Below are positions 1 to 64,000 of a stretch of DNA of 64,000 bases, piece after piece. Origin of the DNA: Nanobdellota archaeon (lineage in GTDB: Archaea; Nanobdellota; Nanobdellia; Pacearchaeales; GW2011-AR1). Each line of letters starts with the position of its first letter. Position 1 is the stretch's first letter. The position numbers and the translations under genes were made by a program. The DNA lies in assembly GCA_043810695.1 (NCBI GenBank), contig JBDRNV010000009.1, positions 3,675 to 67,674 of the forward strand. The letters are read 5' to 3'. The notes under the pieces were generated by a model. It was not told the origin of the DNA, ran no database searches, and saw only the letters and a list, made by a program, of their open reading frames with translations.

Positions 1-1
1 C

Positions 2-1393
2 TATCCAAATCGAAATTTAAAATTTGTAGAAGTTGATAGATATGTCGGGCCTGGAACAGGGCCTGGTTATGGGCTTCTTTGTTGCAAAGAACATCTACAA
101 TGTCCCTTTATTTTTGCTGTATCAGATACAATAATTCTAGAAGAAATTCCAAAACCAGAAGAAAACTGGTTTGGCATTGCTCCTACAAAAGAAACAGAAA
201 AATATTGTACTCTAAAAATAAAAAATAATCTTGTCTATCAAATTGATGATAAAATAAAATGTGATAATAAATATCTTTTTATTGGTTTAGCAGGTGTTAA
301 AGATTATGAACATTTTTGGAATGCTTTAGAAAGTGATAAGGAATCAATAAAAGGAGAAATTCAGGTTTCAAATGGATTCAAAAAACTAATTGAAAAAAGA
401 CTTATTCCAATAGGATTTACATGGTTTGATACAGGAACTCCTGAAAGCTATAAAGAAGCACATCTTAATTTTTCAGGCGGAGAGAAAAAATTTGATTTCA
501 GTAAGAATAACGAGTTTCTTTATTTTGTCGATGGAAAAGTAATCAAATTCTTTGCAGATTCAGAAATAACAAGAAAAAGAGTTGAACGAGCGAAAAATCT
601 TTTTGGATTAACACCAAAAATTGATGGATACAAGAGCAATTTTTATTCATATAAAAAAATGGATGGACAAGTACTTTATTCAATTTTAAATTCACAGCTA
701 GTAAATGATTTTCTGCAATGGGCAAAAAGAGACTTGTGGAAAGAAATAAATCTTTCTGAAAACGAAAAAAAAGAATTTAAAGAGGCAACTCAAAAATTTT
801 ACCATGAAAAAACAATAAAAAGACTTGAAGAATTTTATAATAAAACCCAGATTAGTGACGATTTTAATATTATAAACGGAGTCCAGGTTCCACCACTGAA
901 AGACTTGTTAAATAAAATTAATTGGGAATATATCTGCAATTCTATTCCCGTAAATTTTCATGGGGATTTACAATTTGATAATATTTTAGTAAGCAGAGAT
1001 GAGAAAAGTCAGTTATCAAAATTTACTTTGCTTGATTGGAGACAGGACTTTGGAGGGCTTATCAATGCAGGTGATTTGTATTATGACCTTTCTAAATTAT
1101 ATGGAGGAATGATAATCTCTTACCAGTTAATAAAAACAGACCAATTTTCTTTTGATATGAGTGGTTCCAGCATACATTATAACTATGTTATAAAAAATGA
1201 TTTGCTTGAAGCAAAAGACGAATATGAATCTTTTATAAAGAAAAATGGTTTTGACTTAAACAAGATAAAGATTATTACTTCTTTGATTTTCCTCAATATG
1301 TCTCCTTTACATCACGAGCCATTTAATTTGATGCTTTATCATCTAGGAAAAAGTATGTTATACAAATCTCTTAAACAAACAGAAAATAAATAA
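2..1393 (+). CDS. bifunctional sugar-1-phosphate nucleotidyltransferase / APH-family sugar kinase (5' end outside window)
   Basis: Frame 2 is open from the window edge into the listed 659..1393 ORF (hand translated, no stops). The N-terminal part ends with FTWFDTGTPESYKEAH, typical of the NTP_transferase fold. The C-terminal part has the kinase catalytic loop HGDLQFDNILV (HxDxxxxN) and LLDWRQDFGG. Confidence 0.75.
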   Translation, partial: YPNRNLKFVEVDRYVGPGTGPGYGLLCCKEHLQCPFIFAVSDTIILEEIPKPEENWFGIAPTKETEKYCTLKIKNNLVYQIDDKIKCDNKYLFIGLAGVKDYEHFWNALESDKESIKGEIQVSNGFKKLIEKRLIPIGFTWFDTGTPESYKEAHLNFSGGEKKFDFSKNNEFLYFVDGKVIKFFADSEITRKRVERAKNLFGLTPKIDGYKSNFYSYKKMDGQVLYSILNSQLVNDFLQWAKRDLWKEINLSENEKKEFKEATQKFYHEKTIKRLEEFYNKTQISDDFNIINGVQVPPLKDLLNKINWEYICNSIPVNFHGDLQFDNILVSRDEKSQLSKFTLLDWRQDFGGLINAGDLYYDLSKLYGGMIISYQLIKTDQFSFDMSGSSIHYNYVIKNDLLEAKDEYESFIKKNGFDLNKIKIITSLIFLNMSPLHHEPFNLMLYHLGKSMLYKSLKQTENK

Positions 1394-1394
1394 A

Positions 1395-2387
1395 ATGTTA
1401 AAATCTAAACTGGGAATTGGTCCACTTAGTACTGAAATAATTGAAGCAATTTTTAGAGTGTCTCATTATAAAAGAAAAGAACTAATGATAATAGCTTCAA
1501 AAAATCAAATAGATTACAATAGTGGTTATGTTAATAACTGGACTACCCAAGATTTTATGGCTTTTATTAATAAAATGAAACAAACTTATCCAAATAGCAA
1601 TGTAAAAATATGCAGAGATCACTGTGGTCCTGGTTTTAATGGAAGATATGGTTTAGAAGACACCTATGCAACCATAAAAGAAGATATAGATTCTGGTTTT
1701 GATCTAATTCATATAGATTTCTGCAATTTTAAAGGAAGCAAGGAAGAACAATTTCAAGAATCTAAAAAAGCAATTGAATATTGTTATAAATTAAATCCCA
1801 GAATTTTAATAGAAGTTGGCACAGATGAAAATTTAGGGACTAATTTTGGATTTATGAATCTTGGAGAAGTAGAAAGAGAATTAAACTTCTTTACACAATT
1901 CTGTAAACCAGAATTTTATGTTGTTCAGACAGGAAGTCTTATCAGAGAAATAAACCAGGTTGGAAATTTCAATAAAGAATTTGTTAAAAAGATTTCACAA
2001 ATTTTAAAATCAAATGGAATTAAACTTAAAGAACACAATGCAGATCATCTATCTAAAGAAGATATTCAATTAAGAGAAGGAATTGTAGATGCAATGAACA
2101 TAGCACCCCAGTTAGGAGTTGTGCAGACTATGATAACCTTTAATAAGTGTTTAATTTATGGGACTGATTTTACTAATTTTTTAAACGAGGTATATGAAAA
2201 AGGAAAATGGAAAAAATGGATGCATAATAATGATTCAGAAAATAAACTTTTATGCTGTATTGTAGCAGGACATTATCATTTTGCCTCTGAAAACTATAAA
2301 AAATTAATAGATAAATTGAATGAGAAAGAGGATATAAAAGAAACTATTATAAATGGAATAGTAGAGGTAATAGATCATTATGCCTAA
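1395..2387 (+). CDS. GatZ/KbaZ-family protein (tagatose-bisphosphate aldolase accessory / hexose-6-phosphate 4-epimerase family)
   Basis: Landmarks line up with E. coli GatZ as recalled from memory: IIASKNQIDYNSGY vs EATSNQVNQFGGY, RDHCGP vs GDHLGP, LIHIDF vs KIHLDAS, VVQTG vs VVQPG, LKEHNADH vs YEAHSTDY, NIAPQLG vs KVGPALT. Confidence 0.7.
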   Translation: MLKSKLGIGPLSTEIIEAIFRVSHYKRKELMIIASKNQIDYNSGYVNNWTTQDFMAFINKMKQTYPNSNVKICRDHCGPGFNGRYGLEDTYATIKEDIDSGFDLIHIDFCNFKGSKEEQFQESKKAIEYCYKLNPRILIEVGTDENLGTNFGFMNLGEVERELNFFTQFCKPEFYVVQTGSLIREINQVGNFNKEFVKKISQILKSNGIKLKEHNADHLSKEDIQLREGIVDAMNIAPQLGVVQTMITFNKCLIYGTDFTNFLNEVYEKGKWKKWMHNNDSENKLLCCIVAGHYHFASENYKKLIDKLNEKEDIKETIINGIVEVIDHYA

Positions 2388-3117
2388 AAATTTAGAAAAT
2401 TTATTTCTGAAAGATAAGAATATCTTAATAACAGGTTCATCAAGAGGAATTGGTGCTGCGACAGCCAGACTTGCTAAAAATTATGGAGCAAATGTTATAT
2501 TACACGGGAAAACAGAATCTTCAAATTTAAAAAAACTAGCTTCGGAACTGAATTCTTCATATATTTTTTGCGATATAACTAATGAAGAAAAAGTAAGGGA
2601 GAGTGTAAATAAATTAGGAAAAATAGAAATTTTAGTTAATTCTGCAGGAATAAATATATCAAAACCATTTCTTAAATTAACAAAGAAAGATTGGTTAGAT
2701 ATTTTTAAAACAAATGTTCTTGGAACAGTTAATTTTTCAAAAGCAGTTATTCCACAAATGCTAGAACGTAAATATGGAAAAATAATAAATTTAGCTTCTG
2801 TAAAGGGTTATTCTTCTGTTTCAGGAAGGCCAGCTTATGCATCTTCAAAAGCAGCAATTATAAATTTAACAGCAAATTTAGCTAGCGAATTTGCTCCATA
2901 TATTTTAGTTAATGCTGTTGCTCCAGGATTTACAGATACAGAAATGACAGAAAGTACAATATCTGTAAGAGTAAAAAAACAAATTGATTCAATACCTCTT
3001 AAGAGAGTGGTTAAGCCAGAAGAAATAGCAGAGGTTATTTTATTTTTAGCAAGCGATAAGTGTAATTATATGACAGGACAAACCATGCTCGTTGATGGAG
3101 GTTATAGCATAAAATAA
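2380..3117 (+). CDS. short-chain dehydrogenase/reductase (FabG-like)
   Basis: TGSSRGIGAATA cofactor loop, NSAG, and catalytic YASSKAA (YxxxK). Overlaps the upstream stop by 8 nt. Confidence 0.9.
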   Translation: MPKNLENLFLKDKNILITGSSRGIGAATARLAKNYGANVILHGKTESSNLKKLASELNSSYIFCDITNEEKVRESVNKLGKIEILVNSAGINISKPFLKLTKKDWLDIFKTNVLGTVNFSKAVIPQMLERKYGKIINLASVKGYSSVSGRPAYASSKAAIINLTANLASEFAPYILVNAVAPGFTDTEMTESTISVRVKKQIDSIPLKRVVKPEEIAEVILFLASDKCNYMTGQTMLVDGGYSIK

Positions 3118-3122
3118 TAAAA

Positions 3123-3593
3123 ATGGCAGAAGAAAAAAAAGATTGGGTATATTATTTGAATGGTGCAAAATTAGTTATCAAACCATGGGGATATGCAACT
3201 ATTGATGGAATTGAAAATGTAGGAGAAATCTGGCTTAATTATCGACAAGGTGAAGAAGTTGGAGATGAACCAAAAAGATATGTAATGAAAAAATTATTTG
3301 TAAGAGCAGGAACAAGATTAAGTTTTCAATATCACCACGAAAAATTAGAAACAAATTATCTGATTAGTGGTGAAATTAAAGTTTTTTTAGAAAATGAAAA
3401 AAGGGAGTTTGAAGAAAGAATTATAGGACCAGATGGAATATGGACAATTCCATGCGGTAGAAAACATAGGGCAACAGCTTTAACAGACATAGTCATGATA
3501 GAATGTTCAACACCTGAAGTTGATGATGTAGTAAGAATTGAAGATGATGCTGGAAGAGGAGATGGGAGGATACAATCAGAGCACGTTAAATAG
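3123..3593 (+). CDS. small cupin, phosphomannose-isomerase type II-like
   Basis: KPWGY near the N-terminus. Cupin motif SFQYHHEKLETNYLISGE and second motif around GRKHRATAL. Confidence 0.7.
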   Translation: MAEEKKDWVYYLNGAKLVIKPWGYATIDGIENVGEIWLNYRQGEEVGDEPKRYVMKKLFVRAGTRLSFQYHHEKLETNYLISGEIKVFLENEKREFEERIIGPDGIWTIPCGRKHRATALTDIVMIECSTPEVDDVVRIEDDAGRGDGRIQSEHVK

Positions 3594-3629
3594 AATAATT
3601 TTTTAAATTTGTGTTTATCAAAATCTAAA

Positions 3630-5051
3630 ATGAAAGTTTTATTTATATATCATAATAGAGTTGAAAGTGGCTATATGCCTCAGTCTATAGCTGTCTTAGG
3701 AGGAATACTACACGATGGAGGAATTGAAACAAAGTTATTTGATACTAGTTTTTATCGGGATATTAATTCTCCATTTACTCAAGATGATAGAAGTATTCGA
3801 GCAAAACAGAAAAAAGGAGGATATCTAATTGGACAGTTAGGTCCTGGAAGAGAAGTTGTGGATTTAAAAGCCAAATTTCGTGAAGAAGTTGAAAATTATC
3901 ACCCAGATTTAGTTGCAGCTACTTCTACCTCTTTTGAATTTAATTCTTTATTAGATTTTGTAACACCAACAACAAGTGAAATGAAAATACCTTTTTTAGT
4001 TGGAGGAGTTCATACCACTGTTGTTCCGGAAAAAGCAATAACAAAAAAAGGACTTGATATACTCTGCATAGATGAAGGAGAAAAACCTTTATTAGAATTA
4101 GCAAGAAGAATAGAAAAAAAGCAGAATTATTATGATATTCCCAATCTTTGGTTTAAAACTCCTGAAGGAAAAATAATAAAAAATAAAATTGGGGCTTTTT
4201 TTGAAAAAATGGATGAGCTTCCTGAATCTGATTGGGATTTAATTGATGAATATCACAGAATTCGTCCATTTGAAAAAGAAATAATGAAATATGGTTGGTT
4301 TGAAACAAGTCGAGGATGTCCTTTTAATTGCAGTTATTGTGTTAACGCAAAATTACATAAAATAAAAAGAGAAGGAGGTATTATGCATCCAGGAACTTAT
4401 CGCTTTTTTAGTCCAGAAGAGATAGTAAAAAGAATGAAAAATAAAAAAGATCAATATGGATATAATCACATACAGTTAATAGACGAAAATATGCCTAACA
4501 TGCCTGTATCAAATCTTGAACATCTTGCAAAATTATTCAAGAATCAAATTGGAGTTGGATTTTTTACACAGGCAAGACCTGAATGTTTTGTTAAAACTCC
4601 TGAAAAAGCAGAAATAATGGCTGAAATGGGATGTAAAATGGTCGGACTTGGAGTTGAAAGTGGAAATTATGAATTAAGAAAAAATATTCTTCATCGTCCT
4701 ATGAAAGACGGAATTGTCGAAAAAGCAGTTGAAAATCTGAAAAAAGCAGGAATAATGGTTGCAACCTATTATATTATAGGATTTCCAACAGAGACAGAAG
4801 AAATGATTAGACAGACAATTGATTTGCATAGAAGAATAAATCCAGATAGATTTTCTGTAAGATTTTTACATCCTTTTCCAGGAACACCAATAAGAGAATT
4901 CTGCGTTAAAAATAAATATATAGCAGAAGATTATGAAGATTTAATACAAGATGCTTCATTTTTTTCAAATCCTGTATTAAATTTACCCTCTCCTCTGCAT
5001 CCAACAAAGGAAAGATTAATAGAATTAAGAAAGGAATTTGAAAACTATTAA
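3630..5051 (+). CDS. B12-binding-domain radical SAM enzyme (class B-like)
   Basis: SRGCPFNCSYC is a CX3CX2C cluster motif. The N-terminal Rossmann-like domain has MKVLFIYHN and LVGGVHTT. I prefer the ATG at 3630 over the TTG at 3609 used in the ORF track. Confidence 0.85.
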   Translation: MKVLFIYHNRVESGYMPQSIAVLGGILHDGGIETKLFDTSFYRDINSPFTQDDRSIRAKQKKGGYLIGQLGPGREVVDLKAKFREEVENYHPDLVAATSTSFEFNSLLDFVTPTTSEMKIPFLVGGVHTTVVPEKAITKKGLDILCIDEGEKPLLELARRIEKKQNYYDIPNLWFKTPEGKIIKNKIGAFFEKMDELPESDWDLIDEYHRIRPFEKEIMKYGWFETSRGCPFNCSYCVNAKLHKIKREGGIMHPGTYRFFSPEEIVKRMKNKKDQYGYNHIQLIDENMPNMPVSNLEHLAKLFKNQIGVGFFTQARPECFVKTPEKAEIMAEMGCKMVGLGVESGNYELRKNILHRPMKDGIVEKAVENLKKAGIMVATYYIIGFPTETEEMIRQTIDLHRRINPDRFSVRFLHPFPGTPIREFCVKNKYIAEDYEDLIQDASFFSNPVLNLPSPLHPTKERLIELRKEFENY

Positions 5052-5093
5052 GTTTCATAAACCTTTAAAAATAAACTTTTTATATTATTATAA

Positions 5094-5516
5094 ATGAAGA
5101 AATTTAAACTAACCCAGAAAGAATTCGATGAAATTTACTCTAAAGTTCCGAGATTATGTGTTGAGTTGATAATAAAAAACAAAAAAGGTATTCTTTTAAC
5201 AAAAAGAAATATAACTCCTGATAGAGGAAAATGGCATCTTCCTGGAGGAACTGTCTTTTTCGAAGAATCCTTAAAAAATACTGTAAAGAGAGTTGCAAAA
5301 CAGGAACTTGGATTAAAAGTTCAACCAATAAAAATTCTTGGTTACATAGAGTTTTTAAGAAAAGGATATCATCCTGTTTCTATTGTTTTTTTAATAAAAG
5401 CAAATTCAGGCAGAATAAAATTAGATTATCAAGCAAGTGATTTTATTTTCACAAAAAAAATTCCAAAAAATACAGTCAAAGAACATAAAAAATTTCTCAA
5501 AGAATATCTAAATTAG
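5094..5516 (+). CDS. Nudix hydrolase, GDP-mannose mannosyl hydrolase (Gmm/WcaH)-like
   Basis: GKWHLPGGTVFFEESLKNTVKRVAKQELGL is a Nudix box with a degenerate REUXEE part (RVAKQE). Lies in a sugar-gene context. Confidence 0.75.
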   Translation: MKKFKLTQKEFDEIYSKVPRLCVELIIKNKKGILLTKRNITPDRGKWHLPGGTVFFEESLKNTVKRVAKQELGLKVQPIKILGYIEFLRKGYHPVSIVFLIKANSGRIKLDYQASDFIFTKKIPKNTVKEHKKFLKEYLN

Positions 5517-5536
5517 AACTCCTTAAGTGAAAGAAA

Positions 5537-7324
5537 TTAATAATCTTTTATAGAATATCCACTTTTTCTTCCAAACCAGACCACTCTTTTGGCATATTCT
5601 TTTATATCCCCCTTAAATTCATCAGGAGTCCTCAATCTTGACATTTGTCCAGTAATGACTTCTTGGGGGATAGAAATTCCAAATTTTCTTTTTACCATCT
5701 CACTAACTTCATTGTAAAATCTTTCTTTGTCTCCGGTCATTATATTCAAAAAAGAAAGTTCTTCAAAAGGCCAAGATATATCTCCATACTTACTATTTAT
5801 TTTTCCCCATTGTCCTCTATTCGAGTCACTTATAATTTTATCTAAGCTTCTTTTTGTTTCAGCTACTTCTATACCAACAATTGTTTCAGGATTTTCTGAA
5901 ATCAAACCTTCGTAGAAACTTCTGTATGAAACCCCCTGGCTATTTAAGTGAATAGCAATATCTTGGGTTAACCCAAGAGAGTGGAATCCCTGAATTGCCC
6001 ATCCAAAAAGATACGCCTTTTTAAAATCTTCAACAGGCATAGCATCTGTTGCTATTGCATATAACGTTTTTTCTTGTATAAGGTCTGTTCCAGAAGTTGA
6101 ATGGTTTTGTAATATAGGAGAATCTATGAGTTGTATTCCATATCTTTTTATATATGAGAGGTGACTCATCTCTGAATTTGGCAAAATCATACACTGATAA
6201 ATATTTATTCCCATATGTTGTCCACCTTCGAGTAATTTTTCAAGACCACCAACAAAGGTCTCATATGTTTCTTCTGGAAGAGGCAAAATAATTTCTGTGT
6301 AAGTAGGAATGCCTGCATTTTTATATCTTTTATAATTTTCATGAGGATGTTTTATATTTGTCCTATGTACAGCCTTTAAAGTTTTTTCATGTAAGCTTTG
6401 AAGAGCCATGGTAATTCCCATATCCATTTTTGCTCTATTCAACTTTTGTGCAGTACTGAAAATTCTTTCATGAACATTTTTTGCCCAATTTGCCCTTAAT
6501 TGTTTTGGATACCCTGTTTTTTGATTAAGCCAAATTAAATAGTCTATTAAAACTTCATCTCTAGGAAAAAGCATGAAGTTTGCATCTGCATTATAAACAA
6601 ATTCAATCTTATGATTTGCTATCCAATCATATTCTGCCTTTACTCTCTTATCAGAAAATTGCTCAATATGGTGATATATTGTAGATCCCCAGTCACAAAA
6701 ATCACATGAATACGGACACCCTCGATGTGTTTCTGATGTTACATTGAAACCAAGTTCTTGATGAGCGCTCATTAATTCGTCAAAAATCCCATATAAATAT
6801 GGAGAAGGAATTCTTTTCAACTTTTGCTTATCAGCTCTTTCCTGTGCCTTAGTTTTTACAGAAACACCATTCCTATTAAAGGTAATTCCTCTAACTTGAG
6901 AATAATCTGGATTTTCCTTTCTTCTTTCTCTTAAGATATCTGTAAAGGTAATTTCTCCTTCTCCGTGAACAAGAATATCTATATAAGGATGACCTTGAAA
7001 AAACCCATCAGACCAATTAGGAACTTGCGGACCTCCCATAACGATCAAAGAACCTGGATTTTGTCTTCTGATTTCTTGTGCTAATGCTTTGTTCCATTCC
7101 CAATTCCATACATAACTTGATATCCCGACAACATTTGGATTATCCATAGCTGCAACAATCTTAGAGGGGTCCCCCCTCAAAAATATAGGACTTACGAATT
7201 TATAATCTTCTTTCAAGTCTGGCTGTACCATGGCATTTGCTTGAACAATTCCTGCTGAATAAGGAAGCCAAGCATTTCCTCCATAGATGTGATTAACCTG
7301 TGCTAATTGTACCTTTCGCACCAT
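5537..7324 (-). CDS. B12-binding-domain radical SAM enzyme (class B-like), 595 aa
   Basis: HRGCPYSCDFCDWG (CX3CX2C). The N-terminal domain has WLPYSAGIVQA, IVMGGPQVP and HGEGE, typical of the cobalamin-binding module of BchE/P-methylase-type radical SAM proteins. Confidence 0.85.
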   Translation of the reverse strand: MVRKVQLAQVNHIYGGNAWLPYSAGIVQANAMVQPDLKEDYKFVSPIFLRGDPSKIVAAMDNPNVVGISSYVWNWEWNKALAQEIRRQNPGSLIVMGGPQVPNWSDGFFQGHPYIDILVHGEGEITFTDILRERRKENPDYSQVRGITFNRNGVSVKTKAQERADKQKLKRIPSPYLYGIFDELMSAHQELGFNVTSETHRGCPYSCDFCDWGSTIYHHIEQFSDKRVKAEYDWIANHKIEFVYNADANFMLFPRDEVLIDYLIWLNQKTGYPKQLRANWAKNVHERIFSTAQKLNRAKMDMGITMALQSLHEKTLKAVHRTNIKHPHENYKRYKNAGIPTYTEIILPLPEETYETFVGGLEKLLEGGQHMGINIYQCMILPNSEMSHLSYIKRYGIQLIDSPILQNHSTSGTDLIQEKTLYAIATDAMPVEDFKKAYLFGWAIQGFHSLGLTQDIAIHLNSQGVSYRSFYEGLISENPETIVGIEVAETKRSLDKIISDSNRGQWGKINSKYGDISWPFEELSFLNIMTGDKERFYNEVSEMVKRKFGISIPQEVITGQMSRLRTPDEFKGDIKEYAKRVVWFGRKSGYSIKDY

Positions 7325-7418
7325 GTTTATTTTATAAATACTGGAGATTTCCTCTAGAAAAGCTTAAAAAAAACTCCTTTATAATACTTATGATAAATAA
7401 TTTTACTTCTTACAAACA

Positions 7419-7426
7419 TTTATATT
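7419..7426 (+). promoter_or_regulatory. TATA-like box (tttatatt) about 27 nt upstream of the 7449 ATG
   Basis: The spacing matches an archaeal TATA-to-TSS distance, implying a leaderless mRNA. Confidence 0.35.
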
Positions 7427-7448
7427 CTGAACTTTTTATCTTTTTCAT

Positions 7449-8204
7449 ATGAAAGCTGTAATACTCTGCGCAGGAAAAGGCGAAAGACTAATACCTCTGA
7501 CAAATAAAATTCCAAAATCAATGATACTTATTAATAACAAGCCTATTTTGGAATATTTAATCTTACTATGCAAAAAACATGGCATAAATGAAATTTTTGT
7601 CAGCACTTCCTATATGTCAGAAGTCATTAAAAATTATTTTGGAGACGGATCAAAATGGGATGTTAAAATTAAATACTCTGTTGAAAAAGAAGATGAATTG
7701 CCCGGAACCGCAGGAGCCATAAAAAAGTTTAGGCAATTTTTAGATGAAACCTTTTTTGTTATCTATGGAGACAATATTACAAATCTTAATTTGACTAAAA
7801 TGCTGGACTTTCACCATTCAAAAAAAGGATTAGGAACTATTTTTGTTTATAGAGAGCCTCTTGTTGATGAAAAAAGCACTCCCGCAATAGTTGCAGTTGA
7901 TTCAAGCAGCCAAATTTTTGATTTGATAGAAAGACCCGTAGCATCTGACAAAGAAAGATTGGAAAAAATAACTCCTGATCAGAAATATATGAATTCTGGA
8001 ATTTATGTTCTTGAACCAAGAATTTTTAATTTTATTCCAAAAAAACCCTCAGACTTCATGGTGGACATCTTTCCAGAATCAATGAAAAGCAAGAAACTTT
8101 TTGCTTTTAGAGATAATCCTTACATCCGTGAAGTCGGAATATTTTTAAGATTAAATAAAGCAAAAGAAGAGATTGAATCAGGACAGATTTCTCTTGATTT
8201 ATGA
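7449..8204 (+). CDS. sugar-1-phosphate nucleotidyltransferase
   Basis: MKAVILCAGKGERLIPLT (GxGxRL loop) and YGDNIT. About 250 aa, typical of RmlA/ManC-type N-terminal domains. Confidence 0.85.
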   Translation: MKAVILCAGKGERLIPLTNKIPKSMILINNKPILEYLILLCKKHGINEIFVSTSYMSEVIKNYFGDGSKWDVKIKYSVEKEDELPGTAGAIKKFRQFLDETFFVIYGDNITNLNLTKMLDFHHSKKGLGTIFVYREPLVDEKSTPAIVAVDSSSQIFDLIERPVASDKERLEKITPDQKYMNSGIYVLEPRIFNFIPKKPSDFMVDIFPESMKSKKLFAFRDNPYIREVGIFLRLNKAKEEIESGQISLDL

Positions 8205-9128
8205 TTGCAAGTAATTTTCTAATTTCAATTCTTCCCTCAAAAAAATTCCTTGTTTTAGCAATCCAATACAAAAAGCATAATCTGCCTTTTTAAATTGGTA
8301 TTCTTCATGTACATACATATGTCCTGCAGTGTGAGCAGCCCCTAATTTTTTCCCAGAACTTCCCTTAAAAGGAACAATTAAAACATCTTTATCTCCTTGT
8401 ATAATTGTATGTGGTACAGAATTTAGTCCATTTGATTTCGGATGTTTTTTTTGCAAAGATTTCAAAAAAAATTCTATTCTCCCAAAATCATGAATATCAA
8501 ATATAAGATGGGCAAAAGGAAAGTTTGGCATAAATCTAACTCCATCAAATCCTGGTAAATTATCAGTTTCAGCCACTTCAAATCCATATTTATCTCCCGC
8601 TCTGCCATAAATATTGCTCCAATTTATTAATTGCCAATGTTCATGCCTTGGAAATGTTGCTCCTGCTCCCTCTGTTTGATGAAAGAATAAATATCCTGTT
8701 TTAACACAAAGATTAGAAATTGTTTCTAAATCTCCTTTTAGAGTTCCAATATGTTTAGTAGTATACATTGGTCTCTCATTTTTTGTAATTGCCAAGCATG
8801 CGCCATGTGTTGAGGGGTATTCATTTGGGGTAACTATAAAATCTTTTAAAATTCTTTCAGGAAATAAATTTCTTCTTAAATCAACTTGAGCTTCACTAGC
8901 AACTCTACATAAAGGACATGTATCAACATTTTTTTCAGAAGGCCTTTTTTTTCTATATGGGCTATAAATAACTCCAAAAGTATAACTGGATTTTCTTGTT
9001 TTATCACAAACTATTTTAACAGGCATATCATATGCTTCTTCCGGAATTCTCATTAATTCTGCTGCTAAATCCCATCTTTGTAAAACTGCTTTATTTATAC
9101 CAGAATATTTTTTAGCCATAACAATCAC
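8199..9128 (-). CDS. GalT-like HIT-superfamily nucleotidyltransferase/phosphorylase
   Basis: CPLC Zn-type motif, VTPNEYP, and FFHQTEGAGATFPRHEHWQL containing the HxHxQ active-site motif of galactose-1-P uridylyltransferase-branch HIT enzymes. The start may be the MAKKYSG Met at 9119. Confidence 0.55.
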   Translation of the reverse strand: MIVMAKKYSGINKAVLQRWDLAAELMRIPEEAYDMPVKIVCDKTRKSSYTFGVIYSPYRKKRPSEKNVDTCPLCRVASEAQVDLRRNLFPERILKDFIVTPNEYPSTHGACLAITKNERPMYTTKHIGTLKGDLETISNLCVKTGYLFFHQTEGAGATFPRHEHWQLINWSNIYGRAGDKYGFEVAETDNLPGFDGVRFMPNFPFAHLIFDIHDFGRIEFFLKSLQKKHPKSNGLNSVPHTIIQGDKDVLIVPFKGSSGKKLGAAHTAGHMYVHEEYQFKKADYAFCIGLLKQGIFLREELKLENYLQS

Positions 9129-9195
9129 GTATTTTAATACCTTTTAAATTTTATTGTACCAAAAAAATTTTGAAAGTTCAATTTTGATTTTGGAA

Positions 9196-11217
9196 TTACT
9201 TTAGATTTATATTTATTATATTTGATACCCTTTGGGCAATATCTACACAGGTGACGACTTTTCCTGAGAAAACAGTAATTAGTCCTTTTCCATAATTTGT
9301 AATTTCGCTTGGTCTTTCATCTGTGTCTTCAATATTTGCTTTTATAGCCCTTATTACATAAATTGGGCGGATTATTCTTGCTTCTTTTAATATAGGAAAA
9401 TCTGCAATAGCGGCTTTTAAGATATTCTCCTGATTTGATTTTATATTGGAAAGCATAACTTCTGGATCAAGATTATCTGATACGAAATCGCTTATTACAG
9501 ATTCTCTTATATGCACTAAAGTAAATCTTCCTTCTTCTGCCCTTGGCATTATAGTACTAAATTGTCCATCAAATATTGATAAACCAAGTTTCTCTTTTAT
9601 AGGAAGTTCAATCTCAATCATTTCAACTAATTCATAAAGAGTATCTTTTCTAGGAAGACCGAACCACTTATTGAAATTATTGAAGTTATGGTATGTTGCG
9701 TTTATTACAAAATCAAACTCTTCTTCTAAATTTCCTAAAGGAGATTCTATTTTTAATATTTTTTTATTATTTTTTATCTCTCCACCTATTATTTTATTAT
9801 TGAGCTTAACTTTGACACTTGAACTTTTTAATTTTTCTTTTATTATTTCAAGCATTTTTTTAGGATCATATGCATATTCCGCAACTTTGACAATCATAGA
9901 AACTTTTTCTTTATTTATGAGATTATCATCAATATTAATAATTTCATAAGGAAGCCCTAGTTCTTCGCAGAATTTTAAGTAATTTCCAGGAGTTGTTTTA
10001 CTATCTTCTTTTGCTATTGCATGATAATGATTAAAAGGTCTTATTATGCATGCCCCATATTCTCTTTCAAAACTTTCTCTTGATTTTAGGCATTCAATTG
10101 CTGTTCCCTTACTTCTAGGATAATGATACCCTCCGTGATGTCTTAAATGATTGTTTGTGGATGCTCCAGAAAGAAGCTCTCCTGAACGTTCATACAAAGT
10201 GACTCTGAAGTTTTTTGAAAGCTCCAATGCTATTGAACTTCCAAATATTCCTCCTCCTATAACAGCTATTTTAGTGTTTTCCTTTTCAGGATTATTTTGA
10301 CATTTTTTCTGGACAATATATTCAGAAATAACCTTTTCTGCAAGTGCAATGTTTTCCAAAATATCTTTCTTACAAACTAAAGAGGTACCTGTTCCTTTTA
10401 CTCCTTCCAAAAATTTTCTTATGGAAACTTTAAGAGGATCTTCCACTTCAAAACTTCTCTTATTCCCTATGAAAGCTTGTTTATATCCTGGCCCAATATC
10501 TCTTCTGAATGATTCCCCATTCAAAGAAAAAATAATTTCTCCCGGCTTTTTTACTCTTAACTTAAAATCATATCTCACATCACATTCTGTTTCCTGATTC
10601 TTGAACCTGAATTTTATTGTTATAAAATCCTCCTCTTTTGACAGAAATTTTATATCATCAATCATCCCTTTTGGAATTAATCCTATTAAAACACTATTTG
10701 CATGCGGCAAAAAGCTCTTAATCATATCAATCCCTCTTTCTGCTGGCTCCATATACATTGAAATGCTTTTTAGTTTTTCCAGATCAGGATATTTTTTGAA
10801 ATAATCCACAATCGAAGCCCATTGCGTATTTACTGTTAGAATCTTTTTTCTTTTTTCAGCAAGATTAAAAAGTTCTTCCACAATCTTATAATTATCTTCG
10901 TGACTATCAACAAAAGGCTTTTCACAGATTACATGTAAGTTGTTTTCTAAACAAATCCTCACTTGACTTTCATGTAGTTCTGGAGGAGTACAAATTGAAA
11001 CCACATCTAATCTTTCCCATTTTATCATTTCCTCAATTTTGTAGTACGGTCTTACATTAATACCGAACTCTTTTTTTAATTCTTCTGCAGTTTTTGAGGA
11101 ACTTTCTCTTGTACTGCCCAAAATTGCAACAACCTCTGCCCCACACTGTGAGAACTCTTTCACATGATATTTTCCAATTTTTCCAGCACCTAATACTGCA
11201 ACTCTTAATTTCTCCAT
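9196..11217 (-). CDS. fusion: Gfo/Idh/MocA-type NAD sugar dehydrogenase (N-terminal) + FAD-dependent oxidoreductase (C-terminal, DAO/LhgO-like)
   Basis: N-terminus: MEKLRVAVLGAGKIGKYHV and HVICEKP (EKP motif). From about aa 315: KIAVIGGGIFGSSIALEL followed by SGASTNNHLRHHGGYHYPRS, resembling the hxSxxNSGVIHxGxYY stretch of hydroxyglutarate-oxidase-type flavoenzymes. Confidence 0.7.
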   Translation of the reverse strand: MEKLRVAVLGAGKIGKYHVKEFSQCGAEVVAILGSTRESSSKTAEELKKEFGINVRPYYKIEEMIKWERLDVVSICTPPELHESQVRICLENNLHVICEKPFVDSHEDNYKIVEELFNLAEKRKKILTVNTQWASIVDYFKKYPDLEKLKSISMYMEPAERGIDMIKSFLPHANSVLIGLIPKGMIDDIKFLSKEEDFITIKFRFKNQETECDVRYDFKLRVKKPGEIIFSLNGESFRRDIGPGYKQAFIGNKRSFEVEDPLKVSIRKFLEGVKGTGTSLVCKKDILENIALAEKVISEYIVQKKCQNNPEKENTKIAVIGGGIFGSSIALELSKNFRVTLYERSGELLSGASTNNHLRHHGGYHYPRSKGTAIECLKSRESFEREYGACIIRPFNHYHAIAKEDSKTTPGNYLKFCEELGLPYEIINIDDNLINKEKVSMIVKVAEYAYDPKKMLEIIKEKLKSSSVKVKLNNKIIGGEIKNNKKILKIESPLGNLEEEFDFVINATYHNFNNFNKWFGLPRKDTLYELVEMIEIELPIKEKLGLSIFDGQFSTIMPRAEEGRFTLVHIRESVISDFVSDNLDPEVMLSNIKSNQENILKAAIADFPILKEARIIRPIYVIRAIKANIEDTDERPSEITNYGKGLITVFSGKVVTCVDIAQRVSNIININLK

Positions 11218-11220
11218 TTT

Positions 11221-12096
11221 TTAGGTTATCCTTTCTTCAAATATTTTAATTAATTTTTCAGTATGTTCCTTCCATGTTATCTTGCTCTCTTCCATCCACT
11301 TTCTATAATTCCTTTTTTTTGAATTTTTTATAGCTTCTTCAAGATTTTTAAAATTTTCAATTTTATCAAAAGGGAATTTGTATCCTTCTGCGTACATGTT
11401 TCCAACTATTATTGGAATTCCTGCAGCCATAGCCTCCATATAGGTAACCCCTCCACCAGCCTCTTTGAAAGGAAGGCTGACAAAAATCTTGCATTTATTA
11501 TAGAATTCATTCATATTCATTGGAATAGTTCTTTCTGCAATTATTAAAGGAATATTTAGTCTTTTTCCAATCTCAATAATCTTTTGTTTTGTTAAATTTT
11601 CAGAAGGTTTATAGGTCCAACCCAAATAAATCCTTTTTTTACCAAGTGGTCTGAATTCATTCATATCTACGCTTGTAGCCACTAATGTAGATTTTCTATA
11701 CCTTCTACTATTATTTCTATCTCCAGTAAGCAACCTTTTTCCTATGAGATGCCCAACTATAAATTGGATAAAAAATCCTTTGCCTTTTTGAGTGGCATGG
11801 AAAAAACAAAAATGTTTTTTCTTAAAAATAGGATAAGGAAATAGAAGAGGCAGTGCAAGGTTCCAGTCTTGAGTGTATATTATGTCATAATTCTTATCCT
11901 TCATTATCTTTTTTAATTTTTTTCTTAAAGGAAAAATTGATTGTGTAGTGTTTCTAAGATTTAAATACTCTTTCCTTGAAATTATATCCACACTATGTCC
12001 TTTTTTTTCAAATTCTTTAGAAATATTCTGTAAAAGAGTTTCAACCCCTCCGAAACATTTCTCTTTTACTAAAACAAGAATTTTCATTAATCTCAA
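11221..12096 (-). CDS. glycosyltransferase, GT-B (GT1/GT4-like)
   Basis: C-terminal FKEAGGGVTYMEAMAAGIPIIV (the E..G...EAmA.G.P motif). A likely start is MKILVLV at 12087. Confidence 0.7.
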   Translation of the reverse strand: MRLMKILVLVKEKCFGGVETLLQNISKEFEKKGHSVDIISRKEYLNLRNTTQSIFPLRKKLKKIMKDKNYDIIYTQDWNLALPLLFPYPIFKKKHFCFFHATQKGKGFFIQFIVGHLIGKRLLTGDRNNSRRYRKSTLVATSVDMNEFRPLGKKRIYLGWTYKPSENLTKQKIIEIGKRLNIPLIIAERTIPMNMNEFYNKCKIFVSLPFKEAGGGVTYMEAMAAGIPIIVGNMYAEGYKFPFDKIENFKNLEEAIKNSKKRNYRKWMEESKITWKEHTEKLIKIFEERIT

Positions 12097-12175
12097 TGAA
12101 AATTAACTATTAAAAGCTTTATGAAGAAAGAATCTATTGGTTTGATGTAATACAATATCATAATATTTTAAAAGA

Positions 12176-13372
12176 TTAATAATTCATCTCTTTTGCAACA
12201 ATTTCAGCACAATACCTTATTCCATCAAGAGTGCCAAATCTTTTTTTAAGAGAATTATTATACCCAGATACTTTTCCGGATAAATCTTTTGCTTTTTCTA
12301 ATGAGAATTTGGGATCATTTCTTATTATTGCACCTATTCCTAATTTTTCTATTCCTCTTTCATTAAAAAGCATTTCAGGATCATCTTTTTTTTGATATTC
12401 TGGAGTAAGAAAAGGTTTTTCAGCAAGATGAGAAAACCATACAGAACTCCAACCTGCTCTTCCATAAACCGCAATAATGTTGGGATTATTCATTTTTGAA
12501 GGATCTAAAATCGTAATTATTCTTTCTCTTATTCTTTCTGGAAAACTTTTCATTTCAAATTCAGAAACAAATAATCCAAATCCAAGTTTAAGAACAGAGT
12601 CATAAATAGCAGATTCATTAATTCCCTTTATTCCTGTTCCTCTAAGATATATTCCTTTTTCAGGAAGTTCTGTTTCATCTTTTAGTAAAGGATATACAAA
12701 AGGGGGTGTGTGAACCTCATTATTAAGAAGTTTTCTATTTGGATCATAAGAGAAAACTCCTGGCTCATTTGAGAATATTATTCTTTGGTTTTCCATCATT
12801 CTTCTAGCTATTGGTAAAACTTTTTTCATAGGTTTTTTATTTAATTTAATTTCAGAATCAACAATAGCTCTTTGCAAGAGTTCATCAAAAGGGCCTGCTC
12901 CTCCTGCCGTATAGAACTGATTTGGTAAGTAAGTTTGAACCCGATTATTTAATCCTAATTGTAATTCAGCATCTCTTAAATCAATTTCTAAATCTGTTCC
13001 TTTAAATGTTTTAACTCTTCTTTTTCCATCTAAATGGTTTCTTATTTTTGATTCCACACCAAAATATTCTTTTGCTAAAAATTCTAGATTTTCAGAATAA
13101 TCTTTTCCTTTAAACATTAATAAACTTAAAAGTCCTCCATAACCAATATCAAAAAGTATCTCTTGAGGATTTCTTTCTATTAATCCAGGATTGGTGAAAT
13201 TAATCTCCCTTCTCAATATTTCTTCTTGTGAGTCTGGATAAATTAAAGGTACCACGATTGGTATTCTTGACAAGTTTTTTTCTTCTCTTATATTATTTAA
13301 TTCAATTGCCCAATTTACAGTTCTTACATATGGCCCATTTCCATGAGCAAAAGTTATTGCTATATATTTCAT
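12176..13372 (-). CDS. hypothetical protein, possibly a divergent GT-B-fold enzyme
   Basis: Clean 398-aa ORF in the glycosylation island. The only hints are the N-terminal AHGNGPY loop and the C-terminal VYGRAGWSSVWFSHLAEKPFL, reminiscent of GT28/MurG-type C-terminal motifs. Function is not established. Confidence 0.4.
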   Translation of the reverse strand: MKYIAITFAHGNGPYVRTVNWAIELNNIREEKNLSRIPIVVPLIYPDSQEEILRREINFTNPGLIERNPQEILFDIGYGGLLSLLMFKGKDYSENLEFLAKEYFGVESKIRNHLDGKRRVKTFKGTDLEIDLRDAELQLGLNNRVQTYLPNQFYTAGGAGPFDELLQRAIVDSEIKLNKKPMKKVLPIARRMMENQRIIFSNEPGVFSYDPNRKLLNNEVHTPPFVYPLLKDETELPEKGIYLRGTGIKGINESAIYDSVLKLGFGLFVSEFEMKSFPERIRERIITILDPSKMNNPNIIAVYGRAGWSSVWFSHLAEKPFLTPEYQKKDDPEMLFNERGIEKLGIGAIIRNDPKFSLEKAKDLSGKVSGYNNSLKKRFGTLDGIRYCAEIVAKEMNY

Positions 13373-13452
13373 GAATTTACATCTTTTAACTGCTTTTAAA
13401 GTTTATGTAATAAACCCTTTTTTCAATTGATATATAAGATTCTATCATAATC

Positions 13453-13461
13453 TTTAAATAA
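13453..13461 (+). promoter_or_regulatory. TATA-like box (tttaaataa) about 28 nt upstream of the 13485 ATG
   Basis: Spacing is consistent with a leaderless transcript. Lies in a divergent intergenic region. Confidence 0.35.
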
Positions 13462-13484
13462 GAATTTAATTCTAGGTTTTTATT

Positions 13485-14606
13485 ATGAAAATTCTTTTCA
13501 TAAAACTAGGAGCTTTGGGAGGAGTATTAAGAGCAACGCCACTTTTTACAGGATTAAAACAAAAATATCCAAAAAGTGAATTAAACGTGATTATACAAAG
13601 AGATTCTTCTCCTCTGCTTCAAAATAATTCAGATATTGATAAATTGTGGATTTGGGAAGAAGATAAAGATAAAATTAAGAGTATATCTTTTGATTGGATA
13701 ATAAATACAGAAGATGATAAAGAAACTTGCGAATTTGCATCAAAATTAAAAACTAAAAAATTCACAGGACCTTATATTTCTAAAAGTGGAGAAATAAATT
13801 ATACAAAAGATGTTGCCATCTGGTATGATATGGGAAAAATATCTAAATTTGGATTAGAGAAAGCAAACAAATTAAAAAAGAAAAATTCTAGAAGATATCA
13901 AGATATTTATTCCGAAATTTTAGGATTTAAAGAAAAAAGTTATCCGTTAATTCTGAATCTGACTAAAGAAGAAAAAGAATGGTCAAGAGAATTTAGAAAA
14001 AAACATGAAGTTGGAGAAAAACATTTTCTTATAGGAGTAAATACAGGAGCAGGGCCTAATTGGCCGCTTAAGGCACTTCCCCTAGAAAAAACAGTGAAAT
14101 TAATAAAAGATCTTCATAATAAAAATCAAACAGTTATTCTTCTTGGTGGCCCAAATGAAAAAGAAAGAAATATAGAGATTCTTAAAAAATTGAAAGTTAA
14201 ACCAATAAAAAATAAAACTCAAAATATTTTTAGAAAATTTATATCAAAGATAATCTCTTTTGAAAGCATTGTAGGTACTTCGAAATTTAATATAAAACTA
14301 ATAAATGCTGGCACAGAAAATACACTAAGAAAATTTATTTCTATAATAAACGCCTTAGATATTTTAATTACAAGTGATACTCTTACCCTTCATGTTGCAG
14401 TTGCTTTAAAAAAAAGAGTTGTATGCTTTTTTGGACCAACCTCTGCAGAAGAGATAGAATTATATGGGCAGGGAGTAAAAATTAAACCAGATTCAGAATG
14501 TTATTGTTGTTTTCAGAAAAAACGAATAAAAGATAAAATGTGCATAGATGAAATAGATATAGAAAAGATTATACAATCAATGTTAAATCAAACAAGATAT
14601 TTATGA
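13485..14606 (+). CDS. glycosyltransferase family 9 (heptosyltransferase-like)
   Basis: MKILFIKLGALGGVLRATPLFTGLKQKYP at the N-terminus, and C-terminal ILITSDTLTLHVAVALKKRVVCFFGPT (the DsGpmHlAaA...lfGpt pattern). Confidence 0.7.
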   Translation: MKILFIKLGALGGVLRATPLFTGLKQKYPKSELNVIIQRDSSPLLQNNSDIDKLWIWEEDKDKIKSISFDWIINTEDDKETCEFASKLKTKKFTGPYISKSGEINYTKDVAIWYDMGKISKFGLEKANKLKKKNSRRYQDIYSEILGFKEKSYPLILNLTKEEKEWSREFRKKHEVGEKHFLIGVNTGAGPNWPLKALPLEKTVKLIKDLHNKNQTVILLGGPNEKERNIEILKKLKVKPIKNKTQNIFRKFISKIISFESIVGTSKFNIKLINAGTENTLRKFISIINALDILITSDTLTLHVAVALKKRVVCFFGPTSAEEIELYGQGVKIKPDSECYCCFQKKRIKDKMCIDEIDIEKIIQSMLNQTRYL

Positions 14607-15476
14607 TTTTTTCTTTTCAATTTCCTTTTCTTTTCTTCCAGAAATAACTGATTTTTCAATTTTTCCAAAAAAGAAACCTCTATGAAAACCAATGAAATAT
14701 CCCCATCTTTTAACATAAAATATTCTTAACCATGTTGAAAAAAGAAGCAGAGGTGATAAAACTATTCCTACTGGTATTGCAAAATAGCTTAATATTACAG
14801 CAAGAAGATATTTTTTTGGAACTCTTCCATAATGTTTAAAATTGACACCATCCCAATGTCCAAAATTCTTAAATTGATTATACAAGCCCTTATAGGTGCT
14901 TCTCATGGCTCTATAACCGACAGCATCATATATTCTAACAGCTTTATATCCCTTGTTGAATATACGCTCATTGAATAAAGTATCTTCTCCACCATAAAAA
15001 TCCTCTGGATATCCTCCTACCTCTTTCCATATCTTTTTTGCAAAAATAATATTTCTTGAAGAACCATAATTTCCATTTTTTGTAAGACTTCTACCCATTA
15101 TTCTTTGAAATCTATCTTTTGCACGAGGAAGAGTTCTCCCAAATCCTATTTGCCCATTAAATCCCTTAACCATATTCTTTATCCAGTCTTTATGATAGAC
15201 ACATCCTCCCCCATCTGCCCCAATTATAATATCATTTTTAGCATTTTTTATTGCAATATTTCTGCCTTCTGCAATATTGCACTTTTCAGTCTCAATAATT
15301 TTTAGTATTTTGTAAGTTTTTTTATAATCTTTTAGAATTTTTATAGTATTATCTGTTGAACCACCATCAACAATAACAAACTCATTCGGCTGCATTGTTT
15401 GATTTTTAATAGAATCTAAAAGCCCTCTTATGTTTTCTTCCTCATTCCATATGGTACAAATTAAACTTACTTTCAT
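14601..15476 (-). CDS. glycosyltransferase family 2 with C-terminal membrane segments
   Basis: VSLICTIWNEEENIRGLLDSIKNQT and FVIVDGGSTDNT. The DGG and GGEDT motifs fit a GT-A fold. Confidence 0.85.
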   Translation of the reverse strand: MKVSLICTIWNEEENIRGLLDSIKNQTMQPNEFVIVDGGSTDNTIKILKDYKKTYKILKIIETEKCNIAEGRNIAIKNAKNDIIIGADGGGCVYHKDWIKNMVKGFNGQIGFGRTLPRAKDRFQRIMGRSLTKNGNYGSSRNIIFAKKIWKEVGGYPEDFYGGEDTLFNERIFNKGYKAVRIYDAVGYRAMRSTYKGLYNQFKNFGHWDGVNFKHYGRVPKKYLLAVILSYFAIPVGIVLSPLLLFSTWLRIFYVKRWGYFIGFHRGFFFGKIEKSVISGRKEKEIEKKKS

Positions 15477-15582
15477 AAAAGAAATAAAAACACGTGATTT
15501 AAAAGATTATCTATAATCATAACAAATTACCACAAATAACTTTATATAAGAAAATTTGATATTATAAACAATAAAATCTAAA

Positions 15583-16386
15583 ATGAAATTTAAAGATAAA
15601 ATAAGAATACTTTTGTTTAATCTGCTTGGAGAAAAAAATGTTGATAATCTAAGATACTTAAAGTTTTCTTATAAATTTAGCAAATTTTCTAAATATAAAG
15701 ATAAAAATCTTTTCGCAAAAAAATTCTCAGAGTTCTATGAACCTGAAATGAAATTAATACCTAAAATATTGGACAATCCACAAACTATTATAGATATTGG
15801 GGCAAATTATGGGCCATATTCATTTTTCTTTTCTAAATTATATCCCAAATCAAGAATTTTTGCATTTGAGCCAGCAAGCTGTTCTTATAATATCCTTCAA
15901 AAAATAATAAAAAAATTTAATTTGATTAATGTTATTCCAATAAAAAAAGGACTTGGAAGCAAAGAGGAAAATAAAGAAATTGTAATGCCCATTCAATATA
16001 CTATTTTGGCTTATGTTTCAGATAAAAATACACCAAAGAGAAAAGAGGATAAAAGCGAAGAAATAAACATTACAACTCTTGATAATTTTGTAAAAAGAAA
16101 CAAAATCCCAAAAATAGATTTTATTAAATGTGATGTAGAAGGTTTTGAATTTGAAATATTTAAAGGAGCAAAAAAAACCCTCAAAAAATTTAAACCATTG
16201 ATTTTTGTTGAAATAGAAGAAAGACATACTAAAAAATATAAAATTAATCCAGAAAAAATTAGACAATTTTTTAATAAAATAGATTATTTCTGCTATTCTG
16301 TAAAAGGAGAAAATATTCTAAAAACAAAAACTATTACTAAAGAAATTCCCTTGTATCTATTTGTTCCAAAAAATAAAAAAATTTAA
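15583..16386 (+). CDS. FkbM-family SAM-dependent methyltransferase
   Basis: IIDIGANYGPYS SAM loop, FAFEP and IKCDVEGFEFEI. Confidence 0.8.
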   Translation: MKFKDKIRILLFNLLGEKNVDNLRYLKFSYKFSKFSKYKDKNLFAKKFSEFYEPEMKLIPKILDNPQTIIDIGANYGPYSFFFSKLYPKSRIFAFEPASCSYNILQKIIKKFNLINVIPIKKGLGSKEENKEIVMPIQYTILAYVSDKNTPKRKEDKSEEINITTLDNFVKRNKIPKIDFIKCDVEGFEFEIFKGAKKTLKKFKPLIFVEIEERHTKKYKINPEKIRQFFNKIDYFCYSVKGENILKTKTITKEIPLYLFVPKNKKI

Positions 16387-16434
16387 TGATTTTAATATCA
16401 TAATCCTTTTAAACAATATAGGCATTTTTCTTGC

Positions 16435-17532
16435 ATGAAAAAACTTAATATCTTTTTTAATCCAGGAGTTCATCCCCAGTTTGCAGAGATTTATAATTAT
16501 CCGCCAAAAGTAGCGGAATACCACTATTCTATTCCCAAAGGAGATCATAACTCCATGTTAACAAGAAAAAAAAGACGCCTGTATGTTCAACTGAACAAAT
16601 TTGGAATATCACGGCTGGCATTTATTCCTAATTCAGATAAATATGATTTGATACACTCTACAAGAGGAATTTTACCTTTAACTAATAAGCCTTGGATTGT
16701 TGATATAGAATCAGGAGCTGCATTTTCTGGATTAAACTGGAATAATCTTAAAAATCCATTAATGCAAAAAATAATAATAAATAGACTTTCTTCTCCTTTC
16801 TGCAAAAAAATTCTTCCTCAAAGCGATGCTGCAAAAAAAAGTTTACTTGAGAATGTTGATTGTTCTAAATTTAAAGATAAAATAGAAACTTTATATCTTG
16901 CATGGCATACTACAAAACTTAAAAGAAAAAAATCAGACGTTGTTAGGATTTCTTTTATAGGAAGGGGATTTTATGATAAAGGGGGAAATGACTTACACGA
17001 AGCATTTAAAATTCTCAATAAAAAATATAAGATTAGTCTTAAATATAAGGGAATTGTTCCAGAGAATAAAAAACTAAATCTTCCAAATGTTAAATATCTG
17101 GAAAATATACCAGATCCTAAGAAATTTTATGATGAAATATTTGGGGATTGTGATATTTATGTTCAACCTACGACAGTTGACAGTTATGGTGTTTCTATTT
17201 TAGAAGCAATGTCAACAGGACTTCCAATAGTTTGTACAGATGATTTTACTTTGCCAGAAATGGTAAAAGATGGTTATAATGGATTTTTAGTAAAAAGTCC
17301 TGTTCACTGGTATGATTATAGATTTGACCTTCAAAAATATCAGAAAATAGCAGAACAAGAACATCCAGAAACAATAAAAGAACTTGTTGAAAAAATATCT
17401 ATTTTAATTGAAAATACAAAATTGAGGAAAAAAATGGGTAAAAACAGTTTTAAAATGGTAAAATCTGGAAAATTTTCAATAAAAGAAAGAAATAAGCAAT
17501 TAAGAAGAATTTATGATGAAGCTCTTAGATAA
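16435..17532 (+). CDS. glycosyltransferase family 4 (GT-B)
   Basis: VQPTTVDSYGVSILEAMSTGLPIVCTD and NGFLV. Confidence 0.8.
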   Translation: MKKLNIFFNPGVHPQFAEIYNYPPKVAEYHYSIPKGDHNSMLTRKKRRLYVQLNKFGISRLAFIPNSDKYDLIHSTRGILPLTNKPWIVDIESGAAFSGLNWNNLKNPLMQKIIINRLSSPFCKKILPQSDAAKKSLLENVDCSKFKDKIETLYLAWHTTKLKRKKSDVVRISFIGRGFYDKGGNDLHEAFKILNKKYKISLKYKGIVPENKKLNLPNVKYLENIPDPKKFYDEIFGDCDIYVQPTTVDSYGVSILEAMSTGLPIVCTDDFTLPEMVKDGYNGFLVKSPVHWYDYRFDLQKYQKIAEQEHPETIKELVEKISILIENTKLRKKMGKNSFKMVKSGKFSIKERNKQLRRIYDEALR

Positions 17533-18452
17533 TCAATAAATTTAGGAATAGCTTGTTCTACAGAAATAGGTTCAATATCAAATAGTTTTTTCATTAAGCT
17601 TGTATCTGCTTTAAGATTTTCTACATAATTTTTCTCTTTTGCAATAAATTGAGGTTTTATTTCTTTGCCTAAAGATTTTCCAATAATTTCTAAAATGTTA
17701 TTAAAAGAAACAGGAACCCCTCTTCCAACATTAACAACACCTGTATAATTTATCTCAGCTGATTTCATTATAACTTTTATTAAATCATCTATATATACAA
17801 AATCTCTTGTTTGATTTCCATTTCCAAATATTATTGGAGCTTTTCCATCTAAAGAATCTTTTATGAATAAATATAAAACACTTCCAAAATCCTTTTTCCA
17901 TTCTTCTCCAGGCCCATATCCTGCAAATATTCTTAATCCTATTATTGGAACAAAATCAGCATAAGAGCTTGCTAATCCTTCACAAGCAACTTTTGCAGCT
18001 GCATAAGAATTTCTTGGTTCTGGTTTTATATCTTCTCTATGAGGAGGCAAATTTCCTGCATACAAACTTCCTGTAGAAGGATATATTACTTTTTTTACAT
18101 TTTTATTATTCTTAGCAAATTCTAATGCGTTATAAAGTCCATAATATGTTTCATTAAAACATTTTTCAGGATTTTTATTAAATAAAGTTATGGAAGAAGG
18201 TCCTGCAAAATGGAAAATGTAATCAATATCTTCTGGAACTTGTTTCCATGCTTCTTCTGTTGAAACATCTCCTTCTATTAGATGAATATCTTTTAAAAAA
18301 GTTAATTTACTTTTAGCCATATCTCCATCGATATATGAAAAATTATCTATTGAATAAATTTCTGCATTATTCTTTAATAATTCTCTTGTTAAATTAGAAC
18401 CTATAAACCCACTTACTCCTGTTACTAAAACTTTTTTATTTGCCCAACCCAT
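17511..18452 (-). CDS. NAD-dependent nucleotide-sugar epimerase/dehydratase
   Basis: KVLVTGVSGFIGSNL (GxxGxxG) and YAAAK (YxxxK). Its 3' end overlaps the convergent GT4 gene by 22 nt. Confidence 0.85.
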   Translation of the reverse strand: MGWANKKVLVTGVSGFIGSNLTRELLKNNAEIYSIDNFSYIDGDMAKSKLTFLKDIHLIEGDVSTEEAWKQVPEDIDYIFHFAGPSSITLFNKNPEKCFNETYYGLYNALEFAKNNKNVKKVIYPSTGSLYAGNLPPHREDIKPEPRNSYAAAKVACEGLASSYADFVPIIGLRIFAGYGPGEEWKKDFGSVLYLFIKDSLDGKAPIIFGNGNQTRDFVYIDDLIKVIMKSAEINYTGVVNVGRGVPVSFNNILEIIGKSLGKEIKPQFIAKEKNYVENLKADTSLMKKLFDIEPISVEQAIPKFIDYLRASS

Positions 18453-18508
18453 TTTGTTAAAAACAAAAATTTCTTTTTAAGCTTTATGTAACTTGATTAC
18501 ATTATATT

Positions 18509-19627
18509 CTATTTTAAGATATCTACTATTTTTTTGCTTAATCCAATTGAACCATAAGGATTTTCAAATTTCTGAATTTTGTAATTTTTATTTTCCAACT
18601 CTTCAATTATTTTTTTAGAATAATTGACATTTAATTTTGTTAGAAAGTTAATTCCTGTTTTCAATCCTTCCTGCCTCTCTGTTCTTTTTCTTAATATTAT
18701 ACATGGTTTCTTAAAAACAAGGCTTTCTTCTTGAATACTTCCCCCATCTGTAATTAAATATTTACAATTAGCCAATAAAAAGATAAAATTTTGATAATTT
18801 GTTAAAGGAGTTATTTTTATATTTTTTATTTCTCTAATTTCTTTAAATAAATTATATTTTTCAAGATAATAGGCTGTATTGTCATGAAGAGGCCATATTG
18901 CTTTTATTTTAATATTCTTCATAATATTAACAATATCTTTCATTCTTTTCTTATTTCTTAAATTTTCATGTCTATGAATATTAATCAAAGCATATCTTCC
19001 TTTATGTTTCTTTATTTTCATTTTTTTAGCCATATTATGCGAAATTATTGCAGAATCAACTATTGTATTACCAATTTTTATAATCTTTTTTTTGTTTTTA
19101 TATTTCTGAAGATTTTTTTCTGCTAAATCTGAAACAGCAAGGAGAATATCTGAAAAATAATCGCTTATCTTTCTTGAAATTTCTTCTGGAAAAGGTTCTA
19201 ATATTGAACCAGATCTTAATCCAGCTTCTAAATGAATATTTTTCCAATTTTTATTATTATTTAGCAATTTGCTTGAAGCAATTGCTGCTACTGCAGTACT
19301 CATTGTATCCCCATGATATATAATATACTCTGGGTTTAATCCCCTAATTTTTTTCTTAATTCTAAAAATCATAGAAAAAAACCAAAGTAATGACATTTTA
19401 TTCACCTTTGACCAGAATTTTGTGCTTATTTTTGGTTCCTTGCTTAAAATAAAATCTGGTTTTTTAATTGAGAATTCATTACAAATTTCACCTAATGGGT
19501 GTTGTCCTGTATGTATAAACCAATAATCCTTTTTTTGCCTCTGCATTTCAAGCATAAGAGGTATGCATTTTATCAACTCAGCCTTTGTTCCTATTATGAT
19601 TGCTATCTTAGATGGACGTTTAATCAT
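18509..19627 (-). CDS. wecB: UDP-N-acetylglucosamine 2-epimerase
   Basis: KIAIIIGTKAELIKCIPL, YHGDT and TDGGSIQEESLVFKKPCIILR. Confidence 0.8.
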   Translation of the reverse strand: MIKRPSKIAIIIGTKAELIKCIPLMLEMQRQKKDYWFIHTGQHPLGEICNEFSIKKPDFILSKEPKISTKFWSKVNKMSLLWFFSMIFRIKKKIRGLNPEYIIYHGDTMSTAVAAIASSKLLNNNKNWKNIHLEAGLRSGSILEPFPEEISRKISDYFSDILLAVSDLAEKNLQKYKNKKKIIKIGNTIVDSAIISHNMAKKMKIKKHKGRYALINIHRHENLRNKKRMKDIVNIMKNIKIKAIWPLHDNTAYYLEKYNLFKEIREIKNIKITPLTNYQNFIFLLANCKYLITDGGSIQEESLVFKKPCIILRKRTERQEGLKTGINFLTKLNVNYSKKIIEELENKNYKIQKFENPYGSIGLSKKIVDILK

Positions 19628-19668
19628 ATTAATTATTAAAAGAAATCTGTTTTAAAGATTGTGGTAGG

Positions 19669-22620
19669 TTATTTCACAAATTCCAGATTGTCCATAGTTG
19701 CCCATGGCCCATCTATAGTATTCCAACCAGCTGGTTTATATAAAAATTCATCTCTTGTAATTATATTTTCTGGATAATCAACCTGCCAGATTTTTATAGG
19801 CCCTCTAAATCCTTGGAAATAAATAATATTCCCAAAATCTAAACCCTGTGCCTTTAAACTTTTTACAACGAAATCATCTTCTGTATGCGCTAGTTTAATT
19901 GTTGGATATTTATTATTTGTATTATCTTTTAGATATAATTCTGCAAATAAGGTATCTTTTGTTTTTTCAGAAAGATACATTATCACTCCCAACTGATTTA
20001 TTTGTATTCCTTCTTGAGCTGATTGTGAAATAAGAGGAATAATCATTATTTCAGAATTTATTCCAGAACCAAAATCTAGAACTTCTTTATTATGATAGAC
20101 ATATCTTATTGGAAGATTGTATTGTTTGTTGTTATAAAAGAAGACTCCTGTTGGTTGAGAGAAGAAAGTTTCTCCATCCCTTGTAGAGTATTCTAATATA
20201 ACTCCCCCTAAACCAGCCTTTTGAGCAGGCAGAAATACTTGCTCTAAATTATCTTTAGCAGTGTAAATTATATCTTTATCAATAGCAGTACCTCCTTGAT
20301 AGACTATTGTTGTTTTGTTTGCTGTTTCCTTTGTTTGTGAAGAATCAGATATCATTGCAGGTATCCAGGATAATCTATCTTCTCCTGTTTCATCACTGCC
20401 AATACTTGAAAATGCAGAATATTTTCCAACATCTGTTGAATCAATTAATAAATAAGAAACATTATAGGTTTTCATAAGACTTAATGCTGTTTCTGGTTTT
20501 GGTGTTGTTAAAAGATATCTTGCAGTTGTATAATCCCACCAGTTAGTATAATGCCCTCCATCTGTTACAGTTGGTCTTTTACCAAGAGTTTGAACCCAAT
20601 AACCATAATCCCACCAATGGACAAAAATGCTTCCTTCAGGAGTATTTTCAGAAACCCAGTTCATAGCATAGTTCCATTGCTGATTATAAATATCAGGTAC
20701 AACCCCTTTTGCCCCTTGTATTGTTGAATTTGCGTAAGAAAATCCAGTATTGGCTGCTATTAAAATAGCAATTATCAAAACAATCCAGAAAATCATTTTG
20801 AGAACATCATCTTTAACTTTCCTATATTCAAATATTTTCATCAGAGAATAACTGGCAATAATTATAATTATGGGTGCAATTATAAAGAATAATCTAATAG
20901 CCCCCCTCATAGAAATAACAGCCCAAAAAGAAAAAGAAAGAAGAATTAACGAAGCAAAATTAATTTTTGAAAAATCATTCATTGTTTTTTCATCTTTTTC
21001 AGACCATGATTTGATATACATTATTAAAAAGACTAGTGCAAAAATTCCCAATCCTCCAAAATATAAAGTCTTGGAAATGAAGTTTTCTCCATTAAGTAGA
21101 CTAGTTGAAGAAATCCTGCTAAATATAAATGATAAAATAAATAATATAAAGAAAAAATTTAACCAAAACCTTTTTTTTGGATTGAAATGTTTAACAGCCT
21201 CGTAAAACATAATAATCAGCCCAACAAGGAATAACCATATAAGATTTCCAAATTCTGCCAAAACTTCTACAAAATAAGGGGCTCTATTTTCAGCAACTGT
21301 TAATCCAACTCTTCCTCTACCAAAAGGATATAATAATCCCTCAATAATTCTGGAAAACAGATTTGTAATAAAAGTTGGATTAAATAAAAACATAATTAAT
21401 ATGCCCAAAATCAAGAAAATTATTATGCTTAGAATATTATCAGGAATTTTTATTTTTTCAGTAATTTTTTCAGTGAAAATTTCTTTAATTTTTGTTTTAA
21501 AAAGAATAACATGAGTCAACATAATAAATAAAACACCAAGTGCTAATCCAGTATCACTAACATCTGTTATAATTGAAATTAAGTCTTTTGTTTTAAATAA
21601 TTCAATTAATATCCCAGAAAGTAAAAATGAACCAAATATTATCAAATTTTTTCGCTTTTCAATATTCAAAAAGAAACACAAAAAACTTACTAAAGCAAGA
21701 GTCATATAAATATACCTATATCCCCCCCATACCCATGACATTGCTCCTGTAAAAAGACCGGCAAGTAAACCATAAACAATCATACTTTTATTAGAACTTT
21801 TTTTCCAGGCAAGAGCAAAAAATAAAAATGCAAGCCAGAACCAGACCATTCCAAGACTTTCTAATTCAGGAATTCCAGCGATAGTTCTATGTAGCATTGA
21901 AGGAACAAAAGCATAAAAAAAGCTTGCAATAGTTGCAATTACTAAAGATTTTTCTTTAGAAAATTTAAAGGAAAACAACACATAAAGAAAAAAGAAAAAA
22001 CCAATAACAGAAGCAACAAAAAATATTACAGGGGCTATTATTGCAGAATATGTAAGAGAAATGTCGCTAGAAAACATAGATACAAACTTATAAATGTAAA
22101 CAATAACCCACGGCATCATGTTAGCATGAAGATAACTTGGAGCACCCAAAGGAGCATATCTCATCATATCAATTTTTCCAGTATTTGTTCCGCTTAAGAT
22201 TTCAAAAGCATTTCTTAAATATAAAAAAGGGTCAAGATCAGGCCCTAAAACCCAATCGCCAGTAGCCTCATTTTTTAGTCCATCAATATTTGAAGTTCTT
22301 ACTACCGCAGTTGTAATTAAAAGCCATATTATTATGGGAAGAAACATTAGTTTGTATTTCTCAAAATAAGCTAAAATTCCAGAGATTATAAGAGAAATTC
22401 CCAGTAAAATCCATAAAAAAGGTGTAAAAAGATTTGTAATCTGGACAAGTAGACTAATTTTTAATGAAATTCCAAAAAAACTCACAATTCCAAAAAATAA
22501 GGCAAGAAAAGCCATCAAATTAAATATAAAAACAAATTTATTCTTTAAAAAATATTTTTTAAGATAATTTCCTGCTTTCTCTATACTTTCTGTATTTATT
22601 TTTACTGCATCTTCTGTCAT
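19669..22620 (-). CDS. aglB: archaeal oligosaccharyltransferase AglB (STT3 family), 983 aa
   Basis: About 13 N-terminal TM segments and the catalytic WWDYGYW motif (FVHWWDYGYWVQT), followed by a large soluble C-terminal domain. Confidence 0.92.
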   Translation of the reverse strand: MTEDAVKINTESIEKAGNYLKKYFLKNKFVFIFNLMAFLALFFGIVSFFGISLKISLLVQITNLFTPFLWILLGISLIISGILAYFEKYKLMFLPIIIWLLITTAVVRTSNIDGLKNEATGDWVLGPDLDPFLYLRNAFEILSGTNTGKIDMMRYAPLGAPSYLHANMMPWVIVYIYKFVSMFSSDISLTYSAIIAPVIFFVASVIGFFFFLYVLFSFKFSKEKSLVIATIASFFYAFVPSMLHRTIAGIPELESLGMVWFWLAFLFFALAWKKSSNKSMIVYGLLAGLFTGAMSWVWGGYRYIYMTLALVSFLCFFLNIEKRKNLIIFGSFLLSGILIELFKTKDLISIITDVSDTGLALGVLFIMLTHVILFKTKIKEIFTEKITEKIKIPDNILSIIIFLILGILIMFLFNPTFITNLFSRIIEGLLYPFGRGRVGLTVAENRAPYFVEVLAEFGNLIWLFLVGLIIMFYEAVKHFNPKKRFWLNFFFILFILSFIFSRISSTSLLNGENFISKTLYFGGLGIFALVFLIMYIKSWSEKDEKTMNDFSKINFASLILLSFSFWAVISMRGAIRLFFIIAPIIIIIASYSLMKIFEYRKVKDDVLKMIFWIVLIIAILIAANTGFSYANSTIQGAKGVVPDIYNQQWNYAMNWVSENTPEGSIFVHWWDYGYWVQTLGKRPTVTDGGHYTNWWDYTTARYLLTTPKPETALSLMKTYNVSYLLIDSTDVGKYSAFSSIGSDETGEDRLSWIPAMISDSSQTKETANKTTIVYQGGTAIDKDIIYTAKDNLEQVFLPAQKAGLGGVILEYSTRDGETFFSQPTGVFFYNNKQYNLPIRYVYHNKEVLDFGSGINSEIMIIPLISQSAQEGIQINQLGVIMYLSEKTKDTLFAELYLKDNTNNKYPTIKLAHTEDDFVVKSLKAQGLDFGNIIYFQGFRGPIKIWQVDYPENIITRDEFLYKPAGWNTIDGPWATMDNLEFVK

Positions 22621-22706
22621 ATCTTAATTTCAAAGAAAAAACACTTTAAAATCTTTGTTAATTGAAGATTTTACATTTTTTTATTATAAATTTTAATTAA
22701 TTGTTA

Positions 22707-23717
22707 TTAATATAAAAAGATAAAATAAGCAAGAATTATTATTACTATCTGAAATCCGTGAATAAAATAAACAATATCTTTTTCATAAACTTTTTTGCTG
22801 GGCTTTATTTTTTTAAGAATATACAATGCAAGATGCTCTAATCCATAGATTTTATTATAAGCTAGTTCCAGACTTCCGTCTTTATTTGGTTTAGCAAACG
22901 AATGTTTTTTTAACTTTCCTCTTAGTTTTAAGCCAGTTTCAATAATATAAGGAATAAATACAAATGCTGCTATTTTCTCAAAATTTCCCAGTATAGCCAT
23001 ACCAGCAATAAGAGAACCTATTGTCCATGTTAGAGAATCACCGGGAAAAACTTTTGCAGGATATTTATTGTAAAACCAAAAACCAATTAATGCAAAAACC
23101 ATTATTAATCCTACAACAGTTAGCCACGAATTCCCTGTAATATATGCTACAAGAGATAAAAATCCAAGTATTAAAATTCCTTGCCCTGCTTCTAATCCAT
23201 TATAACCAGCTAAAAAATTATATGTTGTTGTTGCACCTACAATTCCTATTGGAATAAAGATTAAAGGATATAAAATTCCAAAATTTATATTTCCTAAAAA
23301 AGGAAAATTCATAATAGAACTTCCCGCATTAATAACCACCAGAGGAATTGCTGCTATAAATGCAAGCAGAATTCTTGTTCTTTTTGATAGTCCTTTATTT
23401 TTCCATCCAAACAAATCATCAATAATTCCCACCATAGACAGAATTAAAACAACACTAAGCAAAGAGAAAATTTCAAGGCTTGTTCCATTTGTTTCTTGTA
23501 TAAAAAAAGTTCTTATTGCAACATAATATAAAACCCCAATAATAAAAGACATTGCAACAACCACTCCTCCAGAGCCAGCAACCTTTTTAGGAAATCCTGG
23601 CTTGTTCATATCTTCCCATATTAGTCCTACTTTTTTCGCTTTTCTTATCCAAAAAGGCATTGTAATAAATGTAAGAACAAAACTAATAATAAAAGAAAAA
23701 AGTAAAAGGATATTCAT
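22707..23717 (-). CDS. UDP-GlcNAc:dolichyl-phosphate GlcNAc-1-phosphate transferase family (MraY/WecA/AglH)
   Basis: Polytopic membrane protein with IIDDLFG and NFLAGYNGLEAGQG motifs. Confidence 0.8.
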   Translation of the reverse strand: MNILLLFSFIISFVLTFITMPFWIRKAKKVGLIWEDMNKPGFPKKVAGSGGVVVAMSFIIGVLYYVAIRTFFIQETNGTSLEIFSLLSVVLILSMVGIIDDLFGWKNKGLSKRTRILLAFIAAIPLVVINAGSSIMNFPFLGNINFGILYPLIFIPIGIVGATTTYNFLAGYNGLEAGQGILILGFLSLVAYITGNSWLTVVGLIMVFALIGFWFYNKYPAKVFPGDSLTWTIGSLIAGMAILGNFEKIAAFVFIPYIIETGLKLRGKLKKHSFAKPNKDGSLELAYNKIYGLEHLALYILKKIKPSKKVYEKDIVYFIHGFQIVIIILAYFIFLY

Positions 23718-23766
23718 TATTATAAAATGGTTTTTTCATTTTTAAATCTTATAGAATTGGTTTCTA

Positions 23767-24627
23767 TTAAAAAAGTAGAGGAGTAAAATAGACTTCTATT
23801 ACAGCTGCAACTAAAAGCATTAAAAGAGCTATAAAAAGCAGAATAACCACATTTTCAAGCACATGCAAGAATTTTTTGTCAGCTACTCCGTTTCTTAAAA
23901 CTCCCACTCCAAAAATTCCACCAGCAAGGGCTGTTATAAAGTAAGCTGTAATTTCGGGGAAACCATGAATCATATATCTTAAAATTCCTAATGGTATATC
24001 TTTCAGTGAATACTGTGTGAAAATAGCTATTGCAGCAGATATAACACTCGCATTCCACGCAAGGATAAAGATGGCTCCCGCACCAAAAATCAGAGATAAA
24101 AGAAGAGTAAATATCATGACATAAACATTATTTTCAACTATTGAAAGAAGTCTTATCTCTTTTGTTACAGCTCCTGTTGCTGTTCCCCTTATATTTGCAA
24201 AATCATATTTTTCAACACAACTTGTAATATCTCCCGCAGTATTTATTCTGCAATAGGTTTCTATTTGTGCATTGAAGAGTGTTGAATCCTGTAAAATAAT
24301 ATACCAAAATGAAAAAGCAAGGATAAAACCCAAAAAAAGCCACATAAAAGAATAGATTGCATCCTTATGGATTTTCCATACGCTAAAAACACCTAATACT
24401 CCTTCATCTTCTTGCTCCTCTTGTTTTATTTCATAAAATATGAAAGGCAGAGAAAACATAACACAGAAAAGAACAACAATCATTCCAGAGTACTGAGATA
24501 GAACTACATCTGTTGAAAAAAACCATTTTACAAGTAAAAGAGAAAGGGAAGCATAAATAAATCCTACAAAAAACATTTTCCACGGTCCTTTCTCAACTCT
24601 TTTTGGATTAATTATACTCTCAAGCAT
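23767..24627 (-). CDS. SpoIIM-like (DUF95) membrane protein
   Basis: Multi-TM protein with MIHGFPEITAYFITALAGG, the HG.PE motif of the family. Confidence 0.55.
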   Translation of the reverse strand: MLESIINPKRVEKGPWKMFFVGFIYASLSLLLVKWFFSTDVVLSQYSGMIVVLFCVMFSLPFIFYEIKQEEQEDEGVLGVFSVWKIHKDAIYSFMWLFLGFILAFSFWYIILQDSTLFNAQIETYCRINTAGDITSCVEKYDFANIRGTATGAVTKEIRLLSIVENNVYVMIFTLLLSLIFGAGAIFILAWNASVISAAIAIFTQYSLKDIPLGILRYMIHGFPEITAYFITALAGGIFGVGVLRNGVADKKFLHVLENVVILLFIALLMLLVAAVIEVYFTPLLF

Positions 24628-24685
24628 ATTGAAACTAAAAAAAGAGAATTTTTAAATGTTAGCAGAAGAAATTCTCAACTAATAA

Positions 24686-24693
24686 TTTAAATA
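24686..24693 (+). promoter_or_regulatory. TATA-like box (tttaaata) about 26 nt upstream of the 24715 ATG
   Basis: Spacing is consistent with a leaderless transcript. Confidence 0.35.
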
Positions 24694-24714
24694 TTATAGA
24701 TTGCTATTAAAATT

Positions 24715-25533
24715 ATGAATTTAAAAGAAAGAAAAAAAAGATTTAATTCAGTAGCTTATGATATAAAAACAATAAAAATTCAGGGAGCAAGAAATATTGC
24801 AAAAGCAGCTCTGAAAGCGTATGTTCTTTTTTCAAATAAAAAATCCAAAAAAATTCTTCTTAATTCACGTCCAACAGAACCTATGATGTTTTATGTTCTG
24901 AATTTAGCAGAAAAAGGAATTCCTTATAATAAAATTCTTAAACATTTTGATGAAGCACAACAAAGCATTAACAATCAAGTTATAAAATTAATTAAAAATA
25001 GAAGCATTATTTTTACTCATTGCCATTCTACAAATATTGTTAACGCTTTAATTTATTCCCACAAAAAAGGAAAAAAATTTGAAATCTATAATACAGAAAC
25101 GCGTCCCCTTTTCCAAGGAAAAAAAACAGCGAAAGAACTTTCAAAAGCAAAAATAAAAACAACATTTTTTATTGATTCTGCTCTTGATGATGCCCTTTCA
25201 GGAAAGCAGGGATTAAAAAAACCAAATTTAATTTTTCTTGGAGCAGATGCTTTGCTAAAAAAAGGAGTTATTAACAAAATAGGAAGTGAATTAATTGCAA
25301 AAATAGCAAAATTGAATAAAATTCCTGTTTATATTATTGCGGATTCATGGAAATTTTCAAAAGATAAAATTCCACTTGAACAGAGAAATATAAATGAGGT
25401 TTGGGATAAAGCACCTAAAAATGTAAAGATAAAAAATCCTGCATTTGAATTCGTAGACAAAAAATACATTACAGAAATTGTAACAGAATTTGGTTTAATG
25501 AAATATGGCAAATTTGTGAAAAAGATGCGATAA
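24715..25533 (+). CDS. eIF-2B alpha/beta/delta family protein, likely ribose-1,5-bisphosphate isomerase (e2b2)
   Basis: IKIQGARNIAKAALKA, IFTHCHS, ETRPLFQGKKTAKEL and LGADALLKKGVINKIGS. Confidence 0.7.
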   Translation: MNLKERKKRFNSVAYDIKTIKIQGARNIAKAALKAYVLFSNKKSKKILLNSRPTEPMMFYVLNLAEKGIPYNKILKHFDEAQQSINNQVIKLIKNRSIIFTHCHSTNIVNALIYSHKKGKKFEIYNTETRPLFQGKKTAKELSKAKIKTTFFIDSALDDALSGKQGLKKPNLIFLGADALLKKGVINKIGSELIAKIAKLNKIPVYIIADSWKFSKDKIPLEQRNINEVWDKAPKNVKIKNPAFEFVDKKYITEIVTEFGLMKYGKFVKKMR

Positions 25534-25543
25534 AAACAGATAT

Positions 25544-25942
25544 TTAATTTCCCTCTTGACTTTGTGCTTCCATTATAATATTTGTTAATTCTATATTAAT
25601 CTCTTCAATTTTTTCTTCAAGTTCTTTTTTTACTTCATCAAGTTTTTCAGTCTGCTCTTTTATAATCTTCTGAGTTTCTGGAATACTCTTTTTTACAAGA
25701 TTTTTATTTCCTACATCAACTATTAATTCGTCTGAAAGAAGTTTTGCCTCAATAAAGATGCCTCTTCCCAAAGGAGCCCTAATCTCTTTTCCTGTTGAAC
25801 CTTTAATTTCATCAAGCCCAAAGTTTAGAGAGCTTAATTCAATTATGCTTTCTTCTACTGCCTGAAGCTGTTGCTGCAATTGTTGAATATGCTGCTCAGA
25901 CATACTTAATTTAAATAAAATTTCCTGTTGTTTTTCATCCAT
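25544..25942 (-). CDS. pfdA: prefoldin alpha subunit
   Basis: Coiled-coil ends flank the beta-hairpin core RAPLGRGIFIEAKL. I prefer the start MDEKQQ at 25942, which abuts the upstream stop. Confidence 0.75.
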   Translation of the reverse strand: MDEKQQEILFKLSMSEQHIQQLQQQLQAVEESIIELSSLNFGLDEIKGSTGKEIRAPLGRGIFIEAKLLSDELIVDVGNKNLVKKSIPETQKIIKEQTEKLDEVKKELEEKIEEINIELTNIIMEAQSQEGN

Positions 25943-25943
25943 T

Positions 25944-26480
25944 TTACACAACTTTCAACAATTTTCTTAAGATAGAACTAAAAATTAAAGAAAGTATAAG
26001 ATAAAACCAAAACCAGCTCAAAAAGCCAAAAAACTTAGGATCTCCAGCAGCTGTAAAAAAATCCATAAACCATCTAAAAAATAAAATTAATGGAATTGCA
26101 GTATAAATTACAGGCCTCATACTTATCTTCAGCATTTTAGGAATAAACTCCATCTGTTTTTTCTGTAGTTCCATCATTTTTTCAGGATGTTCCCGATATT
26201 TTTTCATTTCTTCCTGAAGAGATTTTTGTTCTTTCTTCATTTCTCTAAGAGTTTTCTGGTCTGTTGCATATTTTTGTATTAGAGTTGTAGCAACAGATAT
26301 AATCAAAACAATTATAGCCATTCCCCAAGTTATATTCCAGTTAAGAAGAAGACCAACACTAGGATCGAGAACTGAATGTGCTGTATTCTTTATAAAAGAA
26401 GAATTATTCCATAAGAAAGCAATTAGTAATGATATAATCATTACAATGAAGATTCCTTTAAAACTACCTTCTTTATTCAT
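25944..26480 (-). CDS. DUF106 (EMC3/TMCO1/YidC-like) membrane insertase
   Basis: TM-coiled coil-TM layout with KEQKSLQEEMKKYREHPEKMMELQKKQMEF. Sits in the conserved position downstream of secY. Confidence 0.7.
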   Translation of the reverse strand: MNKEGSFKGIFIVMIISLLIAFLWNNSSFIKNTAHSVLDPSVGLLLNWNITWGMAIIVLIISVATTLIQKYATDQKTLREMKKEQKSLQEEMKKYREHPEKMMELQKKQMEFIPKMLKISMRPVIYTAIPLILFFRWFMDFFTAAGDPKFFGFLSWFWFYLILSLIFSSILRKLLKVV

Positions 26481-26546
26481 CTTAATTTATTAAGTGAATT
26501 CTTTAGTTTATTCATCGTCAAAAAAAGAAACTTTAGTTTTTAAAGA

Positions 26547-27986
26547 TTAACCTTTAACAAATCTTCTCATTAACGGGTGCATATCCATTTGATGTTGCTG
26601 TGCAATATTTTGATAAAACTGGAACATAATCATGATTACAAGAAGAATAGCTGTTCCTGAAACAAGAGCGCCAAGAAGATTTGTTACCGAAGCAAGTAAA
26701 CCTATTGCAAGTCCACCCATAATTGTTAAAGGCATTATATATCGATTAAGTATACTTTCAAGTATTCTTTCATCCTGTCTAAAACCAGAAACCTGGAGCC
26801 CTGATGAAATAATTCTATGTGCTTGAGATTTCGCATCCATACCTGATGTTTTAACCCAGAAAACAGCAAAAAGAGTAGAGAAAAGCATGAAAAATAAAGT
26901 ATGGCTTATTCCCTGAATTATATATCTTAGTAAAAATCCCCCTCTTATGGTTAATTCTAAAAGATTAGTTGAGCCAACCCAGAATGCCAAGCCTGAAATA
27001 GGCTGTCCACCAACAAAAGTTCCTAAAAAAGTGAAGTAAGATGCGAACTTTGCTCTTCCAACACATTCTAATCCTTGAAGACATGGAGCAGCTGCATTAC
27101 TGATAATCCCTCCGAAAAGCTGAATATTTGCAACCAAAGCAGCAGTCAAAATAACAGGAATAACAGATGCATAAAAAAATGAAAGCGGCCATTTCACACC
27201 ATAACCACGAACTCTTCCGAAAGACAAAGGAATTTCAACCTTTAACGATTGTGCCCATACAATAACAAGGAAAATAATAACTGTTACAATAATTGCAGCA
27301 GCTGCTGACAAAAGTTCTGTTGGATATTGGTTTATTAAAGATTGTATAAGAACAAAAAACTTTCCAGCACACGGAGTTGTGCCAAAATCCAACAAACAAT
27401 TTCTTCCCTGTAAATCAATAAATTGGAAAGCACTTGTTATCAGCCTCCATGACACTCCTGCTGCTATGAATAGACTGACTCCAGAGCCAAAACCCCATTT
27501 TTGTGTGAGTTCATCCATATAAAAAATAACAATTCCTCCGATAATCAACTGAAATATAAGAAGCCACATAAAACCAGGAACAGCCTGAAGTCCTCCCATT
27601 AAGACATATACAAGTGCCTCAAAAATTATGAAAAAGAAAACAAGTAATTTTTGAATCCCCTGAAAAAATTTCTTCCCTTCGTCGGTTGTTGTATCTATGT
27701 TAAGTATTTTTGAACCTGTAAGTAGTTGAAGAATAATTGAAGCCATTACAATAGGTCCTATACCTAATGAAATAATACTCCCAAAATCAGTACCAAGTAT
27801 TATGGCTAGAAATTCAAATCTTGACAAAGCATTTTCAGAAAGTCCAAATAAGGGGATATTTGCAAGAACAAAAAAAGAGGCTAAAACTATTAATGTCCAT
27901 TTTGCTTTTTCATTAAAACTAAGTTTCTTTTCATCGGGTTTTTTTATTTCAGGAATAAAACTAAATATGCCTTTTAAGTCTGCCAT
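26547..27986 (-). CDS. secY: preprotein translocase subunit SecY
   Basis: 10-TM protein with FSFIPEIKKP at the N-terminus and GLGIGPIVMASIILQLL. Follows rpl15 as in archaeal operons. Confidence 0.95.
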   Translation of the reverse strand: MADLKGIFSFIPEIKKPDEKKLSFNEKAKWTLIVLASFFVLANIPLFGLSENALSRFEFLAIILGTDFGSIISLGIGPIVMASIILQLLTGSKILNIDTTTDEGKKFFQGIQKLLVFFFIIFEALVYVLMGGLQAVPGFMWLLIFQLIIGGIVIFYMDELTQKWGFGSGVSLFIAAGVSWRLITSAFQFIDLQGRNCLLDFGTTPCAGKFFVLIQSLINQYPTELLSAAAAIIVTVIIFLVIVWAQSLKVEIPLSFGRVRGYGVKWPLSFFYASVIPVILTAALVANIQLFGGIISNAAAPCLQGLECVGRAKFASYFTFLGTFVGGQPISGLAFWVGSTNLLELTIRGGFLLRYIIQGISHTLFFMLFSTLFAVFWVKTSGMDAKSQAHRIISSGLQVSGFRQDERILESILNRYIMPLTIMGGLAIGLLASVTNLLGALVSGTAILLVIMIMFQFYQNIAQQHQMDMHPLMRRFVKG

Positions 27987-28114
27987 TTTTTATTTATTAA
28001 ACTTCAATTCCCATCTCTGTTGAGATTATTAACTTTTTAATTATTTTATATATCATTAATTCTGTTTATTTAACATCTTTTATTTTATTATCTAATTATA
28101 ATCTCATTATATCA

Positions 28115-28621
28115 TCAATCTTTATTACTTATCCTTTTTTCAATTTCTTTAACACCCTTTTTTAAAAATGTAATCTCTCCTCCTGCTTTTTTTACTTTTT
28201 TAATTGCAGAATTTGATGCTTCCTTTGCCTTTATAAAAAATTTATTCTTTAACTTATAACCTTTAGAACCTCCAAGAATTTTATATTCCTTAAGATTTAA
28301 TTCAAACCCCTGAGGATTTTTCTTTGCAATTTTCTTTTTTATGTATCCTTCGATATTTAATTCAATATCATCAATATTTATTCTTTTTCTTTTATCCCTT
28401 TGTGTTTTTTTACTTGTTATTCCTTGTTTACCAAAATATTCATTACCATAAAGAGCTGTAATAAGTGTTTTTTTCTGGTCAGCCCTTTTTCCTGTTCCAG
28501 CCATTCCTTTTCCGCCCCTATGTCCTGATTTTTTTCTTTTTTTTCTTGCCCCTCCTCCATGAGTTCCTGTTCCCCGCATTCTGGACATCTTTCTTCTTTT
28601 TTTTGTTTTTCTTAACGACAT
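28115..28621 (-). CDS. rpl15: ribosomal protein uL15
   Basis: Basic Gly-rich N-terminus RGTGTHGGGARKKRKKSGHRGGKGMAGTGKR. Operon position fits. Confidence 0.9.
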   Translation of the reverse strand: MSLRKTKKRRKMSRMRGTGTHGGGARKKRKKSGHRGGKGMAGTGKRADQKKTLITALYGNEYFGKQGITSKKTQRDKRKRINIDDIELNIEGYIKKKIAKKNPQGFELNLKEYKILGGSKGYKLKNKFFIKAKEASNSAIKKVKKAGGEITFLKKGVKEIEKRISNKD

Positions 28622-28623
28622 TT

Positions 28624-29040
28624 TTATATTTGTTCCTCACTTATAACATTTATACCATATCTTTTTAATAAAGTAGTTGTGACACCGTCTCCTTCAATTA
28701 TGATTCCTGAAAAAGTTCCGTCATAAATTTGTCCAGAACCACAAGAAGGACTTCTCTGTTTTAAAATTGTTTCTTTAATTCCATATAATTGAGCAATTTT
28801 TAATGTTTCTTCTGCTCCTCTATTAAAATTATCTGTAACATCATCGCCTGTTCTTGAAATTACTCTTATTGCTTTTTGTTCTGAAGGAATTCTTGGAGTT
28901 GATAATCCTCCTAATTGTTCAGGGCAGACAGGAATTAATACTTCAGTTTCTAAAAGTTTTAAGATTTTCTCATTTGGTTTACTCGTGCAATCATATCTAC
29001 ATTTTATTCCAAGCAAACACGCACTTACTAATCTTATCAT
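28624..29040 (-). CDS. DUF523-family protein inserted in the r-protein operon
   Basis: LVSACLLGIKCRYDC...LIPVCPEQLGGLSTPR...SPSCGSG is the DUF523 pattern. The start MIRLVSA at 29040 abuts the rpl30 stop at 29042. Confidence 0.7.
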   Translation of the reverse strand: MIRLVSACLLGIKCRYDCTSKPNEKILKLLETEVLIPVCPEQLGGLSTPRIPSEQKAIRVISRTGDDVTDNFNRGAEETLKIAQLYGIKETILKQRSPSCGSGQIYDGTFSGIIIEGDGVTTTLLKRYGINVISEEQI

Positions 29041-29041
29041 T

Positions 29042-29458
29042 TTATAACATCCTCTCAATTAATTTATTTATTTCATTTCCATTATCCCCCAAAACTCCTT
29101 TTGGAAAATGCATTTTGCTTTTTATTCCCCTCCTTGGGGGATGCAGTCGAAAAAAAGGCTTTAGATTAAGGTCGGAGAGTTTTTCCCCCTTTTCTAATTC
29201 TTCAGCAACTTTTTTTGCATCAATTTTCTTTTTTTTGTCAATAACCTGTCCTCTTTTTTCTATTAATTTTTCAAGGGTAGATTTTGATATCTCTCCAAAT
29301 GCAATAAAATCCCTCATTTTTTTTATCATACCACTCTGTTCTTTATTTGGATTAATGACTATACAAGAATACTTTCTTCTTAATCTTAATCTGCTCAGAG
29401 TTTCTTTTACTTTTTCATCCACATTCACTTCCCCCCGAATTCTTATTATACAAATCAT
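29042..29458 (-). CDS. rpl30: ribosomal protein uL30
   Basis: IIRIRGEVNVDEKVKETLSRLRLRRKYSCVI-type N-terminus. Operon position fits. Confidence 0.9.
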   Translation of the reverse strand: MICIIRIRGEVNVDEKVKETLSRLRLRRKYSCIVINPNKEQSGMIKKMRDFIAFGEISKSTLEKLIEKRGQVIDKKKKIDAKKVAEELEKGEKLSDLNLKPFFRLHPPRRGIKSKMHFPKGVLGDNGNEINKLIERML

Positions 29459-30354
29459 TTTATTTTTACATTGGTTTTTTTTAATGCATTAAAGCATGCC
29501 TTAATGAAATTAAATGTCGTTCGTCTTTTTCCGAATGTTTTACTATAAATATCTTTTATTCCTGCAAGTTTTAGTATTTTTTTAAGTTCTCCACCAGCTA
29601 CTAAACCTGTTCCTTGCGGTGCGGGAATTAATATTACTCTTGAGCTTCCCTCTTTTCCTTTAACTTTAAAGGGAATTGTATGAAGTTCTGAACATGAACA
29701 ATCAAAACTAGAACATCCTCTTTTAATCTTTATAATATTTAGTTTTGCTTTTCTTATTGCTTTATCTCTTGCAGGAAGTGTTTCTTTTGCTTTTCCTATT
29801 CCAACACCAATATGTCCATTTTCATCTCCAACAACAGCCATAGATGAAAAAGTAGGTATATTTTTTGCTTCTGTTTTTTTCTGTGTTTGTCTCCATGCTC
29901 TTCTTTTTCCTCCGCCGAACTTTCCTTTTGCCTGCCCTATTAAAATAAGATCAATTTTTAAATTCAAAAGTGAATCCACTATTTGTTCTTCTAGGATTTT
30001 TTTGTTAGAATCAAAAATTTCATCTATATTAGTTATTTTCCCATTTTTAACTTCTGCTCCAAGTTTTGTTTTTGGTTCCCATGTAGAAATTGTCTCTTCT
30101 CTTTTTTTTGCAGCAAACAATTCCCTTTCTTTGTCTTTTTCATTTTTAATATCTATTTTTTCAATGATTTCTATTTCTTCTTTTTTTTCAACAATTTCTT
30201 TTTTTAATTCTTCTTCAAGTTCTTCTACTAATAACTCTTTTGTAATTTTACTGCTCTCTTTAGCTGTCTCTTCAGCCTTTTCTTCTGAAAGAGTTTTATG
30301 AGCTTTTGCTGTTTTTTTCAAATTTTCTAATTCTGATTTTTTTGAGTCTTTCAT
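29455..30354 (-). CDS. rps5: ribosomal protein uS5 with a K/E-rich N-terminal extension of about 90 aa
   Basis: Core motifs: WEPKTKLG, LILIGQAKGKFGGGKRRAWR, VVGDENGHIGVGIGKAKE. No internal Met exists that would remove the extension. Confidence 0.9.
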   Translation of the reverse strand: MKDSKKSELENLKKTAKAHKTLSEEKAEETAKESSKITKELLVEELEEELKKEIVEKKEEIEIIEKIDIKNEKDKERELFAAKKREETISTWEPKTKLGAEVKNGKITNIDEIFDSNKKILEEQIVDSLLNLKIDLILIGQAKGKFGGGKRRAWRQTQKKTEAKNIPTFSSMAVVGDENGHIGVGIGKAKETLPARDKAIRKAKLNIIKIKRGCSSFDCSCSELHTIPFKVKGKEGSSRVILIPAPQGTGLVAGGELKKILKLAGIKDIYSKTFGKRRTTFNFIKACFNALKKTNVKIK

Positions 30355-30357
30355 TTT

Positions 30358-30852
30358 TTAGGCTTTTTGTATTTTTGATTTAATTTCATTAAATATTTTT
30401 GAAAAATCATTTTTTAGATGTTTTCCTTTTATTCTTTCTTCATCGGGAAAAAATTCCTTTTTACATTCTAATCGAATCCCTGCATCTTTTAAACCTTTTA
30501 AGAAAGCGAAAAATCGATTTTTATGGACTATTTTGTTCATCCCAGAATCAGCAACAGGTTTTTTCATCTTATTTTTGATAATTTTTTGTCCGATTAATAA
30601 CCCTGTAAGATAGCAGGCAGGAATTGTTTTAAGACTTCCTTTAAATTCTTTTGGCCACCCATATTCAAGAAGATTCATTGATGTTACCCCTTCTTCAATT
30701 TTATCCTGAGCCTCTCTGCTTGTAATATACTGGGCAATAATATATTTGTTGGTTTTTCTAAAAACAATTCTAGGTGAATTGCTCTTGAGCAGATTAATCC
30801 TTTTTGAATAGTCTGTCTTGTTTTCTTTTCTTCTTTTCTTTAGTGTTTTCAT
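30358..30852 (-). CDS. rpl18: ribosomal protein uL18
   Basis: RRKENKTDYSKRINLLKSNSPRIVFRKTNKYIIAQ. Operon position fits. Confidence 0.9.
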   Translation of the reverse strand: MKTLKKRRKENKTDYSKRINLLKSNSPRIVFRKTNKYIIAQYITSREAQDKIEEGVTSMNLLEYGWPKEFKGSLKTIPACYLTGLLIGQKIIKNKMKKPVADSGMNKIVHKNRFFAFLKGLKDAGIRLECKKEFFPDEERIKGKHLKNDFSKIFNEIKSKIQKA

Positions 30853-31268
30853 TTGACATACCCCCTATTTTTTACTCCTTCTATTTGTTCTCTAAGCTGC
30901 ATTTTATTTTTGAATGTTTTATTTCTTATTTTTTTCCTTATATCTTTTAAATTAACATTTGATATTTTTTCCTGTTTTTTCATATCCAGAATATATCTTC
31001 TAAGCTTTCTTGTAAGAATTACATAATCTTTTTTTCTTTTCTTTATTTTTTTCCTTATATTTCCCGTGCTTCTATTTCTCTTTTTAATTATTTTCTTTCT
31101 TCCAATTTTTTCTTTTATTATTATTGCTCCATCTTTATATAAATCTCTTATATCTTGTTTTGTAATTGCTTCTTTAATATCTTCAAGTCTTGAGTCAACA
31201 AAGACTATCCTGCTTTTTCCAATACCAAAAGTTCTTTCAGCAAGTTTTTTCTTTTTGTTTAGATTCAT
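30849..31268 (-). CDS. rpl19e: ribosomal protein eL19
   Basis: KKKLAERTFGIGKSRIVF at the N-terminus, followed by basic helices. Operon position fits. Confidence 0.9.
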   Translation of the reverse strand: MNLNKKKKLAERTFGIGKSRIVFVDSRLEDIKEAITKQDIRDLYKDGAIIIKEKIGRKKIIKKRNRSTGNIRKKIKKRKKDYVILTRKLRRYILDMKKQEKISNVNLKDIRKKIRNKTFKNKMQLREQIEGVKNRGYVK

Positions 31269-31660
31269 TTTTTCTTTAACTCTTCAGATTTATTTTTAAT
31301 TGAAGATTCTTTCTTCTCTAATTTTTTCAAAAATTTTTCTACATTAACATTTTGAATAGAAATTTTCATTTCTAATGCTTTTTTCAACACCTCAATTTTT
31401 TTCTTTTTGCCTATTTTTCCCACAACCACAATTTCATTCTTCTGGAGATTATTTAAATCATTAAGATTAGAGATAATTTTTATTTTTTTTCTTTCATTAC
31501 TCTTTTTTTTATAGCCTACACTGACAACCACAGGATAGCCTCTTCTTTTCTCTCTCATCTTGTTATCTCTTCCCTTTGGCTTTCTCCATTTCTGCTTCTT
31601 TTTTCTTCCTTTTCCTAATTTAGGATATCTGCTCCATATTCTTCTTAAAAATCTCGTCAT
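31265..31660 (-). CDS. rpl32e: ribosomal protein eL32
   Basis: WSRYPKLGKGRKKKQKWRKPKGRDNKMR. Operon position fits. Confidence 0.9.
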   Translation of the reverse strand: MTRFLRRIWSRYPKLGKGRKKKQKWRKPKGRDNKMREKRRGYPVVVSVGYKKKSNERKKIKIISNLNDLNNLQKNEIVVVGKIGKKKKIEVLKKALEMKISIQNVNVEKFLKKLEKKESSIKNKSEELKKK

Positions 31661-32202
31661 TGTATATCCCTCCCCTCTTTATTTATTATAAAAATCCCGT
31701 CCTGGAATATTCTCCTATCTCTTTTTCTTATTTTAGTTATTGTTTCGAAATTTGCAGCGACCTGACCCGCAAGCTCTTTATTCACAGACCTTATTTTAAT
31801 AATCTCTTTATTAATTTCAACATCAACACCTTCTGGAATCCTGGTTTTTCGCGGCATTTTTTCTCCAAGAAAATTTTTAATTAGAACATCTTTACCTTTA
31901 ATCTCTACTGTTATTGGAAAATGATTAAAACAAATCTTAAGATGATATTCAAATTTTTTCTGTACTCCTTTAATCATATTTTGGATATGAGAATTAATTG
32001 TGTTTATAAGCTTCTTTTCTCTTTTTGTAGCCTTTTTATTTCCTAGAACTATTTCATTTCCTTCTTTTTTAAATTCAAGAGGCCCTATGTCAAATCTTCT
32101 TTTAACTTCTCCCTCAGGCCCGCTAATTCTTAATTCCCATCCATCTATTTCCGCTTCAATATTCTTTGGAATTTCTATTTTCTGATAAATTTCTTTTTTC
32201 AT
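31657..32202 (-). CDS. rpl6: ribosomal protein uL6
   Basis: Two-domain L6 pattern (IEIPKNIEAEIDG...; TRIPEGVDVEI). Operon position fits. Confidence 0.9.
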   Translation of the reverse strand: MKKEIYQKIEIPKNIEAEIDGWELRISGPEGEVKRRFDIGPLEFKKEGNEIVLGNKKATKREKKLINTINSHIQNMIKGVQKKFEYHLKICFNHFPITVEIKGKDVLIKNFLGEKMPRKTRIPEGVDVEINKEIIKIRSVNKELAGQVAANFETITKIRKRDRRIFQDGIFIINKEGRDIQ

Positions 32203-32213
32203 TTTCTTAAAAT

Positions 32214-32594
32214 TTAATAAAAGTAAGCTATTAAACTGCCTCCAAGTTTGTTTTTAATTGCTTCATTATGTGACATCAATCCTTTGTTGGTTGAGATAAT
32301 AACTGTTCCGATATCTCTTGCAGGCAGATATCTTCTCTTATATTTCTCAATGCCATCTTTTTTTACAATAAACCTTGGTTTTATTGCCTTACATTCAACA
32401 AAATCTCCTAAAACAATTTCAACAGCTCGTTCCTTGCTTTCAATTTTATATTTTTTTATAGCACCTTCTTGTTTCATTATTTTTAGAATTTCAATTAAAA
32501 GTTTTGAAATTCTTTTTATCTTTACGTCTTTCTTTCTTGCTTTTTTTGCATTCAGCATCATATTCAATGCATCTGCAACACTATCTTGTGACAT
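32214..32594 (-). CDS. rps8: ribosomal protein uS8
   Basis: DSVADALNMMLNAKKA and GGSLIAYFY at the C-terminus. The start MSQDS at 32594 abuts the rps14 stop. Confidence 0.9.
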   Translation of the reverse strand: MSQDSVADALNMMLNAKKARKKDVKIKRISKLLIEILKIMKQEGAIKKYKIESKERAVEIVLGDFVECKAIKPRFIVKKDGIEKYKRRYLPARDIGTVIISTNKGLMSHNEAIKNKLGGSLIAYFY

Positions 32595-32595
32595 T

Positions 32596-32826
32596 TTAGC
32601 TGTATTTTTTGAAGCCAATTTCTTCAGCAATTTCTCTGAAGCATTGTCGGCATAAATTTAATCCGTATGATTTTATATGAGCACCAAATCTTCCACATCT
32701 TTCACATTTTCTTTTTGCAATTCCAGTTTTCCTTTCTTTTGGTTTATTATGCTTTAGAAATTTTTCTGTTTTTTCAGGTTTATTCTTAAGCTGTTTCAAA
32801 ATTTTCCTCCAATCGCTTGCTGTCAT
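32596..32826 (-). CDS. rps14: ribosomal protein uS14 (zinc type) with a longer N-terminus than usual
   Basis: [31 protein letters not shown] lies upstream of the ATG. Confidence 0.9.
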
Positions 32827-32877
32827 TTGACATACCTCCTATGGCGAATGAATGAAAATTTTTTATTTACTTTCATT

Positions 32878-33372
32878 TTAAATAAATTTTGTATTAAAAT
32901 TTTCCTCCATAAATTTGATTATTTCTTCTCTTGAAACTTTTTGTTTTTGAGGGATTTTTCCTCTTTTTATTTTTTTTAATTTAACCCTTCTTCCAGCTCT
33001 TTTGAATGTAACTGTAACATCTAGCCCACGAATTCCCATATCCCTCTGATATTCTGTTCCCGGAATTTCGATATATTCTTTTATTCCAAAAGAAAAATTG
33101 TTATCATCCACACTGCTTCTTTTAACTATATTATTTTTTGCTGCCAGCATTTTTTTCAAAAATTCATTTGGTTTTTTTCTTACTGTTACAAAAGCCCCAA
33201 TCTCAAGTTTAGGCCTAATTCCAAGAGCAGGAATTCTTTTTGTAGTTTTCATCTTTGCAGGAATTCTTTTTGTAAGCAATTTTAAAAGATTAAATCCTTT
33301 TTCCAGTTCTTCGCCTATTCCTCCCACACTTAATACGACTTTTTCCATTTTTACATCTCTCATCTTATTCAT
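32878..33372 (-). CDS. rpl5: ribosomal protein uL5
   Basis: MEKVVLSVGGIGE and FGIKEYIEIPG. Operon position fits. Confidence 0.9.
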   Translation of the reverse strand: MNKMRDVKMEKVVLSVGGIGEELEKGFNLLKLLTKRIPAKMKTTKRIPALGIRPKLEIGAFVTVRKKPNEFLKKMLAAKNNIVKRSSVDDNNFSFGIKEYIEIPGTEYQRDMGIRGLDVTVTFKRAGRRVKLKKIKRGKIPQKQKVSREEIIKFMEENFNTKFI

Positions 33373-33373
33373 T

Positions 33374-34021
33374 TTATTTAATTGCCATCAGTTGTTTAAT
33401 TAATACATTAACATGTTTTTTATCAATGTTTACTTCTGCCATTTTTTTATTTTTATCAATCTTAATTAGATTTCCTTTGCTGCCAGCATGTTTCCCAGCG
33501 AATATAAAAACTTCCGTATCTTCTTTTAAGGGTATGCATTTTTCTATCTTTTTTTCATTGAAATTAATAATAACAGAATCATTAATTTTACATTCAATAT
33601 CTGAAAATAAATTTCTCCCATCATCCATATTTAACTGCATTTTCTTTCCTTTTAGCATTTTTTTATTAACTACTTTTATTATTTTGTAATTTGATTCATC
33701 TTCTTTTATTTCTTTCATTCCTATTTTTCCATTATTTAATATCTCTAATCTATAGCTTTTCTTTAAAGGAATAATTTTTAGAGTATCAAATAGAAAAATA
33801 CTATTTTTTTCGTCTCGAACAGGTTTATTATTTACAAAAATATTTTTCAGATGAATTGCTCTTTTTACCTCTTTTCTGTTCTGCGCTAATTTAAGTAAAT
33901 TTCTTAAAACAATTAATATTGGAATCCCTTTTTGAATTCCTGAATTAGGCCTTACTATATATTTTGTTCCTTTTCTGTAAATGGGCCAGCTCTTTGGAGA
34001 TTCTTGTCTTTTAAGGTGCAT
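33374..34021 (-). CDS. rps4e: ribosomal protein eS4
   Basis: MHLKRQESPKSWPI at the N-terminus and a KOW-like C-terminus. Operon position fits. Confidence 0.9.
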   Translation of the reverse strand: MHLKRQESPKSWPIYRKGTKYIVRPNSGIQKGIPILIVLRNLLKLAQNRKEVKRAIHLKNIFVNNKPVRDEKNSIFLFDTLKIIPLKKSYRLEILNNGKIGMKEIKEDESNYKIIKVVNKKMLKGKKMQLNMDDGRNLFSDIECKINDSVIINFNEKKIEKCIPLKEDTEVFIFAGKHAGSKGNLIKIDKNKKMAEVNIDKKHVNVLIKQLMAIK

Positions 34022-34445
34022 TATTATTTACCTCCTTATTTCCAATTTTTTTATTCTGATTTTTTTCATCTTTAATAAAAATTATGTTTCTTTTTCTATC
34101 TTCAAGATTTAGTTCTAAAATTTGAAGATTTGAAGGTTCTAATTTCACGTTTACTTTTGAGCCATCTTGTTTTTTGACTTGAATACCTTCCATTTCAATT
34201 TTTTTTATTTTAAGGTTTACATTGACTATTTTTCCTTTTTTACCTTTAAATTTCCCCCTAAAAATTTTGACTATATCTCCCTTTCTTACAGGTAGAGATC
34301 TTTTTTTGTATTTTTTTCTTAATTCTTTGGATAAATTTGAACTTACCATTTTCTTTTTAATATGAAGCATAGCATTAGCTAGATATTTTCTTTGTTTTCT
34401 TGGTTGTTTGCTTGATTTCCATGAACTACTGAATTTTCTTTTCAT
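34011..34445 (-). CDS. rpl24: ribosomal protein uL24
   Basis: SLPVRKGDIVKIFRGKFKGKKGKI (KOW motif). The start MKRKF at 34445 abuts the rpl14 stop. Confidence 0.9.
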   Translation of the reverse strand: MKRKFSSSWKSSKQPRKQRKYLANAMLHIKKKMVSSNLSKELRKKYKKRSLPVRKGDIVKIFRGKFKGKKGKIVNVNLKIKKIEMEGIQVKKQDGSKVNVKLEPSNLQILELNLEDRKRNIIFIKDEKNQNKKIGNKEVNNNAP

Positions 34446-34446
34446 T

Positions 34447-34848
34447 TTAATAAACAATTGAAGCAATTTTCGCTACAGAAAGCCAACGCTCCATTACCTC
34501 CCTTGCAACAGGCCCCTTAATCTTGGTTCCTTTTGGATTTCCTTTATCATCTTTAAGTATTGCAACAGCATTATCTTCAAATCCAACCCTTTCTCCATCT
34601 TTTCTCCTGTAAAATTTTTTTTGTCTTACTATTATTGCATCAAAAACCTTTCCTTTCATTTCAGGATTTCCTTTTCTTATACTTACTTTTACCATGTCTG
34701 CAACCTTTGCACTTCCCTGCCTTCCTTTTGTACCTTTGCCCCCCTTAACAGATACAAGCCTTGCTATTTTTCCACCACTATTATCTGCTACTATAAGTAA
34801 TGAACCTAAATTTAATCCACGTGATACTTTTGCTGAAACAGCTTTCAT
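34447..34848 (-). CDS. rpl14: ribosomal protein uL14
   Basis: LIVADNSGGK and AIIVRQKK. Operon position fits. Confidence 0.92.
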   Translation of the reverse strand: MKAVSAKVSRGLNLGSLLIVADNSGGKIARLVSVKGGKGTKGRQGSAKVADMVKVSIRKGNPEMKGKVFDAIIVRQKKFYRRKDGERVGFEDNAVAILKDDKGNPKGTKIKGPVAREVMERWLSVAKIASIVY

Positions 34849-35105
34849 TTGATATACCTCTGGATGAAATATCTGTTATTTTCCCTATGAAATTTTCCAG
34901 AATCTTTCTTACCTTTTATGAAAGTAAAGTAGGGGATTAATCTACCATTATTAAAGTGATAATCTACCATTGAAGTTACGGTAACTTCTCCAAATCCAGG
35001 TACATCTAACCTCATAAGATTAACAATTAAATCCCTCCTTGAAAGAATCCCTTCAAGATACTCTATTGTTTTTTCTTTTTTCAATTCTTTTTTATAAATT
35101 TTCAT
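34845..35105 (-). CDS. hypothetical 86-aa protein embedded between rps17 and rpl14
   Basis: Start and stop overlap both neighbours by 4 nt (translational coupling). I recognise no family. Confidence 0.55.
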   Translation of the reverse strand: MKIYKKELKKEKTIEYLEGILSRRDLIVNLMRLDVPGFGEVTVTSMVDYHFNNGRLIPYFTFIKGKKDSGKFHRENNRYFIQRYIK

Positions 35106-35470
35106 TTTCTTTCCTCCTTATCTTTAATTTTTCTTATAACTGCAAAATGTATTATCTTGCTTAAAGGCCTGCATTCTCTTACCTGGACAATATCTCCTAC
35201 CTTTATCTCCTGCCCTATACATGCAGAAAGTCTAGCATGAATTTTTGTTTTTGATTTCGCGTATCTTTCATATTTTCTTATATAAATCATTCTTTCGAAT
35301 TCAACAACAACTCTTCGAGAGAATTTTTTTGTTACAATTCCCTCAAAAAATCTACCTCTAACTTTAAGATTTCCATGGGTGGGACAATCTATATCATTAC
35401 AAGCCTGAATTTTTTCAGGCATAGCTACTACAATCTTTGATTTCTGTTTTTTTGTACTTTCTTCTTTCAT
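35102..35470 (-). CDS. rps17: ribosomal protein uS17
   Basis: CPTHGNLKVRGRFFEGIVTKK and GDIVQVRECRPLSK. Confidence 0.9.
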   Translation of the reverse strand: MKEESTKKQKSKIVVAMPEKIQACNDIDCPTHGNLKVRGRFFEGIVTKKFSRRVVVEFERMIYIRKYERYAKSKTKIHARLSACIGQEIKVGDIVQVRECRPLSKIIHFAVIRKIKDKEERK

Positions 35471-35495
35471 TTTTTCTGTTTTTTTGTGTATGTTT

Positions 35496-35795
35496 TTAAT
35501 CTTCTATGGAATCTTTGTCAAATCCAAGTCTGACCAATATTTCCTTTATCTTCTTTCTATGGTCACCTTGAAGTTCTATTTTATTTTCTTTGTATGTTCC
35601 ACCACAAGCAAGACCATTTTTAAGGTCTTTTGTTACTTGTCTTATATCAATTCCACTTCCGAAGCCAGTAATAATAGTTACCATCTTTCCATATCTTTTC
35701 TTATCTGTCGTTACTCTTATCTTCTGCGAACTTTTTACAATCTGTTCGCATACACAGGCTTGTTTTGGCAAGCCACATTTTGGACATATATCCAT
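35496..35795 (-). CDS. translation initiation factor aSUI1 (eIF1)
   Basis: N-terminal zinc knuckle CPKCGLPKQACVC, then KIRVTTDKKRYGKMVTIITG and LACGGTYKENKIELQGDHR. The start MDICPKC at 35795 abuts the rpl29 stop. Confidence 0.85.
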   Translation of the reverse strand: MDICPKCGLPKQACVCEQIVKSSQKIRVTTDKKRYGKMVTIITGFGSGIDIRQVTKDLKNGLACGGTYKENKIELQGDHRKKIKEILVRLGFDKDSIED

Positions 35796-35796
35796 A

Positions 35797-35973
35797 TTAT
35801 TTTTTGTTGAATGTGAGTAATTTAGCAATTAATTTTTTAATCTCTCTTGTCCTCGAGCCCCCTGTTTTTGAGGTATTTATTTTTGATTTTATAAGTTCCA
35901 TTTTTAATTCTTCAATTCTTTTTTCTCTTTCTTCTTTGCTCATCATTCTTATTTCTTTTGTTTTTATAGCCAT
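35797..35973 (-). CDS. rpl29: ribosomal protein uL29 (58 aa, below the ORF-track size cut-off)
   Basis: Hand translation: MAIKTKEIRMMSKEEREKRIEELKMELIKSKINTSKTGGSRTREIKKLIAKLLTFNKK. Lies between rps3 and sui1 as expected. Confidence 0.85.
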   Translation of the reverse strand: MAIKTKEIRMMSKEEREKRIEELKMELIKSKINTSKTGGSRTREIKKLIAKLLTFNKK

Positions 35974-35976
35974 TTT

Positions 35977-36660
35977 TTATTTTTTACTCCTTGATTTACT
36001 TTGTTTGGGCAGTTTTTCATCCCCCTTCTTTTTTACCTCAATATTTTTTTTAATCTCATCTAAAAGTTTTTCATCAATAATTATATTATCTGTTAAAATA
36101 GCATCTGGTGAAAGTATACTAACTTTTACACCGACTGTTCCAGGCTTTGTTTGTGCTGTTGATTGAGCTCTGTCCACTACTTTTGCGCTTTCTCCTGTTT
36201 TTTTCAAATATCCCTGTGCAAATCTCCATGTTTTTGCTCTTGCTCCAGGAAGTTTTCCACTTAGTCTTATTTCAGTACCAAGAGCTCCAGCTTCCATTAT
36301 TTTTTGCAAAGCCTTATAGGCAATGACTTTAAATTTCAGCGGACCAAATCTTTCAAGGCTTAGAGCAATTTCATCAGCCATTATCTGAGCATCAAACTCT
36401 GGCCTTTTTATTTCATCTATCTCTATGTGGGGGTTTTCAAAATTGAATTTATTCTTTAAAATTCTCGTTAATTCATCTATCTTTTCTCCTCCTCTTCCTA
36501 TTATTAATCCAGGTTTGCTTGTTGCTATAATTATTTTTTCTCCAACCGGAGCATATTCTATTCTTATTTTGCTTACTTTTCCTTTTCCAAGGGATTTTTT
36601 TACATATTCCCGAATAGAAAATTCGTCCTTTTTAAATTTAATAACGCTTTTTTCTTCCAT
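35977..36660 (-). CDS. rps3: ribosomal protein uS3
   Basis: KH domain GLIIGRGGEKIDELTRIL and LSGKLPGARAKTWRF. Confidence 0.92.
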   Translation of the reverse strand: MEEKSVIKFKKDEFSIREYVKKSLGKGKVSKIRIEYAPVGEKIIIATSKPGLIIGRGGEKIDELTRILKNKFNFENPHIEIDEIKRPEFDAQIMADEIALSLERFGPLKFKVIAYKALQKIMEAGALGTEIRLSGKLPGARAKTWRFAQGYLKKTGESAKVVDRAQSTAQTKPGTVGVKVSILSPDAILTDNIIIDEKLLDEIKKNIEVKKKGDEKLPKQSKSRSKK

Positions 36661-36663
36661 TTT

Positions 36664-37218
36664 TTAGTTTCCTTTCTTATTTTTACTTTTAGCGATTAAT
36701 CTTATATGTGTTCTTTTTTTTCTTACTTGTCCAAATTTCCCATAGGGTCTTACACCCATATTTGCAATAGCTTCAGCAATAATCGGGTCTTCTAAGTTGT
36801 TATAAACAGCATTTGCAGATAAACTTTTTAATATCTTTATAAAATTCTCAGAAGCTAACTTCGGAAATCTTCCAGACATCATTCTTTTGCCTTTTCTGTG
36901 CGGAATTTCTCCTTTCATTGGAACTGCTTTTCTTAATTTAATAACCTGCTCAAGATCAACAATTGCATCCGAAATCTTTTTATTTTTTATGAACTTGCAT
37001 ATTGCTATAGAATACTTTGTAGATACAGGAATATTATACGCATTTATAATAGCCTCTGTTTTTTTTGGTTTTTCCTGTTCTTTTTTAGCTGTTTTTTCTT
37101 CTTTTTTTTCTTGTTCTTTTGTTTTAGATATCTCTTCTGATTGATTTCCTTTATTTTCAAGATTTCCAACTACTTTCTTCTCTTCTTCAATAGCTTTTGT
37201 TTGTTCATTTTTTACCAT
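36664..37218 (-). CDS. rpl22: ribosomal protein uL22 with a K/E-rich N-terminal extension of about 55 aa
   Basis: Core: PVSTKYSIAICKFIKNKKISDAI and RMMSGRFP. There is no internal Met before the core. Confidence 0.88.
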   Translation of the reverse strand: MVKNEQTKAIEEEKKVVGNLENKGNQSEEISKTKEQEKKEEKTAKKEQEKPKKTEAIINAYNIPVSTKYSIAICKFIKNKKISDAIVDLEQVIKLRKAVPMKGEIPHRKGKRMMSGRFPKLASENFIKILKSLSANAVYNNLEDPIIAEAIANMGVRPYGKFGQVRKKRTHIRLIAKSKNKKGN

Positions 37219-37220
37219 TT

Positions 37221-37637
37221 TTATTTCTTAGCTTTGAATTTACTTCCTTTTGTGGCACCTATACCAGATTTTCCGTGCTTTATTCTCCTTCTTGTTACAG
37301 AAAATTCTCCGAAATTATGACCAAGCATTTCTTCACTTATATCTGCTAAAACAAAAGTTTTTCCATTGTGAATATACATTTTCATTCCTATCATTTCTGG
37401 GACAATAACAAGATCTCTTTGATGAGTTTTTATCTGCTTGTTTTTGCTTATTTTTATTTTTGCTCTGCTGATAAAATTTTCAATTTGCTGAAACTGCCTA
37501 AGAACCTTTCTTCTTTGTCTTGACTTAAGATATTTTGCAAATTCTCTTACATCTAATTTTTTTAACTCTTCGAGTGTTTTTCCCCTATATGTAAAATCCT
37601 TTTTCTTTATTTCTGTTTTATCTTCTTTTGCTATCAT
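37221..37637 (-). CDS. rps19: ribosomal protein uS19
   Basis: VIVPEMIGMKMYIHNGKTF and GEFSVTRR. Confidence 0.92.
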   Translation of the reverse strand: MIAKEDKTEIKKKDFTYRGKTLEELKKLDVREFAKYLKSRQRRKVLRQFQQIENFISRAKIKISKNKQIKTHQRDLVIVPEMIGMKMYIHNGKTFVLADISEEMLGHNFGEFSVTRRRIKHGKSGIGATKGSKFKAKK

Positions 37638-37638
37638 T

Positions 37639-38337
37639 TTATTTCCTATGTCCTGTCCTCCTAGGCCTTAATAAACCAACTCTTCTTCCAGGAGGAGCAT
37701 TTCTTTTTGCAATTTTACTTTTGACATTTTTTCCTCTGCCAGAACCAAACGGATGATCTACTACATTCATTTTAACAGCAGACGTTCTTGGCCAGAGTTT
37801 ACCTTTTGATTTTTTAATAAAATATACTCTTCCAGCTTTAACTATCGGTTTTTCTAACCGTCCAGAGCCAGCGACAACCCCAATAATTGCTCTACAATCT
37901 TTATTGAATGCTTTTTCTTTTTTTGATGGCATTAAAACGTAAATTTCTTTTCCTATAATCTTGCTTACTTCTCCAAAACTACCGGCTGTTTTTATAAAAA
38001 TTCCCCCGTCCCCTGGCCTTGATTCTATATTATAAATTTGTGTTTTTATAGGAATATCTTGCAGCCTTAGAATATTTCCATTTTTAATTTCTTTTCCATC
38101 AAAACTCAATTTCTGTCCTTCAACAAGACCTCTAAAAGCAGGAATATAAAATATCCCTTTTTCATAAATTATTTTTGCAAGAGGGGCAGAATGTCCTGAA
38201 GAATTTAGAAGTTTGATAACTGTTCCCTCTCCTGCAAGTTTTGATGGATACCTAAGTCTAAATTTAAATGCCCTTCTTCTTACTCTATAAGTTCCGCTTC
38301 CATGCCCTCTTGCCTGAGTGATTATTCTTTTACCCAT
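37639..38337 (-). CDS. rpl2: ribosomal protein uL2
   Basis: GHGSGTYRVRRR, MNVVDHPFGSGRG and RRTGHRK. Confidence 0.95.
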   Translation of the reverse strand: MGKRIITQARGHGSGTYRVRRRAFKFRLRYPSKLAGEGTVIKLLNSSGHSAPLAKIIYEKGIFYIPAFRGLVEGQKLSFDGKEIKNGNILRLQDIPIKTQIYNIESRPGDGGIFIKTAGSFGEVSKIIGKEIYVLMPSKKEKAFNKDCRAIIGVVAGSGRLEKPIVKAGRVYFIKKSKGKLWPRTSAVKMNVVDHPFGSGRGKNVKSKIAKRNAPPGRRVGLLRPRRTGHRK

Positions 38338-38338
38338 T

Positions 38339-38584
38339 TTATATTATTCCAAGTTTCGTTGCAACATCAATTGCAGGAAACTCTTTTTTTAATTTAATAT
38401 ATGCATGTTTCTTATTGCCTTTGATTAAGGTTCTTATTTTTGCAACTTTTACTCCAAACAAAGATTCAATTTCTTTTTTAATCTCATTTTTTGTCCTTTC
38501 TTTTTCAGTTTCAAATGTAAGAACATTTTCTCTTTCTATAAACATCACAGCTTTTTCTGTAACAATTGGTTTTAGTTGTATCAT
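38339..38584 (-). CDS. rpl23: ribosomal protein uL23
   Basis: PIVTEKAVMFIERENVLTF and KKHAYIKL. Confidence 0.9.
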   Translation of the reverse strand: MIQLKPIVTEKAVMFIERENVLTFETEKERTKNEIKKEIESLFGVKVAKIRTLIKGNKKHAYIKLKKEFPAIDVATKLGII

Positions 38585-39402
38585 TTTTTGTCTCCCGCAA
38601 ATTTCTCTTCAAGTTCCTTAATCGCATCTTCAGTATAAATAACAAGTCTGCCAAGCCCACCCCTAGCAAGATCTGCAACACTTAGATTTTTAGCATTTTT
38701 TCTTTCAAAAACTCCTGTATCTATTTTTTCTTTGTTACTGATAACCAAAAGCAAACCAGCGTTAATCTTGTATCTTCTTCCTCTTCTTTTTCCCTTTCCC
38801 GCACGAATTTTCTTCTTTTTTGATATAATCTCAAAAAGACTCTTCCCAAGAATTTTTTTTAAACTTTCAACCAGAGATTTTATTTTTAATGAACTAAGTT
38901 TTGATTCAACAATCAAGGGCAATTTCTTGATGTCTTTTTCTTCCAAGCTTTTGTATTTTTTTAGAACATATTTTTTATCAGCAGTAGCACTTAAAGCAGA
39001 AAGCAATGCGATATGCATTTCTTTTTTATTTATTTTTTTTAGATTAATCATTCTTCTTGCTTTTGGAGGATGTGCTCTTCTTCCGCCTCTTGTGGAAGAA
39101 ATTTCTGCTCCAACCCAATTGAATTGTGAACCTCTTCTTGAGAGAATTTTTCTTGGAATTCTTGACATACCTCTTCCATATCCGCTTCTCCATACATGCC
39201 TTCTATGAACAATTTTACCAGATGCAGCATGCTGTTTTCCTGCAACAAGCGAAGGACCATAAGGCTGCCTTGTTTTTCCAGCTTCAACGACTTTTGCAAC
39301 TATATCTTCCTTTATTTTCTGAGAAAAAAATTTAGGAAGTTCAATTTCTTTTGCTTTCTTTCCTTCTGTATTAATTATTTCAGTTTTTGTTTCCATTTTC
39401 AT
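38581..39402 (-). CDS. rpl4: ribosomal protein uL4
   Basis: SGYGRGMSRIPR and GGRRAHPPK. Confidence 0.92.
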   Translation of the reverse strand: MKMETKTEIINTEGKKAKEIELPKFFSQKIKEDIVAKVVEAGKTRQPYGPSLVAGKQHAASGKIVHRRHVWRSGYGRGMSRIPRKILSRRGSQFNWVGAEISSTRGGRRAHPPKARRMINLKKINKKEMHIALLSALSATADKKYVLKKYKSLEEKDIKKLPLIVESKLSSLKIKSLVESLKKILGKSLFEIISKKKKIRAGKGKRRGRRYKINAGLLLVISNKEKIDTGVFERKNAKNLSVADLARGGLGRLVIYTEDAIKELEEKFAGDKK

Positions 39403-40364
39403 CTTATTTCAATTAATTCATAATTTTTCTTTAATTGCTTTTTACTTTCTCTTAAAGGAGAAGTAATTAAAATCTGCCTTTTTGCAGGGCCCTGCACAGA
39501 ACCTCTTAGAATAAGATAGTCTGTCTTTATATCTCCAAAATTTACAATATTTTTCAGTTTTTGATTATTTTCAGATTTTCCCATATCAATTATTTTATTA
39601 TTGTATAAAACTCTTGTAAACATTCCGAGTTGTCCGGCCATTGGTGCTCTGAAAGTTACTCTCGCTGGATGCCACGGACCAAGGCTTCCCGGCCTTCTTC
39701 TTCCTTTTTCTGATTTATGCTGTTTAAGAGTTATTCCAAATCTTTTTACAGGTCCAGCAAGCCCGTAACCCTTTGTCAACCCTCTTAAATCAACTAATCC
39801 GCTCTTTTCAAATATATCTGTAACAGAAATTTCTTTTCCAATTTTTTCTTTAACAAAATTTAATTTTTCTTCTAGAGTTCCAGAAAGACCAATTTCACAT
39901 AAATCAGGTGTTTTTTTGATTCCTGTTTTCTTAACAATAGAATAACATAAGACTCTCATATCATCATATTCTTCAGGCTTAATTTTTTCTATTTTAGATT
40001 TTGCTGAGTCTAAATTCTGCTTTGGTAATTTTATTTTTCTTTTTAACTCTTTATCAGGATTTTCCATAATAATCTCTTTTGCAATTTTGTCATTTTTGTA
40101 AAATTTAATAGAAAAAATCTTTAGTTTTGGACATTCAAGAATTGTAGCGGGAATTATAATTTTTTTCCCTTTTGTCATAGAATCAGGAGTATTATCCTTA
40201 ACATAAGCTGAAATCATCCCTGCTTTATAACATATAAATCCTTTAAGGTTTTTTGAAGAATTAGAGTGAATAGCATTCCAATTAACTCTAGGTAAAAATT
40301 TACTGGCTCTCTTTCTCGGCCAGAATTGCAGGCTTCCTTTTCTTGGTGATTTCCTTGTTGGCAT
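39399..40364 (-). CDS. rpl3: ribosomal protein uL3
   Basis: PRKGSLQFWPRKRA, FICYKAGM and TKGYGLAGPVKRFG. Confidence 0.95.
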   Translation of the reverse strand: MPTRKSPRKGSLQFWPRKRASKFLPRVNWNAIHSNSSKNLKGFICYKAGMISAYVKDNTPDSMTKGKKIIIPATILECPKLKIFSIKFYKNDKIAKEIIMENPDKELKRKIKLPKQNLDSAKSKIEKIKPEEYDDMRVLCYSIVKKTGIKKTPDLCEIGLSGTLEEKLNFVKEKIGKEISVTDIFEKSGLVDLRGLTKGYGLAGPVKRFGITLKQHKSEKGRRRPGSLGPWHPARVTFRAPMAGQLGMFTRVLYNNKIIDMGKSENNQKLKNIVNFGDIKTDYLILRGSVQGPAKRQILITSPLRESKKQLKKNYELIEIR

Positions 40365-40439
40365 TTCTAATTAATTTAGCGGATAACATTTTATTTCCCT
40401 GGAATATAATTAGGGAGAAATCTGGGTTTTTAAAGGTTT

Positions 40440-41105
40440 TTAGGCTTCAAATTCAATCTCTTTTCGTATCTCTTTTCCGTCAACATCAACAACTCTTATA
40501 ATCTTACCTTTTCTTTTTGCAAGCTCCCTTATCTTTGCATAATCTGTCTCATTTGTTTTTGGTTGAATAATTTCATTAATAATAAATTTATGTTCAACAG
40601 TTGCTTTTTTGAATTCTGGTAAATCCCAAAAAAAATCCTCTTTTGCATCTCTGTAATATTTTTCATCAAGTTCAAGTTGACAGAATTTGTTATCAACCTT
40701 GTTCTCGCTTTTTCCAGGTTTAGGTAGTTTGCTTTTTATCCTTAATTTAATCCCAGAGCCGTCTGCATTCAGAAGAAAATAATAAACTCCGTCTGCAATT
40801 TTCTTTATTTGATTGCTCGTGAAATTGCTTACATTATAAACCCATTTCCCTTCTTTTTTTATACCAGATAACTCTTTTATTTCTTCCTTACTTAATATAA
40901 TTCCATTAAAAATAGCATTATTTAAACCAGCGATGAATAAAACAAGATCATTTGTAAACTCAAAACTGCTTTTAATCTTGACATTTTTTGTCTTCCATAA
41001 ACTTAAAAGAGCTTTCTTATTGTATTCTCCTTTACCAAAACGAATAAATTGTTTATGTACAGCCCAGCTAGATTTACTTTGAAAAATCTCTTTTATAAAA
41101 TTCAT
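40440..41105 (-). CDS. hypothetical protein immediately upstream of rpl3
   Basis: Clean 221-aa ORF on the same strand as the r-protein operon. I recognise no motif. Confidence 0.5.
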   Translation of the reverse strand: MNFIKEIFQSKSSWAVHKQFIRFGKGEYNKKALLSLWKTKNVKIKSSFEFTNDLVLFIAGLNNAIFNGIILSKEEIKELSGIKKEGKWVYNVSNFTSNQIKKIADGVYYFLLNADGSGIKLRIKSKLPKPGKSENKVDNKFCQLELDEKYYRDAKEDFFWDLPEFKKATVEHKFIINEIIQPKTNETDYAKIRELAKRKGKIIRVVDVDGKEIRKEIEFEA

Positions 41106-41207
41106 AAATTTATCTATGGAATTTTACTTATAAATCTTATTATCATAAATAATTTACAAAGTTTTATAAGTTTGTTATGCTTTTAAAAATAATACCGAGA
41201 AATAAAA

Positions 41208-42254
41208 ATGGATGATATTTATTTTAGAAAAACAATGTCTGCAATTTTGTTAGTTTCTCTTATAATTTTATCATTATTTATCTTAAAATCAGTTATTATC
41301 TCAATAATAATTTCTTTTCTACTTGTTTTTATTTTTTCTCCTGTTTATGATTGGTTTAATAAATATATAAAATCACCAAATATTTCTGCAGGTTTAATTC
41401 TTTTATTTTTGCTTTTAATTATAATATTGCCTATATGGTTTTTAACACCTATCTTAATCAAACAATCTCTTGAAATATTTAAAATAACTAGTGAATTAGA
41501 TCTTATCACACCACTTAAGTCTGTTTTTCCTTCTATATTTTCCTCTGAACAGCTAACATTAGAAATAGCTTCCACACTTTCCTCTTTTATATCTAAAATG
41601 ACTAATTCTTTAGTTAATTCTCTAGCAAATATAATTCTTGATTTTCCTGCAATAATGCTTCATCTCTTAATTATCTTCTTCACGTTTTTTGTGGTACTAA
41701 GAGATAAAAAAGTTGTTGTAGATTATATAAAAAGCCTGCTTCCTTTTTCAAAAGAGATAGAAGAAAAAATATTTACATATTCAAAAAATGTAACAGCTGC
41801 TGTTTTATACGGACAATTTGTTGTTGGTTTGCTTCAGGGTATCATTTTAGGAATTGGATTGTTTATTTTCCAGGTTCCAAATGCATTATTCTTTACACTA
41901 ATAGCAATGTTCCTTGGTGTCCTTCCAATTATTGGAACAGCAATTTTATGGATTCCACTGACAATCTATTTTTTTATTACAAATAACCATGTTGCAGTAT
42001 GGGGAATTCTTATATTTGGTCTTTTATCATCTAACATAGATAATGTTCTTAGGCCAATAATTGTTACAAAAAGAACAAAAATACATTCTGCAATAGTTTT
42101 AGTTTCAATGATTGGTGGTTTATTCTTCTTTGGAATTATGGGATTTTTACTTGGTCCTTTGGTGATTTCGTATCTTTTAATATTGCTAGAAATCTATAGG
42201 GGAAAAGCAAAACCAACATCAATATTAGAAGAACCAGTTAAACCTTCTAAATAA
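41208..42254 (+). CDS. AI-2E (PerM/UPF0118) family transporter
   Basis: About 8 TM segments. The overall pattern (YGQFVVGLLQGIILGIGL, VLPIIGTAILWIP, IMGFLLGPLV) is typical of the family. Confidence 0.6.
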   Translation: MDDIYFRKTMSAILLVSLIILSLFILKSVIISIIISFLLVFIFSPVYDWFNKYIKSPNISAGLILLFLLLIIILPIWFLTPILIKQSLEIFKITSELDLITPLKSVFPSIFSSEQLTLEIASTLSSFISKMTNSLVNSLANIILDFPAIMLHLLIIFFTFFVVLRDKKVVVDYIKSLLPFSKEIEEKIFTYSKNVTAAVLYGQFVVGLLQGIILGIGLFIFQVPNALFFTLIAMFLGVLPIIGTAILWIPLTIYFFITNNHVAVWGILIFGLLSSNIDNVLRPIIVTKRTKIHSAIVLVSMIGGLFFFGIMGFLLGPLVISYLLILLEIYRGKAKPTSILEEPVKPSK

Positions 42255-42310
42255 ATATAAAAACCATTTTCTCCAGTTAATATAATAAAAACAGAGGTTT
42301 TAGAAATTTA

Positions 42311-43801
42311 ATGCAACTGAAAACAAAAATTTTACAATGGTCTGCCGGAGTTCCAGTAGCTATGCTTAATGTAAAAACAGCAAAAAAAATTGGGGTATAT
42401 CCTTTAGAGAGGATAAGTATTAAAACACTCTCAAAACATTCAAAAGAAATATCTTCAATTCTTGATGTTGCAAAAAGGCTTGTTAGAGAAAATGAAATCG
42501 CTGTTTCTTCTGAATTAAAAAAATATTTGAATCTTAATAATGGCCAGAGAGTTGAGGTTAATCTCGCAACTTATCCTCAGAGCATAAATATAATAAAGAA
42601 AAAAGCAAGCAACAAACCTCTTTCTCAGAATGAAATCAATATAATAATCAAAGATATTGTAAATGATGCTCTTTCTGATGCGGAAATCGCTCTTTTTATT
42701 TCAGCAACAAACGAGCATGGAATGACTACTAAAGAGACAATATTTTTTATTAGAGCTCTTCAAAAATCAGGTTTTCAACTAAAATTTAAAAATAAGATAA
42801 TAGCTGACAAACATTCAATAGGAGGAATTCCCGGAAATAGAACAACCCCTATTGTAGTTTCAATATGTGCTGCTGCTGGATTGACAATGCCCAAAAATTC
42901 TTCACGGGCGATAACAAGCGCTGCAGGAACCGCAGATGTTATAGAAACAATAGCAGATGTGGAATTTTCTGTGAAAGATTTAAAAAAAATAATTAAAAAA
43001 ACAAAAGCCTGTATGGTTTGGAGCGGAAGTCTTGGTGTAGTTCCTGCAGATTATAAGATAATTAAAGTTGAAAAATCTCTAAAAATAGATCCAGAGCCAC
43101 AGTTAATTGCTTCTATAATGTCAAAAAAATTAGCAGCAGGCAGTACTCACATTCTTATAGACATTCCTTATGGAAAAAACGCTAAAGTAAATAAAAAACA
43201 AGCTCTAGATTTAAAAAGAAAATTTGAATATTATGGAAAATATTTTAGAAAAAAACTTGTATGTATTCTTACAGATGGAAATCAGCCAATAGGAAATGGA
43301 ATTGGACCAGTACTTGAATTAAAAGATGTAATAAAAGTTTTAAATCCTGAAGAAAGGGGGAATAATTATCCCAAAGACCTTGAATTAAAGTCCCTTTTAC
43401 TCTCGGGAAAAATTCTTGAATTAACAGGTAAGGCAAAAAAGAATCAAGGACAAAATATGGCAGAACAAATTCTAAATTCAGGAAAGGCATTTAAAAAATT
43501 TAAAGAAATTATTAAGGCTCAAAATGGAAGCCTTAGAAAAATTAAAGATGCTAAATTTTATCACAATATAATATCTTCTAAAACAGGAAAAATTAAAGAA
43601 ATAAATAATAAAAAAATAAATTCTCTTGCACGAGTTGCAGGTTGTCCAATTGATAAACCTGCAGGAATTTATCTTTATGCTCATGTAAATGATAAAATAA
43701 AAAAAGGAGATAAAATACTAACTATTTATGCAGAATCCAGTATGAGACTTAAAGAAGCAATAAAATCTTATAATAATTTAAAACCAATAACAATAAGATA
43801 A
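42311..43801 (+). CDS. deoA: AMP phosphorylase (archaeal thymidine-phosphorylase family, DeoA type)
   Basis: Extra N-terminal domain (LKTKILQWSAGVPVAMLN), KHSIGGIPGNRTTP, AITSAAGTAD, and a C-terminal alpha/beta domain. About 500 aa, as in archaeal AMPpase. Confidence 0.8.
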   Translation: MQLKTKILQWSAGVPVAMLNVKTAKKIGVYPLERISIKTLSKHSKEISSILDVAKRLVRENEIAVSSELKKYLNLNNGQRVEVNLATYPQSINIIKKKASNKPLSQNEINIIIKDIVNDALSDAEIALFISATNEHGMTTKETIFFIRALQKSGFQLKFKNKIIADKHSIGGIPGNRTTPIVVSICAAAGLTMPKNSSRAITSAAGTADVIETIADVEFSVKDLKKIIKKTKACMVWSGSLGVVPADYKIIKVEKSLKIDPEPQLIASIMSKKLAAGSTHILIDIPYGKNAKVNKKQALDLKRKFEYYGKYFRKKLVCILTDGNQPIGNGIGPVLELKDVIKVLNPEERGNNYPKDLELKSLLLSGKILELTGKAKKNQGQNMAEQILNSGKAFKKFKEIIKAQNGSLRKIKDAKFYHNIISSKTGKIKEINNKKINSLARVAGCPIDKPAGIYLYAHVNDKIKKGDKILTIYAESSMRLKEAIKSYNNLKPITIR

Positions 43802-43959
43802 TTTTAACTATGTTTTTCTTTTAATCTAAACAAACCTTTAATTTTATTTACTGATTATATTTCTTATTAAAAATCTCAAAAATAATTATTATAACTAATA
43901 TATAATCATGTTTTTAAACTTCAAAGTTTTTGTTTTTTTAAGACAGAAAAGGAAAATTT

Positions 43960-44232
43960 ATGATGAGACAAGATGCTCATAGAAAGAAAATTATTGAATA
44001 TTTACAAAAGAATTTGAAAAAAGGTTATACTATTGAATCTTTGAGATGGGCTCTTGTTGGCCAAGGTTATTCAAGAACAGCTGTAGAACTAGCTATAAAT
44101 GAGCTTAACAAAGAACTTGCAAGAAAAGCACCTATTTTAAGTGAAGAGCCAATAATAAGGCATGAGATTATAGGAGAAAACAATCAGCCAATTGTCCTTA
44201 AAAAGCCGTGGTGGAAACGAATATTTGGTTAA
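43960..44232 (+). CDS. hypothetical small protein (90 aa)
   Basis: ORF only. Helical N-terminal half; no family recognised. Confidence 0.45.
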   Translation: MMRQDAHRKKIIEYLQKNLKKGYTIESLRWALVGQGYSRTAVELAINELNKELARKAPILSEEPIIRHEIIGENNQPIVLKKPWWKRIFG

Positions 44233-44322
44233 GTGACACTAATTATTAATAAATAACAGCTTAATTAAGTATAAGGAGAATATTCGGCTTATAGTTCTTA
44301 ATTTTAATATTTGATAGTAACC

Positions 44323-44329
44323 TTTAAAA
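44323..44329 (+). promoter_or_regulatory. TATA-like box (tttaaaa) about 30 nt upstream of tRNA-Ser position 1
   Basis: The spacing implies a very short 5' leader or none. Confidence 0.35.
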
Positions 44330-44355
44330 CTTCTAATATAATTCTTAGATTATAC

Positions 44356-44489
44356 GCCTCTGTCGCATAATGGTATTGCATCGGTCTTGAGTGCGAGGAC
44401 ACAAGATTTCCTTCGCTTAACCTTCCTTTAAAAAAAGTCAAGCCAACCGAGCCCTTACGGGCCTCCAGGTTCGATTCCTGGCAGGGGCG
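44356..44489 (+). tRNA. tRNA-Ser(UGA) with a 53-nt intron at the canonical 37/38 position (intron about 44392..44444)
   Basis: Hand-folded. Acceptor GCCTCTG/CAGGGGC, 3-bp D stem GCA/TGC, anticodon stem TCGGT/ACCGA interrupted after CTTGAG, long variable arm GCCC-TTAC-GGGC, T arm CCAGG-TTCGATT-CCTGG, discriminator G. The mature length is 81 nt. No CCA is encoded. Confidence 0.8.
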
Positions 44490-44493
44490 TTTC

Positions 44494-44946
44494 TCACAAA
44501 ACCTTATTGTAATATTTTGCAAGGAAATATCTGTAAAGATTTATCACAATTAAGAAAAGAGAAAAGGCGAGAATTTGCGATGAAATTACAGAATATATAA
44601 CTTTATAATGATCGCTTATAAGATAATCTGCAACAAAATAAATAGTCGGATAATACACAAATAAAGTTAATAAAAAAGCCATTGGAGTGAAATAAATAAG
44701 ATCTCCAATTAAATTTTTTATAGAAAAGTTACCCTCCTTTTTTTTATCATATGTCCTTGTAGATAACCATAATATTGCTTGCCCAACTATTGCTCCAATA
44801 ACAGCAAAAAAAGAAATAAATTTTGAATTAGATGTGAATCGTGAAATTATGTATGCAATTAATGGAGCACCTATTAAAGCTCCTACCTCTCCGAATATTA
44901 TTTGTTTGTTAAAATTGAAAGTATTCCTCTTATTAATAGAGTCCAT
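44494..44946 (-). CDS. hypothetical membrane protein (150 aa, about 4 TM)
   Basis: Hydrophobic segments only; no family recognised. Confidence 0.5.
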   Translation of the reverse strand: MDSINKRNTFNFNKQIIFGEVGALIGAPLIAYIISRFTSNSKFISFFAVIGAIVGQAILWLSTRTYDKKKEGNFSIKNLIGDLIYFTPMAFLLTLFVYYPTIYFVADYLISDHYKVIYSVISSQILAFSLFLIVINLYRYFLAKYYNKVL

Positions 44947-45020
44947 TAATTAATATTAATAAATGATTATTTAAAAATTAGTATAGGTAGACTTTTAAAG
45001 AGCATCATATAGCAAAGAAC

Positions 45021-45740
45021 ATGAGCCGATTAAGAATTGTTATACCAACAAAAAACGAAGAAGCTTATCTGCCAAAACTTCTTCAGTCAATAAAAGAACA
45101 GACATTTAAAGATTTAGAGATTATTGTAGCAGATGCAAACTCAGAAGATAAAACAAGAAAAATAGCAAAATTATATGATTGTAAAATTGTTGAAGGAGGA
45201 CCGGCAGATGTTGCAAGAAATAATGGAGTAAATGGATGTAACTCTCCATTACTTTGTTTTATAGACTCTGATGTTTATTTTCAAAATCCGAATTTCTTAG
45301 AATTATCATTAAGAGAATTTGATAGAAGAGATTTGGATATTGCAGGAACAATACAAAAGCCTTTGAAAACAGGACATTTTTATAGAGACTTGTTTTATAC
45401 ATTTTGGTACGAAAAAGACAATATTCTAATACCTCTTTTTGAAAAAACTAAAAGTCCATTCATGCAAAATGTTATGTTTATGAAAACAGTTGTTCACAAA
45501 AATGTAGGTGGTTTTCCTCCATATGAATTCGGTGAAGATTCTGCAATTGCTAAAAAAGCTGTTGCTAAAGGATATCATTTTGGTATTTTAAAAAAACCAG
45601 GAAAAGTAATGATAGCTCCAAGAAGATTTGAAGAAAAGGGAATTTTAAAAACAGTTTTCCAATTTCTTTATTATAACGGAAGAATAATATTAGGACATCA
45701 ATTTAAAAGAAGAAATTCTAGAATTAACTATTGGAAATAA
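45021..45740 (+). CDS. glycosyltransferase family 2
   Basis: LRIVIPTKNEEAYLPKLLQSIKEQT, IIVADANSEDKT, IDSDV and GEDSA. Confidence 0.85.
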   Translation: MSRLRIVIPTKNEEAYLPKLLQSIKEQTFKDLEIIVADANSEDKTRKIAKLYDCKIVEGGPADVARNNGVNGCNSPLLCFIDSDVYFQNPNFLELSLREFDRRDLDIAGTIQKPLKTGHFYRDLFYTFWYEKDNILIPLFEKTKSPFMQNVMFMKTVVHKNVGGFPPYEFGEDSAIAKKAVAKGYHFGILKKPGKVMIAPRRFEEKGILKTVFQFLYYNGRIILGHQFKRRNSRINYWK

Positions 45741-45758
45741 TAAACAATCTTTCTTAAA

Positions 45759-45830
45759 AGCCTCAGACAGGATTTGAACCTGCGACCTCCGCTTTACGAA
45801 AGCGATGCTCTGCCACTGAGCTACTGAGGC
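45759..45830 (-). tRNA. tRNA-Thr(CGU)
   Basis: Hand-folded from the reverse complement: GCCTCAG-TA-GCTC-AGTGGCA-GAGC-A-TCGCT-TTCGTAA-AGCGG-AGGTC-GCAGG-TTCAAAT-CCTGT-CTGAGGC-T. Confidence 0.9.
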
Positions 45831-45866
45831 TTTTTGCGAAGTTGTTTGAATGAGTTTTACTCAACG

Positions 45867-45906
45867 ATTACCGCTGAGCTACTTAGGCTGACTGAGCTAT
45901 GTAAGC
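45867..45906 (-). repeat. two tandem tRNA 5'-end-like fragments upstream of tRNA-Thr
   Basis: Minus-strand GCTTACATAGCTCAGTCA and GCCTAAGTAGCTCAGCGGTAAT resemble positions 1-20 of the adjacent tRNA-Thr (GCCTCAGTAGCTCAGTGGCA). Neither folds into a full cloverleaf. Confidence 0.6.
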
Positions 45907-45926
45907 ATAATAAGCCGAGTTATTAT
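45907..45926. repeat. perfect 7-bp stem hairpin ATAATAA-gccgag-TTATTAT
   Basis: Read directly. It abuts the tRNA-like fragments and lies just downstream (minus sense) of a ttttataa box. Confidence 0.6.
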
Positions 45927-46006
45927 GGGATTATAAAATTTATTAAATATATTTTTTAACCAAATAAGGCATAAAATTTAAATATTCTAGAATATTATAT
46001 GATTCC

Positions 46007-47143
46007 ATGAAAAAGGAAGAAATGTTTCTAAAGATAAAGAAAATTGGCAAAAATAGACTTTATTTATATATACCAAAAAAAAATCAAAATAAAATTAAAT
46101 TTGATTTTAAAGATGTAATTAAACTAAAAATAACAAAAGGAAATATCAACATAGAAACTATTTCGAAATACAACTATTTAATTAGCATAAAAAAAGAAAT
46201 TGTAAAAAAACTTTTTATAAAAGAAGGTGATATTCTTAGGGTTAGTTTAGAAAAGATTAATGTTAAAACTAGATCTGATAAAATAATTTATACAGGAAAA
46301 TTAGATATTCTTGCCTTTGTGCCAGAAGAGACTATCAAAGGAAGTAAAATTGTTATAGAAGAATTTTTTAAAGATAAAACTCCTTATCTAAGATTATGTT
46401 CTTTTCATTCACGGGGGTCGAGTTTTAATATAGAAGTTAAAAGATTTGTAGATTTAAATATTTTTGGTAAACTCTTGGGGCAAATTCAGGCCGAAGGTTC
46501 TAAAACTCATTTTGATAATTTAGAATTCTGCAATAAATCTTTAACAGAATTAAAAGATTTTTTAGATTTTATTTATTATCTTGGAATAAATCAGGAAAGG
46601 ATTTTCGTAAAAGCAGATTATCATCCACAAATAAAGAATATAAAAGATGAAATAAAAAAATTTGAAAATTTTATTGGATTAAAGGTTAATTATCTATCTC
46701 CCAATGATAAAGGGGGTGTTGGTTTTGGTTTTAAAATTATAGTAAGAAGCACTATTTTTTCCCAAACTATCTTAAATGCTCTAGCAAAACTACGCCCAAT
46801 TATAGAGAGTAAAGATCTTAGATTTAAAGAATTAAGTGATGGTTATTTAGCTAAGTTACTTAATGGTGATGGAAATTTTGAAATTACATCTAAAAAAAGA
46901 AAAACTATTCAATCAAGATTAAAAATAACAGATGGTAATTTAGATTACCTTAATCATTATAAAAGGGTTTTAGAAAAATATGGATTTCACCCCCATATTA
47001 ATGAGAAATACAATATTGTAAGGGCTTTATGTAACTTAGATCTGGCAAAAAATCTTACGGGAATTGGGGCGTTTGAAAATAACCCAAATATGGAAAGAGT
47101 TCTCTTTTTTATTAATTCGTTAGAAGGAAGAACTTCTAAGTAA
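46007..47143 (+). CDS. free-standing LAGLIDADG-type homing-endonuclease-like protein with an N-terminal AbrB/SpoVT-like domain
   Basis: Two LAGLIDADG-like motifs: FGKLLGQIQAEGS and GYLAKLLNGDGNF. The N-terminus has IKKEIVKKLFIKEGDILRV, matching the looped-hinge-helix pattern. Confidence 0.65.
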   Translation: MKKEEMFLKIKKIGKNRLYLYIPKKNQNKIKFDFKDVIKLKITKGNINIETISKYNYLISIKKEIVKKLFIKEGDILRVSLEKINVKTRSDKIIYTGKLDILAFVPEETIKGSKIVIEEFFKDKTPYLRLCSFHSRGSSFNIEVKRFVDLNIFGKLLGQIQAEGSKTHFDNLEFCNKSLTELKDFLDFIYYLGINQERIFVKADYHPQIKNIKDEIKKFENFIGLKVNYLSPNDKGGVGFGFKIIVRSTIFSQTILNALAKLRPIIESKDLRFKELSDGYLAKLLNGDGNFEITSKKRKTIQSRLKITDGNLDYLNHYKRVLEKYGFHPHINEKYNIVRALCNLDLAKNLTGIGAFENNPNMERVLFFINSLEGRTSK

Positions 47144-47177
47144 AAGGGCTCTTTTGGATTAAATTAAAATAATAAAT

Positions 47178-47465
47178 CTACCCAAAGAGAGCCGAGAGAC
47201 CTTCTGCAGCAGCTGCTTTTTTTTCTTCTTTTGGTTTTTCTTCTTTGTGTTCTTCTTTATGCTTTTCTCCTGCACTAGGAGCTGCTACTAAGCTGGCACT
47301 TTCTAATTCCTTTGCTATATCAACACCTTTCAAACTGGCAACAAGAGACTTGATTTTTGATTCATCTGCATGCGAACCAGCAGCTGTTATAACTTTCTTC
47401 AAGTTTTCTTCATCAATTTTCTTTCCCAGTTTGTGCAGTAAAAGCGCTGCATACATATATTCCAT
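47178..47465 (-). CDS. rpl12: ribosomal stalk protein P1 (aP1/L12e)
   Basis: MEYMYAALLLHKLGKKIDEENLKKV, an Ala/Lys/Glu hinge and the conserved tail EGLSALFG. Confidence 0.92.
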   Translation of the reverse strand: MEYMYAALLLHKLGKKIDEENLKKVITAAGSHADESKIKSLVASLKGVDIAKELESASLVAAPSAGEKHKEEHKEEKPKEEKKAAAAEGLSALFG

Positions 47466-47501
47466 TTTTTTCCTCCCTGTAAATTTTAGTTGATAATAAA
47501 A

Positions 47502-48356
47502 TCATTTTATAATTTCTCCTGCATTTTCCTGAACATTATCACTTTTATTCTCGTTTTTGTTAATAAAGCCCTCTAAAACTTTTTCGTAAACTCCTGCTTT
47601 ATTAATTAGTAGTTTTATTGTATCTGATGTAACATATCCAATATTGACTGCAAATGGAAGAGCTTTTGCGAATAAATTTTTTATTTCTTTTATTGTTTCC
47701 TCTCTGTCAATTTTTATATCAACATAAATTTTTCCTTCTTTTGTATCAAATATAGCAATAGGTATAAATCCTATTGAAAATGGCTTAATATCCAGCTTAT
47801 TCATAACATCTGAAGCAGATTGAGATATTTTTTCTCCTTTTTTTACAATTACTTTATTTTCCTTAATATGAATTTTACCTTTTTCTATTTGAATTTGAAT
47901 TCCAAGCGCTCCAAGTTCGCTTATTGCAGGTCCTGGAATAAGATCTGTTGGTCCTGCATGAACTTCAATATCTTCTGGAGCTTCTTGTCCTGTTTTTGCT
48001 TTTGTAAGTATTTTTTTGCCTACAAGTTCTGCAGCAAGTTCAAAAGAATCTATATCTGAAAAAAGCACAGCGTAATTTTCATTTATTTTCTCTTTAAGTT
48101 TTTTTATCTTTTCATTTCCAGATGAATCCAGAGCTCTAAAAATTATATTTTTTTTCGGAACTTTAACTACCGCCCTACCTCTTAATTTTTTTACAAGTTC
48201 CTGATATTGTGAAGCAGGAATATCTTTTATTGAGGCTAAAAGTATTGTTTTCTTATTTTTTATAAGTTCTGTAAGTTCTGAGACTGTTCTTACTTTTCCT
48301 TCAGATACATGCCTTGTTTTTTCCTTTGATATGCTTTTTATTTTTTTAGTTGTCAT
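47502..48356 (-). CDS. rplP0: ribosomal stalk protein uL10 (P0), short form
   Basis: SEGKVRTVSELTELIKNKKTILLASIKDIPASQYQELVKKLRG. It is 284 aa and ends ...QENAGEIIK, without the acidic LFG tail carried by P1. Confidence 0.85.
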   Translation of the reverse strand: MTTKKIKSISKEKTRHVSEGKVRTVSELTELIKNKKTILLASIKDIPASQYQELVKKLRGRAVVKVPKKNIIFRALDSSGNEKIKKLKEKINENYAVLFSDIDSFELAAELVGKKILTKAKTGQEAPEDIEVHAGPTDLIPGPAISELGALGIQIQIEKGKIHIKENKVIVKKGEKISQSASDVMNKLDIKPFSIGFIPIAIFDTKEGKIYVDIKIDREETIKEIKNLFAKALPFAVNIGYVTSDTIKLLINKAGVYEKVLEGFINKNENKSDNVQENAGEIIK

Positions 48357-48982
48357 TTTAATATTATTTTCTGTGGTTTAGTCATTGTAAATTTAAGTTC
48401 AATGTTTTTTATGTTATCTTTTTCTTTTGGGACAGCTTTTAATATAGAATTGTAAACAGTGAGAATATTCTCAATAATTTCTTCATCTTTCATATTTTGT
48501 TTTCCTATAGCAAGTTTTATGCTTGATTCTTTTATTCTTATTCTTATGCTATTGTTTATTTTTTTCTTTATTTCGTTTATTTCTTTTTCATTTACATCAG
48601 AAAGAATTCCAAGCTGAGGAGAAGGCATTTTTCCTGCAGGTCCTAAAACTCTTCCAAAAGTTGTTGCAACTTTGGGCATGAGACTGGCCTGTCCAACAAA
48701 AAAATCAAAATTTTTTACAAGTTTTTTCAAAGCTTTTTTATCAGAATATTTCTTAAATTGTTCAGGAGTTATTGTTTCAAGTCCTTTATTTTGAGTTTCA
48801 AGAAAGGCACAAATCTTTTTTTCTTTGATTTTAAATGGAACATTGACAAAAATATTTATCTGATTTTTTTTCGCGTCGAATTTTTGCAGATTTATAATTA
48901 AATCAACTGTTTGATTGAATTTTCTTTCTTCATTTTTTCTTAATTCAATTAATGCTTTCTCTAATTCTTTTTTCAGTTCCAT
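48353..48982 (-). CDS. rpl1: ribosomal protein uL1
   Basis: FNQTVDLIINL, LGPAGKMPSPQLG. I prefer the start at 48982 (MELKKE), which is preceded by AGGAGG plus an 8-nt spacer. The track start at 49057 would add 25 non-conserved residues. Confidence 0.9.
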   Translation of the reverse strand: MELKKELEKALIELRKNEERKFNQTVDLIINLQKFDAKKNQINIFVNVPFKIKEKKICAFLETQNKGLETITPEQFKKYSDKKALKKLVKNFDFFVGQASLMPKVATTFGRVLGPAGKMPSPQLGILSDVNEKEINEIKKKINNSIRIRIKESSIKLAIGKQNMKDEEIIENILTVYNSILKAVPKEKDNIKNIELKFTMTKPQKIILK

Positions 48983-48995
48983 AGTAAAAACCTCC

Positions 48996-49018
48996 TGCGG
49001 GTTTTTACGAATCCCGCA
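48996..49018 (-). promoter_or_regulatory. GC-rich hairpin abutting the rpl1 Shine-Dalgarno (candidate L1 autoregulatory or structural element)
   Basis: The mRNA-sense sequence UGCGGG-AUUCGUAAAAA-CCCGCA sits directly 5' of GGAGG. This is unusual GC content for this AT-rich genome. Confidence 0.3.
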
Positions 49019-49164
49019 TCCATTAATATTACCTTCCACTTTATGCGCCAATGCCATAGAAAATATACATCAACGATGTGGTTTAACGGTATTTTTTCCA
49101 AACGAAACAGGTTTATAAATCTTATCACAACAATACTTATAAACAAAAATAAATAGTTTTTCTA

Positions 49165-49515
49165 ATGGAACTTCTTGCATTGCTTTCTACAGGAAAAGGA
49201 ACCTGGGGACAGGTCTCAGGACTTATAAAACATGGTGAATGGGATAAAATCATTATTCTAGGAAATGATTTTGCAAAAAAATTCACAGCAGAAAAGCCTT
49301 TTGATTTTATTGAAGTTGATACAAATAAAAGACTTATCGAGTTAAAAGAAGAATTCTCAAAGAAACTTCGCGGAAAAATATCAGGAACAGAAGTGGCTTT
49401 GAGCATTGCATCTGGTGATGGAAAAGAACATATGGCTCTTATTTCAGCTCTATTAAATCTGCCTGTCGGAATAAGATTTGCTGCTTTAACTAGCGAGGGT
49501 GTTATTGATTTGTAA
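49165..49515 (+). CDS. hypothetical small protein (116 aa), Rossmann-like pattern
   Basis: Alternating beta/alpha pattern (ELLALLSTGKGTW, DKIIILGND, SIASGDGKEHMALISALL). The antisense 89-aa ORF is Ser/Phe-rich and rejected. Confidence 0.5.
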   Translation: MELLALLSTGKGTWGQVSGLIKHGEWDKIIILGNDFAKKFTAEKPFDFIEVDTNKRLIELKEEFSKKLRGKISGTEVALSIASGDGKEHMALISALLNLPVGIRFAALTSEGVIDL

Positions 49516-49521
49516 TTTTTC

Positions 49522-50946
49522 TTATCTTAAAAAAGAAATTCCCCATAAAATCATAATAATCAACAAAATTAATAAGAAGAACATTGTTGCAAATTTAAAT
49601 GCTTTTTTGGCTATTTTTTCGCTTTTTGTCAAGCCTAAAACTGTTAAATAAAAGAATCGTCCTCCGTCAAAAATACCAACAGGCAGCATATTAATCAGAG
49701 CCACGCTTATACTTATAATAACAATCCACCAGATTAAGTTGTAGATAAAGACACTTACTTCACCAAATTTAGGTTTGTAATAAATACTTGATTCTCTAAA
49801 TGAAATACTATCAATTATTTTAGCCAAGAAACCACTTCTTTGTTGAGATAAAAATGCAATACCAAGCCAGGCAGCTCCTTCTCTATCTGGATGTTCTTCA
49901 AGAATCAGAGTAGTTTCAGTAAAACTCTCTCCTGTTAGTGTTTTTATATTTATCTCATCTCCAGGAGAATACTTTGAAAGTTCTTCAACTAATTTTTCAA
50001 GACTAGTTATTTCTACATCATTAATTCCAACTATAATACTGCTAAGATTTTCTTTAATGGCTGGCGCAGAATAATATACAAAAATACTTTCATTTCCTTT
50101 TTGTTTTTCAAGTATTTCTTTTGTAATAAGATAACTTCTGCCTTCAAATTTTAATTCATTAAAACCAGTTTCATCTGCAAGATTTAAAATCTGTGAATAA
50201 GATGGATTATTCAAAGTTATGTTGTTGATTGCAGAAATACCAGCAACTGTTATTGAAAAATCTACATATTTATCAAAAATAACTCCAGCAGGGCTAAATG
50301 CTAAGGAAGAGAAAATTATTAAAATTATAAAAAATAAAATAGTTGTTAATACATTCGCAAACGTTCCCGCTGAAAGAATTGTCATCTGAGAAATTTTCTT
50401 TCTTTTCTGCATCATCTTTTCATCAGGTTCTACAAAAGCTGCAAGAAATATAGGGAAAAAATAAGGAAAAAATCCAAATCCAGTTGTCTTTATCTTTATC
50501 TTGTCATATGCTGCAAAAATTCCATGAGCCATTTCATGAGTTATTGCTATAATTGCAATAATGATTATCCAGTATGTAAAATAAAAAGGAGGCAAAAATT
50601 CAAGTTTAAAAACCTGCGGGAGATAAGGAACAAGCGGAAGTATTGGAGGAATTTTAATAGCTTTGACAACCTCTGGATTGAAAACATAAATTTTTACAAG
50701 AGTATAAACAAGATAAAACATACCAACCATAAGAATATAACCCGATGCAATAGAAAGATAACTCAAAATCTTTAATGTTTTTTTATACTTTTTCCCAATA
50801 GAATTAATCAACTTTATTCCCCATTTTGTTTTATAAAGATAAAGAAGCCCTTCTTTTTTCAGATTCTTTTTTCTTGTATAAAGAAAGATTGAAACTACTG
50901 CTAAGAATAATACTAAAAATATTATATCATATGTAATAAAACTCAT
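49522..50946 (-). CDS. site-2 protease (M50 family) with an internal PDZ-like domain
   Basis: HEMAHGIFA (HExxH) in a TM segment and NMLPVGIFDGGRFF (NxxPxxxxDG). A soluble insert lies between them. Confidence 0.85.
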   Translation of the reverse strand: MSFITYDIIFLVLFLAVVSIFLYTRKKNLKKEGLLYLYKTKWGIKLINSIGKKYKKTLKILSYLSIASGYILMVGMFYLVYTLVKIYVFNPEVVKAIKIPPILPLVPYLPQVFKLEFLPPFYFTYWIIIIAIIAITHEMAHGIFAAYDKIKIKTTGFGFFPYFFPIFLAAFVEPDEKMMQKRKKISQMTILSAGTFANVLTTILFFIILIIFSSLAFSPAGVIFDKYVDFSITVAGISAINNITLNNPSYSQILNLADETGFNELKFEGRSYLITKEILEKQKGNESIFVYYSAPAIKENLSSIIVGINDVEITSLEKLVEELSKYSPGDEINIKTLTGESFTETTLILEEHPDREGAAWLGIAFLSQQRSGFLAKIIDSISFRESSIYYKPKFGEVSVFIYNLIWWIVIISISVALINMLPVGIFDGGRFFYLTVLGLTKSEKIAKKAFKFATMFFLLILLIIMILWGISFLR

Positions 50947-50990
50947 TGTTTCTTTTTTTTAATAGTGTTTTAAAGATAACCTCTTTATTT

Positions 50991-51152
50991 TTATTTCTTT
51001 CTAATTGGACGAAACGCTTTTTTCTTACATTTTCTGCATTTAACTCTTCCTTTTAGAATCTTTTGAGCATCTGCTCTTATTTTTGTCTGGCAACTTTTAC
51101 ATACAAAAATATTTTTGAAAAGTCGATTTTGTGCTTCTAGTATTTTAACCAT
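50991..51152 (-). CDS. rpl40e: ribosomal protein eL40 (53 aa, below the ORF-track cut-off)
   Basis: Hand translation: MVKILEAQNRLFKNIFVCKSCQTKIRADAQKILKGRVKCRKCKKKAFRPIRKK. It has a CxxC...CxxC zinc ribbon and the L40e-like N-terminus. Confidence 0.8.
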   Translation of the reverse strand: MVKILEAQNRLFKNIFVCKSCQTKIRADAQKILKGRVKCRKCKKKAFRPIRKK

Positions 51153-51167
51153 TTTAATTATAATTTT

Positions 51168-51554
51168 TTAGAGTTTTCTTTTAATTATTTTTTTTCCTTC
51201 AATATCCCAGTATTCAACATTTGATGATTCTGTAATTTCTTCTCTTATTTCTTCAGGACAATCTATTTCCATTGTTTCAAAACTTTCAAGATCCATTATG
51301 CTGAATTTATTCCCAATTGAAAGAACCTGCCCTTTTCTTTTATCGACAAGTGGAACCTCAAATCTTTCATGTCCTGGAATGACAATAATCTTTTTCTGAT
51401 TGCTGATTATCCCGGACGCTTCTATTCTGCACTTGCTCGAGCCGTGTTTTCCTGTTTTGCTTATATCAATTTTTTTAACAGTGTAAGGTTCACCATCTAT
51501 TATTATATTTGTTCCTGGCTTCGCCTCTGTACCATTAATTATTTTTAAAACCAT
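51168..51554 (-). CDS. eif5a: translation initiation factor 5A (aIF5A)
   Basis: ISKTGKHGSSKCRIEA (hypusine-site loop KTGKHG) and an OB-fold C-terminus. Confidence 0.9.
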   Translation of the reverse strand: MVLKIINGTEAKPGTNIIIDGEPYTVKKIDISKTGKHGSSKCRIEASGIISNQKKIIVIPGHERFEVPLVDKRKGQVLSIGNKFSIMDLESFETMEIDCPEEIREEITESSNVEYWDIEGKKIIKRKL

Positions 51555-51614
51555 TAATGAAAAAAGTAAAAATATCTTTAAAAAGGTTTAGTTAATATTG
51601 CTTTCTAACAAATA

Positions 51615-51621
51615 TTTAAAA
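51615..51621 (+). promoter_or_regulatory. TATA-like box (tttaaaa) about 26 nt upstream of the 51644 ATG
   Basis: Spacing is consistent with a leaderless transcript. Confidence 0.35.
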
Positions 51622-51643
51622 ACATCTTATTAATTTCTTTTTA

Positions 51644-52315
51644 ATGAATATTGAAAAAGGCGATTTTATTGAAATTGATTTTACGGGAAAAGTAAAAGAT
51701 GGAGAAGTTTTTGACTCTACATTAAAGGAAGAGTTAAAAAAAATTCATCACGGGCATGATCATTCCATTAAACCAAAGCCATTTGTATTTTGTTTAGGAC
51801 AGAACATGTTTCTTAAATCACTTGAGGAATTTCTTATTGGAAAAGAAATAGAAAAGAAATATGAAATTGAATTAGAACCAGAAAATGCTTTTGGAAAAAG
51901 AATGCCTTCTTTGATTCAGAAAATTCCAATAAAAATCTTTAAAGAACAAAAGATAAATCCAATTCCAGGGGTTACATTAAACTTTGATGGAAAAGTCGGA
52001 AAAATACTTACTGTCTCTGGCGGAAGAGTTATGGTTGATTTTAATTCCCCTCTTGCAGGAAAAATAGTAGTTTATAACATAAAAATTCTAAGAAAAATAA
52101 CAGATTTAAATGAAAAAATAAAAGCTCTTAATGACTTTTTCTTTGGAAAAGATTTTAAATTTGAAATAAAGGATAAAACTCTTATTTTTAAAGTTGAAAA
52201 AGCTCTAACAAAATTTGTTGAATTATTTAAAGATAAATTCAAAGAAATTCTGAATTTAGACATAGAAATAAAAGAAATTAAAGAGACTGAACAAGAAGAT
52301 AAAAAAACACAATAA
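51644..52315 (+). CDS. FKBP-type peptidyl-prolyl isomerase (SlyD-like, with insert-in-flap domain)
   Basis: GDFIEIDFTGKVKDGEVFDST and DFNSPLAGKIVVYNIKIL. Confidence 0.85.
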   Translation: MNIEKGDFIEIDFTGKVKDGEVFDSTLKEELKKIHHGHDHSIKPKPFVFCLGQNMFLKSLEEFLIGKEIEKKYEIELEPENAFGKRMPSLIQKIPIKIFKEQKINPIPGVTLNFDGKVGKILTVSGGRVMVDFNSPLAGKIVVYNIKILRKITDLNEKIKALNDFFFGKDFKFEIKDKTLIFKVEKALTKFVELFKDKFKEILNLDIEIKEIKETEQEDKKTQ

Positions 52316-52346
52316 TACTTATAAATGTATATAATTTATTTTAATT

Positions 52347-53429
52347 ATGGATGAAATTTATGGTGATGTTTCTTCTGATGTAAAAGAGATTGATAAAGAA
52401 CTAGCAGAACTTCTAAAAAAACAATCAACTAAAATAAAAGTCGTTGGTGTTGGTGGCGGTGGAGGAAATTCGTTAAGCCGAATGAGAGAAATTGGAATTA
52501 AAGGAGGGGAGCTTATTGCAGCCAACACCGATGCGCAAGATCTTTTATACACAAATGCTGATCAAAAGATTCTCATAGGCCGTGAACTTACCCAGGGGCT
52601 TGGAGCAGGAAGCAATCCAAAAGTAGGGGAAGAAGCAGCTAAAGAATCAGAGTCAGAAATAAAGAAAAAGCTTTCTGGCAGTGATATGATTTTTATCACC
52701 TGTGGTTTAGGTGGAGGAACAGGAACAGGCGCTGCGCCGATAATTGCAGGACTTGCAAAAAAACAAGGCGCACTTACAATAGGGGTTGTTACACTTCCTT
52801 TTACAATAGAAGGTAAAAAAAGACTTGAAAATGCAATGAATGGTTTAGAAAAAATGGAATCTGTTGTTGATACATTAATAGTCATCCCAAACGACAAACT
52901 TCTTGAGCTTGCACCAGAACTTCCTTTGCATACAGCATTCAAGATTGCAGATGAAATTTTGACAAATGCAGTTAAAGGAATAACAGAGCTTGTTACTACA
53001 ACAGGGCTTGTAAATCTGGATTTTGCAGATATAAGAGCTGTAATGGCAAACGGGGGTGTTTCTTTGATAGGAATGGGTGAATCAGATAGCACAAATCGTG
53101 CAATAGAGGCTGTTGAAAAATCAATTAATAACCCTCTTTTAGATGTTGATATATCTAATGCTTCTGGAGCTCTTGCAAACATAATAGGAGGTCCTGACAT
53201 GAGTCTTGACGAATGCAAATCAATAATAGAAGTTATAGGAAATAGATTAAGTCCTGACGCAAAATTAATATGGGGTGCACAGATTTCTGCAGATATGGAC
53301 AAATCAATAAGAGTTCTTCTTATTGTAACAGGCGTGAAAAGCTCTCAGATTCTTGGGCATGGAGAAACCATTGAAAGCATAAAACATCGTGAAATTGAGG
53401 AAGAGCTTGGAATAGAATTTATTGAATAA
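52347..53429 (+). CDS. ftsZ: cell division GTPase FtsZ
   Basis: GVGGGGGNSLSRM, the tubulin signature GLGGGTGTGAAP, and NLDFADIRAVM. Confidence 0.97.
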   Translation: MDEIYGDVSSDVKEIDKELAELLKKQSTKIKVVGVGGGGGNSLSRMREIGIKGGELIAANTDAQDLLYTNADQKILIGRELTQGLGAGSNPKVGEEAAKESESEIKKKLSGSDMIFITCGLGGGTGTGAAPIIAGLAKKQGALTIGVVTLPFTIEGKKRLENAMNGLEKMESVVDTLIVIPNDKLLELAPELPLHTAFKIADEILTNAVKGITELVTTTGLVNLDFADIRAVMANGGVSLIGMGESDSTNRAIEAVEKSINNPLLDVDISNASGALANIIGGPDMSLDECKSIIEVIGNRLSPDAKLIWGAQISADMDKSIRVLLIVTGVKSSQILGHGETIESIKHREIEEELGIEFIE

Positions 53430-53461
53430 TTTTAAAAACTCTCTGTTTCTTTAATTTTATA

Positions 53462-53650
53462 ATGGAAGAAAAAGTCAGTAATAAAAACAAACTGAAAACA
53501 TTTATAGAAAAATCGAGAAGAGTATGGCTTATATTAAAAAAACCAACAAGAAAAGAATTTGAGATGGTTGCAAAAATATCAGCTTTGGGAATTTTAATAA
53601 TTGGAGTGGTTGGTTTTTTAATCTCAATAATAATACAGGCTTTTATCTGA
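53462..53650 (+). CDS. secE: preprotein translocase subunit SecE (Sec61 gamma)
   Basis: 62 aa with a basic N-terminus (RRVWLILKKPTRKEF) and a single C-terminal TM. Sits in the conserved position before spt5. Confidence 0.8.
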   Translation: MEEKVSNKNKLKTFIEKSRRVWLILKKPTRKEFEMVAKISALGILIIGVVGFLISIIIQAFI

Positions 53651-53744
53651 TTTATAATAATACTAATAAAACAAACTTTTATAAACCTAAAACCGTAAAT
53701 ATTTTTACTGCTTCTTAAAAAGTTAGGAAGTAGACGGAGCTAAA

Positions 53745-54197
53745 ATGATTTTTATAATAAAAGTAACTACAAACAAAGAAGAGAGAGCAGTTGATATAAT
53801 CTCTGAAAGAGCTGAAAAAAAAGGAATTAATATCTCTGCTGTTTTAAGGCCTCATGGTTTAAGAGGATATATTCTTGTAGAATCAGAAGATAGAGAAAGT
53901 GCAGAAGAAGCTGTTTTTAATCTGCCTTATGTTAAAGGAATAATTGGAAAAACCATAGGATATGATGAAATAAAAAATATGGTAGAACCCTCTATAACAA
54001 CTATCTCCATAAAAGAAGGAGATATTGTTGAAATAATTGGTTCAACATTAAAGGGTGAAAAAGCAAAAGTTTTAAGAATAGATAAACAAAAAGAAGAAGT
54101 TGTAGTAGGTTTGCTTGGAGCTGTTGTTCAGTTGCCAGTAACAATTAAAGTTGATAATGTTAAAGTAATAAGAAGGGAAGAAGAAAATGAAAATTAA
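53745..54197 (+). CDS. spt5: transcription elongation factor Spt5 (NusG)
   Basis: NGN domain (IFIIKVTTNKEERAV...GYILVE) and KOW (GDIVEIIGSTLKGEKAKVLRID). Confidence 0.9.
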   Translation: MIFIIKVTTNKEERAVDIISERAEKKGINISAVLRPHGLRGYILVESEDRESAEEAVFNLPYVKGIIGKTIGYDEIKNMVEPSITTISIKEGDIVEIIGSTLKGEKAKVLRIDKQKEEVVVGLLGAVVQLPVTIKVDNVKVIRREEENEN

Positions 54198-54205
54198 ATA
54201 TGAAA

Positions 54206-54233
54206 TCGTCCAAGCGTGGCCGATTTAAAGAAA
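54206..54233. repeat. 28-nt element, copy A (tcgtccaagcgtggccgatttaaagaaa), between the spt5 stop and the rpl11 ATG
   Basis: Matches copy B at 24 of 28 positions. Contains the small hairpin CCA-agcg-TGG. Confidence 0.6.
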
Positions 54234-54932
54234 ATGCAGATTAAATTATTGGTAGAAGGAGGAGAAATGAAACCAGGGCCTGTTCTTAGTCAGAAACTTG
54301 GACCTCTTGGTATACCTTTAAACGAAGTTATCCAAAAAATTAATGACGCAACAAATAATTTCAAGGGAATGAAAGTTCCTATAGAAATTGAAGTTAATCC
54401 ATCAACAAAAACCTTTGATGTCAATGTTTTTTCTCCGCCAACTTCAGAACTATTAAAAAAAGAACTGGGTTTAGAAAAAGGTTCAGGACAGCAGAAAAAA
54501 ATCAAAGTTGCTAATATTTCTATAGAACAAATAATTTCTATTGCAAAAACAAAATCTCCAAATTTGTTAAGTAAAAATCTAAAAGCAGCTGTTAAAATTA
54601 TTTTAGGCAGTTGTGTAAGTCTTGGAATTCTTGTTGAAAATAAAAATCCTAAAGAAGTTGAAAAAGAAGTAGGTGAAGGAAAATATGATAACGAAATAAA
54701 CCAAGAAAAAACAAAAACTCCAGAAGAAAAGAAAAAAATACTTGACGAATTCTTTTCCAAAATAAAGGCAGAACAGGAAAGAATATTGAAGATTGAAGAG
54801 GAGGCTGCAAAGAGTGCTGAAGCTGCTGCTCCAGTAACTACAGCAACAACAGAAGGAAAAACAGGAGAGATAAAACCAGAAGAAGTAAAACCAGCAGAAA
54901 CAAAAGAGAAAAAGGCAAAGGAGAAAAAATAA
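54234..54932 (+). CDS. rpl11: ribosomal protein uL11 with a C-terminal extension of about 75 aa
   Basis: MQIKLLVEGGEMKPGPVLSQKLGPLGI and IILGSCVSLGILVE. The canonical end is near EGKYDNE, then a K/E/A/T-rich tail runs to 54932. I prefer the ATG at 54234 to the GTG at 54216. Confidence 0.9.
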   Translation: MQIKLLVEGGEMKPGPVLSQKLGPLGIPLNEVIQKINDATNNFKGMKVPIEIEVNPSTKTFDVNVFSPPTSELLKKELGLEKGSGQQKKIKVANISIEQIISIAKTKSPNLLSKNLKAAVKIILGSCVSLGILVENKNPKEVEKEVGEGKYDNEINQEKTKTPEEKKKILDEFFSKIKAEQERILKIEEEAAKSAEAAAPVTTATTEGKTGEIKPEEVKPAETKEKKAKEKK

Positions 54933-54934
54933 AC

Positions 54935-54962
54935 TCGTCTAAGCGTAGCCTAGTTAAAGAAA
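54935..54962. repeat. 28-nt element, copy B (tcgtctaagcgtagcctagttaaagaaa), 3 nt after the rpl11 stop
   Basis: Matches copy A at 24 of 28 positions. The hairpin becomes CTA-agcg-TAG, a compensatory C:G to T:A change. Confidence 0.6.
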
Positions 54963-55019
54963 TAATTTTAATTACTAAAATAAACATAAGTTTATATACC
55001 ATAATACCCTTTATAGGGT

Positions 55020-55184
55020 ATGAAAAAAAAGAAGTTTTTTATTGAATGTGAATGCAGTGCAAAAATAGTTGGATTTTCTGAACATCATGTTAAACAAAAT
55101 TTAATAATTCATAAGAGGACGTCACAAAAACATAAGGAATTATTAAAACTAAAAAAGAAATGGCTGAAAATTGCCAAGAGATAA
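55020..55184 (+). CDS. possible small basic protein (54 aa)
   Basis: Hand translation: MKKKKFFIECECSAKIVGFSEHHVKQNLIIHKRTSQKHKELLKLKKKWLKIAKR. The ATG overlaps the palindrome ATACCCTttatAGGGTAT. There is no supporting homology. Confidence 0.3.
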   Translation: MKKKKFFIECECSAKIVGFSEHHVKQNLIIHKRTSQKHKELLKLKKKWLKIAKR

Positions 55185-55193
55185 ATAAGGAAG

Positions 55194-55202
55194 TTTTATT
55201 AA
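55194..55202 (+). promoter_or_regulatory. TATA-like box (ttttattaa) about 29 nt upstream of tRNA-Pro position 1
   Basis: The spacing implies a very short 5' leader or none. Confidence 0.35.
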
Positions 55203-55226
55203 TGGTAAAATGTCAATTAAATTTGA

Positions 55227-55299
55227 GGGGTAGTCGGCTAGCCTGGTAGGCTTTCAGGTTTGGGACCTGACGACGGAGGTTCAAATCCTCCCTACCCCA
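55227..55299 (+). tRNA. tRNA-Pro(UGG)
   Basis: Hand-folded. Acceptor GGGGTAG/CTACCCC, anticodon arm TCAGG-TTTGGGA-CCTGA, T arm GGAGG-TTCAAAT-CCTCC, discriminator A. Confidence 0.88.
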
Positions 55300-55307
55300 T
55301 TTCTTAA

Positions 55308-55961
55308 ATGAATAAAAGAGATTTATTAATAAAATTACATGCTTATATTTCCTCTGACGGTATAATAGATACATGGAAATCAAAAGATATTCATGGAAAG
55401 AAATTAAGAATACGAAAAAGATTAAGAGTCAGATTTTACAGTAATGAAAAAACCTTAATCGATGATTTTATTGAATCTGTCATAAAAATTTATCATGATA
55501 AAAAATACATAAGATATTCTGAAAAAAGGATGGAAGTAGAAGTTAGAGGACAAATAATTTCTAAAAAAATATTAGAACTGGGTAATATTAGCACAACATC
55601 TTGGGAAATGCCAAAAAATCTTTCAAATAAACAAAAAAGAATTTGGATAAGAGCCTTTGCAGATTGTGATGGAACAATTGGTTACTACAAATATAACAAA
55701 TATGTAGCAATTGATTCTATAAATTTAAAGGGATTGACACAAATTTCTCATATTTTAACTAAATTTGGAATTTTTAATAGAATACAAAACGTTAAGTATA
55801 AAGGAAAAATTTCTTATAGATTAAAGGTATCTAGAAAAGAAAACTTAATTAGATACAATAGACTGATTGGATTTAATCACCCTTATAAACAAGAAAAACT
55901 CATCAAAGTTATAAATTCATATAAACAGAACACTTTAAAAACCAAATTTCTAATTAAATAA
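55308..55961 (+). CDS. free-standing double-motif LAGLIDADG homing-endonuclease-like protein
   Basis: LHAYISSDGII and WIRAFADCDGTIG motifs about 100 aa apart. The ATG is only 8 nt after the tRNA-Pro 3' end. Confidence 0.7.
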   Translation: MNKRDLLIKLHAYISSDGIIDTWKSKDIHGKKLRIRKRLRVRFYSNEKTLIDDFIESVIKIYHDKKYIRYSEKRMEVEVRGQIISKKILELGNISTTSWEMPKNLSNKQKRIWIRAFADCDGTIGYYKYNKYVAIDSINLKGLTQISHILTKFGIFNRIQNVKYKGKISYRLKVSRKENLIRYNRLIGFNHPYKQEKLIKVINSYKQNTLKTKFLIK

Positions 55962-55967
55962 TATAAA

Positions 55968-56186
55968 ATGACATCAAAACTAAAAAAATCAAAATCAGCA
56001 GGACGTTTTGGAGCAAGATACGGAAAAAGAATAAGGGCAGGTTTGGTTGCAGTTGAATCAAAGCAAAGAATAAAACAAAAATGTCCTTTTTGCAAAAAAC
56101 TAGGAGTTAAACGAATTTCAAAAGGAATATGGTACTGCAAAAAATGTGGCAAAAAATTTGCTTCAGATACTTATTATTTAGGATAA
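55968..56186 (+). CDS. rpl37ae: ribosomal protein eL43 (L37Ae)
   Basis: GRFGARYGKRIR and the zinc ribbon CPFC...CKKCG. Confidence 0.92.
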   Translation: MTSKLKKSKSAGRFGARYGKRIRAGLVAVESKQRIKQKCPFCKKLGVKRISKGIWYCKKCGKKFASDTYYLG

Positions 56187-56312
56187 ATTTAATAATAGAA
56201 AATGTTAAATAAAGACAAGTTGTTAAATATAGAACGAATTAATAATGGTAGTACCTCGGTAATATCAAAAATTATGTTAAGGTTATAAAATAATAAATAT
56301 AAATTCACAATC

Positions 56313-56450
56313 ATGCCAACATATAAATGCTTTAAATGCGAGAGAAAAATTCAGAATACAAATCTCGAAAAAAGATTTGTGTGCCCTTATTGCGGCGGAA
56401 AAATTTTTTATAAGCCAAGAACGAAAATAAAGAAAATTAAGGCATTATAG
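56313..56450 (+). CDS. rpoP: RNA polymerase subunit Rpo12 (RpoP), 45 aa, below the ORF-track cut-off
   Basis: Hand translation: MPTYKCFKCERKIQNTNLEKRFVCPYCGGKIFYKPRTKIKKIKAL. It has a CxxC...CxxC zinc ribbon and sits in the conserved L37Ae-RpoP-prefoldin beta neighbourhood. Confidence 0.8.
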   Translation: MPTYKCFKCERKIQNTNLEKRFVCPYCGGKIFYKPRTKIKKIKAL

Positions 56451-56469
56451 TTCCGCTATTTTTCTTAAA

Positions 56470-56805
56470 ATGAAAAACAAAGAAGAATCATCACCAAAAC
56501 AGCATGAGAAAGAACAGAAAATTCAGGAAATGCAGATTCTTGAGCAAAATCTTCAGAATCTTCTTCTTCAAAAGCAAGCCTTTCAGATGGAAATTTCAGA
56601 AGTCAAAGCCGCAAAAAAAGAAATAGAAAAATCAGACGATATTTTTAAGATTATAGGGCAGTTGATGATAAGAACAGATAAGGAAAAGACAAGTCAAGAG
56701 CTGTTAAATAAAGAAAAACTTCTTGATATTAGGCTAAAATCAATAGAAAAACAGGAAGCTTTGTTGTCTGAACGAGTTGAAAATCTTAAAAAAGAAATTT
56801 TTTAA
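56470..56805 (+). CDS. pfdB: prefoldin beta subunit
   Basis: Coiled coil - beta hairpin (IFKIIGQLMIRTDKEK) - coiled coil. Neighbourhood fits. Confidence 0.85.
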   Translation: MKNKEESSPKQHEKEQKIQEMQILEQNLQNLLLQKQAFQMEISEVKAAKKEIEKSDDIFKIIGQLMIRTDKEKTSQELLNKEKLLDIRLKSIEKQEALLSERVENLKKEIF

Positions 56806-56877
56806 ATTTTTATTAAGTAATAGATATATGTAGAAGACTTACGAAATCTTTATAAATATCCACAAGTTAAAATTATT

Positions 56878-57270
56878 ATGATTTTTGATAAAATAAAAAA
56901 AGCATTTTCAACAAAAGGGGGAAGCGAATTCAATGACGAATATCTTGAAATCGATCTTGGTAAGGAAGAGCATGAAAGCAAGGTTTTTGTCAAGCTTTTT
57001 GTATTAAAAGAATACGATGATGTTAATGATATTTTAAGTGCTTTGAGAGAAGGTTATACTATTGCAATTATTGATATAAAAACTCTTAGACAGAAAGATT
57101 CCATTGAACTTAAAAGAGCTGTTTCAAAAATAAAAAAGACAGTTGATGCTCTTGAAGGCACTATCGCAGGTTTTGGAGAAAATACAGTAATAGCAACCCC
57201 TTCTTTTGCTAAAATCCATAGGGAACCACCAAAGGTAAAAGAAGAAAAAAAGAAGTTTGATTATTATTGA
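56878..57270 (+). CDS. sepF: archaeal SepF-like cell division protein (DUF552)
   Basis: Short N-terminal amphipathic segment (MIFDKIKKAF), then VFVKLFVLKEYDDVNDILSALREGYTIAIIDI and GTIAGFGENTVIATP. Confidence 0.75.
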   Translation: MIFDKIKKAFSTKGGSEFNDEYLEIDLGKEEHESKVFVKLFVLKEYDDVNDILSALREGYTIAIIDIKTLRQKDSIELKRAVSKIKKTVDALEGTIAGFGENTVIATPSFAKIHREPPKVKEEKKKFDYY

Positions 57271-57337
57271 TTGGTTTTTGTAATTTTTCTACTCTTTTGA
57301 TTAACTTAAATGTCTATTAATTCTAAACTGCTTCATT

Positions 57338-57481
57338 CTATTAATATAAATATAATATGCGGTTTGTTATCCTATTAATATACTCCCTTACTATTATATA
57401 TCACACATTATTAATTAACATCCCCTATTAATATAATTTAAGGGCTAATACATTTAAATTTAATTTCATCCTATTAATATA
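57338..57481. repeat. four exact copies of CTATTAATATA (core palindrome TATTAATA) at 57338, 57372, 57425 and 57471, plus degenerate copies at 57313 and 57391
   Basis: Read directly. All lie in the 241-bp gap between two convergent gene ends. Confidence 0.8.
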
Positions 57482-57511
57482 TTAATAAGTTACTAAATAC
57501 CTCTAAAACTG

Positions 57512-57898
57512 CTAAATCTTAGCAATTGAGAAAACTGTTTTTAATGCAACTATTATTGTTGCAGGAACAAACAAAGCAAGAAGAGCTCCGAACACAGACG
57601 CAGCTGCATCTCCTATTCCTACCCCTATTAAACTTCCACGAACACCTTGCATCCCAAAACTGCTTACAATAACAAGTATAGCTCCTGTCCATAAAAAAGT
57701 CTGGGAATCTTTTCCAGGAACCCAAACAAATCCTATAACAATTCCTAAAACAACTAATATTCCATATATCTGTGCACTATATTTAACAATATTTGGAAGA
57801 GATAAAATTGTAGTTGAAAGTCCTATAAGAACAGCAAGAATAACTCCTATTAAAAATGCCCATGCACCTATAGAATTCTCCTTAGCTATTATTGCCAT
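57512..57898 (-). CDS. hypothetical membrane protein (128 aa, about 4 TM)
   Basis: Gly/Ala/Ile-rich TM segments; no family recognised. Confidence 0.55.
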   Translation of the reverse strand: MAIIAKENSIGAWAFLIGVILAVLIGLSTTILSLPNIVKYSAQIYGILVVLGIVIGFVWVPGKDSQTFLWTGAILVIVSSFGMQGVRGSLIGVGIGDAAASVFGALLALFVPATIIVALKTVFSIAKI

Positions 57899-58059
57899 CT
57901 CTTTTATTGCAACTTTTTTGTTTTATTACAAATAAGATGAATATTTCTAATTATATAAATTTTCTTATTTAAGATAATATTTGAATTTTTAGAAAATTTC
58001 TGCTTCAAAAATATATATTTCAAATAACAGAAATCTTTATATACCATAGTAACTGAAAA

Positions 58060-59916
58060 ATGATTACAGAAAAAATGAGAAATAAGTTACTAAGTCTGTT
58101 TGCATTCAGTATTTTTGCACTTGTATTTGTAATGAGTGCTGTCAGTGCTGTGACATTAGCTGAATGGCCATTGACTAGTGATGGAAGTCCAGTAAGTGTT
58201 GTTACTAATTTAACTGCTGGAACATTTACAAATAGTTCTGGTATTTCTCAAGTTACATTTAGTGCAGTTAATGGAGCAACATCTAGCGAATGGTCAACTG
58301 ATACTATAAATAATAGTGAATATTTTGAAGTAATAATTTCCCCACAAACAGGAAATAACTTATTAATTTCACAAATAAGTTTTAATTATAGTAGATCAGA
58401 TACAGGCCCTGTAAATTATACTTTTCAATGGGATGATAATGCTGCTTTTAGTTCACCAATTACAATTTCAACAGGCAATCCAAATAATATAACAGAACAG
58501 ACAGCCACATCTTCTTTAAGCATTAGTGCTTCTGCTAGTAAAACTATTTATCTAAGATGGTTTGCTTATAATGCAGGAAGTTCTTTAGGAACATTTAGGG
58601 TTAAATCTTTAAATATTCAAGGAACAGTTACGCCAATAATAACACCCATAACAGAACCATCAGAAATAACAGCATGTTCTGCTATTGGAAATCCAGGAGA
58701 GCTCAAAGTTAAGAAAATAGATTTCAAAAATAATGGATTATCTTCAGGCGTAAAGTTTGGTGATGATAATGAATGGTTTCCTTTTGAAGAACTTGAAGTT
58801 GAAATTCAGCTAAAGAATGAGGGAAATGATAATATTGATGACATATCTGTTGAATGGGGAATCTGGGATATTAAAGCACAAAATTGGATTATTGATCTTG
58901 ATGAAGAAGATGAAATTAATATTAAGGATGGAGATACTGAAACAATTACAGCTACTTTTACTATTGATGATGATTTAGATGTTGATTTAGAAGACTTAAC
59001 AGATGGAGAGAATTATAGGTTTTATGTTGTAGCAACAGGAACAGTTGATAATGATACATCTCCTGAAACATGTATAAGCGATTATGAAAAATCATCAATA
59101 ATTATAGAAAGTGATTTTGTGATTGTTGATAATATTCAAATGCCAGAAACAGTACGATGCGGAGAAACTGTTACAGTAACAGCAGATGTTTGGAATATAG
59201 GAGACAGAGATCAAGACGAAGTTTCAGTACGTATAACTAATAAAGAATTAAATTTAGCAGAAAATGTAATTGTAGGGGATATAAATGCATTTGATAATGA
59301 AAGAATTTCATTTTCATTTACAATACCAAAAGATGCAGAAGAGAAAACCTATCCCTATCCAATAATGTTTAAGGTTTATGATGAAGATGGTGATGTTTAT
59401 GTAAATGATTTTGATGATGACTATTCAGAATTTGCCTTTCCATTAAGTATTGAAGGAAGTTGCACAGGAACATCTTCATCTGTTACAGTCACTGCTAATC
59501 TTGTTTCAGGAGGAAAAGCAGGAGAAGATTTGGTAGTTAAAGCTATCATAACAAATTCAGGAACTAGCTTGGCAACATATTCAATAAGTGCATCAGGATA
59601 TGGACAATGGGCTTCTTCATATGATGTAGAACCTAAAACACTGGCTTTGGCAGCAGGACAATTAGGAGAAGTTTTATTCACCTTTAATGTTAACAAAGAT
59701 GCTTCTGGAGAACAAACTTTCATGATAGAAATTGTTTCAGGAGATGAAATCACAACTCAGCCTGTTTCAATTCTAATAGAACCAAGCGGCAGTCTCTTTG
59801 GAATAACAGGCTTTTCAATAGCTGGAAACACAGGCTTATGGGCTCTTGGATTTTTGAATATAATCCTTGTATTAATAATAATTTTTGTTGCTATAAGAAT
59901 AACAAGAAAAAAATAA
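58060..59916 (+). CDS. secreted cell-surface protein with CARDB-like repeats and a C-terminal sorting-type signal
   Basis: Signal peptide (LFAFSIFALVFVMSAVSAVT) and many NxS/T sequons. CARDB-like segments include VTVTADVWNIGDRDQDEVSV and LVVKAIITNSGTSLATYSI. The C-terminus GITGFSIAGNTGLWALGFLNIILVLIIIFVAIRITRKK combines a motif, a TM helix and a basic tail. Confidence 0.75.
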   Translation: MITEKMRNKLLSLFAFSIFALVFVMSAVSAVTLAEWPLTSDGSPVSVVTNLTAGTFTNSSGISQVTFSAVNGATSSEWSTDTINNSEYFEVIISPQTGNNLLISQISFNYSRSDTGPVNYTFQWDDNAAFSSPITISTGNPNNITEQTATSSLSISASASKTIYLRWFAYNAGSSLGTFRVKSLNIQGTVTPIITPITEPSEITACSAIGNPGELKVKKIDFKNNGLSSGVKFGDDNEWFPFEELEVEIQLKNEGNDNIDDISVEWGIWDIKAQNWIIDLDEEDEINIKDGDTETITATFTIDDDLDVDLEDLTDGENYRFYVVATGTVDNDTSPETCISDYEKSSIIIESDFVIVDNIQMPETVRCGETVTVTADVWNIGDRDQDEVSVRITNKELNLAENVIVGDINAFDNERISFSFTIPKDAEEKTYPYPIMFKVYDEDGDVYVNDFDDDYSEFAFPLSIEGSCTGTSSSVTVTANLVSGGKAGEDLVVKAIITNSGTSLATYSISASGYGQWASSYDVEPKTLALAAGQLGEVLFTFNVNKDASGEQTFMIEIVSGDEITTQPVSILIEPSGSLFGITGFSIAGNTGLWALGFLNIILVLIIIFVAIRITRKK

Positions 59917-59928
59917 TTTTAAATTAAA

Positions 59929-60195
59929 ATGGCATTTCCAATTGAAAAAATATTAACTGTTAGGGCAAGAGATTATATTGAAACTAAAGGTGGGAAACTT
60001 TATGAGATGGTTGGTGTTCATGTTGAATTAGGATATAGTGAACCTAGTTTATTAAAAGCTTTTTCTGAGAAAGTTCCAAAAAATGCAGAGATTGTTGTAG
60101 ATTATAACCCAAATGGAACAGACGCTTCTAGTGCGACATTCTTTCGTATGGCATCTGGAACAGCACTAATTCGTATAAAAGATAAAGATGCGTAA
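59929..60195 (+). CDS. hypothetical small protein (88 aa)
   Basis: ORF only. Lies between the surface protein and the archaeosortase-like gene. Confidence 0.45.
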   Translation: MAFPIEKILTVRARDYIETKGGKLYEMVGVHVELGYSEPSLLKAFSEKVPKNAEIVVDYNPNGTDASSATFFRMASGTALIRIKDKDA

Positions 60196-60229
60196 ATAGT
60201 TATTTAAATCTCTTTTTCTATAATCTTTT

Positions 60230-60772
60230 ATGAGAAATAAAAGAGGAGATAGTCTTTGGAATGTAATAATAAGATATCTTATTCTGATTGCTGTTGCTAT
60301 TCCAAATCTATTCTTGTTTTATATTATATTTAACCCCTTGACTGTCTTGCCTGTTTATTTCCTTTTAGGACTTTTTTTTGATGCTTCTCTTTTATCAAGT
60401 TCAATTATTCTTCTAAATGGTTTTTTTCCAATAGAACTCATAGAAGCATGCATTGCAAGTTCTGCATATTATCTTCTTCTTATTCTTAATCTAGCAACAC
60501 CGGGTTTAAAATTAAAAACCAGGATTTATTCTATTCTTTTTTCATTTGCTGTTTTTCTTGTTATAAATATCTTAAGAATTTTTATATTAAGCCTTGTTGC
60601 AATTTCAGGTTCTCCTGTTTTTGATATAACTCATAAGGTATTCTGGTATCTTGTAAGCACTTTGTTTGTAGTTGGAATATGGTTTGCAGAAATAAAACTT
60701 TTCAAAATAAAAGAGATCCCTATTTATTCTGACTTAAAGAATTTATATGATAAATCTAGTTTAAGAAAGTGA
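60230..60772 (+). CDS. small exosortase/archaeosortase-family protein
   Basis: Polytopic 180-aa protein with the family Cys/Arg/His landmarks in order: IEACIASSAYY, FLVINILRIFIL (NxxR), DITHKVFWYL. Confidence 0.65.
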   Translation: MRNKRGDSLWNVIIRYLILIAVAIPNLFLFYIIFNPLTVLPVYFLLGLFFDASLLSSSIILLNGFFPIELIEACIASSAYYLLLILNLATPGLKLKTRIYSILFSFAVFLVINILRIFILSLVAISGSPVFDITHKVFWYLVSTLFVVGIWFAEIKLFKIKEIPIYSDLKNLYDKSSLRK

Positions 60773-60884
60773 ATATAATTAATCAAAAAAAGGATTATTA
60801 ATAAGAATGAGCAACCTTAATAAATATCTTAAGAATAAGAGATTATATTAAAAATAAACCTACATGTCAAAGTAAATAAAAAAT

Positions 60885-61496
60885 ATGTTCGAATTAATTA
60901 ACCAGGCTATAGATGCTCTTCTTTTAATTATAAAAAATTTTGGTTATATTGGAATTTTTATAGGAATGGCTATTGAAAGTTCTATTTTTCCTCTTCCAAG
61001 CGAGTTAATATTAATTCCAGCAGGAGCCCTGGTTATAAAAGGAGAAATGAACTTTTTTTTGGTTTTTGTTGCAGGACTTTTAGGAAGTCTTATAGGAGCT
61101 GTAATAAATTATTTTTTAGCCTTTTTTTTGGGCAGAAAAACCCTTGATTTTCTCGTCTATAAATACGGCAAATTCTTTTTTATAGGAAAAACCCAGCTTG
61201 AAAAAACAGAAGGTTATTTCAAAAAGCATGGAGAAATAACAACATTTATAGGAAGACTTTTACCAGTAGTAAGACATCTTATTTCACTTCCAGCAGGCTT
61301 TGCAAAAATGAACCTTGGAAAATTTTCATTATTTACCTTATTAGGAGCAGGAATATGGACATTTATTTTAATTATTATAGGAATGTTTTTCGGTGGAAGT
61401 GCAGAACCGATTCTTAAATGGATAACAGCTATTATTTTGTTTGTTTTACTTTTGATAGTTGTTGTATACTATACGCTTAAAATAAAATCAAAATAA
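60885..61496 (+). CDS. DedA-family membrane protein
   Basis: GYIGIFIGMAIESSIFPLPSELILIPAG and FIGRLLPVVRHLISLPAG. Confidence 0.85.
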   Translation: MFELINQAIDALLLIIKNFGYIGIFIGMAIESSIFPLPSELILIPAGALVIKGEMNFFLVFVAGLLGSLIGAVINYFLAFFLGRKTLDFLVYKYGKFFFIGKTQLEKTEGYFKKHGEITTFIGRLLPVVRHLISLPAGFAKMNLGKFSLFTLLGAGIWTFILIIIGMFFGGSAEPILKWITAIILFVLLLIVVVYYTLKIKSK

Positions 61497-61516
61497 AAAC
61501 TATTAATTGAAGATTT

Positions 61517-62257
61517 TCAGAGTTGTTTGTTTATTTCCTGAAAAGTTTCAATCATGAACCTTTCTGTTCCTTCAAGTATTTCACAGTCTTTGATGTTTAT
61601 ATTGTAGCATGCAGGACCAACTTTTTCTATGCTTGTTTCATTGGATTCCTGCAATTTCACAAACATATACCTTCCATCTGGATCACAGGTTGCATTTTCA
61701 TCTTTTATTACATTAATTCTTGTAATTTTATAGAGCTGTAAAAGATTTGCTACAGCAATAATCCCCTTACCATTACAATTAAAATCAGATGTACTGTTAA
61801 GAACCATTATATCTCGAAATACAAGTCGTCCTTCAAACTTCACATTTTCTGCAAGTTTTCTTGGATCATTTCTTAAATAAAAATTATATGTTGTATTTTC
61901 TCTTTTATAAAGAACAGGAATTTGCATATTATAAGTTACTAAACATGGTCCAGAGTCACAAAATTTTACAACCTTAACTGCCATCCCCTGATATTCAAAA
62001 TTATTTCCTAAATTAATTATAAAAATAATAAGAAATATTAACATTATAATACTCCCCATTCCTATAAGAAAATTCTTTAAAATTTTATATTGGTTTTTAG
62101 TAGATTCTTCTTTTGTTAGTTGGACATTTCCTTTTTCTTCCTGAACGTCTTCCTTTTTTTCTTTAACACGTCCAAGCTTGGACGTGTTTTCTTTTTTTAT
62201 TTCAGGAATTATCTCTGTCTTTTTATTCTCTTCTTTCTTTCTTTTTTTTATTGCCAT
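61517..62257 (-). CDS. hypothetical N-terminally anchored extracytoplasmic protein (246 aa)
   Basis: K/E-rich N-terminus, a single TM (FLIGMGSIIMLIFLIIFIINL) and a Cys-containing C-terminal domain. Confidence 0.55.
   Translation of the reverse strand: MAIKKRKKEENKKTEIIPEIKKENTSKLGRVKEKKEDVQEEKGNVQLTKEESTKNQYKILKNFLIGMGSIIMLIFLIIFIINLGNNFEYQGMAVKVVKFCDSGPCLVTYNMQIPVLYKRENTTYNFYLRNDPRKLAENVKFEGRLVFRDIMVLNSTSDFNCNGKGIIAVANLLQLYKITRINVIKDENATCDPDGRYMFVKLQESNETSIEKVGPACYNINIKDCEILEGTERFMIETFQEINKQL
62165..62188. repeat. perfect 24-bp palindrome AACACGTCCAAG|CTTGGACGTGTT inside the 61517..62257 CDS
   Basis: Read directly. Encodes ENTSKLGRVKE on the minus strand. Confidence 0.85.
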
Positions 62258-62276
62258 ATTAAATTTATTATTCTAT

Positions 62277-62846
62277 TTATTCTTTTATTTTTAAAATCTT
62301 GAATAAAAACTGATCAACCAGTTTTACAATCTCATCTTTTGTTCCCTCAATGTAAACACAGTTATTTTCTTGAGTAATCCTTGAATTATTAGTTTCTTTT
62401 ATTATTATAAAGTTATCTGTGCAGGTTTTTATGGGTGAATCTCCAGGACATTCAAGTCCTTCAAGACATGCTGGCTGAACTCTTTCTGCAATTTGTCTAA
62501 GGTTTAAATAAACCTCTATTTCTGCATCTTTATTTTCAGAGTAAATATACAAAGGTAATCCTTGATAATATGTTGCATCTTTTAAGTCTGTTCCGATTTC
62601 AGGCACCTGATTTGGATTATATTTAAACGCAAAATTTCCAATAGCCCATAACTCATTTATATATGAAAATTCAAATCCATTGTAAGTTAATTTATCTGTT
62701 TCTTCATTTCCAGAACCATCAGAACCACCCTGTAACGCAAATCCTAAAACACTTAAAACCATTAAAACGACAAGAATAATTCCCACTATTATTTGATTTC
62801 TTTTCCTTTTTTCTTCTTCATCATGTTTTGAAATAAGTCTTTGCAT
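62277..62846 (-). CDS. hypothetical N-terminally anchored extracytoplasmic protein (189 aa), distant paralog of the upstream gene
   Basis: Same architecture. The C-terminal patterns are similar: KTCTDNFIIIKETNNSRITQENNCVYIEGT versus ATCDPDGRYMFVKLQESNETSIEKVGPACYNINIKDCEILEGT. Confidence 0.55.
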   Translation of the reverse strand: MQRLISKHDEEEKRKRNQIIVGIILVVLMVLSVLGFALQGGSDGSGNEETDKLTYNGFEFSYINELWAIGNFAFKYNPNQVPEIGTDLKDATYYQGLPLYIYSENKDAEIEVYLNLRQIAERVQPACLEGLECPGDSPIKTCTDNFIIIKETNNSRITQENNCVYIEGTKDEIVKLVDQFLFKILKIKE

Positions 62847-62922
62847 TTTACCCTTTCTTATTATATTAAAATTATAACAGCCTCTTTTAATCTTTTCGGC
62901 ACTGGAGCTCCAGCCAGAAGTT

Positions 62923-62954
62923 AAAAAAAGAAAAGAAAAAGAAAAAAATAAAAA
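62923..62954 (-). terminator. oligo-T tract directly after the surface-protein gene stop, followed by the palindrome CTGGAGCTCCAG (62902..62913)
   Basis: The minus-strand sequence tttttattttttctttttcttttcttttttt starts 8 nt after the stop codon. Archaeal termination typically uses T-runs. Confidence 0.5.
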
Positions 62955-62961
62955 TTTGGAC

Positions 62962-64000
62962 TTAACTTACCTGAAGTGTTGCGCTAGTTGAGGAAGTACC
63001 AATATACTTCTTGCCAGCTGTAGTATCTACAGTTTTTGTTGTTAGATATGTAGCAGCATTTACAGTATCTACTGCGTCATAACCAGCAACAAGCAATGCA
63101 ATCTTACCTGTTGAGTAAGCATCGCCAAAGCTCTGGATTAAGAATTGTCCAGAACCTACACCTGTTGCATCTTTCCATGCAGCACTACATTTAGCTCCTC
63201 CAACCAAGTTAGCAGCAACTGAGTTTATACAGCTTCCACCAACTACGATTAAGTTCTTTGAACTTACAGAGCTTACTTCTGAGTCTGTTACAAGCACATC
63301 TCCCAATACACCTGCTCCAGTAGTTGTTTCTGGTGCAGATAAATAAAGATTTGCGTATGACTGATCTCCATGGTATGTTACTACAGCACTATCATAATCT
63401 CCACCTGTTGCGTGTACAATCTTTGTTGCCAAATCATCTATGACATAATACTCATAGTCATCTGTACTTTCAATTTCAAGACCTGTTGAGTCTGTTGTTA
63501 CTGTTTGTACATGAACTTTATTGGTAGTTGTTCCAGATTCATCTAATGTCATATTAAATGTATCTCCAGCACCAATAGTATTATCCTTATTTTGTGTATC
63601 AAAGAATAGATACCAGTTATCATAGAAATAACCAGCTACTGATATTGTACCAGCTGTTAGATTGACAAAACCAGGTAATAAAGCAGCTGGTGTAAGAACA
63701 CCACTACCACTTTCATTAGTCCAAGGAAGATGTATCTTCAGTCCTTCTGCAGTGTATATTACATCTGTACTTGAACCAGAGTTTAAAGTAAAGTTAAAGA
63801 TTTCTAAAAGTCCGCTTACTCTTGTAACATTCGTGACAGTTATCTCTACATTACCAAATGAAATAACATCATTCAAAGCAGCTGTTTTTTCAGATCCTGT
63901 AATCACATTTTTGAATCTTGCTTTTGTAACACTATCTTCTGTTACAACATCTGCTCTTAAATAGTAAGATTCTGCATCTGTAGTTGTGTTCCATGATACA
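62962..64000 (-). CDS. S-layer-like surface protein (5' end outside window)
   Basis: The frame stays open upstream of the GTG at 63906 to the window edge (hand checked). Thr/Ser/Val-rich beta-type sequence with NxS/T sequons. The C-terminal block KNLIVVGGSCINSVAANLVGG...ALLVAGYDAVDTVNAATYL resembles archaeal S-layer C-terminal domains. Confidence 0.55.
   Translation of the reverse strand, partial: VSWNTTTDAESYYLRADVVTEDSVTKARFKNVITGSEKTAALNDVISFGNVEITVTNVTRVSGLLEIFNFTLNSGSSTDVIYTAEGLKIHLPWTNESGSGVLTPAALLPGFVNLTAGTISVAGYFYDNWYLFFDTQNKDNTIGAGDTFNMTLDESGTTTNKVHVQTVTTDSTGLEIESTDDYEYYVIDDLATKIVHATGGDYDSAVVTYHGDQSYANLYLSAPETTTGAGVLGDVLVTDSEVSSVSSKNLIVVGGSCINSVAANLVGGAKCSAAWKDATGVGSGQFLIQSFGDAYSTGKIALLVAGYDAVDTVNAATYLTTKTVDTTAGKKYIGTSSTSATLQVS

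What the first reader, a model, noticed from the sequence alone, without database searches (positions are those of the whole stretch)
2..9128. Uncharacterised nucleotide-sugar salvage/tailoring locus with two cobalamin-type radical SAM enzymes next to the AglB island
Nine back-to-back genes make up this locus. They are an NTP-transferase/APH-kinase fusion, a GatZ/KbaZ-family protein, an SDR, a small PMI-type cupin, a B12-domain radical SAM, a Gmm-like Nudix, a second B12-domain radical SAM, a second sugar-1-P nucleotidyltransferase and a GalT/HIT-like enzyme. The set matches no textbook NDP-sugar route I can name: there is no RmlBCD, no GmhA/HddA/GmhB, no NeuB/PseI-type synthase and no aminotransferase. 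Class B radical SAM enzymes acting on sugars are known from antibiotic pathways (GenK, GenD1, Fom3-type C-methylation). To my knowledge they are not known from archaeal protein glycosylation. The locus directly abuts the glycosyltransferase/AglB island. A radical-modified (for example C-methylated) glycan sugar made from scavenged hexose is therefore a plausible product. This is my best candidate for an undescribed system in this window.
Basis: partly seen in the sequence, partly recalled or inferred. Interest (0 to 1): 0.8.

Follow-up and report, generated by a model that had tools for sequence, protein, structure and literature searches.

The report
Mosaic sugar-tailoring genes beside archaeal AglB
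The nine genes are real and uncharacterised, but they are at least three separately inherited sugar-activation and radical-methylation modules placed next to the N-glycosylation genes of a tiny DPANN archaeon, not one pathway; one module is an undescribed cassette shared by archaea and bacteria.

Summary
g9, which has no Pfam or NCBIfam hit, folds as a GalT/Apa2-type HIT enzyme. The contig is from a Nanoarchaeota (DPANN) MAG.

The nine genes are not co-conserved. They resolve into modules:
- **Module A (g1-g4).** An NT/kinase fusion, a GatZ-like protein, an SDR and a PMI-like cupin. With a KdsC-type phosphatase that would lie just left of the window, this is a cassette found in DPANN, CPR and other bacteria. 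Gene fusions tie its parts together. Its accessory enzymes vary.
- **g5.** A DPANN-restricted B12 radical SAM enzyme that travels with this cassette.
- **Module B (g7).** g7 is a TokK/CysS-like cobalamin radical SAM enzyme, probably a C-methylase. It travels with g10 (GFO/DAO), g11 and g16, which lie outside the reported interval.
- **Module C (g9).** g9 belongs to a 15-member family. It is always found near a nucleotidyltransferase and a radical SAM enzyme, and usually near a GT9.

My best reading is that the modules make nucleotide-activated, radically tailored sugars from sugar phosphates for the adjacent AglB glycan. That is de novo synthesis, not salvage. The products are unknown and no literature describes the system. 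I rate it a new variant of a known kind, interest about 0.6.

The parts
2..1393 (+). g1: fusion of a LicC/RmlA-type nucleotidyltransferase with an APH/choline-kinase-like kinase. About 82 N-terminal residues are cut off by the window edge. Core of module A.
   Evidence: Searches give NTP_transf_3 plus EcKL/APH in the full-length orthologues. In one search the NT domain's best PDB match is LicC 1jyk (E 1e-10), then RmlA-type 3hl3 (E 4e-9). In one search HGDxxxxN and DWR are invariant. It lies next to g2 in 67 of 80 loci and is fused to g2 in P0333 and P0404.
1395..2387 (+). g2: GatZ/KbaZ-like class II aldolase-fold TIM barrel. Probably a ketose-phosphate 4-epimerase or aldolase. Core of module A.
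   Evidence: Pfam PF08013 scores 30.4 bits. A profile search against the PDB finds GatZ 2fiq at E 5e-13. The AlphaFold model has pLDDT 95.5. Foldseek gives GatZ TM 0.83 and class II FBA about 0.55-0.6. The family has 486 cluster representatives at E<=1e-10.
2380..3117 (+). g3: classical (FabG-like) SDR reductase. An accessory part of module A, interchangeable with an AroE-like dehydrogenase in other genomes.
   Evidence: By tblastn it is present in 22 of 80 loci. In the ORF clustering, SDR occurs in 16 loci, the AroE-like gene in 22, and never both (hypergeometric P = 0.0017).
3123..3593 (+). g4: small type II PMI-like cupin, probably a ketose/aldose-phosphate isomerase. Core of module A.
   Evidence: PF01050 scores 28.4 bits against a cutoff of 23.6. 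It is present in 61 of 80 g2 loci and is fused to g2 in P0268. The QYHHEKLE motif resembles the PMI metal site; that comparison is from memory.
3609..5051 (+). g5: B12-binding radical SAM enzyme of an unassigned, DPANN-restricted subfamily (probable start 3630). A lineage-specific tailoring enzyme attached to module A.
   Evidence: Radical_SAM scores 78.8 bits and B12-binding 30.0 bits. No NCBIfam family is reached; the best is HpnJ at 116 bits against a cutoff of 578. About 45 homologues above 50% identity are 460-496 aa long. Orthologues lie next to the cassette in L016 and the P0144 contig, and next to a distant NT-kinase fusion plus cupin in L012.
5094..5516 (+). g6: Nudix hydrolase, weakly Gmm-like. 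A sporadic accessory gene and the last gene of the plus-strand run g1-g6.
   Evidence: PF00293 E 7e-11; NF011963 scores 48 bits against a cutoff of 146. It is near g2 in only 3 of 80 loci and near g7 homologues in 3 of 33 loci.
5537..7324 (-). g7: TokK/ThnK/CysS/KedN5-like cobalamin-dependent radical SAM enzyme, probably an sp3 C-methyltransferase. Module B.
   Evidence: TokK 7kdx E 4.8e-92 over residues 18-485; CysS 9n1b E 2.7e-51. NCBIfam KedN5 scores 254.7 bits against a cutoff of 700. CxxxCxxC is invariant. There are 2098 homologues at E<=1e-10, mostly DPANN and CPR. It travels with g10, g11 and g16.
7449..8204 (+). g8: sugar-1-phosphate nucleotidyltransferase. Module C.
   Evidence: PF00483 E 3e-39. 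Matches to archaeal GlmU, ManC, MurU, HddC and AglF models are all below their cutoffs. It is adjacent to g9 in L001, L010 and L176.
8199..9128 (-). g9: GalT-branch HIT-fold enzyme, closest to Ap4A phosphorylase Apa2 and ADP-glucose phosphorylase (probable start 9119). A rare DPANN family. Module C.
   Evidence: It has no Pfam or NCBIfam hit. Only 15 homologues were found. C68xxC71 and H159-E-H161 are invariant. The AlphaFold model has pLDDT 91.2. Foldseek gives Apa2 E 1e-10 with TM 0.62-0.67, then 1z84, 4qvu and 6k5z.
9196..11217 (-). g10: fusion of a GFO_IDH_MocA dehydrogenase with a DAO-type FAD oxidoreductase. A steady partner of g7, lying outside the reported interval.
   Evidence: It co-occurs with g7 in L001, L004 (as two separate genes), L006, L010, L014 and L054.
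11221..12096 (-). g11: short GT4-type glycosyltransferase, a partner of g7 and g10.
   Evidence: Orthologues of 50-84% identity sit next to g7 and g10 in L001, L004, L006 and L010.
12176..13372 (-). g12: 398-aa protein with no family match. First gene of the minus-strand run g12-g11-g10-g9.
   Evidence: No Pfam or NCBIfam hit. One weak relative (28% identity) in L057.
13485..14606 (+). g13: GT9 (heptosyltransferase-family) glycosyltransferase. Recurs with g9.
   Evidence: PF01075 E 5e-12. GT9 relatives lie near g9 in L001, L010, L008 and L175.
16435..17532 (+). g16: GT1-type glycosyltransferase, a recurrent partner of g7, g10 and g11 (module B), inside the glycosylation island.
   Evidence: PF00534 E 1.2e-22. 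Orthologues of 47-80% identity accompany g7, g10 and g11 in L001, L004, L006 and L014.
19669..22620 (-). AglB/STT3 oligosaccharyltransferase. The anchor of the adjacent glycosylation island (context).
   Evidence: PF21436 scores 28.8 bits and PF02516 23.6 bits. The orthologue in L006 is annotated STT3.

Best explanation
The interval is a junction of three separately inherited modules. All of them supply modified, nucleotide-activated sugars to the adjacent AglB-type surface-glycan machinery of a DPANN archaeon.

**Module A: g1-g4, plus a KdsC-type phosphatase expected just left of the window.** This is a mobile cassette found in both domains. I infer that it builds a nucleotide-activated rare sugar from a ketose phosphate, in these steps:
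1. The GatZ-like enzyme epimerises or re-forms the C3-C4 bond.
2. The PMI-like cupin converts ketose-phosphate to aldose-phosphate.
3. The APH-type kinase phosphorylates C1.
4. The phosphatase removes the distal phosphate.
5. The nucleotidyltransferase domain activates the sugar.
6. The SDR performs a reduction.

This is the logic of NDP-heptose and GDP-octose synthesis, carried out by unrelated enzymes. g5 is a lineage-specific B12 radical SAM tailoring step. It may stand in for the TylC3-like C-methyltransferase found in other versions of the cassette.

**Module B: g7 with g10, g11 and g16.** A TokK-like methylcobalamin radical SAM enzyme probably adds one or more methyl groups to an unactivated carbon of a sugar or glycan intermediate. 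The GFO/DAO oxidoreductase and the two glycosyltransferases handle that intermediate.

**Module C: g8 and g9, with GT9 g13.** g8 attaches a nucleotide. The Apa2/GalT-like g9 exchanges or removes it by phosphorolysis around a radical SAM step, possibly yielding an ADP-type donor for GT9.

**Shown versus inferred.** Shown: folds, family relations, synteny and gene fusions. Inferred: every substrate, the order of steps, and the identity of the products.
For: **Source organism.** g7 is 100% identical to a protein of a Nanoarchaeota MAG.

**Module A**
- Across 80 GTDB genomes carrying g2, g1 lies within 10 kb in 67 and g4 in 61.
- The recurring gene order is [AroE-like] HAD G1 G2 [SDR] cupin [C-MT].
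- Gene fusions link the parts: G1-G2 (P0333), G2-G1 (P0404), G2-cupin (P0268) and G2-C-methyltransferase (P0382).
- The HAD protein is KdsC-type.
- SDR and the AroE-like gene are mutually exclusive (0 of 38 loci have both; P = 0.0017). This indicates that a reduction step is required.
- ROK sugar kinases and GT-B transferases flank the cassette in some bacteria.
- g5 orthologues sit beside the cassette in three further lineages.
- Radical SAM genes and the C-methyltransferase never co-occur around the cassette (0 of 10; P = 0.029).

**Module B**
- g7 matches TokK at E 5e-92 and CysS at E 3e-51.
- g7, g10 and g11 recur together at 54-69% g7 identity in L001, L004, L006 and L010, and g16 joins them in L001, L004 and L006.
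- More distant g7 homologues sit among epimerase/dehydratase, DegT, NeuB, CMP-transferase and GT genes.

**Module C**
- g9's fold is established.
- In all six independent contexts g9 lies next to a nucleotidyltransferase and a radical SAM enzyme, and those radical SAM enzymes come from four different subfamilies. HAD phosphatases lie nearby in L008, L175 and L176. A GT9 lies nearby in five of the six.

**Glycosylation island.**
Against: - No substrate or product has been determined, and no member of any of these families has been characterised.
- G1's nucleotidyltransferase domain is as close to LicC (phosphocholine) as to sugar-1-phosphate enzymes. The kinase domain has no solved relative.
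- The reductase step has no obvious role in a plain NDP-aldose route. It fits a CDP-alditol route better.
- A classical SDR is not the type usually seen acting on NDP-sugars.
- The radical SAM versus C-methyltransferase exclusivity is marginal. It also counts any B12 radical SAM enzyme, not only g5 orthologues.
- g7's solved relatives act on a carbapenem and an aromatic ether, not on sugars.
- g7 scores well below the KedN5 family cutoff.
- g9 has only 15 relatives, so its synteny statistics are small.
- Neighbourhood alone does not prove a link to AglB-dependent N-glycosylation rather than to another surface polymer.
Confidence: 0.45

Rival explanations
1. All nine genes form one salvage and tailoring pathway that takes up a free hexose, activates it in a Leloir-like manner (kinase, then NT or GalT-like exchange), and C-methylates it with the two B12 radical SAM enzymes.
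For: A kinase, two NTs and a GalT-like enzyme are all present. The genes are contiguous and abut the GT/AglB island. Three close relatives (L001, L010, partly L006) keep most of the set together.
Against: Co-conservation fails outside close relatives: near g2 the counts were g8 5, g7 4, g6 3 and g9 0 of 80 loci, with a true g5 orthologue in only one. The genes lie in four transcription directions, and g9 runs with g10-g12. GatZ-like, PMI-like, reductase and phosphatase parts point to de novo synthesis.
Confidence: 0.12
2. Module A makes a CDP-activated polyol or other phospho-alcohol, analogous to CDP-ribitol, CDP-glycerol, CDP-6-glucitol or CDP-choline. This is added to the glycan as a phosphodiester decoration and is not used as a glycosyl donor.
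For: G1's NT domain is closest to LicC, and its kinase is choline/ecdysteroid-kinase-like. A reductase (SDR or AroE-like) is a near-obligatory alternative step. CDP-alcohol phosphotransferase genes sit in the L001 and L010 clusters. Phosphodiesterase/sulfatase-family genes flank the g5 orthologue in L012. A weak RXYLT1-like neighbour occurs in four loci.
Against: The window has no CDP-alcohol transferase, LicD or TagF-like gene. TylC3-like sugar C-methyltransferases, which normally act on NDP-keto-sugars, are partners or fusion partners of the cassette. A GT-B transferase directly follows the cassette in several bacteria.
Confidence: 0.25
3. The radical SAM enzymes have nothing to do with sugars. 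They modify lipids, cofactors or peptides and are merely neighbours of the glycan genes.
For: Characterised relatives of g7 (TokK, CysS, KedN5) and the best model hits of g5 (HpnJ, PhpK, BchE, Mmp10-type) act on non-sugar substrates.
Against: All those matches are far below family cutoffs. The neighbourhoods in DPANN, CPR, Azospirillum and unbinned metagenome contigs are dominated by NDP-sugar and GT genes. No lipid, RiPP precursor or cofactor genes were found next to them here.
Confidence: 0.1
4. g8 and g9 form a housekeeping or proofreading pair. They interconvert common NDP-hexoses (a Leloir-type exchange or ADP-/UDP-glucose phosphorylase) with no mechanistic link to the radical SAM enzyme.
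For: g9's fold relatives include GalT and ADP-glucose phosphorylase. g8 resembles generic sugar-1-phosphate NTs.
Against: The g9 family is tiny and confined to glycan loci. It keeps the same kinds of neighbours (NT and radical SAM, usually GT9, sometimes HAD) even as their families change. That pattern is not expected for a housekeeping enzyme.
Confidence: 0.15

Closest known systems
NDP-heptose (GmhA/HddA/GmhB/HddC) and GDP-octose (LmbR/N/P/K/O) pathways
   Same: The inferred step logic is the same: ketose phosphate, isomerase, 1-kinase, phosphatase, nucleotidyltransferase. In the octose case an aldolase-type C-C step comes first. A GT9-family transferase is nearby.
   Different: None of the enzymes is orthologous. 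A cupin replaces the SIS isomerase. An APH-fold kinase fused to the NT replaces the GHMP kinase. A KdsC-type HAD replaces the GmhB-type. A GatZ-like protein is added, and so is a reductase step. The comparison rests on my knowledge of those pathways and was not tested here.
TokK/ThnK (carbapenem) and CysS (cystobactamid) cobalamin-dependent radical SAM methylases
   Same: g7 aligns with TokK over 470 residues (E 5e-92) and with CysS (E 3e-51). The alignment covers the Cbl-binding and radical SAM domains, and CxxxCxxC is present.
   Different: Identity is about 31-34%. g7 is below the KedN5 family cutoff. It sits in surface-glycan loci of DPANN and CPR organisms, not in antibiotic clusters. Its substrate is unknown.
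Fom1 (cytidylyltransferase) / Fom3 (B12 radical SAM) / FomD in fosfomycin synthesis
   Same: The proposed logic is the same: a nucleotide is attached as a handle, a B12 radical SAM enzyme modifies the nucleotide-linked substrate, and another enzyme removes the nucleotide. The recurring g9 + NT + radical SAM triad fits this.
   Different: There is no PEP mutase or phosphonate gene. The releasing enzyme would be a GalT/Apa2-type HIT protein and not FomD. This is an analogy from memory and was not tested.
GatZ/KbaZ family (tagatose-bisphosphate aldolase subunit; tagatose-6-P/fructose-6-P 4-epimerases)
   Same: The fold matches (TM 0.83 to 2fiq, 0.82 to 3txv). The RDHxGP, HxD and EHxxDY motifs are shared.
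   Different: g2 is about 90 residues shorter, at 330 aa against 420. Identity is about 15%. There is no GatY/KbaY partner. g2 is embedded in, and sometimes fused to, an NT-kinase, cupin and C-methyltransferase context.
Apa2 Ap4A phosphorylase / GalT-like ADP-glucose phosphorylase (HIT branch III)
   Same: The fold matches. An HxHxQ-type motif (HEHWQ) and a CxxC pair are present.
   Different: Identity is 12-16%. No Pfam or NCBIfam model recognises g9. The family is restricted to about 15 DPANN sequences.

Membership tests
Class B (cobalamin-dependent) radical SAM methyltransferases, TokK/CysS/KedN5 type (g7) | CxxxCxxC [4Fe-4S]/SAM motif in a radical SAM core | tested here: met
   PF04055 scores 33.7 bits. 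C203, C207 and C210 are invariant in 27 homologues.
Class B (cobalamin-dependent) radical SAM methyltransferases, TokK/CysS/KedN5 type (g7) | N-terminal cobalamin-binding Rossmann domain | tested here: inconclusive
   PF02310 scores 31.4 bits, just under the 32.1 cutoff. However, the TokK alignment spans residues 18-485, which includes that domain.
Class B (cobalamin-dependent) radical SAM methyltransferases, TokK/CysS/KedN5 type (g7) | Score above the curated KedN5-family threshold | tested here: not met
   NF033712 scores 254.7 bits against a cutoff of 700. g7 is a relative, not a member.
Class B (cobalamin-dependent) radical SAM methyltransferases, TokK/CysS/KedN5 type (g7) | Methylcobalamin-dependent methyl transfer to carbon | not testable with these tools
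   Requires anaerobic reconstitution.
Class B radical SAM (g5) | Radical SAM core plus B12-binding domain, and membership of a characterised subfamily | tested here: inconclusive
   PF04055 scores 78.8 bits. PF02310 scores 30.0 bits, below the 32.1 cutoff. All 33 NCBIfam hits are far below their cutoffs; HpnJ scores 116 against 578 and PhpK 112 against 600.
GalT-branch HIT superfamily (g9) | Duplicated HIT/GalT half-barrel fold | tested here: met
   The AlphaFold model has pLDDT 91.2. Foldseek gives Apa2 E 1e-10 at probability 1.0, then 1z84, 4qvu, 6k5z and 2h39.
GalT-branch HIT superfamily (g9) | Nucleotidyl-accepting histidine motif (HxHxQ/HxHxH) | tested here: met
   H159-E160-H161 are invariant and are followed by W-Q/H.
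GalT-branch HIT superfamily (g9) | Recognition by a curated sequence model | tested here: not met
   No Pfam or NCBIfam hit even at E<=1. phmmer against the PDB finds nothing meaningful.
GatZ/KbaZ family (g2) | Family fold and sequence model | tested here: met
   PF08013 scores 30.4 bits against a cutoff of 26.7, but only over residues 14-111. TM is 0.83 to 2fiq.
GatZ/KbaZ family (g2) | Equivalog status and a GatY/KbaY aldolase partner | tested here: not met
   TIGR02810 scores 28.9 bits against a cutoff of 568.8. No GatY/KbaY-like gene occurs in the window or in the 80 loci.
Type II phosphomannose isomerase cupin (g4) | PMI C-terminal cupin model above threshold | tested here: met
   PF01050 scores 28.4 bits against a cutoff of 23.6. 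The fused relative P0268 scores 44.7 bits. Isomerase activity has not been tested.
NDP-heptose pathway (GmhA, HddA/HldE, GmhB, HddC) | Orthologues of the four enzymes | tested here: not met
   Only g8 and the NT domains give sub-threshold HddC hits. The window has no SIS, GHMP, PfkB or CTP_transf_like gene. The resemblance is one of logic only.
Archaeal AglB N-glycosylation locus | AglB/STT3 plus a dolichol-phosphate GlcNAc-1-P transferase and GTs next to the genes | tested here: met
   STT3/AglB core domains, an AglH-like PF00953 protein and five GTs. Use of the products by AglB has not been tested.

The most novel reading that the evidence does not exclude
Two undescribed systems meet in this interval.

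1. A mobile cassette found in both domains: KdsC-like phosphatase, NT/APH-kinase fusion, GatZ-like enzyme and PMI-like cupin, with swappable reductase, C-methyltransferase or B12 radical SAM partners. It makes a so far unknown nucleotide-activated, possibly branched, sugar used by DPANN archaea, CPR bacteria, SAR11, SAR86 and others.

2. A DPANN-specific unit made of a nucleotidyltransferase, an Apa2/GalT-like enzyme and a B12 radical SAM enzyme, usually with a GT9. In it a nucleotide handle is installed, the substrate is radically alkylated, and the nucleotide is exchanged or removed to give a C-alkylated sugar for the archaeal glycan.

If correct, this would be the first cobalamin radical SAM chemistry in protein or surface glycosylation. 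It would occur in organisms that must scavenge B12.
Probability: 0.3. Interest if true: 0.8.

Novelty: new variant of a known kind. Interest (0 to 1): 0.6.

Why it matters
- DPANN archaea and CPR bacteria have genomes of roughly one megabase and depend on hosts. Even so, they keep several cobalamin radical SAM enzymes inside their surface-glycan loci. That implies their cell-surface sugars carry unusual, costly modifications, probably relevant to host attachment or phage evasion, and that they need to acquire B12.
- The module A cassette is highly conserved. G2 is about 60% identical between archaea and proteobacteria. The cassette occurs in abundant marine and groundwater lineages and has no characterised member. 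Solving it would annotate hundreds of gene clusters and might reveal a new nucleotide sugar.
- g9 defines a new small branch of the GalT/HIT superfamily.
- The work also shows that the apparent nine-gene 'system' is a mosaic. This changes which genes should be expressed together in any experiment.

Tried and rejected
- **Exact-match look-ups.** Look-ups of the window's g7 and of P0001 found no contig. I therefore could not read the sequence left of the window, and the upstream HAD is inferred from relatives.
- **The search for related loci with the 42-sequence g2 alignment.** It failed for lack of a conserved stretch. A 19-sequence alignment worked.
- **Metagenome scan with the g7 alignment.** I used these loci only for a neighbour census.
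- **A specific Nudix (g6) to g7 link.** Adjacency here and in an Azospirillum plasmid suggested it. I rejected it because only 3 of 33 g7-homologue loci have a g6 relative.
- **The radical SAM enzyme next to g9 in L008 as a g7 orthologue.** Rejected. BLASTP gives only 24% identity over 157 residues. It is another subfamily.
- **g10's DAO half as a 2-hydroxyglutarate oxidase recycling the cofactor of a WbpB-like 3-dehydrogenase.** Not supported. The NCBIfam hits are to glycerol-3-phosphate and glycine oxidase types, all weak.
- **The cassette as 5-deoxyribose/methionine salvage for radical SAM by-products, or as a cyclitol route.** Both were considered. Neither has direct support, and the cassette lies among flippases and GTs.
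- **Kinase domain against the PDB.** Even with a 24-sequence profile there was no informative hit.
- **Literature.** Five full-text searches found nothing relevant.
- **Plasmid database.** It yielded only distant relatives: ordinary GatZ, a Sinorhizobium G2-like/cupin/DegT/HAD cluster, and the S. cattleya thienamycin region.

Full report
**1. What is in the sequence**

Nine ORFs occupy 2-9128.
- g1-g6 run on the plus strand with gaps of 42 bp or less, or small overlaps.
- g7 (5537-7324) is alone on the minus strand.
- g8 (7449-8204) is alone on the plus strand.
- g9 (8199-9128) is the last gene of a minus-strand run g12-g11-g10-g9 that begins at 13372.

The reported right border therefore cuts a co-directional gene run. 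The left border is only the window edge, since g1 lacks about 82 N-terminal residues. Full-length orthologues are about 530-545 aa.

The window comes from a Nanoarchaeota (DPANN) MAG. g7 is 100% identical to an NCBI protein of such a MAG on a 78-kb contig. The rest of the window carries SecY, a run of small minus-strand ORFs that looks like a ribosomal-protein operon, FtsZ and the AMP-phosphorylase/R15P-isomerase pair.

**2.

Yes, all nine hold.
- **g1:** NTP_transf_3 plus an APH/EcKL-like kinase. The catalytic HGDxxxxN and DWR residues are invariant in 24 orthologues.
- **g2:** GatZ/KbaZ-like. Pfam gives 30.4 bits over residues 14-111. A profile search against the PDB finds GatZ at E 5e-13. 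A confident model (pLDDT 95.5) superposes on GatZ 2fiq and 3txv at TM 0.82-0.84, and on class II FBP/TBP aldolases at about 0.55-0.6.
- **g3:** a classical FabG-like SDR.
- **g4:** passes the PMI C-terminal cupin threshold.
- **g5 and g7:** each has a radical SAM core and a B12-binding domain. The B12 score is just under the Pfam threshold in both.
- **g6:** a Nudix protein whose best, sub-threshold, match is GDP-mannose mannosyl hydrolase.
- **g8:** a sugar-1-phosphate nucleotidyltransferase.
- **g9:** no Pfam, NCBIfam or PDB sequence match. A model built on its 15 homologues (pLDDT 91.2) matches yeast Ap4A phosphorylase Apa2 (E 1e-10, TM 0.62-0.67). The next matches are the GalT-like ADP-glucose phosphorylase, DUF4931 and a uridylyltransferase.

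The adjoining island is also as described. It holds GT4, GT9, GT2, an FkbM methyltransferase, GT1, an epimerase/dehydratase, UDP-GlcNAc 2-epimerase, AglB and an AglH-like GT4.

**3. Is it one system?**

No. I collected 80 genomes (GTDB species representatives) that encode a g2 relative. I then searched 10 kb on each side for relatives of every window protein.

| Gene | Loci with a relative near g2 (of 80) |
|---|---|
| g1 | 67 |
| g4 | 61 |
| g3 | 22 |
| g5 | 11, of which only L016 (69% identity) is an orthologue; the rest are 24-28% paralogues |
| g8 | 5 |
| g7 | 4 |
| g6 | 3 |
| g9 | 0 |

The few loci that also carry g7 and g10-g16 are close relatives of the window. Six-frame comparison with loci retrieved through g7 and g9 shows different partnerships:
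- g7 travels with g10, g11 and g16. In L004 the GFO and DAO halves of g10 are separate genes.
- g9 travels with g8-type or other nucleotidyltransferases.

**4. Module A, a cassette found in both domains**

*Gene order and distribution.* De novo clustering of all ORFs in the 80 loci gives a recurring order: [AroE-like dehydrogenase] - small HAD - G1 - G2 - [SDR] - cupin - [C-methyltransferase]. The hosts are:
- DPANN archaea: Woese-, Pace-, Nano- and Iainarchaeota.
- Many CPR/Patescibacteria lineages.
- SAR11, SAR86, Bdellovibrionales, other Gammaproteobacteria, Omnitrophota, Planctomycetota, Spirochaetota and Myxococcota.

G2 identity to the window protein is still about 60% in several bacterial loci. 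That fits strong constraint, or transfer between the two domains.

*Gene fusions.* Rosetta-stone fusions tie the parts together: G1-G2 (P0333), G2-G1 (P0404), G2-cupin (P0268) and G2-C-methyltransferase (P0382). Further fusions join G2 to an aminotransferase and to a GFO-type dehydrogenase.

*Accessory genes.*
- The small HAD is KdsC-like, at 63 bits against a cutoff of 107. It occurs in 45-48 loci, normally directly upstream of G1. In this contig it would therefore fall just left of the window.
- SDR (16 loci) and the AroE-like gene (22 loci) never co-occur (P = 0.0017). This is non-orthologous displacement of one required reduction step.
- A TylC3-like C-methyltransferase (Methyltransf_23 plus Methyltransf_14) occurs in 21 loci.
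- A paralogue of the NT domain occurs in 22-23 loci.
- An IMPase/FBPase-family phosphatase occurs in 10-13 loci.
- Flippases, ROK sugar kinases, a GT-B transferase and carbamoyltransferases occur in smaller subsets.

*Inference.* The cassette starts from a sugar phosphate and ends in a nucleotide-linked product that variable enzymes then tailor. The simplest chemistry that uses every core part is:
1. Ketose-phosphate epimerisation or aldol re-formation by the GatZ-like enzyme. From memory, GatZ relatives include tagatose-6-P/fructose-6-P 4-epimerases.
2. Ketose-P to aldose-P conversion by the PMI-like cupin.
3. C1 phosphorylation by the APH-type kinase.
4. Removal of the distal phosphate by the HAD.
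5. Nucleotidyl transfer.

This mirrors NDP-heptose and GDP-octose synthesis using unrelated proteins.

The main alternative is a CDP-polyol or phospho-alcohol donor. It fits three observations: the reductase step, the LicC-like best PDB hit of the NT domain, and the CDP-alcohol phosphotransferases in the L001 and L010 clusters. The window itself has no such transferase.

**5. g5**

g5 reaches no curated radical SAM subfamily. Its close family is small:
- About 45 sequences above 50% identity, 460-496 aa long.
- All named ones come from DPANN.
- Identity drops sharply to 35% or less beyond that group.

Orthologues lie directly beside the cassette in L016 (gene order) and in the P0144 contig, where the order is rSAM-HAD-NT-G1-G2-cupin. 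In L012 an orthologue lies beside a cupin and a distant NT-kinase fusion.

g5 is thus a lineage-specific add-on to module A. B12 radical SAM genes and the SAM-dependent C-methyltransferase never co-occur around the cassette (0 of 10; P = 0.029). That is a weak hint that g5 replaces the methyltransferase.

**6. g7 and module B**

g7 aligns with TokK over residues 18-485 (E 4.8e-92) and with CysS (E 2.7e-51). Its best NCBIfam model is the KedN5 C-methyltransferase family, but at 255 bits against a cutoff of 700. It is 34% identical to a protein encoded on the S. cattleya megaplasmid; from memory I take that region to be the thienamycin (ThnK) cluster. g7 is therefore a relative of these enzymes and not a member of their families.

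The wider family has 2098 members at E<=1e-10, largely DPANN and CPR. Every neighbourhood I inspected is a glycan or nucleotide-sugar locus:
- DPANN loci with g10, g11 and g16.
- A Magasanikbacteria locus with NeuB, DegT, epimerases and six GT2 genes.
- An Azospirillum plasmid with GDP-mannose dehydratase and GT61.
- A census of 125 neighbouring ORFs from 19 metagenomic loci. Epimerase/dehydratase was the most frequent family (7 ORFs), with DegT (3), NeuB (3), CMP-transferase (2) and GT2 (2) also present.

By context that criterion is not met. The nearest characterised enzymes do act on non-sugar natural products.

**7. g9 and module C**

Only 15 homologues were found among 5.8 billion proteins. 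The search is word-seeded, so this is a lower bound. The table lists the six independent contexts.

| Context | g9 identity | Neighbours |
|---|---|---|
| Window, L001, L010 | 71-77% (L001, L010) | NTP_transferase and a g7-type radical SAM enzyme |
| L008 | 41% | Three HADs, CTP_transf_like, and a 591-aa B12 radical SAM enzyme unrelated to g7 |
| L175 | 40% | CTP_transf_like, HAD and a 445-aa radical SAM enzyme |
| L176 | 38% | HAD, an NTP_transferase 58% identical to the first 117 residues of g8, and a 506-aa B12 radical SAM enzyme |

A GT9 relative is present in five of the six. The kinds of partner persist while their families change. This is the strongest sign of a functional unit in the whole interval.

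I infer a nucleotide-handle logic analogous to Fom1/Fom3/FomD, with two possible forms:
- The NT installs a nucleotide, the radical SAM enzyme acts on the nucleotide-linked substrate, and g9 exchanges or phosphorolyses the nucleotide.
- Alternatively, g9 produces the ADP-type donor that GT9 enzymes typically use. Its best fold matches are adenylyl-transferring enzymes.

Neither form has been tested.

**8. Comparison with known systems and novelty**

No gene passes a curated equivalog threshold. Five literature searches returned nothing on cobalamin radical SAM enzymes in DPANN or CPR glycan loci, or on this cassette. The components belong to known superfamilies and the overall purpose, nucleotide-sugar synthesis and tailoring, is of a known kind. 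I therefore rate the finding a new variant of a known kind. The new elements are:
- The composition of the cassette and its distribution across both domains.
- The g9 family.
- The placement of TokK-like methylases in surface-glycan loci.

**9. Verdict**

An uncharacterised link between glycans and B12 radical SAM tailoring is plausible.
- 'One nine-gene salvage locus' is wrong. The interval holds three modules whose true partners partly lie outside it, and the chemistry looks de novo.
- Confidence in the modular, nucleotide-sugar reading is about 0.45. Substrate-level details are speculative.
- Interest is about 0.6.

Noticed in passing
homologues of g7 (window 5537-7324): P0114 and P0119: Two TokK-like homologues are much longer (1035 and 839 aa). 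They carry intein and LAGLIDADG domains (PF14890, PF14528), meaning inteins inserted into a B12 radical SAM gene.
   Followed up: no
window 9196-11217 (g10); L004 11864-13897: The GFO_IDH_MocA + DAO fusion of the window is encoded as two adjacent genes in a relative with 48% identity. This is a clear fusion/fission pair. The function of an NAD-dehydrogenase/FAD-oxidase tandem next to a radical SAM methylase is unexplained.
   Followed up: partly
window 12176-13372 (g12): A 398-aa protein with no Pfam or NCBIfam match and only one weak relative among all fetched loci. It is the first gene of the run that ends in g9. By eye its sequence looks GT-B-like.
   Followed up: partly
window 24715-25533 and 42311-43801: An IF-2B-family protein, probably ribose-1,5-bisphosphate isomerase, and an AMP/pyrimidine-nucleoside phosphorylase-like protein. 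Together they form the archaeal AMP salvage pair often reported in DPANN.
   Followed up: no
window 26547-40364: SecY, followed by a long run of small minus-strand ORFs with strong negative GC and AT skew. It looks like the ribosomal protein operon. FtsZ lies at 52347-53429 and a CARDB-domain surface protein at 58060-59916.
   Followed up: no
L173 (Sinorhizobium plasmid pSS05631a) 9022-12498: A cultured rhizobium carries a distant G2-like gene (30% identity, annotated tagatose-6-phosphate kinase), followed by a cupin (38% to g4), a DegT aminotransferase and a HAD. A Gfo/Idh/MocA gene, a PIG-L deacetylase and a sugar-phosphate isomerase lie nearby. This could be a tractable model for the G2-cupin pair.
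   Followed up: partly
L006 17684-19111; window 2-484: A HAD(beta-PGM-like)-NT fusion in a relative has an NT domain 60% identical to the NT domain of g1. Free-standing NT paralogues of about 236 aa accompany the cassette in 22-23 loci. The cassette therefore often carries two related nucleotidyltransferases.
   Followed up: partly
L010 1424-6046: The relative with the closest g9/g8/g7 arrangement also carries PfkB, two CTP_transf_like genes, an ARMT1-like gene and a CDP-alcohol phosphotransferase. None of these is present in the window.
   Followed up: partly

Follow-up and report, generated by a model that had tools for sequence, protein, structure and literature searches.

A pacearchaeosortase and its probable single PACE-CTERM surface-protein substrate in a reduced Pacearchaeota-type DPANN archaeon

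The occurrence of a small polytopic protein, with cysteine, arginine and histidine in sortase-like contexts, two genes downstream of a putative surface protein raised the question of whether the two act as an enzyme and its substrate, and of how the substrate might then be held at the cell surface. We examined this pair and its neighbours toward the end of the window, that is, the whole 64,000-nt stretch of DNA that was analysed. The evidence makes it highly probable that the locus encodes a pacearchaeosortase together with a single dedicated PACE-CTERM surface-protein substrate, in a reduced Pacearchaeota-type DPANN archaeon. The three open reading frames on which the preliminary description had built its proposal are present, with the lengths and on the strand it reported (Table 1).

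Table 1. Features of the sortase locus, in window coordinates.
Feature	Position	Strand	Basis or context
PACE-CTERM target, "putative S-layer protein", 618 aa	58060-59916	+	NF033506, CARDB, conservation profile, AlphaFold
Flexible tail linker of the target, aa 575-590	59782-59829	+	Low pLDDT, conserved motif
Tail TM helix of the target, aa 591-612, then basic cluster R613-K618	59830-59913	+	Model, conservation
88-aa soluble protein, function not assigned	59929-60195	+	Between target and sortase
Pacearchaeosortase, 180 aa	60230-60772	+	NF033505, TIGR04178, residue invariance, AlphaFold model
DedA/VTT-family membrane protein (UptA-like polyprenyl-phosphate transporter family)	60885-61496	+	Pfam VTT_dom, 82 bits
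Single-pass membrane proteins, 246 aa (61517-62257) and 189 aa (62277-62846)	61517-62846	-	Conserved sortase neighbours
Methanococcales S-layer-family secreted protein, C-terminal part	62962-64000	-	PF05124

In an NCBIfam search, the 180-aa protein matched NF033505 ("pacearchaeosortase") at 215.4 bits against a cut-off of 80, the alignment spanning residues 10-176 and positions 2-166 of the 167-position model, and a six-frame search of the genome with the same model returned it at 214.9 bits. The exosortase/archaeosortase signature TIGR04178 was also passed (30.8 bits, cut-off 23, residues 69-156), which bears out the earlier assignment of the small protein to the exosortase family. Its relatives carry the NCBI name "pacearchaeosortase", a word that was not found in the literature searched. 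ArtB, ArtD, XrtH and XrtX are short as well (models of 150-168 positions) and showed weak homology to it (E 5e-7 to 0.02); membership was rejected for each, with scores of 29.8 bits for XrtX (cut-off 170), 18.3 for XrtH (cut-off 86), 16.8 for ArtB (cut-off 150) and 14.7 for ArtD (cut-off 125). The ArtA and PGF-CTERM models were absent among the NCBIfam matches at E up to 1. AlphaFold modelled the sortase with a pLDDT of 82.9 and a pTM of 0.75, and neither sequence search nor fold search returned a solved structure for this fold.

From its sequence, we predict that this protein is a polytopic membrane member of the exosortase/archaeosortase superfamily with cysteine peptidase or transpeptidase activity. 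Cys74 in EACIASS (codon 60449-60451), Arg116 in NILRIF (codon 60575-60577) and His135 in ITHKVFW (codon 60632-60634) are candidates for catalysis, and these peptides and their order match the preliminary description exactly. As it had expected of orthologues, all three residues were retained, being invariant in 30/30 orthologues and in 48/48 members of a separate sortase alignment; Arg15, Arg98 and Asn113 were likewise invariant. A Cys/Arg/His triad has been inferred for the superfamily by Haft (bioRxiv 10.1101/2023.06.07.544157), and Haloferax volcanii ArtA, which shares the superfamily to which TIGR04178 assigns the protein studied here, needs Cys173, Arg214 and Arg253, with PGF-CTERM being removed and a lipid attached (PMC9263693, PMC7157517). 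In both enzymes a conserved Cys and Arg are spaced by about 41-42 residues (173 to 214 in ArtA, 74 to 116 here), whereas ArtA is longer (about 300 aa) and its third critical residue is Arg253, not His (PMC9263693). Because the third critical residue of ArtA is an arginine, the choice here is left ambiguous, with His135 or else Arg98 or Arg15 as candidates. When the helices of the AlphaFold model were placed using the positive-inside rule, Cys74, Arg116 and His135 would lie level with the outer leaflet, where the start of the target helix would sit.

The 618-aa protein matched NF033506 ("PACE-CTERM-PROT, putative S-layer protein") with 425 bits where the cut-off is 110. The alignment runs from residue 9 to residue 617, tail included, and covers positions 2-627 of the 627-position model; NCBI likewise names its relatives "putative S-layer protein". 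Both proteins thus clear curated HMM cut-offs by wide margins, which places their sequence assignments beyond chance. Residues 1-30 of the target form a Sec signal peptide in which S29-A30 is conserved; next come an N-terminal beta-sandwich domain (aa 31-200), hypervariable in a conservation profile of 104 homologues, and three conserved beta-sandwich domains of CARDB/macroglobulin-like type (aa 201-574). Its CARDB-like character, noted earlier, was supported by a Pfam CARDB match to residues 351-427 (39.4 bits, cut-off 22.7), and the fold evidence bearing on the S-layer label was limited to generic multi-Ig/macroglobulin beta-sandwich chains, returned by a search with the target, whose AlphaFold model had a pLDDT of 90. 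The protein had also been called sequon-rich, and this could not be upheld: shuffling at the same composition gave 7.8 N-x-S/T sites on average, and the protein has 7, so enrichment over the whole target was rejected. Six of the seven sequons fall in the variable N-terminal domain.

At its C-terminus, the target carries the tail quoted in the preliminary description, which had recognised in it a motif, a TM helix and a basic cluster; the tripartite plan consists of G-I-T-G plus W-x-x-G-x-L-N, then a helix at residues 591-617 in the model, then the basic end RITRKK. The G-I-T-G motif (G581-G584, bases 59800-59811) lies inside the linker, where pLDDT was about 41 over residues 580-591. Across the 104 homologues, the conserved linker motif was G-[ILM]-T-G, with T583 and G584 at 90% or more, and W594, G597, L599 and N600 were conserved at 92-98%; this helix-start block had the lowest entropy of the whole target. 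Of 70 parsed tails, 50 had GITG or GLTG; the residue that follows was variable, being Phe (Phe585 in the target) in just 14. The motif had been described as TGF-like, a label that these counts do not bear out, and "TGF" as an analogue of PGF was rejected both on the rarity of the Phe and on the spacer of 9-10 residues that separates G-[ILM]-T-G from the helix start W-x-x-G-x-L-N. No PGF motif is present in the target tail. In substrates of exosortases, archaeosortases and rhombosortases, the signature motif is followed directly by the helix (Haft, bioRxiv 10.1101/2023.06.07.544157). Unlike the motifs of PEP-, PGF- and GlyGly-CTERM, G-I-T-G here stands 9-10 residues upstream, with W594-x-x-G597 at the helix start, and the recognition site is ambiguous for this reason: either G-I-T-G or W594-x-x-G597 is a candidate for the recognition element.

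Profile searches of the genome (about 0.67 Mb) found one sortase and one target, and a tail HMM matched the target alone (E = 6e-25, next best 0.11), with no further substrates bearing the tripartite tail detected by this HMM in the 0.67-Mb genome. Because the tail profile picks out only one protein, the sortase and target are, by these profile criteria, a dedicated 1:1 pair. The preliminary description had suspected a sortase of a small archaeosortase subtype with a substrate dedicated to it, and the passing of both curated models together with the single tail-bearing protein agrees with it. Exosortase-type systems with a single target are a known pattern. Among 61 relatives, the sortase was above cut-off in 52 and the target in 54, and both were present in all 15 high-quality relatives. 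Of 30 genus loci, at least 24 have the two genes side by side, and in four further families (f3, f5, f6 and f9) less than 2 kb separates them; f4, f7 and f8 show no such linkage.

These distributions bear on the possibility that the tail is a permanent TM anchor, as in Sulfolobus SlaB, with the sortase acting elsewhere or non-proteolytically. Such an anchor would fit the separation of enzyme and target genes in f4, f7 and f8 and the confinement of the tail to one protein of the genome, and cleavage by a pacearchaeosortase rests on analogy. The preliminary description had likewise held that a tail shared with no other protein would indicate a plain membrane anchor. Its suggested search did return no second protein, but a plain anchor is not implied by this, because the tail is the most conserved segment of the target and because enzyme and target keep together across families, both in co-occurrence and in gene linkage. 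Hydrophobicity would suffice for an anchor, yet W594, G597, L599, N600, T583 and G584 are kept at 90-98%, and conservation of the tail exceeds that of the folded domains. Co-occurrence in 15/15 high-quality genomes, adjacency in five families and the lack of any other tripartite-tail candidate substrate in the genome also argue against the permanent anchor, to which we give little credence.

For the sortase and its dedicated substrate, cleavage of the tail, the cleavage site and lipid attachment are proposed from the precedent of Haloferax ArtA and PGF-CTERM. Exported by Sec, the target would for a time be retained through its C-terminal helix; the membrane-embedded sortase would then recognise the W-x-x-G-x-L-N helix start plus the upstream G-I-T-G linker motif, and attack by Cys74 on the chain would remove the helix and basic tail. 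Less certainly, the new C-terminus would be joined to a membrane lipid, and the outcome might be a lipid-anchored, four-domain beta-sandwich stalk with the hypervariable N-terminal domain outermost. As in the ArtA/PGF-CTERM system, a major surface protein ends in a tripartite signal (in H. volcanii, for example, the S-layer glycoprotein), and for both systems there are lineages in which lipid-metabolism genes and the sortase are linked (PMC7157517). In contrast, ArtA has nine substrates in H. volcanii compared with the single one here, and the present tail has no PGF, has its linker motif spaced from the helix and occurs in a lineage without PssD.

The genome encodes one CDP-alcohol phosphatidyltransferase. 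PssD (PF02666) was not found in it and was absent from 60/61 relatives, so the ArtA-type lipid route, in which PssA and PssD lead to archaetidylethanolamine, is not encoded in this genome or in those relatives; because the order is without PssD, self-made archaetidylethanolamine is ruled out as the lipid acceptor. These cells thus do not make the ethanolamine lipid that has been proposed as nucleophile for ArtA, which would suit a sortase that is only an endopeptidase, clipping the tail to shed the target or to pass it non-covalently to the S-layer lattice, with no lipid involved. One-step transpeptidation by ArtA itself is not settled (Haft, bioRxiv 10.1101/2023.06.07.544157), and an anchorless, conserved S-layer-family neighbour could hold the released target. 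The Cys/Arg/His set nevertheless agrees with transpeptidase-type sortases, and lipid-handling genes are the most constant neighbours of the sortase (PAP2 in 16/20 other-family loci, DedA in 18/30 genus loci). DPANN cells are, moreover, able to acquire host lipids. On balance, we judge an enzyme that only clips its target to be rather unlikely, and retain tail removal and, less firmly, lipid attachment as the proposed mechanism for the pair.

The DedA protein scored 124 bits against NF052604 (UptA), under the cut-off of 250, and its gene lies 112 bp downstream of the sortase. A DedA gene follows the sortase in 18/30 genus loci, often separated from it by just 0-7 bp, and in 0/20 other-family loci even by profile search; DedA was consequently rejected as a family-wide partner. 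In other families, the neighbour found most constantly beside the sortase is a divergent PAP2 phosphatase, present in 16 of 20 loci. Because no PAP2 gene lies next to the sortase at this locus, the locus is ill-suited to showing family-wide questions, that of PAP2 included. The two single-pass membrane proteins had no family match in Pfam, NCBIfam or PHROG, and paralogy between them was unsupported (BLASTP E = 0.24). Their homologues flank the sortase in other-family loci (L032, L038, L039, L043, L044, L047 and L050) and in genus loci as well.

Beyond these lies the S-layer-family gene, which runs past the window end (62962-65334 in window coordinates) and encodes a protein of 786 aa. Its full-length product, as taken from the contig, matched PF05124 (S_layer_C) at 44.7 bits (cut-off 23.9) and contains no TM anchor, and homologues adjoin the sortase block in five other-family loci; we consider it a candidate lattice protein. 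That an S_layer_C protein, the more classical S-layer candidate, is conserved beside the sortase block across families could suggest that this neighbour is the true substrate and the 618-aa protein a bystander. Its C-terminus (...TSSTSATLQVS), however, has neither hydrophobic helix nor basic cluster, and so no tripartite signal, and the tail HMM gave no match to it, which makes this assignment extremely improbable.

With the 618-aa protein kept as the substrate, a joint reading of the neighbourhood is that the sortase/target pair is half of a conserved DPANN envelope module with an alternative lipid acceptor and a two-component coat, a proposal that we regard as speculative and doubtful. The order of the module may be prefoldin-beta, SepF, target, divergent PAP2, sortase, the two single-pass proteins and the S-layer-family protein. 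On this proposal, an order without PssD probably borrows host lipids, and the acceptor lipid may be prepared or recycled by the outward-facing PAP2 and, in this genus, also by a DedA-type flippase. Synteny suggests a coat of PACE-CTERM and S_layer_C proteins resembling Sulfolobales SlaA/SlaB, where a membrane-tethered, stalk-like protein and an anchorless lattice protein are likewise encoded near each other; if true, the coat would comprise a lipid-anchored Ig-domain stalk and a lattice protein. There is no sequence relationship between SlaA/SlaB and the PACE-CTERM and S_layer_C proteins. SlaB retains its TM helix, and Sulfolobales are without an archaeosortase (PMC6098224).

The system is already catalogued, with the subtype named and the target model curated in NCBIfam, a point that the preliminary description had missed. 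Compared with the NF033505 plus NF033506 system, this pair has the same size, invariant Cys/Arg/His, tail architecture and gene adjacency, and nothing essential is different; here an 88-aa open reading frame lies between the genes and the usual PAP2 is missing. Standard annotation labels both genes automatically, and no new kind of system emerges from this window. Through this pair, Pacearchaeota-type DPANN archaea probably attach a major surface protein that evolves fast, and it is at this surface that the cells meet hosts and viruses.

TATA-like boxes were seen at -24 of the target ATG and at -27 of the sortase ATG; with about 30% G+C in the genome, such boxes are given little importance. 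The 88-aa protein had no match in Pfam, NCBIfam or PHROG, and homologues were found in 5 of 60 relatives, all of the same genus; it was rejected as a core component of the system and is a sporadic insert. Its gene occupies the same slot in two of the genomes (G003 and G028) and other positions in two more (G006 and G013).

The 180-aa sortase aligned end-to-end with the NCBIfam model NF033505, "pacearchaeosortase" (215.4 bits, cut-off 80), and passed the exosortase/archaeosortase signature TIGR04178 (30.8 bits, cut-off 23); it scored far under the cut-offs of the NCBIfam XrtX, XrtH, ArtB, and ArtD models and had no match in Pfam. The putative substrate, hereafter the target, aligned end-to-end with NF033506, "PACE-CTERM-PROT, putative S-layer protein" (425 bits, cut-off 110), with CARDB as its only Pfam domain. 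Relatives of the sortase in a large protein database, at 60–79% identity and from Candidatus Pacearchaeota and Nanoarchaeota MAGs, bear the NCBI name "pacearchaeosortase," and those of the target are named "putative S-layer protein." The sortase/substrate pair inferred in the preliminary description was therefore correct, and belongs to a system already curated and automatically named by standard annotation. A literature search found no paper using "pacearchaeosortase," nor experimental work on the subfamily.

The ORF list agreed with the three genes first described and with their coordinates, and the peptide contexts quoted for Cys74, Arg116, His135, and the target tail matched the sequence exactly. 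The window has a G+C content of ~30%, and the source genome comprises 669,792 bp in 24 contigs (completeness estimate 80%). TATA-like boxes precede the ATG of the target gene by ~24 bp (58036–58043) and that of the sortase gene by ~27 bp (60203–60209), which suggests, weakly in such an AT-rich genome, that the two genes may be on separate leaderless transcripts.

Features of the sortase neighborhood, in window coordinates
Feature	Position	Strand	Remarks
Prefoldin-beta	56470–56805		just upstream of target gene
SepF	56878–57270		just upstream of target gene
Target gene	58060–59916	+	618 aa; ORF list
88-aa gene	59929–60195	+	between target and sortase; ORF list
Sortase gene	60230–60772	+	180 aa; ORF list
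DedA-like gene	60885–61496		next after sortase; ORF list
Two single-pass membrane proteins, 246 and 189 aa	61517–62846	−	conserved across families between sortase block and S-layer-family gene
Secreted Methanococcales S-layer family protein, 786 aa	62962–64000 (full gene to 65334, past the window end)	−	PF05124, 44.7 bits

Across 104 full-length homologues, target residues 31–200 were hypervariable and 201–574 conserved, including Cys206, Cys338, Cys367, and Cys468, while the lowest entropy in the whole protein fell in the last 38 residues, where T583, G584, W594, G597, L599, and N600 were each 90–98% conserved. In the target model (pLDDT 90), a signal peptide is followed by four beta-sandwich domains, and a disordered linker (575–590) leads into a helix (591–617). 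A fold search returned generic macroglobulin/Ig-domain chains only, with no S-layer protein among the best 50, so the "S-layer" label on the target is tentative. The motif conserved in the linker reads G-[ILM]-T-G. Its description as "TGF-like" and analogous to PGF did not hold, as Phe follows in just 14 of 70 tails and a spacer of 9–10 residues separates the motif from the conserved Trp, whereas no spacer occurs in the known cleavage signals of membrane-embedded sorting enzymes (Haft preprint, bioRxiv 10.1101/2023.06.07.544157). For this reason, W-x-x-G-x-L-N at the helix start is at least as good a candidate recognition element. Nor is the target sequon-rich overall, as had been proposed: it has 7 sequons against 7.8 expected from composition, six of them within the variable outer domain.

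In the sortase, Cys74, Arg116, His135, Arg98, and Asn113 were invariant among 30 orthologues from related genomes, and a separate 48-sequence alignment gave the same residues plus Arg15. The AlphaFold model was confident (pLDDT 82.9, pTM 0.75), with a long N-terminal helical segment (9–49), a small beta unit (52–69), a short helix containing Cys74, and later helices at 78–89, 95–125 (Asn113, Arg116), and 131–157 (His135 at its start); neither sequence nor fold search matched a solved structure. By the positive-inside rule, the basic segments of this model (N-terminus, 93–98, C-terminus) should face the cytoplasm, which would place all three candidate catalytic residues level with the outer leaflet. 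Residues shown experimentally to be critical in ArtA are Cys173, Arg214, and Arg253 (PMC9263693), and Cys/Arg/His was inferred for the superfamily by Haft (bioRxiv 10.1101/2023.06.07.544157). The Cys-to-Arg spacing matches that of ArtA (42 vs 41 residues); candidates for the third catalytic residue are His135, Arg98, and Arg15.

The source genome encodes one sortase and one full-length target. When a profile built on 24 orthologous tails was searched against all six-frame ORFs, a check advised in the preliminary description, the target was the sole match (E = 6e-25, against 0.11 for the runner-up). Scores above the cut-off were obtained for the sortase in 52 of 61 relatives and for the target in 54, and both were found in all 15 high-quality genomes. 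At 24 or more of the 30 genus loci the target gene preceded the sortase gene; elsewhere in the order, the two were less than 2 kb apart in families f3, f5, f6, and f9 and unlinked in f4, f7, and f8. Tail-bearing paralogues number two or three in some other families and one in this genus. In one related genome, G002, the sortase ORF is extended at its N-terminus and reaches 297 aa (L021, 1090–1983), and a second, truncated copy adjoins the target (G002:C5:24372–24722); in another, the target gene (G028:C15:51673–53361) has two in-frame TAG codons.

The data establish that both proteins belong to curated families, that the sortase residues are invariant and the target tail conserved, and that the two genes stand in a 1:1 relation, co-occur, and are linked. 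By analogy with ArtA, the target would be exported by Sec and transiently anchored by its C-terminal helix, Cys74-dependent cleavage would remove the helix and basic tail, and the product would possibly be transferred to a membrane lipid. ArtA-dependent lipidation needs PssD (PMC7157517). The source genome lacks this phosphatidylserine decarboxylase (PF02666), as do 60 of the 61 genomes of the order, every one of the 15 high-quality genomes among them; the source genome has one CDP-alcohol phosphatidyltransferase (C4:179–511). The absence of an encoded PssA/PssD route makes lipid transfer the weakest step in the mechanism, and the lack of PssD counts in favor of the alternative, which we consider rather unlikely, that the sortase is an endopeptidase only.

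The 88-aa gene is an accessory insert, with homologues in 5 of 60 relatives, only within the genus, two of which carry it at the corresponding place. DedA lies downstream of the sortase at 18 of the 30 genus loci and, profile search included, at none of 20 other-family loci. A PAP2 phosphatase gene diverges from the sortase at 33–89 bp in 16 of those 20 (L032–L051), staying with it even where the target is elsewhere, and adjoins it in just 7 of 30 genus loci. The window's copy of the pair is an ordinary one, lacking this most interesting neighbor of the family; the source genome's sole PAP2 match, a weaker one, is on another contig (C2:46827–47393).

A wider block conserved across families has prefoldin-beta, SepF, target, and sortase on one side, and the two single-pass membrane proteins and the anchorless 786-aa S-layer-family protein on the other. 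Prefoldin-beta and SepF hold their position upstream of the target in at least six other-family loci, a neighborhood made notable by the midcell localization of ArtA and S-layer insertion in Haloferax. The 246-aa and 189-aa membrane proteins had no family matches, and BLASTP did not support their being paralogues (E = 0.24). The 786-aa protein has a signal peptide, lacks a membrane anchor, and is encoded beside the sortase block in several families. Possibly this is the true lattice protein, which would cast doubt on naming the target a "putative S-layer protein."
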